From Leptolyngbyaceae cyanobacterium (GTDB taxonomy: Bacteria; Cyanobacteriota; Cyanobacteriia; Phormidesmidales; Phormidesmidaceae), in assembly GCA_965263355.1 (NCBI GenBank), contig CBDHHL010000011.1:32383-96382 (forward strand): a DNA stretch of 64,000 bases, read 5' to 3'. Both the position numbers and the translations under genes were made by a program. Below, piece after piece: positions 1 through 64,000 of the stretch. The notes beneath the pieces are model-generated. The model was not told the origin of the DNA, ran no database searches, and saw only the letters and a list, made by a program, of their open reading frames with translations. Every line of letters starts with the position of its first letter. Position 1 is the first letter of the stretch.

Positions 1-23
1 ACTCCCAAGAGGACAAACTGGCA

Positions 24-1088
24 ATGCTTTTGCCGGAGATCCCTGGCGGATATGATCCAGCGCTAGTGGGTGGCTATTTCACGGGCACTCAGGTTTTCCA
101 AGGAGGCACGCTTTATACAGCGAATAAAGCGAGTCTTGATCCGCCGGGGCCTTTTGTGGCGGCAGATTGGGACACATTTGTTACTGAGGACGATGGAAAA
201 GAGATCACTCAACAACTGGACGGTGCCATGTTGGGCTATGCCTCTATTGGTTATCTGCAGAACGGGGGAACTTACCCACTGACGACAAATATAAATACAG
301 CCAAAAAAGTTGACGCGATTATCCCTCCAAACAGCGCTGTTACCGTCGACGGAACACTTTACACAAACGCAAGCTTAACTGAATCTCAAGGGCTTAAGCT
401 TTATAACGATGGGACAGGCTGGGTTAGGGAATCAGCAGGCGCTGAAGTCCCATCAAGCAGCCTCAGCTTCCAAGGACTGACATCGTTTTTCCAGTGGACT
501 GGGAATGTGACTTTGGGTACATCGGGGACTGAATCTCCCATCAGCATGGGCAATGGGACAGCGGTTGACCTGTCTCTAGCTACCCATGCCCTTTTTATCT
601 ATAAGGCGTTTCTATCGGCTAACAATCCCTATCTCTTTAGTGACTTGCAGGATCTTACTGCAGACCCCAGTACCCCATATCTATCGTTGGTCTATAACAA
701 CGGTCATATAGACGTGGAGTACGACCGGGCACAAACCGATCTCTCGGTGGGAGATATCATTTTCAGGCGAGGGGGATCTTATCAGGTAGTTTTAGTAAAG
801 GCCGAGTTTTTTACACTGGTTGAGACCGGATTAACAGCCCCTACTACCCATGTAGTCTCTTTGGACCAGGCGGGAAGCGTTAAAACGTTTCTAAACGGTC
901 AGACCTTTGTTAATCTCATGGATATGAAATTTGCCGAAGTAGCGGTGACCCTGGACCCTGGTTTTAGATTAGCGTTAGCGAACCCTAATCCGGCTCCGGG
1001 AGTGACTATACGAGACTATGACTTAGGGATAATCAGCATAGTCACCGCCTCAGATAAAACCATTAGGCTAGAGCAGGAGTCTATTTAA
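24..1088 (+). CDS. Putative virion/tail-associated protein (may be 5'-truncated by the window edge)
   Basis: Thr/Gly/Ser-rich, beta-type composition; frame is open to the window start; stop overlaps the next start (TAATG). Confidence 0.5.
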   Translation: MLLPEIPGGYDPALVGGYFTGTQVFQGGTLYTANKASLDPPGPFVAADWDTFVTEDDGKEITQQLDGAMLGYASIGYLQNGGTYPLTTNINTAKKVDAIIPPNSAVTVDGTLYTNASLTESQGLKLYNDGTGWVRESAGAEVPSSSLSFQGLTSFFQWTGNVTLGTSGTESPISMGNGTAVDLSLATHALFIYKAFLSANNPYLFSDLQDLTADPSTPYLSLVYNNGHIDVEYDRAQTDLSVGDIIFRRGGSYQVVLVKAEFFTLVETGLTAPTTHVVSLDQAGSVKTFLNGQTFVNLMDMKFAEVAVTLDPGFRLALANPNPAPGVTIRDYDLGIISIVTASDKTIRLEQESI

Positions 1089-3082
1089 TGGGCGTTATTC
1101 GCTATCTTCAAGGACTCGCGGAGTATCCTAGCCTCAATGAGTCTGATGTTGCTCAAACCCATGTCTATCATGCATTTGACCAGTCTACAGATTCCGCTAG
1201 AGAGTACAATCTACAATTATTTAACATAGGGGTTAGTGTCTCGGTAACCGCTATACAATTTAATCCAGGAGATTCTAGCGGACTTAAACCGGTTATCTCT
1301 CCCTATGCGATATCGCATATTTATTCTCCAGGAACCTATTATCCGTCTTATGTGATTACGTTATCCGATGGATCTAGCTTCACTCAGCCGTTACCGGTGT
1401 TAGAGATCGAGGCTCGGACTGAGCTTTTCTTATTCGAGACAGCCGGAAGCTTTTCCTTCACTACGCCTACCTATCCCCACACTCATATGTCGATATACGG
1501 GGTAGCCGGAGGCGGAGGTGGAGGAGGTGGCCAGTTTAACACGTTCTCTTTTTCTATTCTTTCAGGGGGCGGAGGTGGCGGGGGTGGCGCTGCTTTTGAG
1601 CTTGTACGTTGGCCCTATGGGACTGATTTAAGGGGCCAAAGTGTTACCGGTTCTGTAGGGTCTGGGGGGAGCGCAGGGTCCGGAGGTGATGGTGGCCCGA
1701 CACCAGGGGGCAGCGGGAGAAGCACTATTATTAATGCCTGGGGTAACTTTCCGAGGATCCTTGCTCGCGGTGGCTCTGGGGGGCAACATGCTAGCCTGAC
1801 AAACCCTCAAGGGGGAGCAGGGGGCCAAGTTACCGAGGGCTTCGCATCACTAGTCACTATTCCCGGTGGTAGGGGAGGCAATGGCGCTCGGGGGATAGCC
1901 AACACTAATAACACTCCTGGCAATGGGGCGTCTTCCGGAGGCACTGCGGGCGGCGGCGGCGGCGCTCATTCATCGGGAAACTTATTTCCGGCTAACGTTG
2001 CAACCGGGGCATCCGGTTCTAATAGTGCTCAGGAGATAACGCAAGATAACCCGAGAGTCTATGGTGATGGTGGCGATGGGGGAAACGCTCGGTTGTTCTT
2101 GAGCGCTCAATCAGGGGCCTTGCGCGGCAGTGGCGGAGGTGGCGGGCCAGGAGCACCAGGCAATACGGGCATATCTCCCAGGGGAGGATCGGGGGCTAGA
2201 GGATATGTCTTTTTTGTTTTTGAGGATCTGAGCCTGAGTGCTCCAGCTACAGCTGATGAAGTTATACTATTTAACACTCCGGGGCCATTCAGTTTCACAG
2301 TGCCGATAAACCTTTATAGCGAATTTAGACTATATGCCTCAGCTCCAGGCGCAGGGGGCGGAGGTGGCGCAGTCAGTGAATATAGTAACGGTAAGTCTGG
2401 TGGTGGCGGAGGTGGGGCAGGAGACAGTCTAGAACTGGTGCAGGCGTTCCCGTTGTCACTGCAAGGGCAAACGATATCCGGGACTATCGGCAATCCGGGA
2501 ATTGGTGGACCGGCAAACATGAATGGTACCTCGGGAGGTCAGGTAGTCATAAACGCTGTAGGGCCGTTTGAGGCTATAACACTCAGGGGCGGCATCGGTG
2601 GCGGTGCTGGCCAGATCTCCACCGTAGATACTGTAGATATTGCCGGGGGTTTAGGTGGACCAGGGGGCAACGGCAGCTCTAGTATTCCTGGCATCGTTTA
2701 TCGTAATGGTTCCCAAGGGGGCAACGGAGCCAGCGCGTTACCTAATGGACAGCTGGGGGCTACCCAGTCTCAAGGGGGCACAAGTAACGGGGGTCCGGGT
2801 TCCGGCAGTGGGGGAGGATCAGCCAGCGGGGGGTCCGGTCCAACGGCGTTTGGTATCCCTGGTGGTGGCGCTGGCAATGGCGTCGTGATCCCTGATAAAG
2901 ATAACCCTAACGCCTTTGGAGCCGGAGGTAAGGGGGGCAACTTTGGAGGCACTACGAATCCGGCTAGTGATGGTTCGGGACCAGGTGCCGGTGGCGGCGG
3001 GGGTACCGGCTCGGATGGCACTGTAGATGCGTCGGGAGGTAACGGTGGGGGAGGATATGTGCTCATTGTCCTAGTGGCTTAA
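1088..3082 (+). CDS. Glycine-rich tail fibre/adhesin-like protein with two tandem Gly-rich domains
   Basis: Two related blocks (LFETAGSFSFTTP..GGGGGGGG..GARGYVFFVFE and LFNTPGPFSFTVP..GAGGGGG..GGGGYVLIVLV), typical of phage Gly-rich receptor-binding proteins. Confidence 0.75.
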   Translation: MGVIRYLQGLAEYPSLNESDVAQTHVYHAFDQSTDSAREYNLQLFNIGVSVSVTAIQFNPGDSSGLKPVISPYAISHIYSPGTYYPSYVITLSDGSSFTQPLPVLEIEARTELFLFETAGSFSFTTPTYPHTHMSIYGVAGGGGGGGGQFNTFSFSILSGGGGGGGGAAFELVRWPYGTDLRGQSVTGSVGSGGSAGSGGDGGPTPGGSGRSTIINAWGNFPRILARGGSGGQHASLTNPQGGAGGQVTEGFASLVTIPGGRGGNGARGIANTNNTPGNGASSGGTAGGGGGAHSSGNLFPANVATGASGSNSAQEITQDNPRVYGDGGDGGNARLFLSAQSGALRGSGGGGGPGAPGNTGISPRGGSGARGYVFFVFEDLSLSAPATADEVILFNTPGPFSFTVPINLYSEFRLYASAPGAGGGGGAVSEYSNGKSGGGGGGAGDSLELVQAFPLSLQGQTISGTIGNPGIGGPANMNGTSGGQVVINAVGPFEAITLRGGIGGGAGQISTVDTVDIAGGLGGPGGNGSSSIPGIVYRNGSQGGNGASALPNGQLGATQSQGGTSNGGPGSGSGGGSASGGSGPTAFGIPGGGAGNGVVIPDKDNPNAFGAGGKGGNFGGTTNPASDGSGPGAGGGGGTGSDGTVDASGGNGGGGYVLIVLVA

Positions 3083-3152
3083 TCTTCTGAAAACCAGGGT
3101 GTGATAATAGAGAGATTATGGATTTATATTGAACTGAAAATGGTTTAATTTG

Positions 3153-3896
3153 ATGCCTGACGCAGCATTAGCAAGAGCTGGATTTGAATTCAATCCTGAT
3201 CCCGTTATCTTTGGGAATTCACAACGCAAAATAGTCCTTGCTAATCCAGCGGCGGCTAGACTTTTTGAGTACGAAAATCCAACGGCAATGGTTGGCTTGA
3301 AAGTCTACAGTTTGGTTCCTGAATCTCTTATATCAGAAAGCGCTCATGACAGAATGTATGACGCGTTTCTACGTGGGCAGAGGACCCGTGATATGGGTTC
3401 TGAAGCTCCGCTATTTGGCAAAACACGAATGGGACGACAGATCCCTATCTGGCTACGACTATTTATTGTCAATCACGAAGGAGAAACCTATGTAGGCGAA
3501 GTCGTTCGAGACCGCACAGAATATTTACGCCAAGAAGAACAAATAAAGGAGCAAGAGCAACAGGAACGAGATTTGATCTTGCAATTGGAGAAATCCAATA
3601 AAGAACTGAAAGCGTCCAACAAGGATATGCAAGTTCAATTGCGCCAGTCTGAGCTACAAGAACTTGTCGTTAAGTGGCTGATCTATGCGGGTGTTTTTTT
3701 CTATCTGACCCCATTTTTATTAAGTATTTTTAGGCGAGTGCCAACGGAACTGATGTCTTTTGGCAGAGACGCTACGATCCTAGTAATCGGGGCACTCGTT
3801 AATGCGACCGGTGCTGCCGTGGGGATTGTATCAAAGGCCAAGGACATGGCTAATGAAAAGCCGATAGATAGCAAAACTCCTAATGCGAAACGATAG
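3153..3896 (+). CDS. PAS-domain protein with coiled coil and two C-terminal TM helices
   Basis: PDPVIFGNSQRKIVLANPAAARLFEY..MVGLKVYSLVP..HD..GKTRMGRQIPIWL..YVGEVVRDRTE is a classic PAS/PAC signature; followed by a Q/E-rich coil and two hydrophobic segments. Confidence 0.85.
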   Translation: MPDAALARAGFEFNPDPVIFGNSQRKIVLANPAAARLFEYENPTAMVGLKVYSLVPESLISESAHDRMYDAFLRGQRTRDMGSEAPLFGKTRMGRQIPIWLRLFIVNHEGETYVGEVVRDRTEYLRQEEQIKEQEQQERDLILQLEKSNKELKASNKDMQVQLRQSELQELVVKWLIYAGVFFYLTPFLLSIFRRVPTELMSFGRDATILVIGALVNATGAAVGIVSKAKDMANEKPIDSKTPNAKR

Positions 3897-4518
3897 AGCA
3901 TTGTTTCCGTTTCTTAGAACACAATTGGGTCGGGCGTTCATAATCGCATCGATTGGACTATTTTTCGGCCTAGTTCTTTTCTGGACAAGTCATACTCAGT
4001 TTAGCGAGGCTTGCTTGCAAATCAAAACGCCTGGTTCTATAGCTCAGGGCATCGCTAGAGGGCTTATTTATCAGCAGAGCATCGAAGATGTTATTACATC
4101 CATGGGAGATCGCTTGAACGCTCAATGGGTAGGGTCATTTTTGTATGATGAGGATCAGCGTAGGCGCTTTAGTTTTGCTATCGCACGGATCGGAGTGCCG
4201 GTATCGGCTACCTACGGGTGGTTAGACATCCAACAAGAAGATATATATTTAGAACAGCTCGATTATCATAAGTTAGGTCAATGCTGGGTCAAGCCTACCA
4301 AGGATCTCCCAGAGGGTCTATTGAGACAGCAGCTAGAACCAAATAATATTCAGCTAACTATCTCCTGTCCTATATTGGCCCAGAATGGGGATATATTTGG
4401 ATATGTAGCCTTTGGCTTTGATAGAGTCATGGCAAACAAAGAAACTGTTGCGGAGTCTATTAGGGCAAGTCCTATCTTTGCGTTTGATGCAAGTAATGCA
4501 GGTTTTTTCGGGAGCTAA
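3883..4518 (+). CDS. Single-TM protein with GAF-like domain (T4 holin T-like architecture)
   Basis: N-terminal TM (AFIIASIGLFFGLVLFW); C-terminal TISCPILAQNGDIFGYVAFGF GAF-like strands; overlaps the PAS gene by 14 nt. Confidence 0.5.
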   Translation: MRNDRALFPFLRTQLGRAFIIASIGLFFGLVLFWTSHTQFSEACLQIKTPGSIAQGIARGLIYQQSIEDVITSMGDRLNAQWVGSFLYDEDQRRRFSFAIARIGVPVSATYGWLDIQQEDIYLEQLDYHKLGQCWVKPTKDLPEGLLRQQLEPNNIQLTISCPILAQNGDIFGYVAFGFDRVMANKETVAESIRASPIFAFDASNAGFFGS

Positions 4519-4521
4519 TCA

Positions 4522-5685
4522 ATGAGATACATCATCGAGACATCAGATCAATTTCAAAGTGCGCTTAAAGTTGTTGAGGCAAGCGATCGTATCCTGCTAA
4601 AGTCTGGCGTTTATCAACATGAAGAATACAACACTTCATGGGAAACACGGACCCGTGGAAATGCTTTTTTTGCTAGTGGGCTAAAAGGAACAGCCGAAGC
4701 ACCAATCAAGATAATGCCGTTTGGGGATGGTCCAGTGACTATAGTCTCTGACACAAATGGTTTAGCAATAAAAAACTCCAATCACGTTTATATCAGTGAT
4801 ATAGAGTTTGCAGGTCATAGCCAAGATCTAGACCTAGACTATGCGTTATCTCTATGGTGGGAAGATGCGCCGATCCAAATAACAGGACGGGGCATCGCAT
4901 TAAACGATTGCTCAAATATCAAAATTCAGGGATGTAAGATCCATCATTTCCCCGGTGGGGGCATTACTAACAAGGATGGACACTCTCATCTGATTAAAGG
5001 CAACGCAATCTATCATAATTGCTGGTATTCAATTTCTGGCAGTCATGGCATTGCCAATAGCCAGCCAAAAGGGCCGCCGGAAACGTTGTATGAAATCTCT
5101 GAGAATCTGGTTTTTGGAAACCAATGCAATGTAATCTCACGAGTATTTTCTAAGGGCTTCGCAACCATGGCCTTAGATGAAGGGAATGGCATTCATTTTC
5201 AAAACGATACGGGCATCTATCGGGGCAATCTACTGATTAAAGACAATCTCAGTATGTTTAATGGCAAATCTGGAGTTGGCCTGAATACTGTTAAGGGGAA
5301 TGACAGCCGAATTAATGCCGTAAAAAACAACACATTTGCTAGCAATGCCCGCACCTGTGATGCAGGCGAGTATACAGAAAAAGATACGACCGCTCAAGTA
5401 GTCCGCAATGTAATGGCTGGGGGACGCCATATAAAGACTATGGGCGATTGCGGCAGCCACTATCAAGGCAATCAATGTCTCGATAGCTTCGCTTCGCTGG
5501 ATGAACTAATTAATGTTGAGACGGGCATAAATCCGATAGTTTATGAAGCGCTGATGAACTTTGATATCAAGATTGCGCCGTGCCCCATATCTGTTGATGC
5601 TGACTTTATTGAGCAACAAGCGAAATCGATAGCGGACAGTCAGCCTGATCATATGGCTCATATTGAGCTAGTTGAGCATCAGTAG
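4522..5685 (+). CDS. Right-handed parallel beta-helix (pectin-lyase-like) protein, possible depolymerase
   Basis: GTAEAPIKI motif and repeated NxxxxN/GI rungs. Confidence 0.75.
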   Translation: MRYIIETSDQFQSALKVVEASDRILLKSGVYQHEEYNTSWETRTRGNAFFASGLKGTAEAPIKIMPFGDGPVTIVSDTNGLAIKNSNHVYISDIEFAGHSQDLDLDYALSLWWEDAPIQITGRGIALNDCSNIKIQGCKIHHFPGGGITNKDGHSHLIKGNAIYHNCWYSISGSHGIANSQPKGPPETLYEISENLVFGNQCNVISRVFSKGFATMALDEGNGIHFQNDTGIYRGNLLIKDNLSMFNGKSGVGLNTVKGNDSRINAVKNNTFASNARTCDAGEYTEKDTTAQVVRNVMAGGRHIKTMGDCGSHYQGNQCLDSFASLDELINVETGINPIVYEALMNFDIKIAPCPISVDADFIEQQAKSIADSQPDHMAHIELVEHQ

Positions 5686-5764
5686 AAATGCTATGATTGG
5701 CAGCAGCTGACAATATTGGAACTATTGGCAGCTGCTTAACCACAATTTAGAGAACAGCTAAACT

Positions 5765-6544
5765 ATGGCTAATATTACTTTATTCCAATTTGAAGAACAT
5801 GGGGTACGTTTCGTTGGTACTCCTATGCAGCCTGAGTGGATTGCAAAAGATGTGTGCAACGTCCTGGGTTTAGCAAATACAAGTCAGGCGATGAGCAGAC
5901 TGCCTGACTTAGAAAAGGGTATATATATTAGTGATACCCTTGGTGGACCCCAAGAGTTGCTGACAATAAAAGAGTCTGGGTTATACAGACTCATGTTTAC
6001 CAGTAGAAAAGATGTGGCCAAAAGGTTCTCATCCTGGGTCACCCAAGAAGTTTTGCCGCAAATCAGAAAAACGGGATCTTATTCTGTCGCAGATTCAAGC
6101 CTGGAAACAGTCCCAGATATTCCTCAAATAAAAGAAGCTGCGTTGATGTACAGAGAGATATACGGCGAAGCGTACGCGCAATCATACGCGGATCAAAAGA
6201 TGCGCAAGTTTTATCCTGCACTTGCTGGCGAGCCAGCTCCAGCCAAAGAACGGTCATCTCTCAAGTCTGCCGAAGCACTTCTCACGCCTACTCAAATCGC
6301 TAAAGAGCTAGGTTTCAAATACAAAACAGGCAATCCCAATCCTCAGGCGGTTAATACCATGCTGGCAACGTTGGGCTATCAAGAAAAGATTGACAACAAA
6401 TGGTCTGCCACCGAGAAAGGTAAACCTTACAGCGATCGCAAGCCAGTCTCAACCAATAGCAGGTCAGATAAAGACCAACTCTTTTGGTATCGCTCAATTC
6501 TGGATGTGCTAAAGAGCGATTCTGAAACATTGGAGGCCGCTTAG
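5765..6544 (+). CDS. BRO-N domain phage antirepressor-like protein
   Basis: PEWIAKDVCNVLGL..ESGLYRLMFTSRKDVAKRFSSWVTQEVLPQIRKTGSY; C-terminal LLTPTQIAKELG. Confidence 0.9.
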   Translation: MANITLFQFEEHGVRFVGTPMQPEWIAKDVCNVLGLANTSQAMSRLPDLEKGIYISDTLGGPQELLTIKESGLYRLMFTSRKDVAKRFSSWVTQEVLPQIRKTGSYSVADSSLETVPDIPQIKEAALMYREIYGEAYAQSYADQKMRKFYPALAGEPAPAKERSSLKSAEALLTPTQIAKELGFKYKTGNPNPQAVNTMLATLGYQEKIDNKWSATEKGKPYSDRKPVSTNSRSDKDQLFWYRSILDVLKSDSETLEAA

Positions 6545-6546
6545 TC

Positions 6547-6891
6547 ATGACCAATTTAGACAGAATACAGCATTTAGTTTTTGAGTTTGACGAATGGTTG
6601 AGTGAAGCTAGCGAGAATGCCATACGCCAAAACTGTCGAGAACAGGGATCGGTTTTCTTCAAATTCATTGAAAATCGTGGCGTTTCTCGCGGGTGGGCAG
6701 CCAAGCTAATCCAAGTTGCAACTGGCTATAACGCTGCTGTTATTTGGCAAATCGCTAGTGTAGATCAAGTTCGCGAAGCATTGAACAGCTACTATCTAAG
6801 CATAAAAGGCATAGAGTACGAGGAGCTTGATTCAGGGAGAGGATTGAACGCACGACAAACCCGCGATATTGTTCGTAAGTTTTGGAATTGA
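6547..6891 (+). CDS. Hypothetical protein
   Basis: 114-aa ORF tightly packed in the operon. Confidence 0.6.
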   Translation: MTNLDRIQHLVFEFDEWLSEASENAIRQNCREQGSVFFKFIENRGVSRGWAAKLIQVATGYNAAVIWQIASVDQVREALNSYYLSIKGIEYEELDSGRGLNARQTRDIVRKFWN

Positions 6892-6894
6892 AAA

Positions 6895-7314
6895 ATGAAC
6901 TTAATCACTAAATTTGATGCTGCTTATAAAGGCGTAAACCAGCCGATGCCAGACCTCGACGCCTATATTTCAGGCGATGAATCAAAACAACAAGCAACAG
7001 ACTTTAGCTCATTTGAATTGCCTGAATCTGTAGCACTAGAAATGCTGAATGCAGAAGAGACTTATTGGGGGCATTACGGCTGGTTTGATGCCTGTATGGA
7101 TGCAATTTATCAGCTAGCCAGTGATGGCGAATATGCCAAAGCACAACAACATGCACAATGGCTTTTTGCCCGTAAACCTCAAGGTCTTGAGAAAATGCCA
7201 GGGTATTCAAAGCTAACTGAATATATCAATGGGATATTCCCTACAGATGAATTCGAAAAACGCAATGCTATGGCACAGATGCTCAAAACACGCATATTCG
7301 AAGAGGAGGAGTAA
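6895..7314 (+). CDS. Hypothetical protein
   Basis: 139-aa ORF tightly packed in the operon. Confidence 0.6.
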   Translation: MNLITKFDAAYKGVNQPMPDLDAYISGDESKQQATDFSSFELPESVALEMLNAEETYWGHYGWFDACMDAIYQLASDGEYAKAQQHAQWLFARKPQGLEKMPGYSKLTEYINGIFPTDEFEKRNAMAQMLKTRIFEEEE

Positions 7315-7319
7315 TTGTC

Positions 7320-7808
7320 ATGAATAAGCCGGATTTAATTGTTTGCATCCCTGACATGGATCGAATCCCTGACGAGCTTTACGATGAAGCTCAAGACATG
7401 ACTTGTGTTTTAGTAGACTACAGCGGCAATTCAAAAATTAAAAACGGACGACGCATGGGGACTGAAAAGAAAATAGACCCTGACAGCGTAGATCCTAGGT
7501 TCCCCGGCGCGCCTACTCATCAACGTTTGGGACCATGGCTAATTGATGATGAGTATGAAGAATATATTCCTGATATTCCTATGGTCAATGATGACTATGT
7601 AGAATATATTCCTGCTATCCCTACTCACGCATACAATGCAGTCTATACGTTTAAGTTTAGCTATGCCCCATTGCCAGATAAAGAGAACCCATGGGTAAAA
7701 ATCGAGCGGACGCAAGACTTAAGCAATCTTCCAAGGCAAGTTTTGCTTGATATGGGCTTATCAGAAGAACAGATTGATTCGGGCGTGTTAGAGCAGTACA
7801 AACTTTAG
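7320..7808 (+). CDS. Hypothetical protein with short internal duplication (DDEYEEYIPDIP/NDDYVEYIPAIP)
   Basis: GAGGAG RBS upstream; 162 aa. Confidence 0.65.
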   Translation: MNKPDLIVCIPDMDRIPDELYDEAQDMTCVLVDYSGNSKIKNGRRMGTEKKIDPDSVDPRFPGAPTHQRLGPWLIDDEYEEYIPDIPMVNDDYVEYIPAIPTHAYNAVYTFKFSYAPLPDKENPWVKIERTQDLSNLPRQVLLDMGLSEEQIDSGVLEQYKL

Positions 7809-7822
7809 AGCTTAGCGGACAT

Positions 7823-7873
7823 AAAACAAAAAACCTCGCTAATCAAGAAAAGGTTAGCGAGGTTTTTTGTTTT
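7823..7873. terminator. Bidirectional intrinsic terminator
   Basis: Perfect 20-bp inverted repeat AAAACAAAAAACCTCGCTAA / TTAGCGAGGTTTTTTGTTTT between convergent genes. Confidence 0.85.
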
Positions 7874-8132
7874 ATGCTGCCTTAACTTTACGTTCAGCGC
7901 GAATTTCTTTTTTATATCGCTTACAAAATGCCCCGTTAAACTTACGAAGAGAGTTAAATGCATTGCCATAAGCGATTTTAGCTTCCTGCCAACCGACCAT
8001 GGCCTTTGTAGATGCAGGTGTTAACCCATTGGCTTCTCTTGGATATTCGTTAAGTTTTTTGCTAGCTGCTTTTACTTGTTCCTCTAGAACGTTTTTAGCG
8101 GCTTTGTCAATGCAATAGTTGCCAGTCAACAT
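7872..8132 (-). CDS. Small phage early protein
   Basis: Directly downstream of the repeated promoter with a purine-rich RBS. Confidence 0.65.
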   Translation of the reverse strand: MLTGNYCIDKAAKNVLEEQVKAASKKLNEYPREANGLTPASTKAMVGWQEAKIAYGNAFNSLRKFNGAFCKRYKKEIRAERKVKAA

Positions 8133-8150
8133 AATCTTTTTCTCTCTCAA

Positions 8151-8211
8151 CTACTCTTCTAATATACCCTCACTCTTTGTCACAATACAACCCCCTGTCA
8201 TTCATCCGTAC
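8151..8211 (-). promoter_or_regulatory. Early promoter cassette, copy 1 of a 61-bp direct repeat
   Basis: Minus strand TTGTAT-N18-TATATT; 58/61 identical to 8904-8964. Confidence 0.75.
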
Positions 8212-8422
8212 GTTTTGCTGCCCTACTTTTCCGCTTTCTAAGCGTTGCTGCTGACGGGTCATCGACTGGGGGCCTACCGCCTACGGTTTTCCCTGGGGTA
8301 TGGCAGCGCTTGCATACGGTGCATTTATACTGCTGTCTGCCTGACTTCAGTACTTTGTTTTTTTGTGTCTTTCCCTGACAGTGTGGGCACTGTGGGTTAA
8401 GCGTTTTTGGTATTGGTGACAT
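8198..8422 (-). CDS. Zinc-ribbon (InsA-N-like) DNA-binding protein with GRPP/basic tail (alternative start 8485)
   Basis: CPHC..SGRQQYKCTVCKR followed by GGRPP..LRKRKSRAAKR. Confidence 0.65.
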   Translation of the reverse strand: MSPIPKTLNPQCPHCQGKTQKNKVLKSGRQQYKCTVCKRCHTPGKTVGGRPPVDDPSAATLRKRKSRAAKRTDE

Positions 8423-8540
8423 GGGGTTTCGCTCAAAGATTGAGCTTATTTTAATATCGTCAATGCTACAAGGGTTTTTTGCCATGGGGTGATGAGTAGG
8501 CGAACGGCAAAAGCCCCATCAGGGGGCTGATGCAAATTGG

Positions 8541-8888
8541 CTATTCATAAGTAGGAAATCTTATTTGAAGAAAATCATTAAAGTCTTCATCAGTAGGCTT
8601 AACCCACAGGTCAAAACAAGAATTATTATCAGCATTTTTAAGCGTCATTTCAGCTATCCTGGCCGCAGATCTTATACTCCAGCCATGCTGAAGATCATCA
8701 AAATCAAGACCTTCTATGATCTCCTCATCATTCTTGATAGAAAGAAAACCATCACAATGAATAACCTCCCAAACCTCAAAGTTAGCCGCATCGATATAGT
8801 ACAAAAAATCACCTACAGACAAAAGATGCCCATTTTTCTCTACCTCACTCATCAATTCTTCTTTCATGCTTGCTGACATTAAATTCAT
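8541..8888 (-). CDS. Small acidic phage early protein
   Basis: 115 aa, acidic, directly downstream of promoter copy 2. Confidence 0.65.
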   Translation of the reverse strand: MNLMSASMKEELMSEVEKNGHLLSVGDFLYYIDAANFEVWEVIHCDGFLSIKNDEEIIEGLDFDDLQHGWSIRSAARIAEMTLKNADNNSCFDLWVKPTDEDFNDFLQIRFPTYE

Positions 8889-8903
8889 TTTTTCTCTCGC
8901 TTG

Positions 8904-8964
8904 CTACCCTTCTAATATACCCTCACCCTTTGTCACAATACAACCCCCTGTCATTTATCCGTAC
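8904..8964 (-). promoter_or_regulatory. Early promoter cassette, copy 2 of the 61-bp direct repeat
   Basis: 58/61 identical to 8151-8211. Confidence 0.75.
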
Positions 8965-9095
8965 ATTGGGCATGACTACCTGGAAAATTTTTTGTTAGTA
9001 ATTTCTTTTGCCAAAAATGACCGCAACTGAAAACCTTGGTCTATTGCTGTCAGCATTGGAAGCTTGATACAATGCTGTCAGCACCCTAACAGTCC

Positions 9096-10670
9096 ATGGT
9101 CGCACCAAGCCTAAGCCTAACCCAGTTCTATCCCACGTTCACGGGTCGCACCCTGGCCAATACGATCAGGACTGATTTAGTGACGACGGGTTTTGATGTT
9201 TCGAATGATGGGGCTCGCATCGCGGGCACTGCGACCAATGGGAATAGTAATTATATTGAACTTTTATTAGATAATCCCATTAATGCAACGGGCATAATTT
9301 TCAAAGTCTTTATGCAGACGGCTTATCGGACCCAAAATATTCAGGTAGGGCTAGGGTCTGGACCAGATATCTATCAGTTATGGCAAACGCCAACAGACCC
9401 TAGAATCTTTTTCCGTCTGCATGACCTGTTAATTGATGTAAGACAGCCCCCTGTATACCCAGCTGTAGGGGCGTTTAATATTACAGCCGTTGATAGAATC
9501 CGGTTGAATTTTGACGCGATCTCATCTGCGACTAACGCGAATCTAGTTCGATTTGAAGGTATCCCTTATTACTTTGACGGAGATACGGAAGGGGTCCAGT
9601 TGATTGATGGCGACATTGGAAACCCGCTTAGTTTTGCTGCGTTATATGCGGCGTTAGAGGCATATAACGTGTTTGCGATCGCGTCACGAATCACCCCGCT
9701 TAACACGTTTCTAGGCACTAACAGTATGCAGTTTGTCGCGCCTGTGACGATGGGCAGCGCTGGGACAACTGCAGTAAGTCAAAACCCGTCTACGCTTATA
9801 TTTTCAAGCACGCCAAACAACGCAAACAACAACAATATAGACAACAGTACGAACCTGATTGAATCGGCATTTAGGGCTAGGTTTTCAGGGCTAACGGCAC
9901 CTGATAGGACATTTCAAAACCTGAATATGCCGTTTTTATGGGCAGATGAGGGGGGCGGGAATACATGGCCCAGATTGGTTTTGATTGGCCCATCTGCTGT
10001 CAATCTGGGGACTAGTGATTATCAAGGCGCTCGAATCCAGGCGGGAAGCGGGTTGACCAGTGGAGGAAATAATATTGTGATTGAATGGTTGGACTCAACA
10101 GCACCAACCGTTTACGAGTGGAACGGCACTGCCAACCTAGCTGGCTCGACGTTCAATAGTCCAGCCAGCACTTATTACATAGATATCCCGGCTAGTTTAG
10201 GGACAGTGACCCTGGATGTAAGCGATGTTAATTTTACGACAAGACCCACGGGTGATCGTGTTTTTAGAGCAGCGCCGGGAATTGGGGAGACGGTAACGAT
10301 CCGGGCTGCTGCTAGCGCTGCGTTTACTGTAGCTGCAAATGTGCAGAATGATGGGGCGGGTACTGTTGAAATTCTTGCACCACAAGTTACTTTAACTATT
10401 CAGGGCATTCCTGCAGGGGGGATTTTTACAATCTGGGATGACGAAGATCCAGACCCACAAGATCTAGGGACATTGTTGCAAGAAACTAGTCCTACTACAG
10501 GGGCTGATATTACTTATGTTGGCAGTAGTGGTAACGCTTTGATTTTGCAGTTTGTCCCTAATACGGGGGATAGCGCCCAGTACGAAGAATTTAATTTCCC
10601 GTTTACGTTCCCAGCTGCATCACAAAATTTAGACCTGTCAACACAATTAGAACTGGAGAATAGTTTGTAA
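9096..10670 (+). CDS. Putative virion structural/tail protein
   Basis: 524 aa, T/A/G/N-rich with almost no Lys; first gene of a coupled operon. Confidence 0.55.
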   Translation: MVAPSLSLTQFYPTFTGRTLANTIRTDLVTTGFDVSNDGARIAGTATNGNSNYIELLLDNPINATGIIFKVFMQTAYRTQNIQVGLGSGPDIYQLWQTPTDPRIFFRLHDLLIDVRQPPVYPAVGAFNITAVDRIRLNFDAISSATNANLVRFEGIPYYFDGDTEGVQLIDGDIGNPLSFAALYAALEAYNVFAIASRITPLNTFLGTNSMQFVAPVTMGSAGTTAVSQNPSTLIFSSTPNNANNNNIDNSTNLIESAFRARFSGLTAPDRTFQNLNMPFLWADEGGGNTWPRLVLIGPSAVNLGTSDYQGARIQAGSGLTSGGNNIVIEWLDSTAPTVYEWNGTANLAGSTFNSPASTYYIDIPASLGTVTLDVSDVNFTTRPTGDRVFRAAPGIGETVTIRAAASAAFTVAANVQNDGAGTVEILAPQVTLTIQGIPAGGIFTIWDDEDPDPQDLGTLLQETSPTTGADITYVGSSGNALILQFVPNTGDSAQYEEFNFPFTFPAASQNLDLSTQLELENSL

Positions 10671-12190
10671 TGGCACCCCCCCAGCTGATTACTTTAGCAA
10701 ATCAAGCCACTTTATTAGTTGAGTCTAGCCAGGGACGGGCGGGCACTCCAGACGGGAATATTTTTTTTGATACAGCAAACGACAGAATTGAAATTATCAC
10801 TTTAGAGGAACTAGCTAATGTTGATTTGGGTTCCGGTGCTGAGGCCAATCCATTAACCAATGATTTTGGGATTACATTGCAGGCACTTTATGCGTTTGAG
10901 AGGCGTAGCCGACGAACAAGTTTAGCGCTAAGAAATTTCTTGCCCGGTATTGACGGCGTATTCCAAGATGCGGGCGCTTGGACATTTGAAGCAGGAATAA
11001 AATTAGCAGCCGATGCCAATACTTCAACTGGAGATGACAGGACGAAGATTAGAAGTTCTGGTTGGAGGGAATTGGCAGCCAACGACAGTATCGACCGCAT
11101 TTACTTTGGCGCACGTTCACTAAACGATATCCAGCCGACATCACAACCATACATTCAGATTGCAGCAAGTACTTCAGAAGCCGATTTGCTAGCGGCTGCC
11201 CCTGTTGACGCGGCAAGGACTGGACCACTAGACCAAGCTTTCCAAACGTTTGGCTCTACTGCAAACGGTGATGCAGCAGCGGGTGATTTTGACTTCACAA
11301 CCAGTCGGATCTTTGTAGCCAGGGTGAGAACATTTGGCTTTACTCAGGGCGGTGCAACCAGTGCTAGTTCAGGTGTTTCTCGACTGCAAAGTTTCTCAGC
11401 TGGATTTGGTGTTGGTGAAAGTACAAGTCCGGTTAACGCCTTTACTGAGGCTGATGTATTTGGTGGCGCTGCTATTGCTCCATTTACTGGGATGCTGTTC
11501 AGCCGTAATGCAGCTCCAACAACTCAGACTGGATTTAACGAAGGTAATGGCGACTTTACCGATTCTCTTAGTAACTCTGGTGGAGGTTCGTTGTTACAAA
11601 TCAGAGCACGCCTTGATGCTTTGATGCGGCAAGATACGGATATTGATCAGAATGGAAACGGGATTCTAGCAAAACGAATTGACCCGTTATACACGGTCGA
11701 CGATCAAGGTCGATTGGTAACCAAGCAAGGGCTGTTTATTGAAAACGTCCCTGCATCTGATCAACAGTCAGTTGTTTTTACAGCCGATGACGGCAGCATT
11801 CGAACCTATCCATTTACAGTGCAGGTCGATGTCTCTGTCTCGGATGCATGGCAGGCAGATCCAAATGCTTGGTATCGGTGCATGTTTGCTGATGGTGCGG
11901 GGGCAAACGACTTTGATACTTCTAATGCTGTCATTGTCAATGATTCAGCCAACAATCCAGTAGAGGGAACGTCAGCTGATGCGATCGGCGTAGCTGGTTC
12001 TTACTTAATCCGTTTCACATTTGACTATGACGGCAACACTCAAGCCGGTCTAGCCGCTGGGATTGATAAAGCGGTTGTATTCCTGGCTGAAGGAGACGGA
12101 GGGGCGCAAGCTGCTAATGCACAATTTACAATTGTGAGGCAGGCTGTTGTTACGGCACAGGCACTATCTGAAGTGGAAACTAATCTGTAA
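10670..12190 (+). CDS. Putative virion structural protein
   Basis: 506 aa, A/G/D/T-rich; TAATG coupling. Confidence 0.6.
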   Translation: MAPPQLITLANQATLLVESSQGRAGTPDGNIFFDTANDRIEIITLEELANVDLGSGAEANPLTNDFGITLQALYAFERRSRRTSLALRNFLPGIDGVFQDAGAWTFEAGIKLAADANTSTGDDRTKIRSSGWRELAANDSIDRIYFGARSLNDIQPTSQPYIQIAASTSEADLLAAAPVDAARTGPLDQAFQTFGSTANGDAAAGDFDFTTSRIFVARVRTFGFTQGGATSASSGVSRLQSFSAGFGVGESTSPVNAFTEADVFGGAAIAPFTGMLFSRNAAPTTQTGFNEGNGDFTDSLSNSGGGSLLQIRARLDALMRQDTDIDQNGNGILAKRIDPLYTVDDQGRLVTKQGLFIENVPASDQQSVVFTADDGSIRTYPFTVQVDVSVSDAWQADPNAWYRCMFADGAGANDFDTSNAVIVNDSANNPVEGTSADAIGVAGSYLIRFTFDYDGNTQAGLAAGIDKAVVFLAEGDGGAQAANAQFTIVRQAVVTAQALSEVETNL

Positions 12191-12510
12191 TGAAAACTGT
12201 ACTTAGGCCCTATTCGATCACTATTGACTCAGTAAAGCCCGGTAAACCACCACTGGTTTCTATCAAGTTACAGCAGCTTACGATGGCAGACGGTGAAATA
12301 AAAAGTATCTCAGGGAGTGAGAACGCTATTTATAAAAATGCCGAGGATTGCTTGGCTCAAACTCTAGAGTTCAAAGACCCTGTGACTGGAATTGAAGGGC
12401 AAATCAGTGTAGCAGGTGTCGCTCAAGTCGTGACTAAGCTTGCCGTTCAATGGTCGCAAGAAAAGTTAAACTCTCAAATAGACCCAGAAACAGGCTGGCT
12501 ACTTGATTAA
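12190..12510 (+). CDS. Hypothetical phage protein (possible fibre chaperone)
   Basis: Translationally coupled within the structural operon. Confidence 0.55.
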   Translation: MKTVLRPYSITIDSVKPGKPPLVSIKLQQLTMADGEIKSISGSENAIYKNAEDCLAQTLEFKDPVTGIEGQISVAGVAQVVTKLAVQWSQEKLNSQIDPETGWLLD

Positions 12511-13175
12511 TGCCTTTAATCGCGTCAGAAGATTATCCTAATAAGCTCATTTACCTGGGGGCTGATTCCGTAGGGGTGGAAGTGTTGCCGATTGATATTT
12601 ATAAAGAACATCGTGAGCGTAGACGATTAAATGCAAACGGGGAACGCAATTTCTTTCCTATGGTTGATGCGTTCGGCAATGACCAGATTGGGCCTACAAA
12701 ATTCACTCCTCGGTTCGTAAATTTAGCCAATGGCGCAAGAATAGTACCGTTTGATACAACTCACACTTTAGTAATACGCGGGTCACTGGTTAGCACATCT
12801 GAAGGCATTGAGGGGCCAGAACTGTTTAATAAAGCTCCTATTTTATCTAGCGTCGATATTGACTATCAACCGCCACAGGTTGAGGTAATACAAGCCGGAT
12901 CAGGTCTTGACGATACCGAGAGAGAACAACTAGCTAACCTTGCCAGCCTAATAGAGCTAGGCCCCAATGGCACTGATTATCAACTATCAGAGGTTGCTTT
13001 ATGGCAGGTTATCAGGCAAATGATCGCTAACGAAGCCCGAAACCTAGTCCTAAACACATTTCAAAAAACAGTTCCAGCCACGGGCGGGCCATACCCTGAA
13101 GCATCGGGCACCGTTGTTCTAAGTAAAATCGTTACAGGCGATATTGACGGTGATCAATTGGGGCTGACAGACTGA
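12510..13175 (+). CDS. Putative virion protein
   Basis: Translationally coupled within the structural operon. Confidence 0.55.
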   Translation: MPLIASEDYPNKLIYLGADSVGVEVLPIDIYKEHRERRRLNANGERNFFPMVDAFGNDQIGPTKFTPRFVNLANGARIVPFDTTHTLVIRGSLVSTSEGIEGPELFNKAPILSSVDIDYQPPQVEVIQAGSGLDDTEREQLANLASLIELGPNGTDYQLSEVALWQVIRQMIANEARNLVLNTFQKTVPATGGPYPEASGTVVLSKIVTGDIDGDQLGLTD

Positions 13176-13417
13176 TGCACAATTCTTTCTACTGGCGACG
13201 TGGCGTCGAGACAACAACCCCTGGTACGGGCACGGGTGGCCCATGCTACGACATCACAGGCACCATAGAAACCCCTAGCACTGTGACGGGCACGATCGCG
13301 CAGAATATAATCAGAATGGAATTATCGCCCGTTCCATTCACTGGACTAATCAATTTAGAACCAGCTGTGGGGACGGTTCCCGATGAAAACACAATCACTG
13401 GTGAGGTGGATTGCTAA
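13175..13417 (+). CDS. Hypothetical Thr/Gly-rich protein
   Basis: Coupled ORF. Confidence 0.5.
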   Translation: MHNSFYWRRGVETTTPGTGTGGPCYDITGTIETPSTVTGTIAQNIIRMELSPVPFTGLINLEPAVGTVPDENTITGEVDC

Positions 13418-13861
13418 ATGACCATTACCTTAAACTATCCTAGTCCCCTCCAAGCCGGAAACAGCTGGGCGTTCACGGTATTAATCACAGCACCTGACGA
13501 TGTAACGATCTACCAGAGTGCGATCGCATTTTTAATTAGCCCATATTCAACCAGCTCGGTTGCGGGGGCCACGATGGTTCCCCTGACTGGCTACGTCACA
13601 ATGCTATTAACAGCAACGGCCAACGCTAGAGAGTTTACTGGGACTGCGACATTATCACAGGCAGAAACGTCTAAGTTATTGGCCGTTGCTAATGAGCCAT
13701 TGTCTGGGCTCAAAGAAACTGAAGTTGAAATGATAGCGATCGTTTACCAGGGGACAGTTTCACCAGTGCCAGGGACAGACCAGGGCGAGACGATGAAGAC
13801 TGATGCGATCACCCCGTTTATTGCCCCTGGGATGAGTACGACGTTACAGCAAGCGGTTTAA
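13418..13861 (+). CDS. Hypothetical protein (beta-rich, virion-like)
   Basis: Abutting ORF at the end of the operon. Confidence 0.5.
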   Translation: MTITLNYPSPLQAGNSWAFTVLITAPDDVTIYQSAIAFLISPYSTSSVAGATMVPLTGYVTMLLTATANAREFTGTATLSQAETSKLLAVANEPLSGLKETEVEMIAIVYQGTVSPVPGTDQGETMKTDAITPFIAPGMSTTLQQAV

Positions 13862-14397
13862 GCCTTGATTGGCCAGTCAGACCAATCAAGTGTTAATGTG
13901 CGATTCGATTCACTGTAAGCCCAATAGTTCTCATTAAATTTACGGGTGAATTTTTCCAGCGCAAAATCAATCACGCATAGCCCGACAGAATGCTTTTCTG
14001 GGTTGAACCATCGACATTCACTAAACATTCGAAACAATCCAACGTTCCAAAATAGCCACCAATCAATTGCAGACTGAAGTAAATCAACCTCTGTATCTGC
14101 TTCCCCGCGATAATCAACATCTTCATAGCACATGTCATACACGGACTCCATGGCATATTCTAGGACGTGTTCAGCTTTAATCCAGCCGGGTTCTAGCGAA
14201 TCGTCTTTAGCTTCTAAAAAATTCTCAAAAAGACTCTCGACTATGTCTTCAGCTGAAAAAACACAACCGTAAACCTTTCTTGATGCGTTGACAGTTAGAG
14301 GTAATTCGTCAATATGGCCGCATTCAAATTTGCAAAATAAGTCTTCTTGATCTCGGTGAAAATTTCCGTTATGCCAGATGTTTTGTATGTTTTTCAT
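13858..14397 (-). CDS. Hypothetical acidic protein
   Basis: 179 aa with upstream AGGTAGG RBS. Confidence 0.65.
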   Translation of the reverse strand: MKNIQNIWHNGNFHRDQEDLFCKFECGHIDELPLTVNASRKVYGCVFSAEDIVESLFENFLEAKDDSLEPGWIKAEHVLEYAMESVYDMCYEDVDYRGEADTEVDLLQSAIDWWLFWNVGLFRMFSECRWFNPEKHSVGLCVIDFALEKFTRKFNENYWAYSESNRTLTLDWSDWPIKA

Positions 14398-14541
14398 TTA
14401 ACCTACCTTACCTCCAATTAACGCCTAAATTCTTCGCTTCTGTCCAATATTTAGGCAGCGTTTTAAGCGCAGTTAAACTCCCAGACTTTCCTTTACCAAG
14501 ATTGACATGCTCCCCGTGCTAAAGCAGCGGGGATTCTTTAG

Positions 14542-15756
14542 CTAGAAGCTTAGCGATAACTGCACTTCTACTAACCGGCTAAACAGAGCATTCGCATCGC
14601 TGGATTGACCAGTCTTACAAGCGTTCACTGTCCGTTTTACTTCGTGGGCTATATCCAGCCCCGAATTCTTGATATTGACGGCTGCATTGCCATCTCTGTC
14701 GTGATGGGCTCCACAACCTAAACAGGTGATCTCTCTAACTGAAAGATCCAACTTACCCCAGCTGTAGCCACACACAGAACAGATCTGGCTGGTGGGTTCC
14801 CATCGGCTGATGACAGAAACATTGCGACCATACATGACCGCTTTTGCCTCACACATTGCCCGAAATTCAGACCAACCAGCCTCACTGATTGCCCGTGCCA
14901 ATCGACGGTTTTTAACCATCCCCTTGACATTGAGATCTTCCAGGCAGATTACACCAAACTCACGGATCAACCGAGTCGAAAGCTTGTGTAGGAAATCCTT
15001 ACGAATATCCCTGATCTTGGCTTTGATCTTAGCGATTCGCAACCGGGCACGATGCCAACGGTTAGATCCCTTTTGACATCGTGATAAATGGCGTTGTGCT
15101 CGCTTGATCTTGCGGTTTAGCTTGGAGTAGTCGGGACTGTCGATTTTTGGGTCTTTGCCAATACTGAGCACAGCAAAGGTTTTAATCCCCAGATCCACCC
15201 CTACCGCATCCGCTAGCGCAGCTAACGGCTTAATCAGGACACCTACAACACAACTAATAAAGTATCGACCTGCACGGTCTTTGATGACGGTTATAGAACT
15301 CGGTTCACTGGGCAATGGTCGTGACCACTTGGTTTTGATGGCCCCAACCTTGGCTAGACAAACCTTGTTCCCCTGAATAGAGAAACCACCTTTACGAAAC
15401 CGGGCAGACTGCCGATTATCTTTCTTTTTAAACCGGGGAAAGCCTACTTTTGAACCCTTCCGTTTCCCACTACAGGACTCGAAAAAGTTCTTAAACGCTG
15501 TTCCCAGATCAGCAATGGACTGTTGCAGGGGAATATTAGACACCTCTGACAACCATTCACGCTGGGGATACTGCTTAGCCAGCGTGATACAGAGCTTTTG
15601 TAGCTCGGCATTTGTCGGCCATGCTTGATCCTCTGGTGTTGCTAAAACCCACGCTAACGCATCGTTCCAGACGACACGACAGCACCCGAATAGCTTTGCT
15701 AACTCGGATTGCTGCGTTTTATTTGGATAAATTCGGTACTGGTAGCGCAGTTTCAT
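14542..15756 (-). CDS. tnpB: RNA-guided endonuclease TnpB
   Basis: YQYRIYPN N-terminus; RuvC motifs GVDLG, ICLEDL, HDRDGNAAVNI; CSVC..CLGC zinc finger. Confidence 0.95.
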   Translation of the reverse strand: MKLRYQYRIYPNKTQQSELAKLFGCCRVVWNDALAWVLATPEDQAWPTNAELQKLCITLAKQYPQREWLSEVSNIPLQQSIADLGTAFKNFFESCSGKRKGSKVGFPRFKKKDNRQSARFRKGGFSIQGNKVCLAKVGAIKTKWSRPLPSEPSSITVIKDRAGRYFISCVVGVLIKPLAALADAVGVDLGIKTFAVLSIGKDPKIDSPDYSKLNRKIKRAQRHLSRCQKGSNRWHRARLRIAKIKAKIRDIRKDFLHKLSTRLIREFGVICLEDLNVKGMVKNRRLARAISEAGWSEFRAMCEAKAVMYGRNVSVISRWEPTSQICSVCGYSWGKLDLSVREITCLGCGAHHDRDGNAAVNIKNSGLDIAHEVKRTVNACKTGQSSDANALFSRLVEVQLSLSF

Positions 15757-15798
15757 GCCATCATTATACCTACATCGTCTATACAACGTCTAGACATA

Positions 15799-15945
15799 AT
15801 GACTAAAAAAACATTCGCAATTCGATTGTCTGAGTCCCGAATAGAAAAGCTTAAGCGAGTCGCGACACAGCGAGACACCACTATGACCCATCTAATAGAG
15901 CTTTGGATCGATAGGCTTGAAGAAAAAGAGGAAAAGCCGTCCTAG
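15799..15945 (+). CDS. Ribbon-helix-helix (CopG-like) protein inside the IS
   Basis: MTKKTFAIRLSESRIEKLKRVA..TMTHLIELWIDRL, divergent from tnpB. Confidence 0.7.
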   Translation: MTKKTFAIRLSESRIEKLKRVATQRDTTMTHLIELWIDRLEEKEEKPS

Positions 15946-16038
15946 AAGGACGAGGCTTGAGACCCATTCCCTTGGTCATTTCAATGGGCATCTGAATGGG
16001 CGCAATGAAACATTAAAAAACGCTCAAATTTTTAATGT

Positions 16039-16455
16039 TTAAGGAATGAAGTTAACTTCCATGCCGTAAAGTGTCGCCTTAAGACAGTCTGTATCCCCAG
16101 CGACTGACGGCACTTGAAAGCCCATGTGAGCATAGCCAGTATCACCAACACCACCAGGGGGATCGATACTCACGGGTTCTACTGGGCTGCTGAATGTCGG
16201 TGGCGTAGGTTCAGGCGTGGGAACTATGGGCTCAGGATCAGGGATGTCTTTTTCCTCTTTCTTTTTTCCACCACCTTGCGCTAAGCCCGCAGCGCCACTT
16301 AACCCGGTTGTAGCTACGGCATAGCCCCCAGTCGTCTCAGCAGCGCCCATTTTGTCAGATACAGCCGATGCAACAATTGTGATCGCGCCTAAGGCTAGAG
16401 AGCCCGCAGCAATCATCAAAGCTACATAATCATCGCTATCAGTTACGTTCATCAC
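16039..16455 (-). CDS. Membrane protein with Pro-rich tail
   Basis: Two hydrophobic/Ala-Gly helices followed by PEPIVPTPEPTPP. Confidence 0.6.
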   Translation of the reverse strand: MMNVTDSDDYVALMIAAGSLALGAITIVASAVSDKMGAAETTGGYAVATTGLSGAAGLAQGGGKKKEEKDIPDPEPIVPTPEPTPPTFSSPVEPVSIDPPGGVGDTGYAHMGFQVPSVAGDTDCLKATLYGMEVNFIP

Positions 16456-16465
16456 CGCTCACAGT

Positions 16466-16589
16466 ATATCCAAAGTTGACAGCTTAGCTCTATTCTGGCA
16501 TTTTCAGGGGATAATGTCCTAGTGCGATCGTGCTGAGTTTTGCTATGGAATTAAATCAAATTATTCAGGGCGATTGCTTGGAAGTGATG
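16466..16589 (+). repeat. 124-bp direct repeat, copy 1 (upstream region plus 5' end of MTase)
   Basis: Near-identical to 17361-17484. Confidence 0.9.
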
Positions 16590-17345
16590 GATCAACTTAT
16601 CACTGATGGCATTATTGTTGATTCGATAATCACAGATCCACCTTATGGCACGACCGCTTGCAAATGGGATAGTGTGATCCCATTTGATGAAATGTGGCTA
16701 AAACTAAAGAAAATAGTTAAGCCTAATGGGGCTGTGGCGTTGTTTGGAAGTGAGCCTTTTAGTAGTGCTCTTAGGATGAGCAATATTAAAGACTATAAAT
16801 ATGATTGGGTATGGAATAAAACGAGGGGTAGCAACTTTGCCTCTCTTAAATTTCAACCTTTCAAATGCCATGAATTAATATCTATTTTTTCAAAGAAATC
16901 ACATATATATAACCCTCAACTAACAAAGAGTCGTGCATATGTTCGCCCGCCTGGGGAGAAATCTATTGTTTACGGAATGAAGCATGATTCTATAAAAACA
17001 GAAAATGCTGGATTTAGGCATCCGTTATCTATCCAGGCTTTCAAAAAAGACCAGAACGCACTCCACCCGACCCAAAAGCCCGTCGCCCTGATGGAGTACT
17101 TAATCAAAACCTACACGCTACCAGGGGAAATCGTCCTAGACTTTACCATGGGCAGTGGCAGCACCGGAGTTGCGGCCAAAAAACTAGGTCGTAAGTTTAT
17201 TGGGATTGAACTAGATACTGATTATTTTGAGATCGCTAAAAACCGTATTAATGAAGTATGGGCACCGGGGCAAACAGAGCCTAGCAACAAGAAACCTATT
17301 GCAGAAAAAGATCAGCTAGATATCTGGGATGCATTGGTAAGCTGA
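16545..17345 (+). CDS. DNA methyltransferase (N4-C/N6-A, beta class)
   Basis: TDPPY motif IV; HPTQKP; VLDFTMGSGSTG motif I. Confidence 0.95.
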   Translation: MELNQIIQGDCLEVMDQLITDGIIVDSIITDPPYGTTACKWDSVIPFDEMWLKLKKIVKPNGAVALFGSEPFSSALRMSNIKDYKYDWVWNKTRGSNFASLKFQPFKCHELISIFSKKSHIYNPQLTKSRAYVRPPGEKSIVYGMKHDSIKTENAGFRHPLSIQAFKKDQNALHPTQKPVALMEYLIKTYTLPGEIVLDFTMGSGSTGVAAKKLGRKFIGIELDTDYFEIAKNRINEVWAPGQTEPSNKKPIAEKDQLDIWDALVS

Positions 17346-17360
17346 ACGGAATCTCACGAC

Positions 17361-17484
17361 ATATCCAAGGTTGACAGCTTAGCTCTATTCTGGCATTTTC
17401 AGGGGATAATGTCCTAGTGTGATTGTGCTCAGTTTTGCTATGGAATTAAATCAAGTTATTCAAGGCGATTGCTTAGAAGTGATG
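17361..17484 (+). repeat. 124-bp direct repeat, copy 2
   Basis: Near-identical to 16466-16589. Confidence 0.9.
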
Positions 17485-18594
17485 AACGGCATTCCTGACA
17501 GCAGCATTGATCTAATAGCAACTGACCCACCTTTTTTTAAGGTAAAAGGGGGCGGTTCTAAAGGTAAATTCGAGTGGTGGGATCGCGCCTGGGATAATTC
17601 AGCAGAATTCTTGAGATGGATTGACCAGCTAGCCGCACAATGGCAACGCATCTTAAAGCCTAATGGCAGCCTGTATTGTTTCGCGAGCACAAAAATGTCA
17701 GCACGAGTTGAGGTGTTATTGAGCGATCGGTTTAATGTGCTGAACAATATTCGATGGCGAAAGGAACAAGGAAGACATAAAGCATCATGCAAAGAAATTC
17801 TTAGAGGCTATTTTCCTGCATCGGAATCAATTATCTTTTGTGAACATTACGGCGCAGATAACGCAGCTAAAGGCGCAGCAGGTTATCAGGCAAAGTGTGA
17901 TGAGTTAAGAGGATTTGTTTTTGAACCGTTGCGGGCGTATTTGGATGGAGAGAGGACCAAAGCCAAAATTGCACATAGACGAATAATACATATTCTTGGG
18001 ATGCGGGGGCATGACTCGCATTTTTTTAGCCCTATTCAATGGAAGTTACCTCTAGAAGACCAATACAAAACCCTCCAAGACTCATTCCCCGGTTACTTTC
18101 AACGCCCATACGAAGAACTACGTCAGCAATACGAAGAACTACGTCAGCAATACGAAGAACTACGTCAGCAATACGAAGAACTACGTCAGCAATACGAAGA
18201 ACTACGTAGGCCTTTTATCGTATCGTCAGACGTACCCTACACGGATATATGGGACTTCCCCACGGTGCAAAGCTACCCAGGCAAGCACCCATGCGAGAAG
18301 CCATTGACCATGATGGCGCACATCATAAACGCTAGCTCTAAGCCTAATTCAGTAGTTCTAGATTGCTTTTGTGGTTCCGGCAATACTCTAGTAGCTGCCA
18401 AAAAGCACGGACGACATTTTATCGGGGTTGATATTGATCCTCATTGGGTAGATGTAGCCCGTGGCAAAGTCGGCAAAGAACAAAGCTTTGTATCGCAGCA
18501 GGCTAGATTAGACTGGCTAAAACAACAGACCGAAACGCCTGAGGAAACCCCCAAAAAGCAACAGCTAAGCTTATTAGACTTGCTTGCAAGCTAG
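17440..18594 (+). CDS. DNA methyltransferase (N4-C/N6-A, beta class; lambdoid prophage type)
   Basis: TDPPF; HPCEKP; VLDCFCGSG; YEELRQQ repeats. Confidence 0.95.
   Translation: MELNQVIQGDCLEVMNGIPDSSIDLIATDPPFFKVKGGGSKGKFEWWDRAWDNSAEFLRWIDQLAAQWQRILKPNGSLYCFASTKMSARVEVLLSDRFNVLNNIRWRKEQGRHKASCKEILRGYFPASESIIFCEHYGADNAAKGAAGYQAKCDELRGFVFEPLRAYLDGERTKAKIAHRRIIHILGMRGHDSHFFSPIQWKLPLEDQYKTLQDSFPGYFQRPYEELRQQYEELRQQYEELRQQYEELRQQYEELRRPFIVSSDVPYTDIWDFPTVQSYPGKHPCEKPLTMMAHIINASSKPNSVVLDCFCGSGNTLVAAKKHGRHFIGVDIDPHWVDVARGKVGKEQSFVSQQARLDWLKQQTETPEETPKKQQLSLLDLLAS
18108..18207 (+). repeat. Perfect 21-bp coding tandem repeat (4 full copies plus 16 nt; YEELRQQ heptads)
   Basis: Repeat unit ATACGAAGAACTACGTCAGCA. 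Confidence 0.95.
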
Positions 18595-18604
18595 GACTCA
18601 ACCA

Positions 18605-19369
18605 TCAATCCCCAGATTGCGTCTTTATAACTCCAAAAGCAGTCAACGACACAATAACACCGCTAATCAATTTATTAATCAACTCAGGGTCAATCCCCAG
18701 TAGAACGACTGCAATCAACGCGATTAAAACGCCCAGCACCGTCCAAAGCTTTTTCAATTTCTGCCATGACGTGTAAAGTTGAGCAATCTTATGATTTTGA
18801 TTGGCTTCTGCTAATTTCTCTTTTTGATGCTGAGCAGTTAAATATTCTACTTGTTCCTGCAACGCGATCACATCGCCCACTAGCTGCGAGTTTTCAGCAT
18901 TTTTAGACTCTAGTTGCGACTCCAAATATACGTTGCGAGCGCCCATCGTTTTAAGGGGATCAACCTCGTTTTCCCCCTCTAACTGTTCGCTTTTCAGCCA
19001 TTGAAACCGGCATTCATATTTAGCCCCTTGAAGCTGAGGAACAATCAATAATTCACGGATGCCAGGGTGTAATTTTAGAGGCGTTTCAATTCGCTTCCCA
19101 TCATAATAAACGCCTAGCCCGCTTTCAGTCCCGTTGCCATCTTTAATATAGTATTCTCCGTCTGAACTGTAAGTAATAGTGGCCTGACATCGACTAATGC
19201 GTTTCTGAATTAAGGCAGGAGCAATAGCACCAATCCGAATATACGAATCAGCTTCATATACCCCAGGAGATCGACCGATTCTAACCGGCACCTGAGCCAG
19301 GTTGATTTCATGCGTTAGTTCTCTGTCTCCACATCGCTCAATTACGCGTGGGCTTAACCATGTATCCAT
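18605..19369 (-). CDS. FHA-domain protein with coiled coil and two C-terminal TM helices
   Basis: VRIGRSP..ISRCQATI..YYIKDG FHA signature, then coil, then hydrophobic hairpin. Confidence 0.75.
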   Translation of the reverse strand: MDTWLSPRVIERCGDRELTHEINLAQVPVRIGRSPGVYEADSYIRIGAIAPALIQKRISRCQATITYSSDGEYYIKDGNGTESGLGVYYDGKRIETPLKLHPGIRELLIVPQLQGAKYECRFQWLKSEQLEGENEVDPLKTMGARNVYLESQLESKNAENSQLVGDVIALQEQVEYLTAQHQKEKLAEANQNHKIAQLYTSWQKLKKLWTVLGVLIALIAVVLLGIDPELINKLISGVIVSLTAFGVIKTQSGD

Positions 19370-19490
19370 TGGAGGTGAAAATAATGGGCCGGTCGGTAGA
19401 TGACCCTAAGAGCCGTAAAATAGGCTATGAACCGTTATACAGCCTACGTTAGCACGATTTGATTTGTGTTGATACGGCAAATTGATATCA

Positions 19491-19693
19491 CCATGCCCCC
19501 AACTGACCACCAAGGCGACTCTAAAACGACTGTGATTTTTACTCAAGCGATCGAATCGTTAATAGCTGAATATTGCACTGCAACAGGAATAACGAAAGCC
19601 GATTTTGTCAGAACAGCAGCCGTACGCTATTTGCAGGATGTCATGGGAATTGATTATGTGTGGGAGAAATTGCGCGGGCATCCCAAAAAATAA
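19491..19693 (+). CDS. Small RHH-like DNA-binding protein (start uncertain)
   Basis: KTTVIFT..IAEYC..GITKADFVRTAAVRYL. Confidence 0.5.
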
Positions 19694-19817
19694 AACCCCC
19701 GTGCTCAAGCAGACACAGGGGATCTTAATTGTAACTATTGAACCACTTCATCATTGGACATTATATCCAATTTTGATAGCTACAGTTAAAATTAGCGTGA
19801 AGCTACTGCGAGAAACT

Positions 19818-20249
19818 ATGAACATCAATTTTGACACGTTAAACCCGATTCTTGCAGGCGCGATTGCACCTGCGCTAAGTAGTGTTTTATTAATCATCAA
19901 CCCACGATTAGCACGGACACTAAAAGGATTTATCCCAGGAATTAATAAATACACTGAGATCGCTAAAACGATTCTCCCCATGATTGATGATTCCTTGACG
20001 CAGCATCTTGATTTGGTTGATAGCACTGCCGATTTGCTACGCAAGGTAGCCGCTGGTGAAGTGACTGTATTAGGCATGACAAACCGAATGCGCCAAGTCG
20101 CTGGCAAGATTGGCAAAGACCCCAAGCAATTAAAAGTTTTGCTGGATGAGATCGACGAGGAATTCAAGGCAACTGAATTCAATAAAAAGAACAAGAATGG
20201 CCCTGTGCAAACATCTGAGTTCGTTTCTGTTGACACGACTGGTCAATAA
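19818..20249 (+). CDS. Membrane-anchored protein, possible holin/lysis accessory
   Basis: N-terminal hydrophobic helix; near the lysis genes. Confidence 0.45.
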   Translation: MNINFDTLNPILAGAIAPALSSVLLIINPRLARTLKGFIPGINKYTEIAKTILPMIDDSLTQHLDLVDSTADLLRKVAAGEVTVLGMTNRMRQVAGKIGKDPKQLKVLLDEIDEEFKATEFNKKNKNGPVQTSEFVSVDTTGQ

Positions 20250-20256
20250 ATAGGAC

Positions 20257-20286
20257 AAAAAAATGGGGCCGTTCCCGTGGCCCCAT
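20257..20286 (-). terminator. Intrinsic terminator
   Basis: ATGGGGCC/GGCCCCAT hairpin with adjacent A-tract (U-tract on the minus strand). Confidence 0.6.
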
Positions 20287-20364
20287 AGTTTTCCCGTATT
20301 GAATTCGATTTCATCCAACTATATCTACACCCTAACAATTGCTAATCCTGAAAAAAGAGATCAA

Positions 20365-20589
20365 TTAAATTTTTTCTTTCAGCTTTTCAGCTAAAACACT
20401 AACTGCAGGCGCAGAAAGCTCTATTCGGCTTGTTTCAATGCCGTCTGTTGTTTCTATTAGTCTGCCTTGCTCAGTCTCAGGATCTACGTACAACGTAACT
20501 ATTTGTTCTTGCGCCTCAGAGTCTAGGGACTCTTGATAGGTATGTCGAGATATAATTTCTATTTGTATAATTTCTATCATTTTGGACAT
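20365..20589 (-). CDS. Small hypothetical protein
   Basis: Overlapping ORF in the early cassette. Confidence 0.55.
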   Translation of the reverse strand: MSKMIEIIQIEIISRHTYQESLDSEAQEQIVTLYVDPETEQGRLIETTDGIETSRIELSAPAVSVLAEKLKEKI

Positions 20590-20966
20590 TTTGGAAGGAT
20601 AGGCTCATTTACACAACTAGTATCCCAAGCTAGCTGAGAATAATAACTAGAATCCATGTCTTCTTTGTACTCCTCTAGCCGAAAGATCGTTGGTTCCCCC
20701 TTCCATGCCGTATAAACTGGATCCCTTTCTATGGCATCCAGAAAGTCTAAAATCAGACCTGGATCGAACTTAGCTTCTGTCGCTTCAACTATAAAACTTT
20801 GCTGTCTTAAAGCCTTTTCTATTCCTACAGCCATAATTCCATTACCTAATTCAGAAGCTATTTCCCTTGCTTTCCCAGACATAACAACCGTGGTTCTTAC
20901 CCCACCTGGCTTTTTATTTTTGCCAGCAATCAAATTTTTTTCGTTCGCCATCAAAAAGAATTCCAA
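20577..20966 (-). CDS. Protein with N-terminal RHH-like DNA-binding domain
   Basis: GKNKKPGGVRTTVVMSGKAREIASELGNGIMAVGIEKALR. Confidence 0.55.
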   Translation of the reverse strand: MEFFLMANEKNLIAGKNKKPGGVRTTVVMSGKAREIASELGNGIMAVGIEKALRQQSFIVEATEAKFDPGLILDFLDAIERDPVYTAWKGEPTIFRLEEYKEDMDSSYYSQLAWDTSCVNEPILPKCPK

Positions 20967-21310
20967 TCAATTTCAGACTCTGGTCTAACTAGGCCAAACA
21001 ATTCAATAATTGACTCAGCCGCTGCCTTTATTTTGTAAGCAGTCTCATCAGTCTCTTCCGAAAACCGCTCGGTGGCATTATCGAGGCACAGAAAAACATG
21101 CTCGACCGAACATGTCAAGGCATAGACAGCCTTGCCCTTCAGTGCCCAACCAACATCATCCCATTTGGCCGAATCTTTAACGCATTGTGCCGCGTTATGC
21201 GCATCGGCTGGGTCTTCAGGCAGCAGCCCACGCACTGCGAACGTGCCAACCTTGATGCCGACTAGACCGGCTTTATCCATTCTTTTTCTCTGCAACTCAA
21301 CTAAATTCAT
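20951..21310 (-). CDS. Small phage early protein
   Basis: First gene after the consensus promoter, with AAGGAAAAGG RBS. Confidence 0.65.
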   Translation of the reverse strand: MNLVELQRKRMDKAGLVGIKVGTFAVRGLLPEDPADAHNAAQCVKDSAKWDDVGWALKGKAVYALTCSVEHVFLCLDNATERFSEETDETAYKIKAAAESIIELFGLVRPESEIDWNSF

Positions 21311-21331
21311 GACCTTTTCCTTAGCTACCTT

Positions 21332-21363
21332 TCTACTATATGCATAGTAGAGGGAGGTGTCAA
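21332..21363 (-). promoter_or_regulatory. Sigma70-type promoter with overlapping palindromic operator
   Basis: TTGACA-N17-TATAGT on the minus strand; palindrome TCTACTAT-atgc-ATAGTAGA at 21332-21351 covers the -10. Confidence 0.8.
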
Positions 21364-21508
21364 CCAAAAAAAATACCCCGCAATCCATGAGTTGCGAGGC
21401 AGTAGCCGATTAAGGAGAAAAGGAGAAAACAAGCTAATAAAAACCCCGCTTTCGATACAATAGTAGCATCAGGGGCCAAATTTGGAAATTGTAGAACAGG
21501 AGAGGGCC

Positions 21509-22345
21509 ATGCCTAAAACCTTGACCGCTAAACAGGACACTTGGCTACTGAGAATAATCACCCAATCTAGCAAGCTGCCTGAAGACCAAAAGTTCAAGCT
21601 GCATGAAGGCGACGTGCTTGAACTGAATTGGGCCGAAGCTCAACAGGACGATGCAGGCACACCGATTGATGAGGGCAACTATGCTCAAGTTTCACTAAAA
21701 AGAAAAAAGCAAAAATTTCATAACTGGTTTTGTTTCCTAAAACACGTCGTCATCGGCGGCACTGATGCGCAGAAGAAGCAAAAGGCAGTCGGGAATACAA
21801 TCACAACACTTAATGGCGGGATAGAAAACCAGCCCAAACCAATTGTAAACGCCTACGACTTCAAATTTTCGTTACCTGGCAGCTCTGGCACCTTTAACAT
21901 GAGCGCCCCCATTCGCTATGGCGAGGGAAGAAACAAATGGTATGAGGCGCTACATTTTGACCCAAAAACAAAATCATGGCGCAAGCCCGCTGATGCTGGC
22001 GTTGTAAGTCGAATTGTTGCCCACGATACAACTATTGAAAAGTTCAGAGCTGTTATTGCAGATGCGTATCAAACGACGCCTGAGAAAGTCAGCATTTCAT
22101 TTAACAGCTGGTATCGCGACCCTGAAACCAACCGTCGTGTAGGCGGTGCGAGTCGTTCTCGTCATTGCTATGGTGACGGGACGGATTTTCTTGTATTTAT
22201 TAACAAAAAACAAATTCCATGCCACAAGATCAACGCGATTTTGCGGCCATGGTGCGTTAGAAATGGCGTTGCCTTGGCGTCTGCCAGTGTGTTCACGCAT
22301 GGGGACAGTAGGGGCTATTTCGCAGAATGGAACTATGGATTTTAA
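21509..22345 (+). CDS. Peptidase M15 family endolysin with cyanobacterial-type N-terminal domain
   Basis: NSWYRDPETNRRVGGASRSRHCYGDGTDF..FTHGDSRG. Confidence 0.9.
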   Translation: MPKTLTAKQDTWLLRIITQSSKLPEDQKFKLHEGDVLELNWAEAQQDDAGTPIDEGNYAQVSLKRKKQKFHNWFCFLKHVVIGGTDAQKKQKAVGNTITTLNGGIENQPKPIVNAYDFKFSLPGSSGTFNMSAPIRYGEGRNKWYEALHFDPKTKSWRKPADAGVVSRIVAHDTTIEKFRAVIADAYQTTPEKVSISFNSWYRDPETNRRVGGASRSRHCYGDGTDFLVFINKKQIPCHKINAILRPWCVRNGVALASASVFTHGDSRGYFAEWNYGF

Positions 22346-22349
22346 GAAA

Positions 22350-23087
22350 ATGAAAGTAACATTTTTACAGGATTCATTCCTGAAACACAGGCCGGTCCCC
22401 CCTGACCAACTAGGGGACTACGAGAAAGAACCAGTCAGAGCGGGCGAATGGATTAATATAATTGCAGCAAGACCCGAATTAGAGCGTGACAATTTATATA
22501 TCACGCTATCTCAAGATCCTGGTGAAAAATTTAAGACCGTCGACGGACGCAACAGTGTCTATCTAGTGCCCAGTCACACAGACTACGAAGTTGCAGATAC
22601 TACGGATCCTAATGTGCGTGCTGCAGCAGCGACATACAATCGAATTAGTGATCAAGGCTTAGAATTACTCAAAGCTTTTGAGGGCTGCAAGCTTACTGCT
22701 TACTATTGCGCTGCAAATGTCCTAACAATCGGTTACGGCAGCACTGGCAAGCATATTCAAGAAGGCATGACGATCACTCAGGATGAAGCCGACGATCTGC
22801 TGCACAAGGATTTGAAACGCTTTATGAATGGGGTCCAAGAACTGGTGACAGTACCCTTGACCCATGATCAGTTTTCGGCGTTAGTCAGCTTTGCGTTTAA
22901 CTGCGGGCTTGGCGCATTGGAGGATTCCACGCTATTAAAACGAGTTAACAACGAAGAATTCGAAGGCGTAGCCGATGCCTTCAATATGTGGGTTAAAGGC
23001 GGCAACAAAGTATTGCAAGGCTTAGTACGTCGTCGCAAGTCTGAAGCCCATCTATTTAATGAAGGAGTCTATAAATCGTTCGAATAA
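22350..23087 (+). CDS. Lysozyme (GH24) endolysin with related N-terminal domain (alternative start 22335)
   Basis: GLELLKAFEGCKLTAY..TIGYGST..QFSALVSFAFNCG..GLVRRRKSE. Confidence 0.93.
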   Translation: MKVTFLQDSFLKHRPVPPDQLGDYEKEPVRAGEWINIIAARPELERDNLYITLSQDPGEKFKTVDGRNSVYLVPSHTDYEVADTTDPNVRAAAATYNRISDQGLELLKAFEGCKLTAYYCAANVLTIGYGSTGKHIQEGMTITQDEADDLLHKDLKRFMNGVQELVTVPLTHDQFSALVSFAFNCGLGALEDSTLLKRVNNEEFEGVADAFNMWVKGGNKVLQGLVRRRKSEAHLFNEGVYKSFE

Positions 23088-23099
23088 TATTCAGTGAAA

Positions 23100-23138
23100 A
23101 TTGCCACTGGCATTAACAGTAACAACGCCAGTGGCAAT
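23100..23138 (+). terminator. Hairpin after the lysozyme gene
   Basis: ATTGCCACTGGC/GCCAGTGGCAAT inverted repeat; no strong U-tract. Confidence 0.45.
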
Positions 23139-23235
23139 GCAACGTAAAATACAAAATCCATTTTCTGTTTGCCATTAACGACGGAAACACCTTAGCTGAT
23201 CCCCATCAATAAAACCGCAATTATAGGGAAATCTG

Positions 23236-23454
23236 ATGTCTCAAAAGCAGAAAGAGCTATTCACTTCTAGCATGGCTCTGATTGGCGCGATCGCTTTGTG
23301 GTTCGTTAAATTCTCAGTGCTGCAAGCAATCGCCACTATCTGGATGTTTGCGACTATCTCAATTGCCATTATCAACGCGGGGTTCGACTTACATGAAGAA
23401 AGGATATTCAAAAAATGGGAAGGCGACTTCAAAGAAGAAGAAAAAGAAAGCTAA
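23236..23454 (+). CDS. Small 2-TM membrane protein (holin candidate)
   Basis: Two hydrophobic helices and a charged C-terminus, after the endolysins. Confidence 0.5.
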   Translation: MSQKQKELFTSSMALIGAIALWFVKFSVLQAIATIWMFATISIAIINAGFDLHEERIFKKWEGDFKEEEKES

Positions 23455-23475
23455 AAAGAAAGCTAAAAAGAAAAA

Positions 23476-23694
23476 ATGATCAAGATATTTAAAAAAATTA
23501 ACAAGATATTTAATAGGCTCTGGCAACCTATCCTGATAGTTTTTTTGCTAATGCATATCCTAAAAGCTGTCCCACTGTCTTTCCTACTGCAAGCATTTGG
23601 TCTATTAGTAGCCCTCGCGTTCACCTTAGCCGTTCTGCTATTTTTTGCAGGCGTATTAAGCATTGAAATTGCGAATTGTTTCCCGCGAAAATGA
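23476..23694 (+). CDS. Small hydrophobic membrane protein
   Basis: Basic N-terminus and long hydrophobic stretches; ATGA overlap with the lipase. Confidence 0.45.
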   Translation: MIKIFKKINKIFNRLWQPILIVFLLMHILKAVPLSFLLQAFGLLVALAFTLAVLLFFAGVLSIEIANCFPRK

Positions 23695-24482
23695 AGCAAA
23701 CTAAACTCATCTACCAAGCCCAACTGGCCAACGCTTCTTATCTGCAAAAACCAGCTGGCTTTCTTGAGCAATACAAGAAAATAACGATAGAAAATAATGT
23801 TGCTTGGTATTTCAAAAGCAAAGACAAAACAACCATTATTTTTAGGGGCACCGATACCCTATGGTCTGACTGGAAACGGTCTAATCTAATTTTCTGGCCC
23901 CATAAAGAATGTAAAGACTTCAAGGCCCATACTGGGTTTTACGATGGCGCTTTGAAGTTTATGCAGCATTGCCAGAAAGAACATTTATTAGATAGCCCGT
24001 TAGAACTGATTGGCCATAGCCTTGGAGGCGCGATCGCTTTGATGTTCGGCATAATTGCCGCTGACAATGGTTTTCCTGTAGAAAGTATCAGCACGTTTGG
24101 AGCACCCAGGGGCATGGATGAAGCCGGAGCCGATAAACACCGGGCGCTAGGCTTAGAAGGTAAAACTTGGCAGGTGCGTAATGGATCTGACCCCGTGTGC
24201 CGAATTATGCTGAGCTTCGATACAACCAAAAAAGTACTAGACCTGATCGGCTTAGATGTCAGGGTAGGCGCGTCACATCCATGGTGCCACGAAATAATTA
24301 CGAACCATCAGACGGGAAAAATTATAGAAAGCCCTGACGAATGGCAGAATGTTAGAGCCAAAGAGCCTGACACAGTAACCCGTATTGAAAAGTTTGCCTC
24401 AGCAATCAAGGGGCAGATTGCTGAGGCTTTCATAGTTGATGATCATATGATTTGGAACTATATCAAAGGCTTAGGAGGTTAA
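23691..24482 (+). CDS. Class 3 lipase (alpha/beta hydrolase)
   Basis: IIFRGT, AHTGFY, GHSLGGA, TFGAPR, NGSDPV and a C-terminal DH. Confidence 0.9.
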   Translation: MKQTKLIYQAQLANASYLQKPAGFLEQYKKITIENNVAWYFKSKDKTTIIFRGTDTLWSDWKRSNLIFWPHKECKDFKAHTGFYDGALKFMQHCQKEHLLDSPLELIGHSLGGAIALMFGIIAADNGFPVESISTFGAPRGMDEAGADKHRALGLEGKTWQVRNGSDPVCRIMLSFDTTKKVLDLIGLDVRVGASHPWCHEIITNHQTGKIIESPDEWQNVRAKEPDTVTRIEKFASAIKGQIAEAFIVDDHMIWNYIKGLGG

Positions 24483-24484
24483 TT

Positions 24485-24685
24485 TTGAAAGCAAATATTA
24501 CAATTCCAGTGGACTCAGCTGTGCTTGAAAAGGCTAGACAGCTGGGCATCCCAGTTCAGGACTTACTGAGAGACGAAATATTAACGGCAGCCGATAGAGT
24601 TCTACTGCCGTTAATTGGAGAATATGCGGCTAATTGTGATCGTACTGATTATGTTCCGAGCTGGGTTAAGCGGCGTTCACACTGA
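24485..24685 (+). CDS. Small RHH/CcdA-antitoxin-like protein
   Basis: KANITIPVDSAVLEKARQLGIPVQDLLRDEI. Confidence 0.45.
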   Translation: MKANITIPVDSAVLEKARQLGIPVQDLLRDEILTAADRVLLPLIGEYAANCDRTDYVPSWVKRRSH

Positions 24686-25252
24686 ATTTAAGAACTTAGC
24701 AATCATTTTTCTTGAATGTTCTTTCTCTTCCATGCACCATTCCCATCGAGCTTTAACCGTCTTAGCTCCAAGCAATGCATTATGATTGCCGTCAGTCTCT
24801 AAAGATTCGGGCCAATCATCCTGGGATAAGCCGAGTTCATCTTCAAGAAAATGAACTACATCTCGGCAACGCCATGGGAAATTATCAGGCTTATGCACGA
24901 GTGCGCCCCATAGTTGATAAAAGACAACCCAATCCGTAGCGCAATATTCGCCTATAAATTTAACCTCATTAACACCAGAGGTGAAATTTAGAATATCAAT
25001 AGCTATCTGTTCTCGGCTTTTCCATATCAATGGGTCAATAGGAATCATCACATTTTCTTCCCCTGGGCCTTTCTGAACCCCCATTGGTCTTAAAACATTT
25101 TCCCAAACCCAATGAGAAGCAGTCCAAAATTTACAGCCTTTATTAACCGCGTAATATTCCCGTCCATCTTCAGCGACAATGCCAATGCTGATCAAGTCAA
25201 TCGGGTGAGCAGCACCACGTTCAATAAATTCCAAGTCGATAAAATAATTCAT
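24677..25252 (-). CDS. DEDD 3'-5' exoribonuclease (Rv2179c-like)
   Basis: YFIDLEFIE..LISIGIVAEDGREYYA..DWV..HNALLGA; the last Asp appears to be replaced by Gly. Confidence 0.85.
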   Translation of the reverse strand: MNYFIDLEFIERGAAHPIDLISIGIVAEDGREYYAVNKGCKFWTASHWVWENVLRPMGVQKGPGEENVMIPIDPLIWKSREQIAIDILNFTSGVNEVKFIGEYCATDWVVFYQLWGALVHKPDNFPWRCRDVVHFLEDELGLSQDDWPESLETDGNHNALLGAKTVKARWEWCMEEKEHSRKMIAKFLNSV

Positions 25253-25485
25253 GCTACCTTCATATGTTTTCCACGGTCATCACTGGAAACAACGCCCCTC
25301 TGCCCTATCCAGTACATTAGTTGCCCGGTTGTTTCAGCTCCATTTTTATCACGGGCAAACTTAAGATGATTATGGACGACACGAACAGCAATACCAAGCT
25401 CTTTGGCAATTTTCTTATTATGCCAGCCTTTACTAATAAGCATAATGATCTCATACTGCCTAGGCGTTAATACTACTGGTTCCAC
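25249..25485 (-). CDS. LuxR-type HTH protein
   Basis: LTPRQYEIIMLISKGWHNKKIAKELGIAVRVVHNHL. Confidence 0.85.
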   Translation of the reverse strand: MEPVVLTPRQYEIIMLISKGWHNKKIAKELGIAVRVVHNHLKFARDKNGAETTGQLMYWIGQRGVVSSDDRGKHMKVA

Positions 25486-25662
25486 AAAATTCCCCTACGG
25501 CAAAACATTCATTCAAACAAACAATACGACACATGCGAGATTCGCGGTTTTTATCGTTTTTGTTCCTCAGCAAACATCCATGCCCATACAAGGCGGAACA
25601 AAGCTTTATCGCCTGCATACGCTCGCCATTTTTTATTGATTTCATTTTGACGAGCAATTATT

Positions 25663-26328
25663 TTAATTTCTTCTGGACAATTCACGCTTAGTTCGCCTCA
25701 AGTATTGTTTAGCTTTATTGATTTCCCCGTTAAATAACAGGGCAAAAACATAGTCTTTCTTGATTTCTGGTAAAACTTGATATTCCAAGATATCGGCATA
25801 TTCCAAGCCAGCAAACGGGGAAACTTCACGGATTGGGTCTTGCCTAAAAAATCTTGGCTTAGAATATATCTCTGTTTGAATTGTCCGTTGCCTATTGCTT
25901 TTGAACCATAGCTTTCTGACCAGCTCAGTCGCATGAAAATCATAACGACCTGAGCTACGCTGTATTAACTTTAACCTTATAAGTGCATCACGGACCCGCT
26001 GGTTCATAGGAGTGTGCATAGTCAAGAAACTTTCAAATTCTCTAGCCTGAATATCAGTTAATAACTCAAACGCTGCTTCGATTAATTCAACCTCAGTAAA
26101 TGGTTCAAGTTTTTTATGCTGCATCCATATTTCACGGACCCCAGGGGCAAGCTTGTTGTCTTCTATGAGCAATCCAGCCCGACGAAATGCGCTTAAAACA
26201 GCACCTGATCGAGACGGCGGCAGAACATGACCCCCACCCTGGCAAATCATATTTAAGATTTTAGTTCTAATCTTTCTGGACTGTTCGTATCTTTGAACTT
26301 CTGCTTTTATCTGTTCCAATGTCCACAT
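25663..26328 (-). CDS. Hypothetical protein (possibly winged-helix)
   Basis: 221-aa ORF in the operon. Confidence 0.55.
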   Translation of the reverse strand: MWTLEQIKAEVQRYEQSRKIRTKILNMICQGGGHVLPPSRSGAVLSAFRRAGLLIEDNKLAPGVREIWMQHKKLEPFTEVELIEAAFELLTDIQAREFESFLTMHTPMNQRVRDALIRLKLIQRSSGRYDFHATELVRKLWFKSNRQRTIQTEIYSKPRFFRQDPIREVSPFAGLEYADILEYQVLPEIKKDYVFALLFNGEINKAKQYLRRTKRELSRRN

Positions 26329-26708
26329 AATAATTCCTGTAAAATTCCAGCCGCTTTAGTTCCTTCAAATTTAGGCAAAATCAACCCAGATTTTGCGGTC
26401 ATCCAGCTATCAAAAACAATGACACCGTTTTCCCACGCGAACTCGCATTCCCTGTCGGCACCTGAGCTGATCCCTGGAAGTCTTAGAACACAATCAGATG
26501 CAGCTACCCAGGGCATACACCACTGCAACCACATTTCATAAGGTTGAGGATAAATCAACTCATGATAGTGAGAAAACAATGGCGCAAGCGGAGCATGACC
26601 CAGCTGCAACAACGCATTGAACGCGTCATGCTGCAGCCTCACATTTGCAGCTGTATCCCCTAATGTATATGGGCTAGAGATAAAAACTTTTTTGCAAATA
26701 TTCATCAA
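26307..26708 (-). CDS. Nucleoside 2-deoxyribosyltransferase-like (DUF4406/DUF1937-type) protein
   Basis: VFISSPYT..GHAPLAP..SDCVLRLPGISSGADRECEFA. Confidence 0.8.
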   Translation of the reverse strand: MMNICKKVFISSPYTLGDTAANVRLQHDAFNALLQLGHAPLAPLFSHYHELIYPQPYEMWLQWCMPWVAASDCVLRLPGISSGADRECEFAWENGVIVFDSWMTAKSGLILPKFEGTKAAGILQELLCGHWNR

Positions 26709-27739
26709 ACCGCCAGCTCCAATAAACTTTTTTGCTCATATTTGCCCAACGTAAAATCACCCCCGAATTCCCAAAACCCCTCGACAAACTGATCGTCTCG
26801 ACTATTGCCGTTAATCCCGTTATTACCCCCAGTCAAAACGCTAAGAGATGTTAACCGCCAATCACGGCCAAGTTTATCCATCCGTTCAATCGCCTCACAC
26901 AATGGGCCTGAAATATAATTAGTCATCACAACCCGTTCAATTCGAGGGTTAGCCAACAGCCTTTCTAACGTGCTAACAATCAAGTCAAACAACTCACTCC
27001 CTTGCGGATCACCATGACAGATATACGACGGTGTTAACGCCCCTGTCCCCCGTCGTCCCGGTCTAGAGCCTTTCGGTACCCAATAAGGCGCATCATGCAA
27101 AGCGATCGCCTTGCCAGTAAAAGACAGTTCAAAACTATCAATGCAAGCATGAGCGTCATTAGAAAAGTGAAGCCTCCAATTAGGGCTAAACCAGGGCATC
27201 TTATAACCCCAGCCATCATTCAGTGTTTCAAGTAACTCTGGCGACAATTGAGGCTCATCTTTCACAAACCCAGACTTTTTTTTGAGACTGGCTACCTTAT
27301 CGCGACTCTCTTTTACGTTTAATCGCCCCTTAGTATTCGCCCTAAGAAGACTCATAAAAATGAACTCGCGAATCAACAGAGATGCGGCAGCAAGTGTTAC
27401 ACAGTCGCTTATATCTTTAGTATCAACAATGACTTTAAGGTTTTCGTAAACAACTTTTGGCCCCTTCGAGAGCACTTCTTTAGACCAATTATTAATAGTC
27501 TTCTCTACTTGCTGCCTTAAACTGTCATCTTGCCAGCATTTATAAATTACCTGAACAACAGGATCTATATCAGCCAAGAAAGCCCGCTTAACAATTCCGT
27601 TGCCGAGCATCCAATGACTGAAGTGGCCAGCACAGGCAAAAGGTTCAATGCTGGCATCATAAACATAACGCCTATCCCATACAGGATACTTAACGCGATC
27701 TTTTTTGCTGCCAGGGGTGGGGAATAAACCTGTTTTCAT
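26705..27739 (-). CDS. Divergent Dam-like (alpha class) DNA adenine methyltransferase
   Basis: FPTPGSKK, IEPFACAG, FLADID, and HDAPY as a DPPY variant. Confidence 0.7.
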   Translation of the reverse strand: MKTGLFPTPGSKKDRVKYPVWDRRYVYDASIEPFACAGHFSHWMLGNGIVKRAFLADIDPVVQVIYKCWQDDSLRQQVEKTINNWSKEVLSKGPKVVYENLKVIVDTKDISDCVTLAAASLLIREFIFMSLLRANTKGRLNVKESRDKVASLKKKSGFVKDEPQLSPELLETLNDGWGYKMPWFSPNWRLHFSNDAHACIDSFELSFTGKAIALHDAPYWVPKGSRPGRRGTGALTPSYICHGDPQGSELFDLIVSTLERLLANPRIERVVMTNYISGPLCEAIERMDKLGRDWRLTSLSVLTGGNNGINGNSRDDQFVEGFWEFGGDFTLGKYEQKSLLELAV

Positions 27740-27744
27740 TAGCC

Positions 27745-28338
27745 TTAACTTTCAGGAAGCCCCCATGCCTTTTGTTGTTCGGCTGTCATCTCAAATTGTT
27801 CAATGTCAACTCGCTTCAAGCTATCCTCTGCCGTAAACCCATTAGGAAAACGTTTTTTAAGCTTTTCAATATTAGCTTCCTGAATGTCGCCCAAAGATAA
27901 TTCTAGCTTTGTCGCAATAGCCGCATGATACCAAGCCACATCACCCAGTTCTTTGGCCCAATCACGTACATCCATCCATGGGAACAACTGCAACCCTGCT
28001 AGCTCTGAAGACTCCCCTAGAAGCCCGATCACATTCCAAAGCACCATCACGCTTTGATTGTCTAAACCTGTCGCATCAGTGCCAAACTGAGGTTTATCAA
28101 CTGCACAGATAACATCCAAGTCTTTAATTAAGTTTGCGAGGTCTGACTTGAAAGCATCCCACTGATAATCTTCATGTCGATGAAAAATATTTTTCTTCAT
28201 CTTTTCAGCCAATGTCCCTAGCCGATCATGAAGCTGAAGAATAGTCTTAAACATTTCTGCTTCAGCTTTTGTTAAGGGCTGTTCAGGCGCGTCAATTAGT
28301 GTTCTTGCTGCTAATTTTTGATATTCGTTACTATCCAT
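27745..28338 (-). CDS. MazG-like NTP pyrophosphohydrolase
   Basis: YQKLAART..GLLGESSELA..KELGDVAWY..NIEKLKKRFPNGF. Confidence 0.88.
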   Translation of the reverse strand: MDSNEYQKLAARTLIDAPEQPLTKAEAEMFKTILQLHDRLGTLAEKMKKNIFHRHEDYQWDAFKSDLANLIKDLDVICAVDKPQFGTDATGLDNQSVMVLWNVIGLLGESSELAGLQLFPWMDVRDWAKELGDVAWYHAAIATKLELSLGDIQEANIEKLKKRFPNGFTAEDSLKRVDIEQFEMTAEQQKAWGLPES

Positions 28339-28612
28339 CGTCTAAAGCTCCCTCCAGAAATGAAATACTTTTCCTGCTTTCATCGTTTGAACACATTAAA
28401 AAAAGTGGTTGCTTAGCCCAAAAATGAAGTACTTTTGTCGATTTTTTTAGCACTACAAAATCAATAGAATAAATTGTCCCTTGCCCCAGATAATACCAGG
28501 ACTCATAGACAGGATTTTTATTCATATCGCACGCGTCATACTGCACCAACTGACCATCAATTAATGTAATACATACTTTCTTTTCTTCATCACTTGGGTT
28601 TGCTATCATCAT
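28331..28612 (-). CDS. Hypothetical protein
   Basis: Overlaps the MazG start. Confidence 0.5.
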   Translation of the reverse strand: MMIANPSDEEKKVCITLIDGQLVQYDACDMNKNPVYESWYYLGQGTIYSIDFVVLKKSTKVLHFWAKQPLFLMCSNDESRKSISFLEGALDDG

Positions 28613-28639
28613 TTACTTTTCCTAGTATCGGCTAACATC

Positions 28640-28668
28640 AATGCGGAGGCTATAGTGACCTCCGCATT
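28640..28668 (-). terminator. Hairpin/terminator after the 28679-29875 gene
   Basis: AATGCGGAGG/CCTCCGCATT inverted repeat. Confidence 0.55.
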
Positions 28669-28678
28669 AAACTAACTA

Positions 28679-29875
28679 TTAAATAGCGGCTGGCTGAGGA
28701 GCCTTAGAGTTCTCAGTAATACGAGCCTTGAGACCCGCAACAAAAGAACTCTCATTTGATTTAGGCAGAGTCAAATAAGTCTCAACCTTTTTATTTTTGT
28801 TCTTCAAAACAGTGATTTTGCCAATATGTAAAATAGCAGGATCAGACTCACTCAACGTTGCATTAGACGGCAAGAGAGTTCGCTTAAGGCGAGTATTGCC
28901 ATTAATAAATTTCTCCTCTCCATTGACGATGACGCAAAGCTGTACGCCTTCCCCGTACTCAGCACTATCTGTTTTTTCCCAAGCAATCACCTTGTAAGAT
29001 GATTCCTCTTGAAGCTCAGCAAGCTTCATGTATGCTTTACCAAGCTGGAATTCAACTCCATTGATAGTAATTACCCTGCCTTCCTTTGAAATCTTCAATT
29101 CTTCAGTGAACCAGCCATCACTATCGACCGGGAATCTAGCCCAATCTTCTTTTTTGCCTGGGGCATAAAAAAGAACTGGTTTATCATCAACGGCACCCAA
29201 TATGGAGCCGTAGAGCTCCCCTTCTTTGTGCCGTTTTTCAACCCACTTGATATGAGCGAACTCAATATCGGATCCGTCTTCTACGTCTCCTAGCTTAATC
29301 CGTTCTTCCCCACGTAAAAGAAACTCGTTAAGCTTTTCAGGGCTGTTGGCCATGGATAAACGAGCACTGATAAGCTTACGTCCATCTTCGGAACGATGCT
29401 CATATTTTAACCGGACAGGACAAACCAACGCGTACCCAGACGGGTCTAGGATCAGCGTATCGTCCCCTAAGTTTAATGCATATAAATCATTAGGAAAAGT
29501 CATATCAACCGGAAGGACAAATCTTTGCTGTCCCCAACGAATGCAAATAGTATCCTCGTAAGCATAAACAGATGGGATGGCAAGATTGCCGCCGCTCTCA
29601 TTGTTAATAAAAACGCAAGTACAGCCATCTGGATTGTACTCAGCAAAGCCCAGCTTTGCCGCAAGCTGACTAAAAGCCTCACGGATGTCTGCCGGTAGGC
29701 TTCCGTCCGGAATCTCAATCTTGTCTTCATTAATCCCAGCTTGAATTAATTCATTCTCAAGGTCCATTAACCTTTGAGTAAGATTGATGCTTGGAGCAGC
29801 AACAGTTGCAGTAGTTTCAACAGCTTGAGCACTAGAGGCTTTCTTTTGAAATCGGGCCATAATAATAAATTCCAA
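28679..29875 (-). CDS. Hypothetical protein, possible ssDNA-binding/replication accessory
   Basis: 398 aa, divergent from the primase; two related beta-rich blocks (IKLGDVEDG / MKLAELQEE). Confidence 0.45.
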   Translation of the reverse strand: MEFIIMARFQKKASSAQAVETTATVAAPSINLTQRLMDLENELIQAGINEDKIEIPDGSLPADIREAFSQLAAKLGFAEYNPDGCTCVFINNESGGNLAIPSVYAYEDTICIRWGQQRFVLPVDMTFPNDLYALNLGDDTLILDPSGYALVCPVRLKYEHRSEDGRKLISARLSMANSPEKLNEFLLRGEERIKLGDVEDGSDIEFAHIKWVEKRHKEGELYGSILGAVDDKPVLFYAPGKKEDWARFPVDSDGWFTEELKISKEGRVITINGVEFQLGKAYMKLAELQEESSYKVIAWEKTDSAEYGEGVQLCVIVNGEEKFINGNTRLKRTLLPSNATLSESDPAILHIGKITVLKNKNKKVETYLTLPKSNESSFVAGLKARITENSKAPQPAAI

Positions 29876-29957
29876 TTTTTGAACATCGAGTTAGAGCAAA
29901 CGTGGTTTCGAACCGCTCTAAACGCTTACAAGTACAACCCTAAAAAATACAATCAAG

Positions 29958-29978
29958 TTTGTCAAGGGGCTTGACAAA
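29958..29978. promoter_or_regulatory. Back-to-back TTGACA palindrome between divergent replication genes
   Basis: TTTGTCAAG-ggg-CTTGACAAA. Confidence 0.5.
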
Positions 29979-30063
29979 AAAGAAAAAATACAGCCATGCT
30001 TGTAAAGCAATGCCATTATATAAAACGCAGCAAATATAATGGGCTTCCTGGAATTTAATAAAT

Positions 30064-32313
30064 ATGAGTGGATTAGGAGCTGATTTTGGATGGAAGTCAA
30101 TACGCAAGTTTATTCCCGAGCTGCCCGAGCAGCACTATCTAGAAGCCCATCACGTTAGTCATTTGGCAGAAAGCGGTATAAGTCCCAATGCTGCCCTAGT
30201 AGCTGGCATATTTAGCGCTGATGCTGCCTTAGCTAGAACGCTCACAGGCCACGGTAGAGCCGGTCTGATATTCACTTATTTCACGATTGACGGCAAAGAT
30301 GTATATCGATGGGGGGATGATAGCAGGCCATTTTTTAGACTCAGGCCAGACAACCCGCCAAGCCCAAAATGCAAATATCTATCCCCAAAAGGGGCACCCC
30401 CACGGATTTATTTTCCGAGAGTGGCTAACAAAATAGACTTTACTAAGCTTTCAGGACTTAACCTAGCCTTAGCAGAAGGCGAGAAAAAAAGCCTACTGGC
30501 AACACTCTGTAATATCCCATGTATAGGGATTGGAGGAGTTGACAGTTACAAGACTGGTGATAAGGATGAATGGGGTAATCGTGCTCTAGGATGCCTGGTT
30601 GATGAGATTGATATTAGAGCCGCGCAAACCTTAACCATAGTTTTTGATAGCGATATCACCCACAAACATCAAGTCGCTAGGGCCATTAAAGCATTGGCTG
30701 GAAATTTAATAGAGGCTTATCATCAGCTCGAAATAGACGAGACAGGCTCTGGCGAACGAGTGCCTACCCGAACACTAGTATTAGCTAAAAAATTAAAATA
30801 TGCGCTGCTTCCAACACGATTGAAGCTTGGTAATGAAAAAAAGACCAAAAAACTAGGCTTAGATGACGCAATTATGCTATTGGGCGAATCGCCAGTAAAG
30901 GAATTGTTAAGACATGCATTGCCATTAGTAAAATGCAAGTGGGAAGATAAGTCATTAGATACTGAGTGCCTATTTGCGTCTGAACCACTGGGAGACGATG
31001 CCCACAAAGATACTCCTATTAATAAACAGCATCATGTTAGGGGGTTAATCAGTTGGTTATCCTTACATGGCATCTATGCGAATATCCCTGATTATTCAAA
31101 ACGTCAATATTACCCAGAGGGTATCTGGAAAGACGTAGGCGAGGAAGCCTGGAAATTACTTTCCGAACAAATAGCTGACACTCAGTGTTGGCTAAATAGG
31201 AAGCGTGCGATCGCGGCGCAAGAACTTAGATTTGTAGAGAACAAGACCCGATTAAGTAAAGACCAATTTGACCAACCGCATCTACTAGGATTTATTAATG
31301 GAGTGCTGGAGCTTAATAAAAAAGAGCTTATTCCACATTCTCCTCAAAATTATATTACTCAGACATTAGGGTTTTCGTATGACCCTGAGGCGCAATGCAT
31401 CCAGTGGTTAACCTGGCTAAATTGGGTATTTGAAGATGATGAAAAGTGGCCAGAGATTATTCAAGCCCTTATTCGTTGGACGATCACCCCTAAAAAACAA
31501 GGACCCTACCCTATCCATATATGGCCTGTTCTAATTGGCCCAGCTGGCATCGGTAAAGGGACATTTTTAAGTGTGTTAACGCAGCTAGTAGGCGAGGGCA
31601 GTTATGCCGCCTGGAATTATCACAACGTGAATGACGCTCGCGGCATGAACAGTATGTCCGGCAAACGAGCTTGTTTTGCAATGGACCTTAAAGGCGAATT
31701 GGGCAGTCAGGCAGTTGGAAATATTAACTCAATCTGTGTCAACGAACCCCTAGACGTAGAAGCTAAATATAAGGACAAAAGAACCGAAGAGTTTAGAACT
31801 GTCCTATGGGCAGCCATGAACCAGCCAATCAAGTCTAGGGCAGCTGACCAAGAAGGCCTTAGTAGGCGAGTACTATACATCCCATTTAGCCGCAAACCTA
31901 CCGAGATCGATACTGAGCTGGCTAACAAGCTAAAAGCTGAGCTACCAGGAATATTTAATTGGGCTTGGGCTATCTCCCTAGATGAAGCAGTGGAAACACT
32001 AAAAACTCATCTCAAGTCTGAAGAAAATATAGCATTACAGCAACGTCACTTGGCAGAATCAAATACTGTCTACGAATGGATGGAACATCTAGAACTATCC
32101 GTTGCTCAAACTCAAATAATCAGTGTTTGGTACAACCGCTATAAAGAGTGGGTGATCGACACGGGCTGCAAACCATTAAAAATGAGAAATTGGAAAAAAT
32201 ACATCCTTGCCGCCGGGGCCGAAACTCAGAGGAAGACAGGAGAAGGCATCCCGCTAACACTACCTCCCCTAAAAGACGTTGACATTAGAAAAATGCTAGG
32301 ACTATTCAACTAA
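30064..32313 (+). CDS. Primase-helicase (DUF3854/Toprim-like N-terminus, D5/P4-type SF3 helicase, C-terminal winged helix)
   Basis: KYLSPKG, LAEGEKK, IVFDSD, KLGLDD; LGFINGVL; Walker A GPAGIGKGT. Confidence 0.9.
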   Translation: MSGLGADFGWKSIRKFIPELPEQHYLEAHHVSHLAESGISPNAALVAGIFSADAALARTLTGHGRAGLIFTYFTIDGKDVYRWGDDSRPFFRLRPDNPPSPKCKYLSPKGAPPRIYFPRVANKIDFTKLSGLNLALAEGEKKSLLATLCNIPCIGIGGVDSYKTGDKDEWGNRALGCLVDEIDIRAAQTLTIVFDSDITHKHQVARAIKALAGNLIEAYHQLEIDETGSGERVPTRTLVLAKKLKYALLPTRLKLGNEKKTKKLGLDDAIMLLGESPVKELLRHALPLVKCKWEDKSLDTECLFASEPLGDDAHKDTPINKQHHVRGLISWLSLHGIYANIPDYSKRQYYPEGIWKDVGEEAWKLLSEQIADTQCWLNRKRAIAAQELRFVENKTRLSKDQFDQPHLLGFINGVLELNKKELIPHSPQNYITQTLGFSYDPEAQCIQWLTWLNWVFEDDEKWPEIIQALIRWTITPKKQGPYPIHIWPVLIGPAGIGKGTFLSVLTQLVGEGSYAAWNYHNVNDARGMNSMSGKRACFAMDLKGELGSQAVGNINSICVNEPLDVEAKYKDKRTEEFRTVLWAAMNQPIKSRAADQEGLSRRVLYIPFSRKPTEIDTELANKLKAELPGIFNWAWAISLDEAVETLKTHLKSEENIALQQRHLAESNTVYEWMEHLELSVAQTQIISVWYNRYKEWVIDTGCKPLKMRNWKKYILAAGAETQRKTGEGIPLTLPPLKDVDIRKMLGLFN

Positions 32314-32342
32314 ACTACAAACATCGAAACAGACAACTACAC

Positions 32343-32376
32343 AAGCGCTTCAGGCCACCAAACCTGAAGCGCTTTT
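32343..32376 (+). terminator. Intrinsic terminator after the primase
   Basis: AAGCGCTTCAGG/CCTGAAGCGCTT hairpin plus T-tract. Confidence 0.75.
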
Positions 32377-32399
32377 ACTATGGCCGATATCGACCGCTA

Positions 32400-33200
32400 C
32401 AAACAGTCCTAGAGCCAGCAAAACAAAACTGCCGCCGCTTTCCCCCTCACCCTTTCCTAGAACGAGGGGACCTAAGAAAAGCTTAGCGATGTATCAAATA
32501 GCACTAAATAAGCCGTCTTCATAAAACTCTGGTTGAGTGTGCCAGTTGATAGTGATTTGTAGGACTAGTGGTAGTTAAGCCCAAAAAGTGATCAGTTTTT
32601 TCACAAAAATCATTAGTAAATTCCTAGGAATTTCACTAAAACTTGAATTTTGAAATCCTTTTATATCAATGGTTTCAGCGATTTTTTTATCGAAATGGCC
32701 TTTTTTTGGCTCAAACTTTCTGTTTTCTATGGGAGTGCTCCCTATCTATGCCCTATTAGCCTCTATCTATTTCTAAAACAGAAAGTTTGAAATTGAAATA
32801 TATAAAATATTAGAGCATAGAAATAGCTGAAACGTATATATAGCAAGGGATACAGCCGATAAAAAGCGCTTGAAATAACTATGAAATAACTACTGAAAAG
32901 CAGTGAATTAGTAGGTGAAACCCAGTGATTTTTTGAATGCTTTTTTGCAGAATCCAGGGGGTTAACGTCTGTTAAATAGAATCTAAGTTTTGCCCAAAGA
33001 CTATAGTACTGATGCACTAAAGCTAAAAAGCGCTGAAACCCGCATTCTGTCGTTAAATTTGCTTTTTAGTGTGCCAGTTGCTCTATTTTTTTGCTTTTGA
33101 AGGACTTGCTTGCTGGTCTGTCAGTGGCGTTTATTTTTTGTCAAGTGTCTTTACAGGTGTGATTGTGATTGGTATTATTGTGGTTGTAGAGATTTTGGGT
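32400..33200. other. Putative replication origin (AT-rich, symmetric repeats)
   Basis: About 890-bp non-coding gap after the primase; perfect 16-bp IR (32711-32726/32775-32790); two 29-bp palindromic motifs; 13-bp direct repeat. Confidence 0.55.
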
Positions 33201-33207
33201 AATTTGT

Positions 33208-34926
33208 ATGGTTGAGGCGATTCAGTCGTCATTATTGATGGCTACTGGCGATGACGAATCGCCAAAAATAACGTTGACAGGCCAGCAAGAGGTTCTTAAG
33301 GCTGAGGTACTGGAATGGCTAAGGCTTAAACCTTCTAAGCTTGCTCGCGTGACTGGCTTTGCTGGCACGGGAAAGACCACCGTGATTAAATATGTTGTGC
33401 AAGCTGCTATTGAAGAGGGGCTTATTAATGGCCCGGTCTGGGCTTGCGCTCCTACTCATCAAGCTAAAGGGGTGATTGAGAACTCGTTGAGGGGAAGTGC
33501 TGTCACTGAGGTGACCACCGCTCATTCATTGCTTGGTTTGCGGCCTAAGACAGTTGAGTTCAAACGAAAGGACCAAGATAAATTAGATGTCCTTTTAGGC
33601 ATTAAAGAAGAACTTAGAAGTACGGATGAATCGGCGTTAATTGATGCTTTATTGATACGTCGCAACGCTTCAGACGCTGAAGTTCAATCGTTTGTGCCTA
33701 GCGGAAAGCTCAAGGAAGGAATAGAAAAAGTCAGGTTTTTGTTAGTTGATGAATGGTCAATGATCGACAAGCTTCTATATGGGCTTTTTTGCGAACTAGC
33801 GAATGACCCAGTGATGCACCCTGACTTTCAAATTATTTTCTTGGGGGATCCTGCTCAGCTGCCACCTATTGGCGAAACAATTAGCAAGGTTGAGTCTTTG
33901 CCGTCATTCCAAGAGTTAACAGAGGTTGTTCGCTATAAAGGCGCAATTCTTGAATACTGCAATAAGGTCCGTACTGAACGAGATTACAACTGGCTGCATC
34001 AGCGAGTGGAGGAAGATGACACTTTAATGGTTCTGCAAGAGTGGGAAGTCATGCCTCAACTTAAAGAACTGTACGCAGCTGGGGAGTCTATCCGATTTGC
34101 TGCAGCGACTAACGCTAGGGTAATGGCCCTTAATTATCAGATTCGCGGCATTCTCAAAGATGGGGATTTGTCTGGACTATTTTACGATCCAGGGGATGTT
34201 GTGTTGACGTTGAATGCTGTTAGCCGTAGCAGTTCATATGCTTATGACGTTGCTTGCGGTGGGAAAAAATCGAAGCTGGAAGAGCACACCAGCACACTTT
34301 TAGAACTTGGCGACCTATGCGGACCGGGTGCATATGTAAGTCTTGGCACTTCTGGAACAATTCTTACAGATCAGTCATTTGAGATGACATCGAAGCTTGG
34401 TACTAAATTTAGCCGAATGATTTTTCGATATCGGCGTTATGAGTCAGGGCTACCGTTCTCGGAACGAAAAGCAATATGTTTGCTCAACCCAGCTCAGTAC
34501 GACCAATGGCAGCTTGAATGTAAGCAGCTAGCTAGCCGAGCAAAAGTTACTCAGACCCGCAGTCGTAAATCTACAGGCATTAGAGGACAGGAAGGGGAGC
34601 AGGCTAAGGCTGTTTGGGAAGAGTTTGGTTTAAAAAACTGGTGGAAAAAGAAGAACGGCGAACCTTTACAGCAGTATGAATATCAAAAGCTTAAAACGGG
34701 ATTGTGGATAGACTACTTTGACTTGGCCAACTTTGCTGATAAGGCCAGTTACAGCTATGTGAGCACTTGCCATCGGCTGCAAGGCGTAACAGTAGATATT
34801 GTCGTGCTTGACATGAAGACTCTTATGTCGAACGCACAAGCAAAATTTGACGAAACTTGGGATCCTCGAAAGCTGCTGTACACCGCAGCTACTAGGGCAC
34901 GTAAACAGTTGATTTTTATGTGCTAA
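33208..34926 (+). CDS. SF1B helicase (Dda/RecD-like)
   Basis: GFAGTGKTT, APTHQA, LLVDEWSMID, LGDPAQLPPI, STCHRLQG, LLYTAATRAR. Confidence 0.92.
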   Translation: MVEAIQSSLLMATGDDESPKITLTGQQEVLKAEVLEWLRLKPSKLARVTGFAGTGKTTVIKYVVQAAIEEGLINGPVWACAPTHQAKGVIENSLRGSAVTEVTTAHSLLGLRPKTVEFKRKDQDKLDVLLGIKEELRSTDESALIDALLIRRNASDAEVQSFVPSGKLKEGIEKVRFLLVDEWSMIDKLLYGLFCELANDPVMHPDFQIIFLGDPAQLPPIGETISKVESLPSFQELTEVVRYKGAILEYCNKVRTERDYNWLHQRVEEDDTLMVLQEWEVMPQLKELYAAGESIRFAAATNARVMALNYQIRGILKDGDLSGLFYDPGDVVLTLNAVSRSSSYAYDVACGGKKSKLEEHTSTLLELGDLCGPGAYVSLGTSGTILTDQSFEMTSKLGTKFSRMIFRYRRYESGLPFSERKAICLLNPAQYDQWQLECKQLASRAKVTQTRSRKSTGIRGQEGEQAKAVWEEFGLKNWWKKKNGEPLQQYEYQKLKTGLWIDYFDLANFADKASYSYVSTCHRLQGVTVDIVVLDMKTLMSNAQAKFDETWDPRKLLYTAATRARKQLIFMC

Positions 34927-34997
34927 CTAGTCAAGTTCGTCAATTCACGGTGCATCAATTTAAGTAATTCAAATCAAACAAGAAAAGGCTAAAAGCT

Positions 34998-35810
34998 ATG
35001 ACCATAAACACTTCCAACGACAATAACGATTCCAATATCGTTCGCAGCTTTAATCAAGTTGATATCTGGCAAAAGCGAGAAGATGGCTATATCAATCTCA
35101 ATCAGATGGCTCAAGCCACAGATAAACGGATAGACAACTGGCTTCGCTTACAGTCAACTAAAGAACTCATTGATGCCTTTGATGCTGAAAATGCTTCCTC
35201 AGATCCAAGGGAGCAATCCCCAGCCTTGATAACCATCACTAGTGGTATTAAGGGACAGCGTGGCGGTGGTGGGACATGGGCACACCCTGATATTGCTATC
35301 CAATTTGCAATGTGGTGTAGTCCAGCATTTGCCCTTCAAGTTAGCAAATGGGTTCGTACCTATATGACTGAAGGCCGATTGGAGGCTGAAGAGTCAATTC
35401 CAGCTCATGAACTTAAGTTCATTAAGATGGTTGAGCAAATCGAAGATGTTTTTCCAAAGGACTGCGCCCAATCTCGAGATCTTAAGCACCGAGCTGCACT
35501 AATTTGTTATCCAGAGTATGCCTGTGCTCAATTGATTGCAGAAGATAATCGTAAAAAGTACATTATCAAACGAAAGCGTGAATTACAGGCGCGCAGTGTT
35601 GAGAACTGGCTGGCAAGCCTAGCTTTGATTAGAAACCAACAAAAACCAATTTCTAAATGGTATCAAGGCTATAAAGAATGGTGCTTGCAAGAATTCGACA
35701 TGGTTCCATTGGCCATGTACAAGTGGAAAGCTTATTTGATTGATAATGAATTCGCTCAAGTCCTGAAAAAAACAGGTGCAGGTATCCCACTAGAAATCTT
35801 TCCTGTGTAA
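34998..35810 (+). CDS. KilA-N domain protein fused to a primase-type C-terminal winged helix
   Basis: EDGYINLNQMA..WLRLQSTKELI..GTWAHPDIAIQFAMWCSPAF; C-terminus similar to the primase C-terminus. Confidence 0.9.
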   Translation: MTINTSNDNNDSNIVRSFNQVDIWQKREDGYINLNQMAQATDKRIDNWLRLQSTKELIDAFDAENASSDPREQSPALITITSGIKGQRGGGGTWAHPDIAIQFAMWCSPAFALQVSKWVRTYMTEGRLEAEESIPAHELKFIKMVEQIEDVFPKDCAQSRDLKHRAALICYPEYACAQLIAEDNRKKYIIKRKRELQARSVENWLASLALIRNQQKPISKWYQGYKEWCLQEFDMVPLAMYKWKAYLIDNEFAQVLKKTGAGIPLEIFPV

Positions 35811-35834
35811 AAAGTAAAGTTAGGATCTAAAGCT

Positions 35835-36239
35835 ATGTCACTAAGAAAAGGTCTTTACGATGTTTACGATCTTCATGAACAAAAAGATTACGAGCATGAA
35901 GGCTATTGCATTTTATTCCATCCCGATAATAGAGTTTTGCTGCTAAGTGTCCATGGTGAGATTAAAGCTAGTTTTACTTTGCCAGTCAAAAGCAAAGATA
36001 TTTCTTACTTGATTGAAAGCTTTAGTGAGCATTGCCCGCCCGATTCTAAAGGTGATTCCTATTTCTGTGTAGCTGAAGCTATTGCAGATATAGCAGGAAA
36101 TAAGACTCAAAAGTTTGGCAATTGCGAATGTTGTGGGACTCGGCTGTTTAGGTATGGCGGATATTACGGCAGTGGGATGTGTGGCGTTTGTCATCAAGGT
36201 GATGCGGAGCTTTTAGAGGAAGTGGGGGCAACTTGGTAA
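35835..36239 (+). CDS. Hypothetical protein with C-terminal Zn finger
   Basis: CECC..CGVC. Confidence 0.55.
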   Translation: MSLRKGLYDVYDLHEQKDYEHEGYCILFHPDNRVLLLSVHGEIKASFTLPVKSKDISYLIESFSEHCPPDSKGDSYFCVAEAIADIAGNKTQKFGNCECCGTRLFRYGGYYGSGMCGVCHQGDAELLEEVGATW

Positions 36240-36634
36240 TGAAAATTTCAAAAAAAATACTTCAGTCTTCAATACTTAAAATCCCTAACCTGCGGGGGGT
36301 GAATGTAACCATTGGCGCTGATGCTGGGGGCGGTGGTGCTCCACCAATTGCGATATGGATTTATTGTGGAATAAATGGTTATTCGGGAAGCCCTGTCAAG
36401 GTCAGATTAAAGCTAGCAACGGGGGAGATCTTCTATTACCAGCATTTGTACAGGAAAGATGATTCACCGCATACTCAAGAATCAATGATGAATTATGCAG
36501 CTGCTTGTCTTTTTTGTGGTGGATTAGAACCTGAAGATATTTTGAACCTTGCTGAACAAGCTGGTCACGAAGTGCGTTTGCCCATAGATGAGATCATCTT
36601 TCCAGACTATCAAAAGCCATGCCTCACCAATTAG
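36233..36634 (+). CDS. Hypothetical protein
   Basis: Overlapping ORF in the operon. Confidence 0.5.
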   Translation: MVMKISKKILQSSILKIPNLRGVNVTIGADAGGGGAPPIAIWIYCGINGYSGSPVKVRLKLATGEIFYYQHLYRKDDSPHTQESMMNYAAACLFCGGLEPEDILNLAEQAGHEVRLPIDEIIFPDYQKPCLTN

Positions 36635-36978
36635 AACTATCGTTAACTCGTCGTTCTAAAACCAAATGCACTGCCCCATCGGATGCCATCATCCCAGGCT
36701 TAGACGCTAGCTTATGTCGCTGTGATTATTGTCTAACTCGTTCTGATGGCATTTGGTGGGTAGATGTTAACCAACGGCTTGACTGCCTCAATAAGAAAAA
36801 GCATAAAATCCCTTACTTAATTGAGGTATACCGTCGCCAAGCTGTTGGTGTTGCCCACGACGACGATACAAAAGAAACAGAAGCTCAGAATGCGAAACGT
36901 AAACACGCACAATGGGCCGGTCAAAAGTTCAAACAAACTAATAAACCATGTCAGCAACAACAATTACTAGACCAATAA
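36619..36978 (+). CDS. Hypothetical Cys-containing protein
   Basis: Overlapping ORF in the operon. Confidence 0.5.
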   Translation: MPHQLELSLTRRSKTKCTAPSDAIIPGLDASLCRCDYCLTRSDGIWWVDVNQRLDCLNKKKHKIPYLIEVYRRQAVGVAHDDDTKETEAQNAKRKHAQWAGQKFKQTNKPCQQQQLLDQ

Positions 36979-38486
36979 CAGAACCAAAGTTCAGCTCTTA
37001 TCCATATCCTAAGGAGGGGGCCACAAGTGCCGAATGGCGAGCTTGGCTAGAAGGAATGGTGGGGGATTTATGGTATGACATTGCAGTTGAATTAACCCCT
37101 CTATTAAATAATGTGCAAGTTGAACGGTTCCCGATTGAATTTATCCCGACATTTGCCGATGTGGGCGGCAGTGGCTGGGCTCGCTTTGATGAGGGCAGCT
37201 GGCAATGCATTTCCCCTGATGACCTGCCTGCAACCATGGTTCTCGATGTTGAATCCATTGAATTGCAAGCATTCACGGCAAACGCTGATATAGATGCTTG
37301 GTTGCCTTGCCTATGCATTTGCTATGGGGCCGACGGTTATTGGTACGCATGGCAAGAGCAAAACCCAATGTATCGCTGGACGGAAACTAAGCAGCGTACT
37401 ATTCCGTTCCCAACTGGTTGCATCGTGATCACTCAGAACGGCGCTGCCCATGATTCGCAATTTCTTAGTAGTTCTTATGCAGAGTATGGACCAGAGCGTT
37501 GTCTATTTATAGATGTGATGGCCCTGGCAATGCTTGTCAGAGGCGTGCATAAAGAACAGCGATCGCAGTATGAGAAGTACAAGGTTGCGATCGCTAATGG
37601 TAAGCCTGCTCCCGATTGGGTAACTCAGGCATCCGACATGGATCTGGCCAGCTTAGCTAGTGACGTACTGGGAATTGAGATTCTGAAAACAGTTGGAGGG
37701 GAAGGGCCACAGACGCTGTTTGAATATTGTGCTCAAGATGTCTGGATAACCCTTCGATTGTTTCAAGAACTATGGCCACTGGTTGCGAATATCTATTGCC
37801 CCAGTCCAGTAATTTTGTATGGCATGGCGGCAACGACTGGGCTTAGATATCCGGTTGGTGATTGGCAAGAACTTGTTTCGTATATAGAAACTGAATATGA
37901 AAAAGCCAAAAAAATTAAGCCTAGCAAACGAGATTCTAATGATATTGCTCTAGTCAATTGGGGCAAATCACATTTGCGTACATTTCGCGATGGATACAGC
38001 GTTAACGGCATGACCAATATGGGCTTTAACCCTGCTCACGATGTATCAGGGATGCCCAAAAGCACCATCTGGAGTCATCACTGGATGATTCGGCAATTTT
38101 TAATTACTGGAGTTAGTGATCAGCCGACCACTAGTTACATGCTGTTTGAAGCTAGGGTTCCGATGCCGATTATCCCAGGGAATGCATTAGCTAAGACATT
38201 AGCCAGCCAGCCGAACATTAAAACGCATTTTGCTAAGCCCCCTGAGCCAGTGAAAGCCAACAAAAAAGCTAAGGCTGATTGGCTGCAATTAAGACCATTA
38301 ACCGATGCTATGCATGTCATGATCTGCCTGATTGACTGCTTTTGTGAAGAGTACGAAATTGACGGGTTTCTTGCAATCCCAGGGCTAGAAACATTATGGT
38401 ACGCCGTCGACTCTGCTCAGGAAAAAGAGTTTCAAGAATGCATCGCTAAAGCTCAAAGTTTAGTTTACAAATTGATGGCTGATTGA
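36948..38486 (+). CDS. DNA polymerase gamma-like protein: intact 3'-5' exonuclease, degenerate polymerase domain
   Basis: GWARF..VLDVE (ExoI), NGAAHD (ExoII), YCAQDVW..CPSPVILYGM (ExoIII plus Pol gamma-type linker); C-terminal DAMHVM..EEYEIDG resembles the Pol gamma motif C region but lacks HDE. Confidence 0.8.
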   Translation: MSATTITRPITEPKFSSYPYPKEGATSAEWRAWLEGMVGDLWYDIAVELTPLLNNVQVERFPIEFIPTFADVGGSGWARFDEGSWQCISPDDLPATMVLDVESIELQAFTANADIDAWLPCLCICYGADGYWYAWQEQNPMYRWTETKQRTIPFPTGCIVITQNGAAHDSQFLSSSYAEYGPERCLFIDVMALAMLVRGVHKEQRSQYEKYKVAIANGKPAPDWVTQASDMDLASLASDVLGIEILKTVGGEGPQTLFEYCAQDVWITLRLFQELWPLVANIYCPSPVILYGMAATTGLRYPVGDWQELVSYIETEYEKAKKIKPSKRDSNDIALVNWGKSHLRTFRDGYSVNGMTNMGFNPAHDVSGMPKSTIWSHHWMIRQFLITGVSDQPTTSYMLFEARVPMPIIPGNALAKTLASQPNIKTHFAKPPEPVKANKKAKADWLQLRPLTDAMHVMICLIDCFCEEYEIDGFLAIPGLETLWYAVDSAQEKEFQECIAKAQSLVYKLMAD

Positions 38487-38562
38487 GCGAAAAATCTAAA
38501 TAACCCTTTCACAGCATGGGTTTGACAGATCTTGGGAAAAAATTTGATGTTTATATTTTTGT

Positions 38563-39417
38563 GTGATAGTGAACAACCTAATTATTGTTGATACGTCTGT
38601 GATCGCCTTCCAAATGTCGGCCCAGATTGACAAGGCAGGCCTAACCGAAACTAATGCTAAAGTTTACGCCTACATGGCGGCAGAATGGGTTAATTCACTA
38701 GGCTGGATTCCCGCGTTGCAATCAACTGGTAAATGCGTTTGGGCAATTGACTCTAAGCCCTACTGGCGTAATCAGCTATTCCCCGATTACAAAGCAGGCC
38801 GCAAACCTAAACCCGCATCATTCCATACTGCGATGGAGGGCATATTAAGCAGCAGTGCTTCTTTGATTGATATAAAATCACAAGAAGCCGACGACGTAGC
38901 CGCTGCTATTGTTCGGCTATGGCTAGATAGCAGCTCAGGATTGATCGATCAAATCTATTTGGCTACCGTTGATAGTGACTGGCATGGGTTAGTCCAAAAC
39001 CCTGATATTTTTTGGTTAAATACTCGCAACCACCCTCCACGCGTTCGAAGTCGAGAAGAGATATTTAATTGGCTTTGCAGCAAATGGAACCAGCAATCTA
39101 AGAAACGTCAGAAATGGTGGGCATTGCCTAGCTATCAATCATTTAGATGTGATGATGTTTGGCGATGGAAAATAGCAGTCGGCGATAAAGCCGATAACTT
39201 AAGCGATGGTTCAGCAAAATACTTAATTGATTTACTGCGACCCCCCAAACAATTTGATATCCTAGAATCAAAGGAATCTGTAAATACTATTTACAGAGGA
39301 GTAAATTTAGCAAGTAAGCCTGATTTGAGCCTTGCTCATGAATGTAAGCAGGGTATGTTGTCACTAGGGGCACTTCCCCCCATCGAAATAATTAGCCTGA
39401 AAGTTTTAGTTTCATAG
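38563..39417 (+). CDS. 5'-3' exonuclease / flap endonuclease (T5 exo / T4 RNase H-like)
   Basis: IIVD, WAID..YWRNQLFPDYKAGR, EADDVAA, TVDSDW, GDKADNL. Confidence 0.9.
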   Translation: MIVNNLIIVDTSVIAFQMSAQIDKAGLTETNAKVYAYMAAEWVNSLGWIPALQSTGKCVWAIDSKPYWRNQLFPDYKAGRKPKPASFHTAMEGILSSSASLIDIKSQEADDVAAAIVRLWLDSSSGLIDQIYLATVDSDWHGLVQNPDIFWLNTRNHPPRVRSREEIFNWLCSKWNQQSKKRQKWWALPSYQSFRCDDVWRWKIAVGDKADNLSDGSAKYLIDLLRPPKQFDILESKESVNTIYRGVNLASKPDLSLAHECKQGMLSLGALPPIEIISLKVLVS

Positions 39418-39427
39418 TTTAACGGCC

Positions 39428-39781
39428 ATGAGAGCATCAACGCAATATAAACAAAGATTATCAGAGCTGCTATCGAAAAAGATACTTAAAGCAGCTGGAA
39501 TTGATGCAACGGTTCGAGACCTAAGCGATCGCTGCGATGGACTAGCAAGTCATCAAACAATTGCGGCTTGGCGTTCTGGCAATTATGTTAAGCAACTAGA
39601 CGACTTTTCTTTTCAGGCATTAGAAAAGATTTTGGCCCATAGAGGGCTAAAGGCTCATGAAATTAGCTACTATCTTGAGCATGGTGTTTGGCTAGAGAAA
39701 AAACAGTCCAAAAGGCTAGGCAGCCTTTGGCAGAAGCGAGAGCAGATTAATCAATCAATTCAACAGTTTGCGGCAATTTAG
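39428..39781 (+). CDS. Putative HTH DNA-binding protein
   Basis: TVRDLSDRC..SHQTIAAWRSG. Confidence 0.5.
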   Translation: MRASTQYKQRLSELLSKKILKAAGIDATVRDLSDRCDGLASHQTIAAWRSGNYVKQLDDFSFQALEKILAHRGLKAHEISYYLEHGVWLEKKQSKRLGSLWQKREQINQSIQQFAAI

Positions 39782-39811
39782 TATTGACAGATTTGGAAAT
39801 AACATCCATAA

Positions 39812-40048
39812 TTGGAATTGAACACTTTCCAAAAAAGGAAAATGACACTAAAAGAAAAAGGCGGTGACTCTTGGTCTATTTATCTGCCAGAGAAAGGCTA
39901 CCAGGGGCACATAGAACTTAATTGGAACCCTATTATCACAAGTAAGTATTGCCTTGACTTGGGGTATTCAAACCATCAGACGCTGTATTACGGCAGTTTC
40001 GAACAGCTGTCTAAAAAAGCAGCTGAGATTCTTTGTGAGCGTACATGA
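39812..40048 (+). CDS. Hypothetical protein
   Basis: Short ORF overlapping the ArsR gene. Confidence 0.4.
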   Translation: MELNTFQKRKMTLKEKGGDSWSIYLPEKGYQGHIELNWNPIITSKYCLDLGYSNHQTLYYGSFEQLSKKAAEILCERT

Positions 40049-40295
40049 TTGTCTTTCGGCGCTTGCTAACCCTGGCCGACTAGAAGTGATGCAAGTGCTG
40101 AAAAGACAAGGCGTGCTCACTAGCGGCGAGGTTGCGATCGCCTTAGGTGTGCATCATCCTACGGCTTCTAGGCATTTGAGGCAGTTAGAAGCTGCGGGTC
40201 TTGTGACTGGTGTAAGACGGTCGAGTTTCGTCGATTACACCAGGAATGAGCAGGGCATTAGAGAGTTTATTAAACAACTAGCAGAGGAATTGTAA
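40035..40295 (+). CDS. ArsR/SmtB-family HTH regulator
   Basis: ALANPGRLEVM..GEVAIALG..TASRHLRQLEAAGLV..Y. Confidence 0.85.
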   Translation: MSVHDCLSALANPGRLEVMQVLKRQGVLTSGEVAIALGVHHPTASRHLRQLEAAGLVTGVRRSSFVDYTRNEQGIREFIKQLAEEL

Positions 40296-40618
40296 TGAAA
40301 AACGAATGCATTGATCTAGCTGATAAGTTGCATCAGATTAAGTTAGATATATTAGCGACATCTAATTTAATTGCTGGCATTAATAAAACGATGTCACTAA
40401 AGCTTACTGAATTAAGCCAGGAAGTTAATAGTGATAAAACGTTAAAAAATGCAGACGCTCGCAAAGCTGCATTAAGCCATCTAACAAGCACGAACGAAGA
40501 GTATATCAATCTCGACGCTGAATTGTGTCAAAAAAATAACGAAAAAGCTCTTCTCGAAATTGAAAAACAACATCTTTCAGATTTACTGAAAATACATTTA
40601 GCTTTTTCTGATCAGTAA
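40295..40618 (+). CDS. Hypothetical coiled-coil protein
   Basis: LKNADARKAAL motif; coupled to the ArsR gene. Confidence 0.6.
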   Translation: MKNECIDLADKLHQIKLDILATSNLIAGINKTMSLKLTELSQEVNSDKTLKNADARKAALSHLTSTNEEYINLDAELCQKNNEKALLEIEKQHLSDLLKIHLAFSDQ

Positions 40619-40809
40619 AAGTCTTTTCTCTGAAAAAGGTAGGGATTGACAATAGACCAGTTTTAGAAATTGGAGTTGATTTGGCGAATAGGAGTTGCAG
40701 TAGTGGATCAAGTTACATATTTCCAGTCTTCAGATGGTTTTTGGACATGGAAAACAAATATTCTAGTGTCTGACCGATGCTTCGCGACTCAAGAAGAAGC
40801 TATCTTGAG

Positions 40810-42267
40810 TTAGGGGTTGTTAAGGGGGATAGGGCAGAGGACTCGCACTTTCAGTGCTGTGGTGAATGCCAGTCCCCCTTAACTTTACGAAAACTTAATT
40901 CTACTAGCTAACACATCTCTAGTAGAACCAGTTATACTAAGGGTATGCTAACACTGAACTACCAATATCGTTTATATCCCGATGCTGAACAAGAGATGAT
41001 CTTGTGTGACTGGCTCGAAACGTCTAGAAGCGTTTACAACTATGCTTTAAGACAGATTAAAGACTGGTCAAACAGCCGGAAATGTCCGATTGATCGGTGT
41101 TCAATCGTTAGTGAATACGTCCTAGCAGCGGATGAGCCGTATCCGTCAGAAGTCAGACAAATCAACGCTTTGTCTAAAGCCAAAAAAGATAAACCACGAC
41201 TAAAAACGGTTCCTGCTCAGAACTTACAGCAGGTCATTAAGCGACTTCACAGATCGTTTGATTTCATGCGTGAGAGAGGTTTCGGGTATCCACGGTTCAA
41301 AAAGCATGGTCAATTTAGATCGACCTTGTTTCCTCAGTTCAAGGCATCCCCGCTGGATGAAAAGAACGGAATACTAAAGCTTCCCAAGCTAGGAAAAGTG
41401 ACTATTAATCTTCACCGACCGATACCGGAAGGGTTCAAGATTAAAAATTGTCGCGTCATTAAAAAGGCCGATCAATGGTATGTGAATATCTGCATCCAAT
41501 GTGCTGTAGACGTTCCGACTATTGGTTTCCACGGTCACGCTATTGGCGTTGACCTTGGGTTAGATTACCTTGTCGCAACCTCAGATGGCTTACAGATAAA
41601 GCGTTCCCGTTTCTTAGTTAAAGCCGAACGCAAGCTTAAATTGCTGCAACGTCGCTTAGCGAGAAAACAAAAAGGGTCGTCAAATTATCGTAAGCAACAA
41701 CTGAAGATTGCACGATTTCACCGTCACGTAGCGGCACAACGTAGAGATCATCATTACAAACTGGCTCACCAGTTGTTAGATGGGTGCGACTCGATATTTT
41801 TTGAAGACATTGATTTTCGGATCATGGCTAAAGGAATGTTGGGTAAGCATACACTTGATGCCGGACTCGGTGAATTACGTCAGATTACGAAAGTAGTCGC
41901 GTTTAAGCGTGGGAAATTCTTTGATACGGTTGATCATCGTGGAACTTCCCAAGAATGCCCAGACTGCGGAGCTACCGTCAGAAAGACCCTTGCTGATAGA
42001 ATTCACAATTGCACTGAATGCGGTTCAGTCAAGCCTAGGGACGTGGCTAGCGGTCAAGTGATTCGCAATCGTGGCGTAGAGAAAAATCATTTTTTACCCG
42101 TGGATAATCGGGAACTGGAAACAGCCTGAGCAATCGATCTGCCGGGGCGGTAAAACGCTAGGTAAGTGGTGCAAGCCGAGTATTCGGAATAACCAGGAAA
42201 TCTCAACTGAAACGAATCAGTTCGATAAAGTTGGGAAGCCCCCACTTTCAGTGGGGGAGGATGTCAC
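40810..42267 (+). mobile_element. Non-autonomous IS200/IS605-family element (tnpB only)
   Basis: Hairpin core CACTTTCAGTG shared by the left end (40846-40856) and right end (42243-42253); right end finishes ..GGATGTCAC; TTGAG immediately upstream. Confidence 0.8.
40945..42129 (+). CDS. tnpB: RNA-guided endonuclease TnpB
   Basis: YQYRLYP; RuvC motifs GVDLG, FFEDID, PRDVASGQVI; CPDC..CTEC. Confidence 0.95.
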   Translation: MLTLNYQYRLYPDAEQEMILCDWLETSRSVYNYALRQIKDWSNSRKCPIDRCSIVSEYVLAADEPYPSEVRQINALSKAKKDKPRLKTVPAQNLQQVIKRLHRSFDFMRERGFGYPRFKKHGQFRSTLFPQFKASPLDEKNGILKLPKLGKVTINLHRPIPEGFKIKNCRVIKKADQWYVNICIQCAVDVPTIGFHGHAIGVDLGLDYLVATSDGLQIKRSRFLVKAERKLKLLQRRLARKQKGSSNYRKQQLKIARFHRHVAAQRRDHHYKLAHQLLDGCDSIFFEDIDFRIMAKGMLGKHTLDAGLGELRQITKVVAFKRGKFFDTVDHRGTSQECPDCGATVRKTLADRIHNCTECGSVKPRDVASGQVIRNRGVEKNHFLPVDNRELETA

Positions 42268-42434
42268 TGGAAATGTTCGGAAAAAGTCAAGATTATGAAG
42301 CAGAAGCTACAGACGTTCAAGTTCAAGATAAATAATGGTCCAACGGTTGAATACGTTTACCAAGATTATGCTCAAGCCTTGAGAGAGGCAAGGGCCGATA
42401 ATCCAGGGGCAACAGTGACTAAGGTTTAATGCTA

Positions 42435-42468
42435 AAAGGCTCAGGATTTTATTAAGTCCTGAGCCTTT
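42435..42468 (+). terminator. Intrinsic terminator
   Basis: AAAGGCTCAGGA/TCCTGAGCCTTT inverted repeat. Confidence 0.65.
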
Positions 42469-42539
42469 ATAATATTCATGCCCGCTGCTTTTGCAATATA
42501 AGATGCCTAAGGCTGGCAGCGGGCTTATCGAGACTTTTC

Positions 42540-42800
42540 ATGAAACTTATATTTTGTCCAAAATGCGAAGATATCAGAGCTTTGGCCTATGGACTTCGTT
42601 ATTGCTCCTGTGCTAGCTCTTGGGGTCATTATCGACGCGATGGACTAAGCGCTGTTATTGGTGGTGACGCTATCCCGTTGGGGTTAAATAATCAAAGCTT
42701 CGTTAAGGCACTCAAAAATAGGCCAGCGCAAGGTCTAGGTCAACGGTTTGAAGCATTCGTTATTCCTGAAAATTGTCCTACAGTGATGGATGAAGGTTGA
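42540..42800 (+). CDS. Small Cys-motif phage protein
   Basis: MKLIFCPKCED..CSC. Confidence 0.65.
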   Translation: MKLIFCPKCEDIRALAYGLRYCSCASSWGHYRRDGLSAVIGGDAIPLGLNNQSFVKALKNRPAQGLGQRFEAFVIPENCPTVMDEG

Positions 42801-42832
42801 ATTAAAACCTCAAACAAATAGCAGTGAAGTAA

Positions 42833-43249
42833 CTAGTCAGCTGTGCTCGCGAACCATCCAACAGGTATAAATTCATTCAGTACCCATAAATAGCGCATAT
42901 TCGCGTCGTTCACAATGTTGCAGTCAGCTGGATATATTTCTACGGCCATCAAATCCCCATAACCGCACCAACGCTTAATCTCCTGCAATTCATCCCAAGA
43001 AATCCCATCAGCAAACTTGCGGCACATGCCTAGCTCAGCCTTGGTAACGCTAATTCTAACAACGCCATTGGGCTCCAGGTAAAGCTGGACAAAGAACTTG
43101 CGACCTCTTAGCACTCTAAAGGGTGGCTTGCCCTTGGTTGTTGGCCACTTTTCTTTAGGGATTTCAACCAGCCCGTTTTTGGGGTATTCTGCCGACTCGC
43201 TTTTTAAGTGCTCGCGAGCCATTTTTCTAAATGCTTTGGTTTTACTCAT
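42833..43249 (-). CDS. Conserved phage protein of unknown function
   Basis: ISWDELQEIK..AVEIYP..VNDANMRYLW, a motif typical of a widespread phage family. Confidence 0.7.
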   Translation of the reverse strand: MSKTKAFRKMAREHLKSESAEYPKNGLVEIPKEKWPTTKGKPPFRVLRGRKFFVQLYLEPNGVVRISVTKAELGMCRKFADGISWDELQEIKRWCGYGDLMAVEIYPADCNIVNDANMRYLWVLNEFIPVGWFASTAD

Positions 43250-43665
43250 TTCTTATTTTTTCTTTCAACCACGCCCGCACACTGGCCTTATGCTGCGGAT
43301 AGGCTCGACTGATGCATAAAGCCCGCTGCTTAGGCTCACAGTATGGATTGAGGCAAGGGCAGATGTGCTGCCCCCATTGTTCGTATTCAGCGTCAGATAG
43401 TTTGGTCATTCGACCAACTCCTGCATGGAGGCTTCCTCAGTCAGTCGCTCGATCTCGCGATTCGCAGCCTCTTTGTCTGACGCACGGTTGCCAAACTCTT
43501 TAAGTGTTTGCTGCAGCTTCGTTCCCTGAATGATGGGGAATTTATTCAATAAATGTTCTCTACAATCTGCATCGTCATCTTTGGCCAATGCATCTAACCG
43601 GCAATAGTGTTGATGCATGAGCGCACCGCAAAGGTGGTAAATAAGTTGCTTCAGGTCGTCTTCGT

Positions 43666-43875
43666 TCATTTGGCTAACGGCAAATCTACCAGGTTCACCC
43701 AATCACTTGGGTCAAAGTCAGCATCTTCTGCCTTAATAAGGCGAATCATCAGCGAGCTACCCTGGGTCTCTAACACCAAAGATAGCCCGTTACCCTCAAA
43801 TAATTCATCCAGATCCCTTAGAAACGCTTTGAACCATAGGTCTTGTATTTCTTGATTGATTTGCTGCTTACTCAT
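43666..43875 (-). CDS. Hypothetical protein
   Basis: GAGGA RBS upstream. Confidence 0.5.
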   Translation of the reverse strand: MSKQQINQEIQDLWFKAFLRDLDELFEGNGLSLVLETQGSSLMIRLIKAEDADFDPSDWVNLVDLPLAK

Positions 43876-43944
43876 CTTTCCTCATGCCTGACTGCAGACA
43901 GCAGCCAAGTCCATTTATGCCAGCCAATGGCGCACAATATTTTT

Positions 43945-44316
43945 TTAATCATTTCTATCAATCATCGACATAATAACGTCTTCACACTCGCTTTCTTCTG
44001 GGATAAATGTTTTTGAAACACGCCGAATTTTTTCAAACAATGCGTCTATTGTCTTAGTCTGCTCAAACGTTGATAGCTCACTAAGCATATCCCCATTTAA
44101 CAGACACTCGTCAATCAAAACATTGTTTTTAGTGACATGGACTTTTACAGTGGCCCCAATCAAACCACTTAACCAAGAAGCGAACGCCCAGGCATTCCCT
44201 CTTTGCGTTGATTCAGCAGTGATAATCAACAAACTGTTTGATTTTCGTAAAACGATTTCTAGTTTGGTTGAGTATTCGGTAGATTCTGTTTTTAATTCTT
44301 TCAATATATAAGTCAT
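43945..44316 (-). CDS. Hypothetical protein
   Basis: 123-aa ORF. Confidence 0.55.
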   Translation of the reverse strand: MTYILKELKTESTEYSTKLEIVLRKSNSLLIITAESTQRGNAWAFASWLSGLIGATVKVHVTKNNVLIDECLLNGDMLSELSTFEQTKTIDALFEKIRRVSKTFIPEESECEDVIMSMIDRND

Positions 44317-44437
44317 GGCTTAAAAACTTGAATTCAATATCTGTTCAGCCTGTTTATTTACTTTTGCGATCTCTTGCAGCTTAACCAGTCTCATGGTCTT
44401 TTTGCACGGTTTTAATTTTCTTGAGCGAACCAACGGT

Positions 44438-44647
44438 TTATTTTTCATGGTTTCTTGGATGTGACGCGACATTATCCAAATACTTTTGATATTCAGAACT
44501 ATATAAATAATTCCTGAGCAACGTGATCGCTGCTGACGTTGGCGAATCGACTCCAGCCAACGTCATATAGGAACGAATGGCGGCTGCCATCCCTGGATCG
44601 ATTATGCCTTGGATGCGCAAAGTCTTGTCAGGTTCATTCGTTCCCAT
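44438..44647 (-). CDS. Small putative regulator divergent from the ATPase operon
   Basis: RHH-like LRIQGIIDP..AIRSYM..SAAITLLRNYL. Confidence 0.45.
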   Translation of the reverse strand: MGTNEPDKTLRIQGIIDPGMAAAIRSYMTLAGVDSPTSAAITLLRNYLYSSEYQKYLDNVASHPRNHEK

Positions 44648-44697
44648 ATTAGTATAGATTGAGTTAAACTAAGCTGAATTCAGTATCAATTAAGTGT

Positions 44698-45150
44698 ATG
44701 CTAGACCAGAGACTTCAGCAACTTGGCGTCATTACGGACCTAACTAACGTAAAGCCCGAAGATGTAACGGCAATGGCTCAGTCTGCTGAGCTAGCAAAAG
44801 TACAGGCTCAGTATGCCATCGTTTACGCTAGGGCTGTTAAATCTAAGCTCAGGTCTATCTCTAAAACGGTTAAAACCCAGGCTGATTTATATAAGACAGC
44901 TGACGAGCAACTTAGAGAAATTGACAAACAAAAATTACAAATGCTGAAGTCTGTCCTAGGCCATCAAGGGCATATGACCACTATGGAGGCTAAGGCAGAA
45001 ACTGTTAAGCAGCTATCCCAAGCTAAAGCGGCTAGTGATGTTGAAGTTGAGCAGACAAAGCGTCAGCGACTCTTAATTGAGCTAGGCAGAAAACATCACA
45101 AGCGGTTGCAGGGCGGGAAACAAAAAGGACTGAGGAGATTATTTAGCTAA
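44698..45150 (+). CDS. Coiled-coil protein
   Basis: K/Q/A-rich helical sequence. Confidence 0.65.
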   Translation: MLDQRLQQLGVITDLTNVKPEDVTAMAQSAELAKVQAQYAIVYARAVKSKLRSISKTVKTQADLYKTADEQLREIDKQKLQMLKSVLGHQGHMTTMEAKAETVKQLSQAKAASDVEVEQTKRQRLLIELGRKHHKRLQGGKQKGLRRLFS

Positions 45151-45560
45151 TGGATTTACAACAACAATTATTCAACGCACAACCGCCATTACAGACACCG
45201 CAGTTAACCGTATGGGGCCGCTCCCGTCGTGCATGCCTTTATGTAGGGATGGCATCGCTTAGCTGCTTTTTGACGCAGCTGGCTAGGACTATGCCGCCTA
45301 TTGCCCCTGTGATTGGTATCGCTATGGGAGCTAGCGCGATCGCGTTATTGGCATGGGCGGCACTAACGCCAGGTGATCAACGATTGTCTATTACTTTGGC
45401 GGGCTTGGCTAAATTGTCAGGGATTGCATTAGGGTCTTGGGATGCTGCTGAAATATTGCAGTTAGTCGGGCTTAAGCACTGGGTAGCAATTGTAGTTATC
45501 GGAATTATTGGAGCATTTGTATTTTTGAGCGAGGGCCGGAACAATGGACGGAAGGATTAA
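45150..45560 (+). CDS. 4-TM membrane protein
   Basis: Four hydrophobic segments; translationally coupled. Confidence 0.7.
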   Translation: MDLQQQLFNAQPPLQTPQLTVWGRSRRACLYVGMASLSCFLTQLARTMPPIAPVIGIAMGASAIALLAWAALTPGDQRLSITLAGLAKLSGIALGSWDAAEILQLVGLKHWVAIVVIGIIGAFVFLSEGRNNGRKD

Positions 45561-46755
45561 AGCTGCAATCGTTGGGGCCGCGTCGGTTAGCCTCACCCTT
45601 TTAGCAGGCGTAGGGCGACTAGAACCCACGTATACCCTGCAAGATGGACAGCAAGTCAGTTCATGGGCTGTTGCTCAATCGACTAATAAACAAGTTATTG
45701 ACGTTAGCCCTAGCTATGGTTGGCTAAAGATTATCGCCTCTGCAGCTGGGTTCGGTATGGCAACATGGGCATTTTTTCTGGTTGGCAAAGCTGAGGAGTT
45801 TGAAGAAACCAGACTGGCGACTCAGGCTGTAATTTTAGACGCTGAAGTTCAACAGCAACAGTTAATTACTGCAAGTGAATTAGAGGCAATGCGACCCGTT
45901 GCTGAGTCAGCAGCCGCGACAAAAGCTGAGGCTAAATTAGCTGAATTATCAGTCAAAGGAGCTATGGCACTGCCTAAGGTTCAAGCCGAACCCGCAGCTA
46001 AACCGGCTGAAAGGACGAAGCCAACCGCATTTTTAACATTATTAAAATCGCCATTCATCTCTAGAGCTATCTTTGGAGGGCAGAGAACGGGTAAAAGTTA
46101 CCTGGCAGCTTGTGCTTCACTCGCATTACATCGGCTACAGCAAACTAAAGTTTTTCACATAAATCTATGCAGCTATGGCGAAGAAGAAGACGGCGTATAC
46201 TGGCAGCACGCAAAATCTGTCCGCTGCGATTTATCCTCTGTCGATGCCAATACTGCCGTCAATAAAATTCAGGATGCGATCGCGTTAGTGCTGGAATGGT
46301 TTCAGGAGCCAAACAGCTTATTAATATTTGACGAACTGGCTTACACGGGTTCAGTTAGTAATATCTATTCAGAGACACTAGATCAGTTGATGCATGTTGT
46401 CGCTGATAAAATTGCAACTTTAACCAGTGCAGGCGCAAAAAGACAACGGGCTATTTGGACGCTTGCACCAGAGTTCACGGCAACGACCCTGGTAGATGAT
46501 GCTAAGGCAGTGAAAAAATTGAATCTTTGTTACGTCTCCGTATCGCCTACAGATTCTGTCGAATGGAAAGGGCAGACCTTTACATTTGACAAGGGACTTT
46601 ATGAACAAGTTGCCAGAAACTTCAAGGGAATTACAATGCCGCCCGTCTCCGCAGATTTAGCGGGCCATTCTCGCATCTGCTTTATCGACGGGTCTTGGAT
46701 GCCGGTGGGTGTTGATCAGCACACATTAGCTAAGTACAGCGCTCAAAAAGTTTAA
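45544..46755 (+). CDS. Membrane-anchored P-loop ATPase (FtsK/HerA/TraB-like architecture)
   Basis: Two N-terminal TMs, a linker, Walker A GGQRTGKS and Walker B LLIFDE. Confidence 0.75.
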   Translation: MDGRIKAAIVGAASVSLTLLAGVGRLEPTYTLQDGQQVSSWAVAQSTNKQVIDVSPSYGWLKIIASAAGFGMATWAFFLVGKAEEFEETRLATQAVILDAEVQQQQLITASELEAMRPVAESAAATKAEAKLAELSVKGAMALPKVQAEPAAKPAERTKPTAFLTLLKSPFISRAIFGGQRTGKSYLAACASLALHRLQQTKVFHINLCSYGEEEDGVYWQHAKSVRCDLSSVDANTAVNKIQDAIALVLEWFQEPNSLLIFDELAYTGSVSNIYSETLDQLMHVVADKIATLTSAGAKRQRAIWTLAPEFTATTLVDDAKAVKKLNLCYVSVSPTDSVEWKGQTFTFDKGLYEQVARNFKGITMPPVSADLAGHSRICFIDGSWMPVGVDQHTLAKYSAQKV

Positions 46756-46782
46756 CCGCATGACACAACTAAATATTTTTTC

Positions 46783-46814
46783 AGCCCATTTTTACCCAAA
46801 AAGATGGGCTTTTT
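46783..46814 (+). terminator. Intrinsic terminator
   Basis: AGCCCAT/ATGGGCT hairpin plus T-tract. Confidence 0.65.
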
Positions 46815-47059
46815 GCTGCAAATCTGATTTTTTGTCCTTAACCCCTTACGAGGACCCTTTACAGCCTAGAACCCTTTCCAGTCAAAGAATCCACCCTAAG
46901 TCAGAATAATTCTGTGAAGCATATTATACAACTAAAACGGTAGCGAATTATACAGAACAAGGCAAAGACATCGAGTGTATACCGCACGCACCAGAAATAA
47001 ACCGTTGACAGGCTAGTTTTTACTGCTAAGATACTGACAGAAAGTCAAAAAGCAGTAAG

Positions 47060-47446
47060 ATGTTGCCTTGGTTGAGTGTTCAAAAAGTTGAATCGCCTTC
47101 TAACTTACTAACGCTAAGAGAAGCGGGGCAGCTTTTTGGTCGTTCGCATTCTGCCTTGGCTCAGGATTGCAAGTATTTGAGGATTGATGTTTCTAGGGTG
47201 AACTGCTCTAGCGGTTGCATTGATCGTCATGATGCTTGGATTTTGTATGCATTCCTGTGTTGGAAGCTTTGGAAGTCAAGTTGTAATCCATGCTGGCGAG
47301 GTGATCGCAAAGACTACGCGATTGATTGCCCTACTGATGAGACAAAGCTGGGATATGTGGATCTAGTCGGTGGGTCACGCGATGATCTTGAAAGTCGCTT
47401 CGAGCAAGCATTAGTTGAAAAAAGAAAACGATTATTGGGAGAATGA
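47060..47446 (+). CDS. Putative HTH DNA-binding protein
   Basis: LLTLREAGQLFGRSHSALAQD. Confidence 0.5.
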   Translation: MLPWLSVQKVESPSNLLTLREAGQLFGRSHSALAQDCKYLRIDVSRVNCSSGCIDRHDAWILYAFLCWKLWKSSCNPCWRGDRKDYAIDCPTDETKLGYVDLVGGSRDDLESRFEQALVEKRKRLLGE

Positions 47447-47814
47447 TGATGAGTGAATTTCAGGCAAAACCTAAGGATGGCGCGCTAGCTACTGCTAACG
47501 CCAGTCAAAGCAATAAAATTGAACGGCGCACTAAAAAGCGTAGTACTGCCAAGTTGGACGGCGCTCAGGCCGCAAAGAATATCAAGACTGAGGTGTCTGC
47601 TCCGGTTACGCCAGAGCAAATTGCTATTTCCAATGCGTCCGCCTGGAAAGCGGCTGCAGCTAATGCCTACTTAAAAGAGATGAATACAGCTGCACAAGAC
47701 GTTGTGCAGTTTATGGAAGATGTGAATGCGCAAGTAGCAAATATGCTTATTGCCTCCGTTCAGGATGCATATGCGCCTATTGCTGAAGATCTATTAGTGA
47801 TTGAGGAAGACTAG
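47443..47814 (+). CDS. Hypothetical helical protein
   Basis: ATGA-coupled ORF. Confidence 0.6.
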   Translation: MMMSEFQAKPKDGALATANASQSNKIERRTKKRSTAKLDGAQAAKNIKTEVSAPVTPEQIAISNASAWKAAAANAYLKEMNTAAQDVVQFMEDVNAQVANMLIASVQDAYAPIAEDLLVIEED

Positions 47815-47818
47815 GAAA

Positions 47819-48106
47819 ATGTCAAATATCGTCAGGGCTGAACAGCAGCCTATTGCGACAATTAAGATTACCAGCCCTGACGGCACTTGCTTTGAGTACG
47901 AAGGGGATGTAACCGAGGCTTCACTTATCCTCAGTCAGGTGCAAAAAAAATCCTTATTGTCCAATAGGTTAAAAGAGTATCAGTCATTGTTTATAGCGGC
48001 TATTTTTGCACTGCTGTCTATGTGGCTTTTACTTTGGACGGTTAGAGCACCAAGGCAACAGCAACCACAGCCTTACTCTCGGTTGGAGGTGGGCCATGTC
48101 AGTTGA
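47819..48106 (+). CDS. Single-TM membrane protein
   Basis: LFIAAIFALLSMWLLLW. Confidence 0.55.
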   Translation: MSNIVRAEQQPIATIKITSPDGTCFEYEGDVTEASLILSQVQKKSLLSNRLKEYQSLFIAAIFALLSMWLLLWTVRAPRQQQPQPYSRLEVGHVS

Positions 48107-48383
48107 TCCGTTTAACTATGGCAATCTCCCAGGTTGGACTGCTACTACTGCTGAAAAAACTATTAATATCACTGCTCAATCCATTGCCAAGCAACCTAAA
48201 TATTTTTCATTAGCTTGCGGGGTGGGGGCTTGTTTCGGAGTATTGTTTTTAGCTCAGTTATTACTAGCGATCGCATCCGGTGACCTAAAGAGCTATCGGG
48301 CTCGCAGCATTGATACAGCGTCAATGGCTAGCGGAGTAGGCGCGATCGTGTTAGGCGTAGTGGTTTGGAGGAAGCAACGGTGA
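48096..48383 (+). CDS. 2-TM membrane protein
   Basis: GGAGGT RBS before MSVDPF; two hydrophobic helices. Confidence 0.55.
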   Translation: MSVDPFNYGNLPGWTATTAEKTINITAQSIAKQPKYFSLACGVGACFGVLFLAQLLLAIASGDLKSYRARSIDTASMASGVGAIVLGVVVWRKQR

Positions 48384-48432
48384 AAAGATTTTTGTTTTTA
48401 GCCTGCATGATGGGTATGTATGCATTTGGAGG

Positions 48433-48807
48433 ATGGTCGGGATGGCAAGCACAGAAATACAAGTCAAATCCCAATCTGCTAATCGTCTTGTTAATGGAAC
48501 AGGAAAACTGGGAATTACCTTGGCAGAGCAACAATTAACCATCCTCAAAGATTCGTACCATCAACGATACGAACAAGGCATAACTAATTTTTGGCAGACT
48601 CAAGTATATATGTCAGAAGAAGGTGGTGAAGAGCTGGCCGCGTTAAAACTTGAAGCTCAAAGGCAGTTCGCAATCAAAGTTTTTAGGACTGTTTTATTGT
48701 TAGGCGTCCCCTGTGGGTTAGTTGGCGCTTGGGGATTTGGGATTGTAGTAGGCGTTATTTTGTTTGTTTGTTCGATTTTTTTAGGAATTTATTTTGGAGC
48801 TAAATGA
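48433..48807 (+). CDS. Membrane protein with C-terminal TM hairpin
   Basis: VLLLGVPCGLVGAWGFGIVVGVILF. Confidence 0.55.
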   Translation: MVGMASTEIQVKSQSANRLVNGTGKLGITLAEQQLTILKDSYHQRYEQGITNFWQTQVYMSEEGGEELAALKLEAQRQFAIKVFRTVLLLGVPCGLVGAWGFGIVVGVILFVCSIFLGIYFGAK

Positions 48808-48963
48808 CCATGCCACCAGAAGTTATTTTTGGATTCTTACTAGCAGGAATTCTGTGGACATTTTTCCCTGATGGACCAGGCGGTCGTAATGGCGGCCAAG
48901 GCAATAAGCCGATGGGAATGGATCGACGAGATCAAATTGAAATGATGCGACGTATGCGAGGCG

Positions 48964-49182
48964 ATGATTAAAATGGATTTTTTGTTATTTGGCTTAATAG
49001 CCATGGCTATCATGGCAATAGAAAACATCGCCACTTCTGGCGTTAGCAGAAAACAAAGTAAGAAAATTGCTTTCTTGCAAGAAGAAATTGACGAACTAAA
49101 CAAACAAGTAAACATTCTGAAAAATCACACCCAACGGCTAGAAACTCTAGAGGAGATTGTTGTTGATCATGAAGCACTTTAA
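48964..49182 (+). CDS. Small TM plus coiled-coil protein (PspB-like shape)
   Basis: TM followed by RLETLEEIVVD. Confidence 0.45.
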   Translation: MIKMDFLLFGLIAMAIMAIENIATSGVSRKQSKKIAFLQEEIDELNKQVNILKNHTQRLETLEEIVVDHEAL

Positions 49183-49549
49183 GGTTCAAGGTTACGACTC
49201 AGATAACAATCGCCACGTGGTAGATGTCATTGCTAACGCGCCATTAAAAACAGATGACATATCCTGGGTGACGAGCATCAAAAATGAATTAACTAGCCAA
49301 CAGAGCGATCTCTGGCTAACTCTGTTTATTAGCTCTAGCAGTCAAAAAACTTTCATTGATAAACAAATCTTTGTCAATGAAATCAAAGCAATGCAACAGT
49401 TAATGGCCGACGAAACAGGGGAGGCTATCAGCCCAGAGCAAGCACGAAGAAAGCTTTACTGGGAAATCATTCAGGCTATTTCTGATCCCATTGATGCCAT
49501 TAAAGATGAAGACATTTCACACTTACCAACGGTAGAACCTTCGCTATGA
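49157..49549 (+). CDS. Hypothetical protein
   Basis: Overlapping ORF. Confidence 0.5.
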   Translation: MLLIMKHFKVQGYDSDNNRHVVDVIANAPLKTDDISWVTSIKNELTSQQSDLWLTLFISSSSQKTFIDKQIFVNEIKAMQQLMADETGEAISPEQARRKLYWEIIQAISDPIDAIKDEDISHLPTVEPSL

Positions 49550-49986
49550 AAATATTTAACTCTAACCGCACTGGCCATGTTACAGCCGCGATCGCTGTCG
49601 GTTGCAGCTTGGCTGGAGGTGCAATCGTTCTAAACTTACCTTGGCAATTTTTCGTTACTGCCGCAACTATCCCACTGTGGGAACTATGGGGAACATGCGA
49701 CAATGACGTGAACTCTAGAAGTCTTAAAAAGGGCCGTTGGTATCGTCGTTTTTGGGTGTGGTGGTGGAAGGACTATGCCCTAACCGTTGCGCATCGTTCA
49801 AGGTTTAGTCATTCAATTATTCCTGGAACAATCATCAGATTGATTGTTAGTGGCTGGGTTTTCTTTCTAATTTGCAAACCTGGCCTGTTAATTGCATTGC
49901 CTGTCTTGGCTGGATGTGTGATAGCGGATTGCGTTCATATGCTTAAAGATGGATACTGGCCTCAAGAAATTTTGTTTGGGAGATGA
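49546..49986 (+). CDS. DUF2227-like putative metal-binding membrane protein
   Basis: H..DND..WWW..Y..HRSRFSHSIIPGTIIRL..HMLKD. Confidence 0.7.
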   Translation: MKIFNSNRTGHVTAAIAVGCSLAGGAIVLNLPWQFFVTAATIPLWELWGTCDNDVNSRSLKKGRWYRRFWVWWWKDYALTVAHRSRFSHSIIPGTIIRLIVSGWVFFLICKPGLLIALPVLAGCVIADCVHMLKDGYWPQEILFGR

Positions 49987-50294
49987 GATAATGACACCTA
50001 TTTTCTTGAATTCGAATTTAATTAAGCTCATGGCTGAATGCCGTGATGCTGCTGAAAGAATCGTCTACAGAATGGACAAAATAGAGATTGCGATTCGCGA
50101 TGACCGAAGAGATGCATTTGTTCATGAAGTGATGTTGGCTTTATTCAACGCGCACATCAACAAATAATTCACAGCAACCGCCCACGATCTCGCCGTCCGA
50201 CCGAATACAAAGCCAGTCGCCACCACTGCCGACGAACCAAAATAAGTCTTTTCTGAATAGCCTGCATTGCCTGATTATCCTGTGGCGATGCAGG

Positions 50295-50561
50295 TTACTT
50301 TTTGCGATTACCTGTGGCATTTGAAAATTTCGCTTTTTTGCCAGTGGAGTGGTTAATCCAAAAATATCGGCTGAACAAATCCCAGCCTCCGATAGCAAAC
50401 CCGTCCTGTAAAATCCCATCATCTGAATAAGCAGGCTTGCCTAGTTCAGCCAAAGCCCATAGGTTGATAGACTTTTGAGCTGGAATACTGATACGCCGAT
50501 CCCGGCTAAGAACTTCGTCGACCTTGCTCAGCGCGATCGTTTTCGCAATTTTTTGAAACAT
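50295..50561 (-). CDS. Hypothetical protein
   Basis: 88-aa ORF. Confidence 0.4.
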   Translation of the reverse strand: MFQKIAKTIALSKVDEVLSRDRRISIPAQKSINLWALAELGKPAYSDDGILQDGFAIGGWDLFSRYFWINHSTGKKAKFSNATGNRKK

Positions 50562-50704
50562 CGGTAGTTATTAATGCACGACTGTTAAAGCATTCACAAT
50601 TTTGACCGCAACATCCGGATTTGTATTTTGCATGACAATTATTACCAGTGCCAAAATTAAAAAACTAGGCTAATATCCAAGCAAAGCCGTAAATTACTAT
50701 TTGG

Positions 50705-51964
50705 ATGCAATCAGTAGTTTTCTGGAATGGTTTTATGAAGGGTGCGAGTGAGATCGTGCCCCATCTCCCACCCGGCAAAGATATTTACGCTTTTGCCGAA
50801 GTCCAAGCAGGCGAAGATATAAGTTGGCTCGAAGAACTCTATAAGCTTTCCGGCAGGCACTATGAAGCATTTACCCAGCCGTGTGGTGGCCAAACACTGT
50901 CGATATATGTTGCCGACACAATTGCCGTTTTAGAGCATCGAGAACTCAATAACGTTAACTGCGACGGTAAAGGCAGAGCCAGTATTGCACTGCACTTAAA
51001 GCCTGAAGTTGGAGACGACTTCTGGATTGTTGTTGTTCACTTGCGTCGTCGCAATCGAATGGCAAGGGCTTGTGAAGCGGTCAGGCTTAGAAACTGGATG
51101 CTGACGAAGCCTAGAGTGATTGCAATTGGCGACTTTAATTTAGATATTGAGAGCAGGGAAGGCGGCAGTCGTGATCCTGCTTTTTACAAGCTTGTTGGAG
51201 GGGATATTGATTGGATCCGTCCCCAAAATAGAGAGCAACCCACGCATTGTTCCCGGCATAGATCATTATTGGATCTAGTTTTTGTGCGTGGGTTGCAGGG
51301 GACTGCACAAACCAGCGATATCCCGTGTAACAAGGCCGAAAATCCATCGGATCATCGATGGATTGAGTTCAAACTAGAAGGTAAGAACATGGGCAAAACT
51401 AAAAATTATGGTGGTGGTTATTCTACTCACCAGCGTATTGGCAACCTTGAAAATATGTTCGGTGAGCTTCGAGATATTCTTGAAGACTTTAAGCAAAAAC
51501 CAAGTGAACAAAAGAGTGAACCAGGGTTCGACTGGAAAGAACTTCCCTTGTTAGCTTGGCTATATGTTCAAGCTGCTTTTGGCGCAGCGATTAAAATTAT
51601 CCAGTCTATCGCCGTTGCAGCGCTTGAACTAGGCCGCACAGTTGCCAGCATTTTAGGTTTCACGGTTTTCTTATTGGCTGGATTGTTCGTTCTAATCACA
51701 GGAAGCAAGTACGTTCAATATGGCCTAGGACGTTTAGGGATTATTAACCATGCAGACTCAGACCAACCAGACCCGCCAAACTATGCAGCCGAAACCGCAG
51801 GAGATGCGACTGCTGCTGTTGTTGAATGGACTACTGGGCTTGGTGTTTATGGCAGTGACCGCGATCGTAGTCGAACAGCTGGGAACGATGAAAACGCAGA
51901 CTCAGGAATGGCTGAGGAACCGCGTAATGTCGAAATCTCAGGACTAAAAGAAGAGCTTTCCTAA
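50705..51964 (+). CDS. Endonuclease/exonuclease/phosphatase (EEP) domain read in frame into a membrane protein
   Basis: FWN, FAEV, VVHL, IAIGDFN, LDLVF, PSDH; second part starts at ATG 51389 and has TM helices. Confidence 0.75.
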   Translation: MQSVVFWNGFMKGASEIVPHLPPGKDIYAFAEVQAGEDISWLEELYKLSGRHYEAFTQPCGGQTLSIYVADTIAVLEHRELNNVNCDGKGRASIALHLKPEVGDDFWIVVVHLRRRNRMARACEAVRLRNWMLTKPRVIAIGDFNLDIESREGGSRDPAFYKLVGGDIDWIRPQNREQPTHCSRHRSLLDLVFVRGLQGTAQTSDIPCNKAENPSDHRWIEFKLEGKNMGKTKNYGGGYSTHQRIGNLENMFGELRDILEDFKQKPSEQKSEPGFDWKELPLLAWLYVQAAFGAAIKIIQSIAVAALELGRTVASILGFTVFLLAGLFVLITGSKYVQYGLGRLGIINHADSDQPDPPNYAAETAGDATAAVVEWTTGLGVYGSDRDRSRTAGNDENADSGMAEEPRNVEISGLKEELS

Positions 51965-52025
51965 GGTTTGCCAGGGAGTCTAGATCATGGCTTGCTATTC
52001 TTATGAGTAGCAAGCTTTTTTTGCC

Positions 52026-52316
52026 ATGAAATACCGAATAATACAAAAAGGAAATAGAGAATACAGAATTCAAATAAGATCTACCTGGATAGTTTTCATT
52101 AAACTTTTCTTTACAATTTTTACTGGTGGGTTTGCTTGGATTGCTTGGTGCTTAGCAAGCGATACAGGGTTTTTAGAGTTTTGGGAACCCTACGAAGACT
52201 TAGAAACCGCTGAAGATTACGAGCAAGCATATGAGAGGTTGCTCTATATTCGTGAGTTTCAAAACAACGAGATGCGGGTTAGACAAGCAAGGTATTTTGA
52301 TTCCAATGAGCCATAA
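52026..52316 (+). CDS. Small membrane protein
   Basis: KYRI..TM..W phage-type small protein. Confidence 0.55.
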   Translation: MKYRIIQKGNREYRIQIRSTWIVFIKLFFTIFTGGFAWIAWCLASDTGFLEFWEPYEDLETAEDYEQAYERLLYIREFQNNEMRVRQARYFDSNEP

Positions 52317-52361
52317 TTGTATTGGTTCGCTACTCCTGAATGTTGTCTCTCTTTTAAGAGC

Positions 52362-52856
52362 ATGAAGAAATTTCTTTCACTTATTCCATTGGCCTGCTTA
52401 GGCATTGCGTATGCCGCATCAAATGCCAGAGCTGCAGTAATAACACAAGCGACGGCTACCTTCGATTGCTATTACGTTGGATTTGACACTGTTGGGTCTT
52501 TGGAGATCAGAACCGACTATCCACTGGGCCACATTGCCCGTGCAGAAGCAATTGTAAATTTCAAATTCTTTGATGATCCCCCCGTGAATATTTCAATCGG
52601 AGACGAAAGCTCGACTGTCTTTTTCCGTCGAAACTATGTCAGTTTAGATATCCCCCTCGAAGGTGACGAACCGCTAGATAGAGCACAGGAAGCAGAGCTT
52701 GTTTATTCTCGTATATCTGGCATTGGCCGTGATGATCTTGGATTCCCAACAGTCTATCAAGATATCCCCCTAACTCCATTTGGCTATGTCGGTGGTGTTG
52801 TCGAAAAATGCCATGAATTAGGCCAATTGCCCAAAGCAAAAAATAAGTGTTCGTAG
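52362..52856 (+). CDS. Secreted protein
   Basis: Signal peptide MKKFLSLIPLACLGIAYAASNARA. Confidence 0.6.
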   Translation: MKKFLSLIPLACLGIAYAASNARAAVITQATATFDCYYVGFDTVGSLEIRTDYPLGHIARAEAIVNFKFFDDPPVNISIGDESSTVFFRRNYVSLDIPLEGDEPLDRAQEAELVYSRISGIGRDDLGFPTVYQDIPLTPFGYVGGVVEKCHELGQLPKAKNKCS

Positions 52857-52865
52857 GTGGGAATC

Positions 52866-54056
52866 ATGAAAAAGAGATATTTTTTAAGCGCGATCGCTTT
52901 ACTAAGCTTAAGTGCTCCGGTTGCAGTGAGTCAGGTTTGCGATTCATTTACATTGACTGGGCCAAACTCAGGGGTTCAAGTGTTGGGTGACCTATGCCCT
53001 GATGGGTCCATCCAAAATGGACAAGTATTGAAGCCAGACGGCTCTAACATGGCAGCTGGTGAGACCATTACTTACACCGGCCCTGGTGGAGTGGCTAGTA
53101 CATCAACTCATGATACGACGCCCAGCCTGCCAAGGCATTGGGAAGAGCTTGCAGGCTTCCCGCCCCCGTCAGTATCTGAGCTTTCGTTTGGAACGCCAAC
53201 TCATGATCAGATTATTGGCCATGGGGATCTGAATGAATCCGTTTTCGGTGAGACCATCTTTTTTAGAAAAAACGATGGTCTTTTCGCTCAAATCCTTGAA
53301 GATGTACTTCTGCCACAGCCCACTGGGGGTCTTACTGACGGCGTTTACGTTGTCAACGATATCGGCCATGGCAGTATCGCGGCTTTTTTCAATGGCGCGC
53401 TATCCTCAGATACCCAGATTAAGGGTTTTGGAGGTGAGTTCAGTGACCTGATCTCAACCTGGACCCCTAGTTCTGGTAGCCTGACGTATCACGAATTAGG
53501 AGTTACCAGCAATAAGTGGATTGCAAATTCAGATACTACGCAATCACTAGGAACTGTCCTTCGAAAGAATGGCAGAGAAGTAAACTCAATTGACCTTGAT
53601 GCAATCGGATTTGTCGGCTCAGACTTTTATCTTTTTTCTGAGTCTGATAAATACTTGGTTGTAGTTGATGACAACTACAATGTTGAGCGCATCTCGACGA
53701 TTCCAGGCAAGTACTTTAATGGCCCTGGTACATTCACGGCCATCATTCAAGGTGACTTTGATTCTGACGGTCAAGCAAACGATTTTGCATCTGTGTTCAG
53801 AATCACCACTAGTGGCAACTCAAAGTACAGGTTTGAGATGTTCGAATATGATTTATCCTCTAATTCGTATTCGAATATTGCAGACATCACAACTGACCTA
53901 CTGTCAGGTGCCCCCCATCCTGAAGATTCACTGTCGGGCTATGGCAATAGCATTGCTTTGTCCCGTCGCCGCAATGACGGTAACCAGCGGATGTACTACT
54001 GGAAAGTGGATGCCGTTGGTGGTAGCGTCTACTCAAGAAACTATCCAACGAACTAA
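52866..54056 (+). CDS. Secreted beta-rich protein
   Basis: Signal peptide MKKRYFLSAIALLSLSAPVAVS; GDFDSDGQANDF FG-GAP-like loop. Confidence 0.65.
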   Translation: MKKRYFLSAIALLSLSAPVAVSQVCDSFTLTGPNSGVQVLGDLCPDGSIQNGQVLKPDGSNMAAGETITYTGPGGVASTSTHDTTPSLPRHWEELAGFPPPSVSELSFGTPTHDQIIGHGDLNESVFGETIFFRKNDGLFAQILEDVLLPQPTGGLTDGVYVVNDIGHGSIAAFFNGALSSDTQIKGFGGEFSDLISTWTPSSGSLTYHELGVTSNKWIANSDTTQSLGTVLRKNGREVNSIDLDAIGFVGSDFYLFSESDKYLVVVDDNYNVERISTIPGKYFNGPGTFTAIIQGDFDSDGQANDFASVFRITTSGNSKYRFEMFEYDLSSNSYSNIADITTDLLSGAPHPEDSLSGYGNSIALSRRRNDGNQRMYYWKVDAVGGSVYSRNYPTN

Positions 54057-54059
54057 ATA

Positions 54060-55253
54060 ATGATTTTCAAAGCCTACATCGGGCTTTTTGCTTTGTTGTC
54101 TACACTCTGCAATCCGTGGGGCACAGACGACGAAGCAATTTTTTTATGGCCCAAACTTGTAATTCTGTTCTTGATTGCTGCATTAAATCAGTATTCAATC
54201 ACTAAAGCTAACTCTCGAATTATCTGGCACTGGCTAATCGGCTGGTTCCCCTGGTTGGCATGTGCATCAATTTCAACTTGGTTCGCGATCTTGCCTCATT
54301 ACAGTGTCCTTGGTTACTACGGAAAAGCTTGCGGGCTTCTTTGGTGGATAACCGTGGCTGTGTTTTTTTTGTTTAACAGACTAATCCTTAAAGAACGACC
54401 CGAACTATTCCAAGCTCAGTTGACAGGTTTCCATATTGGAGGGGTAATTAATGCAGCCGCTGGCCTCACTCAATGGGTACTTCACTTTTTTGGCATCGGG
54501 TTTGAGCAGTATCCCATGCATGGGCTGTTCGGAAACTTTGGCGCGTATGCCGGGTTTATGCTGATGTGTTGCGCCGTTGCTGCTCAGTACAAAGCCAATA
54601 AATGGCTATTGGTCCTTTATACGGTTGCCACGCTGAATACTGGTGTGAGAATAGCCATGCTGGGGTCCGTTATCTGCAACTTGATAGCTATTGGCTGGAA
54701 GCGAAGTATTCCTGTTGTACTCTCGGCACTAATCTTTATTGGAGTTGTTACAAACAATAAGCAAGTTGGGGAGACAGCATCACCCCATACTCCAGTGATG
54801 GCTCAGATCAGACGGATCAGTTCAAATCGAACCTACTATTGGGCTAGGGCATTCAGATATGCTCAGCGATCGCCTTTGATTGGCTACGGGTTCAATGGCT
54901 TGAATCTTCAAAAAGCGTTTCGTCAATGCCGCAAAGTGGGAATACTTCAATATTCGCGGTGGTCATATCAATGCTCGGATGGCACTCTTCCTGATGAAGA
55001 TACTAAGCATTCGTATAATATTTGGCTCGACAGGCTAATAGAAACAGGCTTCCTAGGCTTGCTAGCTTATGGCTGGCTATGGGCTTGGTTACTCTGGACT
55101 ATTCGCGGTAAGGTGCTTTTGGTGTCAGGAATATTTTTGCTGTGGTCTATTTTTTGGTACGACGCAGCCGCATTCAGTTGGATAATATTTTGGATTTTTT
55201 CTAATGGCGAATCTTTCAGACATTCCAAGCGAACGGCACGAATTAGCTCGTAA
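54060..55253 (+). CDS. O-antigen ligase / O-oligosaccharyltransferase-like membrane protein
   Basis: Multi-TM; GLFGN, TGVR, R..YW..SPLIGYG, HSYNIWLDRLIETGFLGL. Confidence 0.8.
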   Translation: MIFKAYIGLFALLSTLCNPWGTDDEAIFLWPKLVILFLIAALNQYSITKANSRIIWHWLIGWFPWLACASISTWFAILPHYSVLGYYGKACGLLWWITVAVFFLFNRLILKERPELFQAQLTGFHIGGVINAAAGLTQWVLHFFGIGFEQYPMHGLFGNFGAYAGFMLMCCAVAAQYKANKWLLVLYTVATLNTGVRIAMLGSVICNLIAIGWKRSIPVVLSALIFIGVVTNNKQVGETASPHTPVMAQIRRISSNRTYYWARAFRYAQRSPLIGYGFNGLNLQKAFRQCRKVGILQYSRWSYQCSDGTLPDEDTKHSYNIWLDRLIETGFLGLLAYGWLWAWLLWTIRGKVLLVSGIFLLWSIFWYDAAAFSWIIFWIFSNGESFRHSKRTARISS

Positions 55254-55428
55254 GCTGGGCTATCAGTTCGATCCTAAAACAGGAGAATATCTTGGCAGGC
55301 GTCGTAATGGCGTGTTTCAGCCCCCTAGTGAAATCCCATTGCCAGAGTTCCCTGAGGCAGCGCTGAAAAGCGGAAAGCCAACGGGAAGGCATCTTAAGGT
55401 TTTAACTTGATTGACAATACAAACCATG

Positions 55429-55459
55429 AAACCGCTGCTTTTACGAGTAGCGGTTTTTT
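55429..55459 (+). terminator. Intrinsic terminator
   Basis: AAACCGCTGCT/AGTAGCGGTTT hairpin plus T-tract. Confidence 0.7.
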
Positions 55460-55533
55460 GTTGGAAGAGGGGTCTTCCAACCGCAAGTTAAACTGTGCTA
55501 GGGTGAGGTCTAACCTCTAGAAGATAAAGACCA

Positions 55534-55737
55534 ATGTCAAGAAAAAAATTAGATGTCGGGCAGTGGGGGTGTTCACTGCCAATTAAGGCTAGAGAAGACT
55601 TGAAAGAAGTACTTAGAAACCTTGGCTGCCTCTACAATGGGCAGCCAAGTCTAGGAGTTTTCTTGACAAGAATCTGGAAGGGTGAATTAGTCATCTCAAA
55701 AAAAGTTAAGATTCCTATTGACGACAATAACCTCTAG
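55534..55737 (+). CDS. Small putative DNA-binding regulator (Aca-like position)
   Basis: SLPIKAREDLKEVLRNLG..PSLGVFLTRI; its 3' end overlaps the downstream promoter/operator. Confidence 0.55.
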   Translation: MSRKKLDVGQWGCSLPIKAREDLKEVLRNLGCLYNGQPSLGVFLTRIWKGELVISKKVKIPIDDNNL

Positions 55738-55745
55738 AGGTTATT
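55718..55745 (+). promoter_or_regulatory. Promoter with perfect 20-bp palindromic operator
   Basis: TTGACG at 55718; AATAACCTCTAGAGGTTATT at 55726-55745; partial copy TAACCTCTAGA at 55511-55521. Confidence 0.7.
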
Positions 55746-55778
55746 ACTAAAGTAGTTAAGGCAAGGCAAGGAGCCGAA

Positions 55779-56108
55779 ATGAAGTTAGCTTTTTTAACAA
55801 CCACCGTCGCTACCGCAAACGACGGCGTATTTGAATTACGTACAGTCTCTTTGGAAGAGGCTAAAGCATTGGCGAAAAGCGCAAAGCAAACGCAAAGTTA
55901 CATCCGCCATTCAGCCACGGCTAAGGCCATGTCCACCGTTCTAGGGGTTGACGTTCCCCTGGGAGAGACACAGCTCAAGCAGGAGGTTGGACAGCAAGCT
56001 CTCGTCTTCAAACTGCGGGCGAGGCTCAAGGAAGGGCAGGTCTTAACTACCGAGAAAGAGTTAGATGAGGTCGGGTACGACTTCGTTTTGATGACTCGCA
56101 CTGCGTGA
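55779..56108 (+). CDS. DUF1874 (STIV B116/YddF) family protein, AcrIII-1 ring nuclease-like
   Basis: L..T.V...DGVF....VSLEEAK..SYIRHSATA..MSTVLG..GQQALVFKL..RLKEGQVL..ELDEVGYDF. Confidence 0.85.
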   Translation: MKLAFLTTTVATANDGVFELRTVSLEEAKALAKSAKQTQSYIRHSATAKAMSTVLGVDVPLGETQLKQEVGQQALVFKLRARLKEGQVLTTEKELDEVGYDFVLMTRTA

Positions 56109-56376
56109 TCCGAAACCTAGGGGGTCTTCATAGGGAGCCGAAAATGGAAGTTTTAAGAGATTGCATTCTAGAATTTAAGGATTTCGGGAACCGAAACTTC
56201 AGGGAAAATTTCTTTGGGCAGTTAAGCCCAAAGATCAACATAAACTACCAAGGGCAACCTTGGTCAAAAGGTATTCCGTACGTATTGCCTGTGAGCGGTA
56301 CGGAATGCGTCACGATCGCATACATCAAGAAAGATAGATGCGATTTAGAATAGCCACTAGTAACAAGGAGAAATAA

Positions 56377-56694
56377 ATGCCCGCTTTTCAAGCAGGAGCA
56401 GGGAACCTATCGAGCAGAGATTTCCCTTCTCGCGACAAAACTAGCAAGATCAAATTCGATGTATTCCAAAAGGAATACATCGAAGACAGCAGAAGATTTC
56501 TCTTCTGCTGGAAGTACCACGGCACCTATCTCATTAGGTGCTGGGTAGAGGTCGACGGGGTTATTGTTAATGTCCCAAGTGACAAGCAATGGACATGCGA
56601 CCCCGGACGAGCTAAGGCAAGTAACCCATGTGTCTCGATGCTTCAGATTGAGGTCGAGCTGGCCTCATTCATAGAACATGCTGAATGGGGTTAA
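56377..56694 (+). CDS. Hypothetical protein
   Basis: AAGGAG RBS; in the same cassette as DUF1874. Confidence 0.6.
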   Translation: MPAFQAGAGNLSSRDFPSRDKTSKIKFDVFQKEYIEDSRRFLFCWKYHGTYLIRCWVEVDGVIVNVPSDKQWTCDPGRAKASNPCVSMLQIEVELASFIEHAEWG

Positions 56695-57590
56695 ATACTC
56701 AGTCTCATGTTCCCAGCCTCGTCCCAAACGCCAGAGTAACTGTGATTTCCCTGGTGGTCTCGAGAACTCTGCTCACAAATATTCCACAACCATAAATCAG
56801 CGCCATGATGTTCACATCTGGCGCTGATTTCTTTATATATCTGTATTTGCGCCTTTCTGACAATAGGCAGGTCAACCGTAGACAATGCTGATGTTTCAAA
56901 CGCAACCTTAAGCCCAGCGCTTTGCAGTTCTCGCCAGAATGGGGGGAGATAATTTAGCCGCATTAGCGAAACTGACCCCATGGCTGATATTGCCATCCAC
57001 TGCACAGGGCCAACCTGCTTAGGAATCTCAGACTTTGTTCGATACAGGCTAATATAATCAGCTCCGATAAATCCTGATACGATGCCCTGCAAATCTTCGA
57101 GCCGGGTTACGATCCCATCGCGATCGCTTTGCTGACGGATTCTATGCGATGAAATCCAAAGTTCAAGCTCTGGATAGTCAGCATGGATGGCCTTATAAAA
57201 GGCAATTATCTCTGCCCAAAGATCGGTGTCACCACATAGGGTTAGCTCGCCTGCCAAGGTTATTTTTTTAGCGCCTCGACTGACACAGTGATTAACGATT
57301 GGGCGGGCTAGATTGTTAACATGTCCTTTTAATGTTAACGAGTCGCGGCCTTTTAGCTCAGGATAGCGACAGACAATTGGGTGAATATGAACGTCTAAGC
57401 CCGTAGCCTGGTCAAGTTGTTTGTCCAACTCACTGAAGTCTGGATTAGTGCCAAAAGCGCCAACATCAGCAACGATTGAAAGGCCATAGATCTTTCTGAG
57501 ATCAGCAGAGATTACAGGCTGGATGCCGTTGTTTCTGATTACTTGTTGAGTTATTGTTTTGTCAGAAGGAAATTGAGAATAAATTTGCAT
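56691..57590 (-). CDS. Divergent clan GH-A (GH10-like) glycoside hydrolase
   Basis: DFSELD..HIHPIV..GE..YKAIHADYPELELWIS..VAFETS..WLWNICE..GVWDEAGN; follows the tail genes. Confidence 0.55.
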   Translation of the reverse strand: MQIYSQFPSDKTITQQVIRNNGIQPVISADLRKIYGLSIVADVGAFGTNPDFSELDKQLDQATGLDVHIHPIVCRYPELKGRDSLTLKGHVNNLARPIVNHCVSRGAKKITLAGELTLCGDTDLWAEIIAFYKAIHADYPELELWISSHRIRQQSDRDGIVTRLEDLQGIVSGFIGADYISLYRTKSEIPKQVGPVQWMAISAMGSVSLMRLNYLPPFWRELQSAGLKVAFETSALSTVDLPIVRKAQIQIYKEISARCEHHGADLWLWNICEQSSRDHQGNHSYSGVWDEAGNMRLSI

Positions 57591-57594
57591 AAGA

Positions 57595-58593
57595 TTATGG
57601 TGGAAGTGGTGTGCAACTGCCGCCGTCAGAACCTTCATCGTCATCGCAACGACTATTAAAAAAGTCTTCGGCACAGCCAGGACAACAGCTGACTAATAGC
57701 CAATCTGATTGTTGGTCGGACCAAATGTAATCGCACGGAGTAACGGTATTACCGCTAGTCTGATACAGAGTTACCCGATCCCCCCTGACAAAAGATGTCG
57801 GCCCCGCTGCGCTAGGCACCCCCTGGAAAAAATTCTTCGAACCAGCAGCACGCCAAGTTGTATTGGCTAGATCATAAGTCCACAAACGATCAACCACAGT
57901 ATCGTGATGGCCTTCCCCATCAACGGTACCTGGTGGAGCTGGCGTAGGGGGCGGCCCTGCAACATAGTTAATAGTTGCGCCCCCACCCCCCCCACCAACA
58001 GGTCGCCATATATCAGCAGCTTGGTCATAAAAAAATACTGACGAATTAGTCGTGTTGTAGTGCAGCTGGCCGTTTACTGTCCCTGACGTGATCGGGTCGT
58101 TGGGCTCGAATGTAACAACTACTCCGCCGGAAGCCAACTTCACAAACTGGCCAATTTTTTGTATCCAAACATAAGCATTGGCTTCGTTAAAGTTGCCCTG
58201 AATGCCAGTTTGTTCAAGCCACAAATCACCGTTGGCCCCAAAATCACTGCCCTGAGTAGGCGGCCTAAGAGGATATCTAACTTGTAGTTGAGTTTGACTG
58301 ACAGGCTGGTTAACCGTTTCTGTGCTGCTTCCTAATAGCTCTAGCTGCCCCCCGGTCGATAACTGCCGAGACTGTCCGATCGCTGGTTGCCGTGAAAGTT
58401 TTTGAACAGTAGATCTAGGAACTGTGAGAGAACCACCTGACTCTGTCCTAAGTGTGATTCCTTCAGCGCTGCTACCCGTGAGCGTGCCAGTAATAGTGGC
58501 AGCACCGATTCTTGCTTCAACCATTTGAGATTGAATGCGTTGAGTCGTGCGTTGCTTATTCCGGCTGGCTAGCCTTTGGGTTAGAGCGTTCAT
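57595..58593 (-). CDS. Tail fibre/tail tip-associated protein
   Basis: Repeated G(D/Q)L(W/H)..T..Y..W modules; ATGA coupling with the upstream tail gene. Confidence 0.6.
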   Translation of the reverse strand: MNALTQRLASRNKQRTTQRIQSQMVEARIGAATITGTLTGSSAEGITLRTESGGSLTVPRSTVQKLSRQPAIGQSRQLSTGGQLELLGSSTETVNQPVSQTQLQVRYPLRPPTQGSDFGANGDLWLEQTGIQGNFNEANAYVWIQKIGQFVKLASGGVVVTFEPNDPITSGTVNGQLHYNTTNSSVFFYDQAADIWRPVGGGGGGATINYVAGPPPTPAPPGTVDGEGHHDTVVDRLWTYDLANTTWRAAGSKNFFQGVPSAAGPTSFVRGDRVTLYQTSGNTVTPCDYIWSDQQSDWLLVSCCPGCAEDFFNSRCDDDEGSDGGSCTPLPP

Positions 58594-60593
58594 AGGATAT
58601 TTATTGACGAAGTAATTATATCTGGCGTTGCCCCAACCTGACCAATTAACCCAAAATTGCATCCAAATAGAGTCTCAGTTAAATTTGACGAGATACTAAA
58701 CCCGTTCAAAAAATAAGCTTCAATATTTCCATCAACATTCACATCAACCCTCGATACCGGGTCAAACACAGTAAACAATTCTGTCGGGATTGCTCCAATA
58801 AATGAACGACCCAGGCTTAACCCGTGCTGCCATTTTGCCGCCCATTCTGCTAGGTCGTTGCATTGAATATTGCTCACAATTACGTCAGCATTAACCCGAA
58901 TTGTCCCTTCCTTCCATTTATGGGCATTCCCAGAGATTGGCTGGACCGTAACTGACCCCGTAAATTCTTGGTGTTCTTCTGTGTAAATGCTTTCCTGATA
59001 CTCGATATCCGGCGGTCGGGTTGAGCCGTCACTGGCCTGCAAAGTGAAAGTTAATTCAGGATCTGGATTGTTCACCAGGGTCTCAGGGTTAGCCCCCGTG
59101 TAATTCTTAAAAACCACCCCCCTCGGCTGCTGAGTAACTTGTTCAACACGCCACGCCTCAATCGTGGGATCTCCGCTAACGTCCAGCACTCTAGTCCAGG
59201 TAGTCGTTTGAATTAGATAATCACGTTCTAAAAAGCGATTCAAATCATAGTTGGCAGGTGTAACTTCGCCCCATTCCCACAAGCACCATGGCCGACGTTC
59301 TGTAATGGTCCGTGAACTGACTACGCCTAAAATATTGTCGTAAGTGTAGGTCGTGGTCGTTTGACTATTGTCAAGTAGTGTCAGGGCTGAGCTGTTTTCT
59401 TCCTCTCTGAATGCATCACCACCGCTAAGCCCCCGTGCTTTGCGAATCAGCTCAACCGTTTCAGTCAGTCGTTTAGTGATTCCGTTATATCGATGGGTGG
59501 TTGAGCTATCTTCAGAATCTTGCAGGCCATTGCTCGTATTGTCGGTGTCTGTCAGCAGCGTCGGGACAACGCCAGAGTTATCCGTAGTGAGAACTCTAGG
59601 CTGTATCTGTAATTCAGCTTGGCGTTCTTCATACGTAATTACTGTCTGAGGCGCACCCCCGACTGGCGTTATTGTTTTAGTCTCAGTGCTGGTCAGAGAT
59701 GTGTAGCCTGGACCGGGCACAGTGCGAACGATTACGCTAGGATTTTCAATTTCTTGAGCAAGGTCAGAACCGCCCGTTACTGTCAGTTCTCCCGGTGGGC
59801 GTTCTTCAAGATTGACGGGTTCCCATCCGTTCTCGCCAACTTCGTCTCCTCCAATGCCGATAGTTAGGCTAAAATCTGGAGCTGTTTTGAGCGTAAAGTC
59901 AGCTGGAGTGAGCCTTAATTCTTCAGCAGCATCAAGCCAAGCAACATATTTTTGAGCTGCTGCTATTTCCCCAATCTCACGCACTGTTGACCGGGTAGAT
60001 TTTTTCTGGACGGCTGTATTGACTGAATAACCGCCCGCGATCGTATCTGACGATGTTGGGATGCCTATCTGAGTCGCGATATTACGAATTAACGTTGTGG
60101 GCGTTGTGGTTGTTCCCTGGGTAATTCCTGAATAATTATTCTCTGGGGTAAATAAGTCTAGTGATTTACCAAGATCCCCTAAGTCAATTGTGATCTGAGC
60201 TTGAGAATCGCTTGTAGGAATTTCTATCCTAGGGGATACTTCCCTCAAGATATAAAACGGTGGCCAAAATCTTTCAAAAGCTGCCCCCGTCCACATGCTC
60301 AGTGTGATCCGGTTTCCCATGGCCAGCACTTCAGCCCCCGACGGATTAGAGGCAGTATCGCGGTTATCAAGACTAACTGTTGTGCTTAATTCCGGGCTTA
60401 ATACAATGCTGCCTTCCCATGCCAGCCAACCGTTTAGCCTGTTCCCCGATCTCAGTTCAGAAAAATCGATATCAACGCTAATTAAAGCATCAGAAATATC
60501 ATGCGGGCCACTGATTACAGCCCGATTAGCGTCTAAAATTTCGAGGCTTGCTGTCCAATCTCTATCTTGAGCGTCAATCGTAAACGAGGTCAT
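58590..60593 (-). CDS. Tail/baseplate hub-like protein
   Basis: 667 aa, Thr-rich; second gene after the tape measure. Confidence 0.6.
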   Translation of the reverse strand: MTSFTIDAQDRDWTASLEILDANRAVISGPHDISDALISVDIDFSELRSGNRLNGWLAWEGSIVLSPELSTTVSLDNRDTASNPSGAEVLAMGNRITLSMWTGAAFERFWPPFYILREVSPRIEIPTSDSQAQITIDLGDLGKSLDLFTPENNYSGITQGTTTTPTTLIRNIATQIGIPTSSDTIAGGYSVNTAVQKKSTRSTVREIGEIAAAQKYVAWLDAAEELRLTPADFTLKTAPDFSLTIGIGGDEVGENGWEPVNLEERPPGELTVTGGSDLAQEIENPSVIVRTVPGPGYTSLTSTETKTITPVGGAPQTVITYEERQAELQIQPRVLTTDNSGVVPTLLTDTDNTSNGLQDSEDSSTTHRYNGITKRLTETVELIRKARGLSGGDAFREEENSSALTLLDNSQTTTTYTYDNILGVVSSRTITERRPWCLWEWGEVTPANYDLNRFLERDYLIQTTTWTRVLDVSGDPTIEAWRVEQVTQQPRGVVFKNYTGANPETLVNNPDPELTFTLQASDGSTRPPDIEYQESIYTEEHQEFTGSVTVQPISGNAHKWKEGTIRVNADVIVSNIQCNDLAEWAAKWQHGLSLGRSFIGAIPTELFTVFDPVSRVDVNVDGNIEAYFLNGFSISSNLTETLFGCNFGLIGQVGATPDIITSSINIL

Positions 60594-61081
60594 GGAGCGA
60601 TAACCCCCGATTCCGTGAACTGAAACTGAGCTACACGGACTCCGTCAGATTTTTCACTGTATTCAAACCCTCGTTGGTTTGTTGGTTCAGCTTGCCATTG
60701 GGGATAATAGCAAATTGTATTAGCGTCAGCTGCTACTGTGCTATTGGGTGCGATCGCTCTGGTGTTCGTCGTCCCATTCTCAGCCCAATAATTTGTATAG
60801 TCATAGATAATCCATGGGCCAGGGTTGCCCCAATAAGCAGCTTCCATTCGGATTAAAATCTCTTGCTGGTCAAGGGTTAAGCAACCAACAAAATTCCAAA
60901 TAGCAAATCTAGTTAAAGCCCCCGTCCTAGCTGCTGCCCCCCGTTTACTACGGACAATCCCTTTGTAACGACCATCAACCCGTGGGAATTGACCAGGGTA
61001 ACGGCCAAACAAAGTGATAGCTAGGCTATATCCGGCATGGTTTAGAACGATTCCCCGTTCTGTAGTGGTAGGCAGGGCCAT
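60590..61081 (-). CDS. Distal tail (Dit)-like protein
   Basis: Immediately after the tape measure gene; ends in FQFTE. Confidence 0.55.
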   Translation of the reverse strand: MALPTTTERGIVLNHAGYSLAITLFGRYPGQFPRVDGRYKGIVRSKRGAAARTGALTRFAIWNFVGCLTLDQQEILIRMEAAYWGNPGPWIIYDYTNYWAENGTTNTRAIAPNSTVAADANTICYYPQWQAEPTNQRGFEYSEKSDGVRVAQFQFTESGVIAP

Positions 61082-63999
61082 TAAATCACTCCCTCCGCAA
61101 TCTGTTGTTGCCGGGTTAGATCGGCTGTAATTTGAGCAGCATCAGCGATCGGGTCAGGAGTCGATACGGTTAGATTTTCGATGCCAGTGGGCAAGGTCTC
61201 TGGCAAAGCAGCAACAGCGTCTCTAACTTCCTCTAACTTGGTTGTCAGCTGTTCTATCTGAGTATCGGCTAATAAAATTTCTTGCTGAGCTTCAGCAAAT
61301 GCATTAACTCCACCAAGCCCTAAACTATCCAAAATGCTTTGAGCAAATGGATTTTGACTATCTGAAAAATTAAAAGCTTCCTCTACTGTAAATCCGTCGC
61401 CGGAACGCGCTAGCCGCTGGGCCTGATTAATTCCTGACTGCAACTGTGACGCAGTTTCACTATCAATTGCGCCTGCTCGTCTGGCTGAACGTAAATTATC
61501 TTCAAGCTGGTTCAAGTCTTCTAATGCCTGCTCAGCGCCGACATCTTCTAGGCCGCTTAATGACGAAACAATCGAATCAATAGCACTCTGCCGTCGTTCC
61601 GTTTCATCGGCAATATCACTTTCTAAGTCTTTTTGCTCGTCTAGTAAATCAGTTTGGCGTTCAATTAATGATTCAATGCCCTCCAATCTCCGCTCTCTAA
61701 TTGCCTCAGCTTCAGCGGTTTCAGCTAAGATGCTTTGTTCTTCTTCTTGAGCGTCTAAAATACTCAGTTGAACATCTAAATTTGCCCTAGCAGATTCAAT
61801 TCCTTGCGCCCTAAGTTCAACAATCGACTGAAGCCCATTAAGCTCCTCTGTCGATATTCCCTGGCTCGAACGGGCTCTATCTACTGCAATCTGGGCTTCA
61901 TCACGGGCAATCTGAGCTAACGTTATTTGTCTCTGACCATCAAGCGTTACTATTTGCCGTTGGATAGCAATCTGTTGCTGTTGGGCTTGAGTGCCTGCTC
62001 GAATTGATTGCAACTGATTAAGTAATAGCCGATCTCTGGCTTCCTCAACTGCTGCAAAATTTTCAGTTGCCTCTGCTTGAGCCAATTGAGCACTAATTAA
62101 TTGAGCCGCTGAATCAATTCTCGCAGCATCAACATTAGCTAAAGCCTGGGATATTGATAATTGATTTTCTAAACCAGAATTGTCAACCTCAAACTGCAAA
62201 TTTGTTTGTTCGGATGCCAGGGCATTTAACCGCTCTCTGGCTGATAGCTCTTCTTCAATCCGTTCTCTAACAGCATCAGCAGCGGCTTGTTCAGCTGCGA
62301 TCTGCTGCTCAATCGCCTGCACTGACAATTCAGCAGACTCCTGTTTAGCAGTGACCAACCGTTGCTCAGCTTCCTCAGCTGTAATAATGCCATCGGCTCT
62401 TAGTTGATTGATTTGATCGATTTCATCTTGAGCAATCTGGATTCGCTGCTGAGCAAAGTCAGCTTGAATATCACGAATAGCCGAATCTGCATTGCTTTCG
62501 GCTGTTGGATCTTCAGGGCCAGCTGCCAATTGAGCCTGACGAATATCATTAATCTGTTCAGCTTCTTGAGCTGCTAATCTTGCCAGGGCAGCAGACTGAG
62601 TATCCTCTAATGCCTGCAACGATTCTTCCCTGAGCTGTTCTTTTCTCCGTTCAGATAATTCAACGCCATTGGCTTCAATATCTCCCAACTGGCCAGCTAA
62701 TGCTTGGGCTGCTGCCAACTGTTCCTCTCTGCTATTTTGGCCAGCATCAGAAGACAATCTACTTCCGGCATTCACTAACGCCTGGACGCCCTCAGCACCA
62801 GCATCAGTGATTACAGCTGGTTGAACTGCCTCAGCTGTTAAAAATCCTAACTGTTCCCGCAATAATTGAACTGTATTAGTGACCCCGGTAAAGGCTAGGC
62901 CTATCGCGCCAATAGCTGGGCCTAAGGTGCCAAACTGATTTATTAAATCGCCAACCAAGGAAAAGCGATCTAAAAATTCAGTGACCGGATTTACTAAACC
63001 GGATATTGAATCTCTAACCTGAATTGCAACCGGGACAATCCCTTCAAGAATTAATGAAAATTGCCCAATTGCCTCAGCTGGGCCATCGCCTATCGTGTCA
63101 GAATATGCGGCTGATAGTACAGTAAACGCCTCAGCAGCAACGCCCGCAATTCTTAAAGTTCCACCCAGGACAGTTCCAAGATTTTCAATTGATTGGCCAA
63201 ATCTGTCGAGATTTTCAGGATCACTCAATATATTAGATAGCGAATCAATTAGACTAGCTGCCCCCGCATCAACTGAATCAAATAAGCTACGAAGGCTAGC
63301 TGATAAAACGTCAACAACTTCGGACCCGTCAACAGCCTCCAATAGTGCCTCGACTGAAGCCGCTGTATCCCCAAAAGCATCACCGTCTTCAATGGCAGCA
63401 TTAATTGACGCGGTTAATGTTCTAACGCCTGCTTCTATGCCTGGTGTCAGTGCCAAACCAAGATCGGTTCCCGCAGTGGTCAGGGTTCCCTGCAATCGAT
63501 TAACTGCCGCCGCAACACCTTGATTTAGATTGTCTGCAGCTTCACCGGATGCACCGAAGCCCTGTTCAAGCTCATCGGTTTTTGCGATTACATCGTCTAA
63601 ACCTTGCAATAACAATCCTATCTGTGAAGCACTTCTGCCACCAAAAATATCTTGTAAAGCTGTAAATCGATCTTCCTCACTTAGCGGTTCAAGTGCATCT
63701 CTAAGATCCACTAATGTGTCCGTAAACGCAGTCGGGCCTTGATTATCAAAGAATGAAACATTCAGCCTGTCTAATGCTTCTCTTGCTACATCAGTCCTGC
63801 CTCTTAAACCATCCAGGGCATTTCTGGTTGCAGTTGCGGCAACTTCAGGCGTAGATGTCTCAGAGAATTTAGCAAATGTTGCCAGTAATGTTGACGCGCT
63901 AACATCGGCATCGACAAATGAACCACCCGCCTTGCCAAATGCTTGCAAAATGCCTTCAGCCGATGTAACTGCTGTTGTATTGGCAAGTAGCGTGATTTT
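61081..63999 (-). CDS. Phage tail tape measure protein (5' end outside the window)
   Basis: Frame open to the window edge; TP901-like core (AATATRNAL..ALDRL..LQDIFG); long Ala/Gln/Glu helical region. Confidence 0.9.
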   Translation of the reverse strand, partial: KITLLANTTAVTSAEGILQAFGKAGGSFVDADVSASTLLATFAKFSETSTPEVAATATRNALDGLRGRTDVAREALDRLNVSFFDNQGPTAFTDTLVDLRDALEPLSEEDRFTALQDIFGGRSASQIGLLLQGLDDVIAKTDELEQGFGASGEAADNLNQGVAAAVNRLQGTLTTAGTDLGLALTPGIEAGVRTLTASINAAIEDGDAFGDTAASVEALLEAVDGSEVVDVLSASLRSLFDSVDAGAASLIDSLSNILSDPENLDRFGQSIENLGTVLGGTLRIAGVAAEAFTVLSAAYSDTIGDGPAEAIGQFSLILEGIVPVAIQVRDSISGLVNPVTEFLDRFSLVGDLINQFGTLGPAIGAIGLAFTGVTNTVQLLREQLGFLTAEAVQPAVITDAGAEGVQALVNAGSRLSSDAGQNSREEQLAAAQALAGQLGDIEANGVELSERRKEQLREESLQALEDTQSAALARLAAQEAEQINDIRQAQLAAGPEDPTAESNADSAIRDIQADFAQQRIQIAQDEIDQINQLRADGIITAEEAEQRLVTAKQESAELSVQAIEQQIAAEQAAADAVRERIEEELSARERLNALASEQTNLQFEVDNSGLENQLSISQALANVDAARIDSAAQLISAQLAQAEATENFAAVEEARDRLLLNQLQSIRAGTQAQQQQIAIQRQIVTLDGQRQITLAQIARDEAQIAVDRARSSQGISTEELNGLQSIVELRAQGIESARANLDVQLSILDAQEEEQSILAETAEAEAIRERRLEGIESLIERQTDLLDEQKDLESDIADETERRQSAIDSIVSSLSGLEDVGAEQALEDLNQLEDNLRSARRAGAIDSETASQLQSGINQAQRLARSGDGFTVEEAFNFSDSQNPFAQSILDSLGLGGVNAFAEAQQEILLADTQIEQLTTKLEEVRDAVAALPETLPTGIENLTVSTPDPIADAAQITADLTRQQQIAEGVI

Positions 64000-64000
64000 A

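Follow-up and report, generated by a model that had tools for sequence, protein, structure and literature searches.

A conserved gene pair for a predicted heme-type PAS membrane protein and a T-holin-like GAF protein in a phage of probable cyanobacterial host and in a cyanobacterial chromosome

Introduction

The holin T of phage T4 (gene t, PF11031; PDB 6pxe, 6px4, and 6psk) is a protein of about 210 aa with one transmembrane (TM) helix and a C-terminal GAF fold. Its gene sits after tail-fibre genes with no adjoining lysin gene, and in T5-type phages, whose holins belong to the same family, the holin gene abuts the endolysin gene. In PMC12162936, the cytoplasmic amphipathic helix of T is described as essential for hole formation and its periplasmic domain as regulatory only. 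The antiholin interface of T includes Arg104, Tyr110, and Phe111, and of the antiholins RI is periplasmic and carries a signal peptide, while RIII is cytoplasmic (PMC11413866). The lysis-inhibition systems in the cited papers answer superinfection via antiholins.

FixL and DosP are heme-PAS O2 sensors (cluster 3 of PMC10468136), and the distal Arg (Arg97 in DosP) is needed for O2 binding (PMC11543664). FG214 (PDB 10jx), a soluble transcription factor, is a heme-PAS redox switch that has a His on the distal side and in which Met172 is a possible distal ligand (bioRxiv 10.64898/2026.03.15.711900).

Here, we describe an overlapping gene pair coding for a PAS protein (P0001) and a GAF protein (P0002). 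We regard the pair as a genuine and conserved sensor of two genes, with a T-holin-like subunit, that has so far gone undescribed; gating of lysis by it is plausible, and O2 is disfavoured as the signal. No description of a PAS- or heme-coupled holin was found in the literature searched (titles and beginnings of abstracts, subscription journals being mostly uncovered), and within this scope the initial annotation, to which no such system was known, was upheld.

Results

The Gene Pair and Its Setting

The stretch analyzed (64,000 nt, hereafter the window) belongs to a tailed phage and contains genes for a tape-measure protein, a primase, a Dda-like helicase, a polymerase, an anti-repressor, DNA methyltransferases, an M15 peptidase, and a lysozyme. 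The contig on record for the pair is 96 kb long, and about one third of it lies outside the window. The HIP1 octamer, a hallmark of cyanobacteria, was found 19 times in the window compared to 0.61 expected, and the sole match of P0002 among annotated phages, a weak one, was to the Acaryochloris phage A-HIS1. From the HIP1 excess and this single phage match, a cyanobacterium is the most likely host. The features of the pair and its upstream neighbor are as follows:

1088–3082 (+), glycine-rich tail-type gene, 664 aa (Pfam Gly_rich_2, E 1.6e-17; PHROG 754 minor tail protein, E 3.8e-16)
3153–3896 (+), P0001, sensor subunit gene, 247 aa: PAS, coiled coil, two-helix membrane hairpin, short basic tail
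3183–3521 (+), PAS domain of FixL/DosP/FG214 type, residues 11–123 (Pfam, PDB profile matches, fold)
3345–3347 (+), His65, predicted proximal heme ligand at the position of DosP His77 (alignments)
3405–3407 (+), Ala85, site of the O2-stabilizing distal Arg, DosP Arg97 (ungapped alignment, profile)
3516–3674 (+), coiled-coil linker, residues 122–174 (continuous helix, pLDDT 70–90)
3675–3830 (+), predicted two-helix membrane hairpin, residues 175–226 (hydropathy; second helix Gly/Ala/Ser-rich)
3883–4518 (+), P0002, partner gene, 211 aa: 14-residue N-terminus, one TM helix, GAF domain of holin-T-like lineage
3925–3981 (+), single TM helix, residues 15–33 (hydropathy; N side more basic, N-in/C-out predicted)
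4048–4482 (+), GAF domain, residues 56–200 (invariant His129, Cys134, and Ser-Cys-Pro 161–163)

Both ORFs are intact, with a 14-nt overlap, and no enzymatic output domain was found among the domains of P0001, just as initially annotated. The glycine-rich gene ends 70 nt upstream of the PAS gene, which agrees with the description of the pair as lying directly after a glycine-rich fibre/adhesin gene. In a variant contig of 952 bases from a public run, both the PAS gene and the overlap are covered with no gap, although this run may be the source sample and is then not independent support. A frameshift or assembly artefact was discarded, both genes being intact in many cluster members. Scans for promoters and terminators gave results at chance level. 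Downstream, a beta-helix protein gene (4522–5685, +) begins 3 nt past the GAF gene; it is absent from the chromosomal locus L009 described below, and the cluster of this protein and the close GAF cluster have contig sizes in common.

The PAS Domain of P0001

Three of the four Pfam families that matched the PAS region of P0001 exceeded their cut-off, and NCBIfam also places a PAS domain at about residues 11–123. The whole-protein models best touched by P0001 were those of FixL and DosP, with scores far under their cut-offs. Comparison of a five-sequence PAS profile with the PDB returned DosP, FixL, or FG214 in 14 of 16 matches, and the PAS model was most similar in fold to FG214 (10jx; Z 16.7, rmsd 1.9, 114 residues aligned), FixL (1d06; Z 15.0), and DosP (1v9y; Z 14.5). 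The segment that had been quoted for its likeness to FixL/Dos heme-PAS domains is present, and its His65, proposed there as the proximal ligand, falls on DosP His77. Like FixL and DosP, P0001 has the PAS fold (Z 13.7–15.0), a proximal His in F-alpha and a helical linker past the PAS domain; unlike these, it has Ala in place of the distal Arg and no kinase or phosphodiesterase, its linker leads into a membrane hairpin, and it is phage-encoded. Besides being the best fold match, FG214 has Met172 at the same offset from the proximal His as Met81 of P0001 (Met in 8 and Ile in 6 of 14 sequences), whereas the offset of the distal His of FG214 corresponds to Glu84. Searches with the PAS proteins (P0001 and the L009 copy) gave no match among annotated phages and PAS-only matches among plasmids.

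His65 is invariant in the PAS alignment, and both His65 and the Arg at His+14 are shared by the phage and the chromosomal copies, whose PAS domains are 34% identical. The alignment with DosP is free of gaps between His65 and the end of the G strand and places Ala85 on DosP Arg97. Ala occupies this position in 14/14 sequences, which had been chosen via a pattern that includes the His (14/14 fitted the pattern). When the PAS profile was run on DosP entries, R97A scored higher (53.6 bits) than the wild type (50.4 bits). Two residues before this site, at position 83, 9/14 sequences have Arg or Lys and the window protein has Ser. Since the proximal His is kept and the distal Arg is Ala, the alignments and the model make it likely that the PAS domain binds heme and unlikely that it is a canonical O2 sensor; with Ala at the required site in 14/14 sequences, redox state or another heme ligand would be a likelier signal than O2. 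The identity of a canonical O2 sensor was dropped for P0001 as the distal Arg is missing, a point that had been overlooked in the initial annotation.

The Coiled Coil and the Membrane Hairpin

The membrane-proximal part of the coiled coil (residues 156–174) is the best-conserved stretch among close relatives, with 89–100% identity in three of these and 36% in the L009 protein. Hydrophobic segments were detected at residues 175–193 and 208–226, the first being under the threshold in 2/5 sequences; the model is unreliable in the hairpin (pLDDT < 50 from residue 193). Close relatives share 77–94% identity in the hairpin compared to 63–76% in the PAS domain, and P0001 and the L009 protein share 41% identity in an alignment of 81 residues from this part. 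The hairpin of P0001 matched no known family and no holin family, and an Atlas search gave no usable match. PHROG 1544 matched the coiled coil and hairpin of the L009 protein (E 0.002), but had no match in either 5 reference phages or 14 controls and is thereby uninformative.

Elsewhere in the window, a gene at 18605–19369 (−) codes for a protein in which an FHA domain and a coiled coil are followed by a membrane segment at the C-terminus, and which matched a holin family weakly (PHROG 1299, E 0.01). It has a sensor-linker-membrane layout like that of P0001, and it was not detected by the P0001 hairpin profile.

Kinship of P0002 to T Holins

The AlphaFold2 model of P0002 showed a GAF fold (mean pLDDT 80.8) and had 215 matches in the PDB at E ≤ 0.001, with GAF domains as the best among the matches listed. 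T4 T (6pxe) was matched with Z 13.1 and rmsd 2.8 (132 of 147 residues aligned). It took rank 5 in Foldseek and rank 8 by Z, where cyanobacteriochrome GAFs differ from it by no more than about 1; with T4 T ranked amid these, the fold alone does therefore not single out T. Among 1.84 billion representatives, a profile search yielded 16 relatives, and an 18-row alignment of the GAF family contains six invariant residues including His129, Cys134, and Ser-Cys-Pro. The top Atlas cluster for P0002 was 45% PF11031 (score 0.94), and the clusters listed were 89–100% viral. The top rows in BFVD were mostly phage proteins of about 190–260 aa, three of which are named holins.

The GAF-family profile scored 94% against seven T4-/T5-type holins and 92.4% with the TM helix removed, compared to 0.75% for the GAF-only profile against five E. 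coli GAFs, the cellular controls in this comparison being few and including no cyanobacterial GAFs. In the reverse direction, a T-family HMM gave 4.0–17.7 bits for 18/18 family rows (4.9 bits for P0002 itself) and −0.4 bits or less for these few cellular controls, and when applied to every six-frame ORF in three loci it reported the two GAF genes alone. T4 T as a single sequence scored 3.5% against the GAF family, which is less than the 5.2% of E. coli PtsP. The Pfam model PF11031 matched 0/18 members of the GAF family at E ≤ 1, compared to 394.7 bits for the T4 T control, and filing of P0002 under PF11031 was dropped.

P0002 resembles T4 T in its length of about 210 aa, its one TM helix, its C-terminal GAF fold, and the position of its gene after a tail-fibre-type gene; besides, T His145 and Cys175 are aligned with its His129 and with its Ser-Cys-Pro motif, respectively. 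It differs from T4 T in the missing PF11031 match, in a short N-terminus with no clear amphipathic helix, in its cysteines (Cys134, Cys162, and, in addition, Cys44), in having a PAS-hairpin membrane protein as partner, and in that the pair is also found in a chromosome. By a crude criterion, an 11-residue cytoplasmic amphipathic helix was seen in 7/7 T/T5 holins and in 5/17 GAF-family proteins, P0002 being one of the 12 without it (P0003 and two N-terminally short rows were excluded from this count and two double-GAF proteins included). The model of P0002 shows a helix at residues 9–12, so that a shortened, Pro-containing helix is possible. The T Cys175 position is kept in the GAF family, whereas a Cys after it was found in 0/18 members as opposed to the invariant Cys207 of T; Cys134 is invariant in the family in place of this second Cys. 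Of the antiholin-interface residues of T, Arg104 and Tyr110 are not kept and Phe is kept in 6/18. The partner P0001, for its part, resembles neither RI nor RIII, and no RI or RIII match was obtained.

By the profiles and the model, P0002 is a remote relative of T holins and not a member of the T family. Because of the lack of a clear amphipathic helix and of the second Cys of T, it is doubtful as a self-sufficient T-type holin. The likeness to T4 T that had been noted from the sequence was thus borne out as to fold and remote T-family kinship, but hardly as to a holin acting by itself.

The single-pass protein ORF064 of phage A-HIS1 (PHROG 33305, annotated as hypothetical; 7689–8261 of L001) matches the GAF region of the family with 94% profile probability; unlike for P0002, no PAS-hairpin partner is seen, the phage collection containing A-HIS1 having yielded no PAS-hairpin relative. 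P0002 had no match among plasmids and P0030 none among annotated phages. Two GAF-family members, P0042 and P0043 (380–398 aa), have one TM helix and two tandem GAF-like stretches. Longer fused PAS/GAF forms were searched for among 8000 candidates of 409–2000 aa and none was found at E ≤ 1, which is weak evidence.

Conservation of the Pair and a Chromosomal Locus

For 11/11 close PAS proteins, the longest contig is of the same size as that of a GAF relative, from which co-occurrence, though not adjacency, was deduced. The size-matched pairs fall into four clusters, down to about 55–70% identity. As the longest contig alone was recorded per member, 6/17 GAF members are unmatched to a PAS partner, and among the 18 GAF-family rows the neighborhood was read directly for 2 and deduced from the longest-contig size for 4.

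A distant pair in the same order, also overlapping, was found in L009, where a PAS/coiled-coil/hairpin protein gene (258 aa) lies directly upstream of a GAF gene with an overlap of 29 nt. The PAS protein shows 32% identity to P0001 over its length, with the same His and Ala, and the GAF protein 24% identity to P0002. The gene order is psaD, trpE, cheW, cheR, the PAS/GAF pair, and then pentapeptide and rsmH genes, and a scan of 16 ORFs over 20.6 kb detected no phage or lysin gene. There is also a record of both proteins of the pair for a contig of 1.82 Mb, and the pair contains 3 HIP1 sites (2.2 per kb compared to 0.4–1.0 in the flanks). L009 is a locus of a cyanobacterial chromosome. Within it, 6821–10597 comprises cheW and cheR-TPR followed by the PAS/GAF pair; in clusters of the cheW/cheR type, receptor and kinase genes are expected downstream.

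Thus, the PAS and GAF genes form a conserved unit, and the expectation that they co-occur elsewhere was confirmed. The L009 pair is the best evidence for this unit and, at the same time, what speaks most strongly against a role in lysis alone. Scans of viral contigs and of GTDB revealed no further family loci, and one of two metagenome scans was also empty. As grounds for abandoning its proposal, the initial annotation had named a lack of holin activity or T-like fold in the GAF protein, of cofactor binding by the PAS domain, or of co-occurrence; nothing of the kind emerged in silico, where a predicted fold likeness to T and co-occurrence were both found.

Lysis Genes of the Phage

The lysins of the phage are encoded apart from the pair:

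21482–23694 (+), separate lysis cluster: M15 peptidase, lysozyme, and two 72-aa membrane ORFs, 17 kb from the pair

The first lysin gene lies 16,964 nt downstream of the pair, and none adjoins it. The two hydrophobic 72-aa ORFs (23236–23454 and 23476–23694, +) directly follow the lysozyme gene and had no match to holin or other families; by sequence and position they could be ordinary holin or spanin genes. As T4 t itself has no adjoining lysin gene, the distance of 17 kb does not refute a link to lysis. The cluster extends up to 24482 (21482–24482, +), where it also contains a class-3 lipase gene.

Discussion

We consider that the pair may form a transmembrane sensor of two subunits, by which the timing of lysis is tuned to the redox state of the host or to a non-O2 heme ligand, a tentative reading to which we give a probability of about 0.4. 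In this sensor, the cytoplasmic heme-type PAS domain of the first subunit would pass its state via the coiled coil to the membrane hairpin, and the second subunit would consist of a one-helix anchor and a T-holin-like GAF domain located outside the inner membrane, probably with a Cys134–Cys162 disulfide; the membrane helices of both subunits would meet. The heme would most likely read redox state or a non-O2 ligand. Since neither subunit has a catalytic domain, the output would most likely lie in how the membrane complex is assembled. For the phage, its most likely role would be to tune the timing of membrane permeabilization in lysis, similar to lysis inhibition and in trans to the lysins encoded 17 kb away, and the lesion would come from the hairpin or from separate small membrane proteins rather than from the GAF protein alone. 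A regulatory GAF subunit fits with the purely regulatory role given to the periplasmic domain of T in PMC12162936. Prediction of a complex of P0002 (residues 8–203) and P0001 (122–236) scored 0.00 in two runs, with the controls not folded, and carries no weight in either direction. This lysis-timing reading is favored by the gene pairing, the T-family kinship, and the position after a tail-type gene as for T4 t. It is weakened by the distant lysins, the 72-aa holin candidates, and the lysin-free chromosomal locus with 3 HIP1 sites in its pair, and also by the rank of 8 for T4 T, the single-sequence score of 3.5%, the 0/18 matches to PF11031, a control set free of cyanobacterial GAFs, and a hairpin that has no confident model and matches no holin family.

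It is almost as probable that the pair is a non-lytic membrane signaling module common to cyanobacteria and their phages, i.e., a split receptor with heme input inside and GAF input outside that could act via a host membrane partner in motility or chemosensory control, superinfection exclusion, or the physiology of the infected cell. The chromosomal pair directly after cheW and cheR, near psaD, trpE, and rsmH and with no phage genes seen, is what such a module would look like, as are the presence of both proteins on the 1.82 Mb contig and the HIP1 density above that of the flanks, which is as in long-resident host DNA but based on 3 sites; the remoteness of the lysins in the window and a pore-forming helix of T that is not clearly present in P0002 point the same way. 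However, the GAF subunit is closest to viral clusters and T/T5 holins and not to cellular receptors, no output domain or partner gene is common to the window and L009, and the chromosomal lineage, being one lineage seen over 20.6 kb, could be a retained phage remnant. A bolder form of the lysis-timing reading, in which the pair forms a heteromeric T-derived holin complex acting as a heme-gated lysis timer, with the PAS domain reading redox state (light/dark) or a gas ligand and the GAF domain a periplasmic cue, is in our view unlikely; if it were true, the chromosomal module would possibly be a redox-gated membrane lesion or cell-death switch.

The strict model of the initial annotation, with P0002 itself as a T-type holin and P0001 as an O2-binding antiholin, is improbable. 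P0002 matches T in size, predicted topology, fold, gene position, and the aligned His129 and Ser-Cys-Pro (T His145 and Cys175), the genes are coupled, and an Arg or Lys two residues before the Ala85 site in most relatives, though Ser in the window, might replace the distal Arg; but the amphipathic helix required in T and seen in 7/7 T/T5 holins is, by the 11-residue criterion, missing from P0002 and 11 more of the 17 proteins, 18/18 members have no Cys past the motif, and the Arg104 and Tyr110 positions are not kept. The loss of the distal Arg and a PAS identity (63–76%) below that of the hairpin (77–94%) among close relatives would also suit a PAS domain that no longer senses and serves as a dimerization scaffold, the pair then being a constitutive membrane component. 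This is likewise improbable, as His65 and the Arg at His+14 are shared by the phage and the chromosomal copies despite a PAS identity of 34% and the best fold matches are heme PAS domains.

If a holin-lineage protein is indeed wired to a heme sensor, the phage would set its burst time by the metabolic state of the host, and this would open a molecular way to study how lysis of cyanobacteria depends on light and redox state. Even without a link to lysis, an output-less heme-PAS/GAF membrane pair present in phage and chromosome would be an undescribed signaling architecture, and its natural Arg-to-Ala pocket predicts heme without stable O2 binding.

Some further observations were made on the phage. 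A region containing a Bro-N anti-repressor (5770–6881) is missing from one variant contig in the public run, where the depth falls; this block may be optional in the phage, the short side of the junction being 30 letters and thus weak. Two TnpB-family genes are present at 14542–15786 (−) and 40945–42129 (+). A multi-pass membrane protein without PHROG match is encoded at 54060–55253 (+) and presumably resembles an O-antigen ligase or polymerase.

What the first reader, a model, noticed from the sequence alone, without database searches (positions are those of the whole stretch)
36948..38486. Mitochondrial Pol gamma-like protein that has kept proofreading but lost polymerase catalysis
Seen: the 512-aa ORF has GWARF..MVLDVE, NGAAHD..LFIDVMALAMLVRG..QRS and FEYCAQDVWITLRLFQELWPL..CPSPVILYGM..YPVGDW. 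From memory these closely parallel human POLG (GWTRY..[69 protein letters not shown]). All three exonuclease motifs keep their acidic residues. The C-terminus (DWLQ..TDAMHVMICLIDCFCEEYEIDGFLAIPGLETLWYAV) tracks POLG [44 protein letters not shown], but motif C HDE becomes GLE. Motif A appears as SYMLFEARV with no Asp, and the fingers/motif B region seems deleted. Known: Pol gamma-type polymerases occur in Acaryochloris siphoviruses A-HIS1/A-HIS2. Inference: this is an open, un-frameshifted gene repurposed as a stand-alone 3'-5' exonuclease or primer-junction binder, next to a 5'-3' exonuclease, primase and helicase. It could proofread in trans or process DNA ends.
Basis: partly seen in the sequence, partly recalled or inferred. 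Interest (0 to 1): 0.9.

Follow-up and report, generated by a model that had tools for sequence, protein, structure and literature searches.

The report
Fingerless Pol gamma relic keeping its proofreader
A cyanobacterial phage carries a half-size relative of the mitochondrial DNA polymerase that has lost the parts needed to copy DNA but keeps an apparently intact proofreading nuclease, and this short form is conserved across related phages.

Summary
It is a compact Pol gamma. Pfam finds only the mitochondrial-polymerase exonuclease domain (PF18136). A confident AlphaFold model (pLDDT 89.7) superposes 460 of 512 residues on human POLG (Z 34.4). The best other family A polymerase scores Z 17.6.

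All six exonuclease catalytic residues are present. The fingers/motif B and the spacer are deleted. The motif A aspartate is Arg403.

It is not a pseudogene. At least 12 sequence clusters keep the same ~500-aa form, and both halves are under purifying selection.

A related cyanobacterial genome has a 958-aa intact Pol gamma-like polymerase in the same helicase–polymerase–FEN slot. The complete ~98-kb sister prophage has no other detectable polymerase and no separately encoded fingers.

Most likely this is a polymerase-derived, stand-alone 3'-5' exonuclease that still grips primer-template DNA. No activity was measured. No description was found in the papers searched. It is a new variant of a known kind.

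The parts
36948..38486 (+). Gene for the 512-aa 'mini Pol gamma' (stop codon included)
   Evidence: ORF. Its start agrees with homologues P0001-P0004. One member of the 90% cluster is 100% identical.
36948..37154 (+). N-terminal domain (aa 1-69), shared with Pol gamma-like polymerases
   Evidence: hhalign aligns short-form positions 25-304 to intact long forms at 100% probability. The VIA alignment starts at model residue 8.
37155..37922 (+). DEDDy 3'-5' exonuclease domain (aa 70-325). Codons: ExoI D100 37245-37247 and E102 37251-37253; ExoII N164 37437-37439 and D169 37452-37454; ExoIII Y260 37725-37727 and D264 37737-37739.
   Evidence: PF18136. Residues and codons checked. Conservation across 12 short forms.
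37863..37988 (+). Two long helices (aa 306-321 and 330-347), read as the thumb base. They carry the family-invariant W338 (W-G-K). The ~257-aa spacer/thumb-tip deletion lies just after residue 321.
   Evidence: Secondary structure of the model. W338 is invariant in 15 of 15 rows. Window 321 maps to P0185 350 and window 359 to P0185 645. That these helices are the thumb is my inference.
38022..38072 (+). Palm N-terminal hairpin, aa 359-375 (FNPAHDVSGMPKSTIW). Probable remnant of the family A 'TGR' motif.
   Evidence: BLASTP HSP to P0185 645-661 (INPAGTVTGRAKSGVW). It is colinear but weak on its own (E 0.16). The E-INS-i alignment places this stretch differently, so the mapping is tentative.
38133..38159 (+). 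Motif A strand without its catalytic Asp (aa 396-404, SYMLFEARV). R403 (38154-38156) sits in the Asp column.
   Evidence: The E-INS-i alignment is anchored on a shared GY. The column is Asp in 10 of 10 intact long forms and Arg in the window protein.
38160..38270 (+). Short linker (aa 405-441) replacing the fingers subdomain and motif B (~107 aa deleted)
   Evidence: About 120 gap columns in all 12 short forms. Window 403-442 corresponds to P0185 696-842. No motif B pattern is found in any short form.
38271..38411 (+). Retained C-terminal palm (aa 442-488): pre-motif C helix and a degenerate motif C, L480-E481-T482 (38385-38393) in place of H-D-E
   Evidence: phmmer against POLG. hhalign probability 97.3%. 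BLASTP to P0185 842-909, E 4e-10. Column counts.
38412..38483 (+). Last helix (aa 489-510) and C-terminus. The further C-terminal tail of intact polymerases is missing.
   Evidence: P0185 continues about 46 aa further.
30064..32313 (+). Primase-helicase (DUF3854/Toprim-like + D5_N + DUF5906), part of the conserved replication module
   Evidence: It is 48% identical to the sister prophage's gene and 32% to G442's.
33208..34926 (+). SF1 Dda-like helicase
   Evidence: 60% identical in the sister prophage and 30% in G442.
35835..36978 (+). Three small ORFs of unknown function (134, 133 and 119 aa). The last overlaps the start of the mini Pol gamma gene by 31 nt.
   Evidence: Conserved in the sister prophage at 63%, 46% and 55%. 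G442 has no ORF of 100 aa or more between its helicase and polymerase genes, and none of the three gave a tblastn hit there.
38563..39417 (+). 5'-3' exonuclease (FEN), 76 nt downstream
   Evidence: PF02739. 54% identical in the sister prophage and 38% in G442. Gap measured.

Best explanation
The gene encodes a reduced descendant of a phage replicative Pol gamma-type (family A) polymerase.

Kept: the N-terminal domain, a DEDDy 3'-5' exonuclease domain with its catalytic residues complete, the thumb base, and most of the palm.

Lost: the fingers subdomain with motif B, the spacer, the motif A aspartate (now Arg403), the motif C Asp-Glu pair (now Glu-Thr), and the C-terminal tail.

It therefore cannot polymerise by the family A two-metal mechanism. 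I infer that it works as a stand-alone 3'-5' exonuclease. The retained thumb and palm would hold the duplex of a primer-template, nick or flap. The 3' end would be fed to the exonuclease site as in the editing mode of a normal polymerase.

It sits in the polymerase slot of a conserved primase-helicase / helicase / FEN replication module. The phages that carry it have no detectable polymerase of their own, so they presumably use the host's. It then trims 3' ends during phage replication or recombination.

Shown: the architecture, the residue losses, the conservation, the selection and the genomic context. Inferred: exonuclease activity, DNA binding by the remnant, and the biological substrate.
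For: Fold:
- AF2 model pLDDT 89.7, pTM 0.90.
- 460 of 512 residues superpose on human POLG 122-1168 at Z 34.4, rmsd 3.6 A. The best non-gamma polymerase scores Z 17.6.
- Foldseek ranks 1-34 are all Pol gamma.

Exonuclease:
- PF18136 scores above its cut-off.
- The catalytic set D/E/N/D/Y/D is complete in the window protein and in 10 of 12 short forms.
- These positions are invariant in the 14 near-identical copies.

Polymerase loss:
- 0 of 9 further short forms hit PF00476, against 23 of 29 relatives of 726 aa or more. The window protein and its sister-prophage homologue also lack a PF00476 hit.
- No short form has a motif B pattern.
- The fingers block is a clean gap. The motif A Asp column is Asp in 10 of 10 long forms but R,R,R,E,Q,L,I,E,Y,T,D,E in the short forms.
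- Both motif C carboxylates survive in only 1 of 12, P0008.

Not decay:
- Relatives at 97, 50, 49 and 42% identity are 512, 514, 517 and 493 aa. More clusters of 469-525 aa match end to end.
- Window against sister gene: pS is about 0.8 (saturated), with pN 0.30 in the exonuclease part and 0.375 in the remnant.
- Within the 90% cluster the remnant varies less than the exonuclease part: 9 of 187 columns against 28 of 256.

Origin in place:
- G442 has a 958-aa intact Pol gamma-like polymerase between a homologous helicase and FEN.
- All 13 short forms, the 4 intermediates and these long forms share a clade with SH-aLRT 99.

No other polymerase:
- None was found among the window ORFs scanned.
- None was found in 124 + 5 ORFs of the 122-kb sister contig.
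- No PF00476 match exists anywhere in that MAG.

Precedent: polymerase-deficient POLG proofreads in trans for exonuclease-deficient POLG, in flies and in vitro (PMC4773887, passages read).
Against: - No activity was measured. Intact motifs do not prove an active nuclease.
- One family member (P0013) has lost the ExoI Glu and the ExoIII Tyr, and P0010 has Asp for the ExoI Glu. So at least one lineage may keep the protein without exonuclease chemistry.
- The remnant is more conserved than the exonuclease domain among close copies. That also fits a mainly structural or binding role.
- The window holds only 64 kb of a phage that is probably about 100 kb. Absence of a polymerase is therefore shown only for the sister prophage, and only for families that Pfam can recognise.
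- Many ORFs are of unknown function.
- The mapping of residues 326-395 is uncertain, because two alignment methods disagree.
- The exonuclease-domain trees used the quick method.
Confidence: 0.6

Rival explanations
1. It is a dedicated trans-acting proofreader. The phage lets a host polymerase synthesise its DNA but supplies its own polymerase-derived editing protein, which removes misincorporated 3' nucleotides. Functionally this would resemble the epsilon (DnaQ) subunit. This is a narrower form of the best explanation.
For: - The exonuclease set is intact and a duplex-holding remnant is retained.
- No phage polymerase is detectable in the sister prophage.
- Pol-deficient POLG complements exo-deficient POLG in trans in flies, and the human proteins do so in vitro (PMC4773887).
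Against: - Bacterial replicases normally already have a proofreader (general knowledge, not tested here).
- Nothing links this protein to a host polymerase.
- The adjacent FEN fits flap or end processing equally well.
Confidence: 0.2
2. It is mainly a non-catalytic replisome part. It would bind primer-template junctions or act as an adaptor between the phage primase-helicase and a host polymerase, with the exonuclease site dispensable.
For: - The polymerase remnant is the least variable part among close copies.
- P0013 has lost two exonuclease residues yet keeps the full short architecture.
- The related 726-769-aa group also keeps degenerate polymerase domains.
- Inactivated polymerase modules kept as structural parts are known, for example in Pol epsilon (PMC2669801, title and start of abstract seen in a search listing only).
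Against: The six exonuclease residues are complete in 10 of 12 short forms that share only about 28-51% identity with the window protein. That is hard to explain without selection on catalysis.
Confidence: 0.15
3. It is half of a split polymerase. The fingers and catalytic residues would be supplied by another polypeptide, as in PhiKZ's two-subunit family B polymerase.
For: - Split phage polymerases exist (bioRxiv 10.64898/2026.09.30.755723, abstract read).
- Mic1's Pol gamma is annotated as two CDSs.
Against: - HMMs of the deleted fingers and spacer find nothing in any frame of 40 aa or more in the window or the 122-kb sister contig (best E 2.7). The G442 control scores E 9e-44 and 1.5e-40.
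- The palm strands that should carry the carboxylates are present in this protein but are mutated.
- Mic1's two parts are joined across an intron and keep all motifs.
- Only 76 nt separate the gene from the FEN gene.
Confidence: 0.03
4. It is a decaying pseudogene or an assembly artefact.
For: It is about half the length of intact relatives.
Against: - The frame is open.
- 13 members of 512 aa and one of 513 aa come from separate assemblies.
- The same architecture persists down to about 28% identity.
- pN is far below a saturated pS in both halves.
- The model is confident and compact.
Confidence: 0.02

Closest known systems
DNA polymerase gamma catalytic subunit (human/mouse POLG, yeast Mip1) and the Pol gamma of cyanophages A-HIS1/A-HIS2, S-TIM5, S-CBWM1 and Mic1
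   Same: - The PF18136 exonuclease domain.
- The whole chain superposes on POLG at Z 34.4.
- The N-terminal domain, the motif A strand and the pre-motif C helix are recognisable.
- In Mic1 and its relatives the polymerase travels with FEN, helicase and primase genes (PMC7156551, passages read).
   Different: - Half the size.
- No fingers or motif B, no spacer, no C-terminal tail.
- The motif A Asp is Arg, and motif C HDE is LET.
- No PF00476 hit.
- Its exonuclease domain falls in a different well-supported clade from the one holding Mic1 and the long (1100-1560 aa) proteins that I take to be eukaryotic.
Full-length Pol gamma-like polymerase of a related cyanobacterial genome (G442, P0185, 958 aa; 84% identical to P0023 over the exonuclease-domain columns)
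   Same: - The same position, between a homologous SF1 helicase and a FEN, with a homologous primase-helicase nearby.
- It is colinear with the window protein over 31-321 and 442-509.
- It falls in the same clade with SH-aLRT 99.
   Different: - P0185 has PF00476, motif A with its Asp, motif B and the spacer.
- Its primase-helicase gene is on the opposite strand.
- It lacks the three small ORFs.
Engineered polymerase-deficient POLG variants
   Same: They are exonuclease-proficient and polymerase-deficient, and they edit in trans for another polymerase molecule (PMC4773887).
   Different: Those are laboratory point mutants with a complete fold. This is a natural, conserved deletion form.
Stand-alone DEDD exonucleases (DnaQ/epsilon, RNase D, WRN exonuclease domain; named from general knowledge)
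   Same: A DEDD(y) catalytic set in a separately encoded protein. PF01612 gives a weak hit, E 0.0047.
   Different: By my recollection, which was not tested here, those proteins have no thumb or palm remnant and do not derive from a replicative polymerase.
Trypanosoma brucei POLIB (family A polymerase with dominant exonuclease activity) and the inactivated exonuclease-polymerase module of Pol epsilon
   Same: Both are precedents for polymerases whose balance has shifted away from synthesis (PMC9731263 and PMC2669801; titles and starts of abstracts seen in a search listing only).
   Different: By its title, POLIB keeps a polymerase domain. By the paper's title, both activities of the Pol epsilon module are inactivated.

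Membership tests
Pol gamma subfamily of family A DNA polymerases | Pol gamma-type exonuclease domain (Pfam PF18136) | tested here: met
   E 6.4e-11, 42.4 bits against a cut-off of 26.7. 100% hhalign probability to intact long forms.
Pol gamma subfamily of family A DNA polymerases | Overall fold closest to solved Pol gamma structures | tested here: met
   Z 34.4, 460 of 512 residues aligned, rmsd 3.6 A. Other family A polymerases score Z 17.6 or less. Foldseek ranks 1-34 are Pol gamma.
Pol gamma subfamily of family A DNA polymerases | Family A polymerase domain (PF00476) with the motif A Asp, motif B (R..K...Y/F.G) and the motif C H-D-E | tested here: not met
   No PF00476 hit. Arg403 sits in the Asp column, motif B is deleted, and motif C reads L-E-T.
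Pol gamma subfamily of family A DNA polymerases | Spacer region between the exonuclease and polymerase domains | tested here: not met
   38 residues stand where P0185 has 295. The spacer HMM finds nothing in the window.
DEDDy (DnaQ-like) 3'-5' exonucleases | ExoI D-x-E, ExoII N-x(4)-D and ExoIII Y-x(3)-D | tested here: met
   D100/E102, N164/D169 and Y260/D264.
DEDDy (DnaQ-like) 3'-5' exonucleases | Metal-dependent 3'-5' exonuclease activity | not testable with these tools
   This needs a biochemical assay.
Split phage DNA polymerase | A second gene that encodes the missing polymerase part | tested here: not met
   No match to the fingers, spacer or pol-half HMMs outside the gene itself, in the window and the 122-kb sister contig. 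The positive control scores E 9e-44.

The most novel reading that the evidence does not exclude
These temperate cyanophages have handed DNA synthesis to the host but kept their own fidelity device. The ancestral replicative Pol gamma-type polymerase was cut down to a fingerless editing protein. It docks on primer ends made by a foreign polymerase and proofreads them in trans. That would be an epsilon-like subunit that evolved independently from a polymerase. The 726-769-aa relatives with degenerate motifs would be an intermediate stage of the same reduction.
Probability: 0.2. Interest if true: 0.85.

Novelty: new variant of a known kind. Interest (0 to 1): 0.7.

Why it matters
Polymerases that lose their proofreading domain are common. 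The reverse is unusual: a replicative polymerase that loses its fingers and catalytic carboxylates yet keeps an intact exonuclease and stays under selection. I found no description of this in the library searched.

- It gives a natural test of whether the editing half of a family A polymerase can work alone or in trans, which so far rests on engineered POLG mutants.
- It shows that a phage replication module can persist after giving up its own polymerase.
- It enlarges the known prokaryotic and phage radiation of Pol gamma-like proteins (311 clusters at E <= 0.001), which bears on where the mitochondrial enzyme came from.
- A compact 512-aa Pol gamma core may also be a tractable model of the POLG exonuclease-palm unit.

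Tried and rejected
- The window's own genome is not held.
- Megablast of 30-42 kb against phage records found no match.
- tblastn against phages found only Mic1, 29% identity over residues 171-293.
- The word-indexed search for longer relatives found none. The exhaustive profile search superseded it.
- The viral-contig scan found no relative.
- The metagenome scan gave one weak locus, L002 (32% over residues 267-342), which I did not follow up.
- hmmalign to a long-form HMM left the C-terminal halves unaligned, so I used E-INS-i and BLASTP instead.
- The ESM Atlas search with the 398-aa neighbour gave no hit of 0.9 or more. The only lead was a phi29 SSB cluster at 0.82. Pfam at E <= 5 and the PDB sequence search gave nothing for it.
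- Complex prediction of the mini Pol gamma with orf119 gave no answer: score 0.00, controls not run.
- The look-up of sequencing runs listed three holders from one study and no RNA holder.
- The search of earlier findings showed nothing.
- BFVD has no target with this short architecture; the TM-score normalised to the target is 0.45 or less.
- The AU test does not reject a single clade of the 13 short forms (p 0.459), but it does not show one either.
- In 401 sampled genomes of the phylum only G001 matched, and in 172 of the order only G001 and G442.
- Rejected readings: pseudogene, split polymerase, and a hidden downstream exon or intron (only 76 nt to the FEN gene).
- One search was corrected. 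One search was not resent.
Full report
**1.

The similarity to Pol gamma is well beyond chance:
- Pfam finds the mitochondrial-polymerase exonuclease domain PF18136 (E 6.4e-11, 42.4 bits against a cut-off of 26.7). It finds no family A polymerase domain.
- A sequence search of the PDB returns only Pol gamma chains at E <= 0.0012, with human POLG at E about 2e-9 and yeast Mip1 at 0.0012. A weak third stretch aligns residues 440-487 to the POLG segment that ends in the motif C strand.

**2. Fold**

I built a 15-row alignment of the short relatives (A2) and folded it with AlphaFold2. The model is confident: mean pLDDT 89.7, pTM 0.90.
- Foldseek against the PDB puts Pol gamma (human, mouse, yeast Mip1) at ranks 1-34, with TM-scores up to 0.75 normalised to the query.
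- VIA-align superposes 460 of 512 residues on human POLG residues 122-1168, with Z 34.4 and rmsd 3.6 A.
- The best non-gamma family A polymerase (phage G20c Pol I) reaches Z 17.6, and Taq and Bst about 16.

The protein is therefore a compact Pol gamma core, not just an exonuclease domain with an unrelated tail.

**3. What is kept and what is lost**

I aligned 12 short forms, 4 intermediate forms and 10 intact long forms with MAFFT E-INS-i. The near-identical P0001 and the fragments P0011 and P0052 were left out.

Exonuclease residues in the short forms:

| Position | Conserved in |
|---|---|
| ExoI Asp | 12 of 12 |
| ExoI Glu | 10 of 12 (P0010 Asp, P0013 Ser) |
| ExoII Asn | 12 of 12 |
| ExoII Asp | 12 of 12 |
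| ExoIII Tyr | 11 of 12 (P0013 Asp) |
| ExoIII Asp | 12 of 12 |

The window protein has all six: D100, E102, N164, D169, Y260 and D264.

Polymerase motifs:
- **Motif A.** The strand is present and anchored by a shared Gly-Tyr. Its catalytic Asp column is Asp in 10 of 10 long forms. In the short forms it reads R,R,R,E,Q,L,I,E,Y,T,D,E. The window protein has Arg403. The single Asp, in P0016, lies in a gapped stretch.
- **Fingers and motif B.** This block is one clean gap of about 120 columns in all 12 short forms. A motif B pattern search finds none in any short form.
- **Motif C.** H-D-E in 10 of 10 long forms aligns to L480-E481-T482. An acidic residue occupies the Asp column in 5 of 12 short forms. 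Both carboxylates survive only in P0008.

BLASTP against the syntenic full-length enzyme P0185 is colinear:
- window 31-321 aligns to P0185 60-350 (E 7e-27);
- window 359-375 aligns to 645-661, the TGR motif, which is weak on its own (E 0.16);
- window 442-509 aligns to 842-909 (E 4e-10).

This implies deletions of about 257 aa (spacer and thumb tip) and about 107 aa (fingers), plus a missing C-terminal tail of about 46 aa.

hhalign supports both ends: 100% probability for the N-terminal and exonuclease part and 97.3% for the C-terminal palm. The mapping of residues 326-395 is the least certain, because E-INS-i and BLASTP place the 359-375 hairpin differently.

**4. A conserved family, not a pseudogene**

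- The word-indexed search found relatives at 97, 50, 49 and 42% identity, of 512, 514, 517 and 493 aa.
- The exhaustive profile search found 311 clusters at E <= 0.001, 92 at <= 1e-10 and 30 at <= 1e-30. Further proteins of 469-525 aa match the profile end to end.
- In Pfam, 0 of the 9 further short forms hit PF00476, against 23 of 29 relatives of 726 aa or more at E <= 0.001. The window protein and its sister-prophage homologue lack the hit too.
- The window's own 90% cluster has 16 members. Thirteen are 512 aa and one is 513 aa, on contigs of up to 165 kb, several of them 96-102 kb. One member is identical to the window protein.
- Between the window gene and its 50%-identical homologue in the sister prophage, synonymous sites are saturated (pS about 0.8). 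pN is 0.30 in the exonuclease part and 0.375 in the remnant.
- Among the 14 near-identical copies, 28 of 256 exonuclease columns vary but only 9 of 187 remnant columns. No catalytic or substituted position varies.

Both halves are under constraint.

**5. Context and origin**

The window looks like a tailed phage. It has a tape-measure protein, a minor tail protein, a lysozyme, an M15 peptidase, Bro-N and KilA-N proteins, methylases and a MazG.

The gene lies in a replication module:
- primase-helicase, 30064..32313;
- Dda-like helicase, 33208..34926;
- KilA-N protein;
- three small ORFs;
- the mini Pol gamma;
- FEN, 38563..39417.

The module is syntenic with a cyanobacterial MAG contig, L001/G001. 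Identities are 48% for the primase-helicase, 60% for the helicase, 63/46/55% for the small ORFs, 50% for the mini Pol gamma and 54% for the FEN. That 122-kb contig holds a prophage of about 98 kb. It starts at a serine recombinase beside host genes and carries terminase, portal and coat genes.

No polymerase family was found there, in 124 ORFs of 90 aa or more plus 5 ORFs that straddled my fetch boundaries. There is no PF00476 match anywhere in that MAG. In the window, no ORF of 180 aa or more went unscanned, and none is a polymerase.

G442, a second genome of the same order, has a 958-aa protein with PF18136 and PF00476 and with motifs A and B intact. It sits between a homologous helicase (30% identity) and a FEN (38%), with a homologous primase-helicase (32%) nearby. 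So an intact polymerase occupies the slot that the short form occupies here.

In an exonuclease-domain tree (82 rows, quick method; four long-branch or fragment rows dropped: P0047, P0050, P0053, P0055), one clade with SH-aLRT 99 holds all 13 short forms, the 4 intermediates and 18 long forms including P0185. An AU test does not reject a single clade of the short forms, p 0.459. In the free trees they group only weakly (support 77), together with P0029, P0039 and P0047. Those three matched the profile over the exonuclease part only, and I did not resolve their architecture.

**6. Rivals tested**

- **Split polymerase.** HMMs of the deleted fingers and spacer, and of the whole polymerase half, were run against every frame of 40 aa or more of the window and the sister contig. 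The only hit is the mini protein's own C-terminal remnant (E 3.6e-4). The best fingers hit is noise (E 2.7). The G442 control scores E 9e-44, 1.5e-40 and 3.8e-64.
- **Mic1.** Its two 'DNA polymerase gamma' CDSs are an intron-interrupted but complete enzyme. The first ends in motif A, and the second carries motifs B and C (PMC7156551, passages read).
- **Hidden exon.** There is no room, since only 76 nt separate the gene from the FEN gene.

**7. Mechanism (inferred)**

The protein has no fingers to bind the incoming nucleotide and template. At most one acidic residue remains at the two metal-ligand positions. It cannot polymerise in the family A way.

It keeps the exonuclease chemistry, and it keeps the thumb base and palm. 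In family A enzymes these hold the primer-template duplex (established knowledge).

The simplest reading is an exonuclease that binds 3' ends at junctions, nicks or flaps and trims them, working beside the FEN in a phage that uses a host polymerase. Trans-proofreading is plausible, because polymerase-deficient POLG edits for exonuclease-deficient POLG in flies and in vitro (PMC4773887, passages read).

Two results keep a mainly structural role alive: the strong conservation of the remnant, and the loss of two exonuclease residues in P0013.

**8. Novelty**

- The family A reclassification paper lists Pol gamma as a cluster that includes cyanophage enzymes. In the passages I read it mentions no fingerless form (PMC10201439).
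- The organellar family A survey mentions none in the passages I read (PMC10877234).
- Full-text searches for cyanophage plus polymerase gamma, for PF18136 or DNApol_Exo, for polymerase gamma plus prophage plus cyanobacteria plus exonuclease, and for pseudo-polymerase terms found no description.
- Supplements were not examined.
- BFVD holds no viral protein of this architecture.

I file it as a new variant of a known kind. It fails the defining polymerase features of Pol gamma while clearly descending from it.

Noticed in passing
Proteins P0005, P0025, P0031, P0037 (726-769 aa; no loci available): This second group of Pol gamma-like proteins keeps the spacer. It has degenerate motif A (C/V/Q/Q in the Asp column), degenerate motif C, a mostly deleted fingers subdomain and no PF00476 hit, while its exonuclease motifs are intact. 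It may be an intermediate stage of the same reduction or a parallel one.
   Followed up: partly
window 35835..36978 (+): Three small ORFs (134, 133 and 119 aa) lie between the helicase gene and the mini Pol gamma gene. They are conserved in the sister prophage. G442, which has a full-length polymerase, has no ORF of 100 aa or more between its helicase and polymerase genes, and none of the three gave a tblastn hit there. orf134 and orf119 carry Cys clusters. orf119 overlaps the mini Pol gamma start by 31 nt and has only a few homologues.
   Followed up: partly
window 34998..35810 (+) and 30064..32313 (+): The C-terminal 81 aa of the KilA-N protein are homologous to the C-terminus of the primase-helicase (35% identity, E 2e-11). 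The KilA-N gene gave no tblastn hit in the sister prophage contig.
   Followed up: partly
Protein P0013 (525 aa) and P0010 (508 aa): P0013 has lost the ExoI Glu (Ser) and the ExoIII Tyr (Asp) but keeps the full short architecture. P0010 has Asp for the ExoI Glu.
   Followed up: no
window 14542..15786 (-) and 40945..42129 (+): Two TnpB/IS605 OrfB-type ORFs (HTH_OrfB_IS605 + OrfB_IS605 + Cas12f1-like TNB) lie inside the phage region. One is just downstream of the replication module.
   Followed up: no
L003 (Microcystis phage Mic1, MN013189) 5470..8446: The Mic1 Pol gamma is annotated as two CDSs. The first ends exactly in motif A (...GADVDS). The second carries motif B-like sequence and an intact HDE. 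The paper attributes the split to a 298-bp intron.
   Followed up: partly
window 21482..22345 (+) and 22146..23087 (+): An M15 peptidase ORF and a phage lysozyme ORF overlap by 200 nt in different frames. This could be a two-domain lysis cassette, a frameshifted fusion, or a miscalled start.
   Followed up: no
window 24677..28338 (-): A nucleotide-metabolism cluster lies upstream of the replication module. It holds an Rv2179c-like 3'-5' exoribonuclease (PHROG 'RNase H'), a nucleoside 2-deoxyribosyltransferase-like ORF and a MazG-like pyrophosphatase.
   Followed up: no
window 28679..29875 (-): A 398-aa ORF of unknown function diverges from the primase-helicase gene. It is conserved in the sister prophage (37%). 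It has no Pfam or PDB sequence match, and the Atlas gives only a weak phi29 SSB lead.
   Followed up: partly
window 3150..3896 (+) and 54060..55253 (+): A PAS-domain ORF lies among tail-fibre-like genes, and there is a Wzy_C (O-antigen ligase-like) membrane ORF. Both are unusual cargo for a phage.
   Followed up: no
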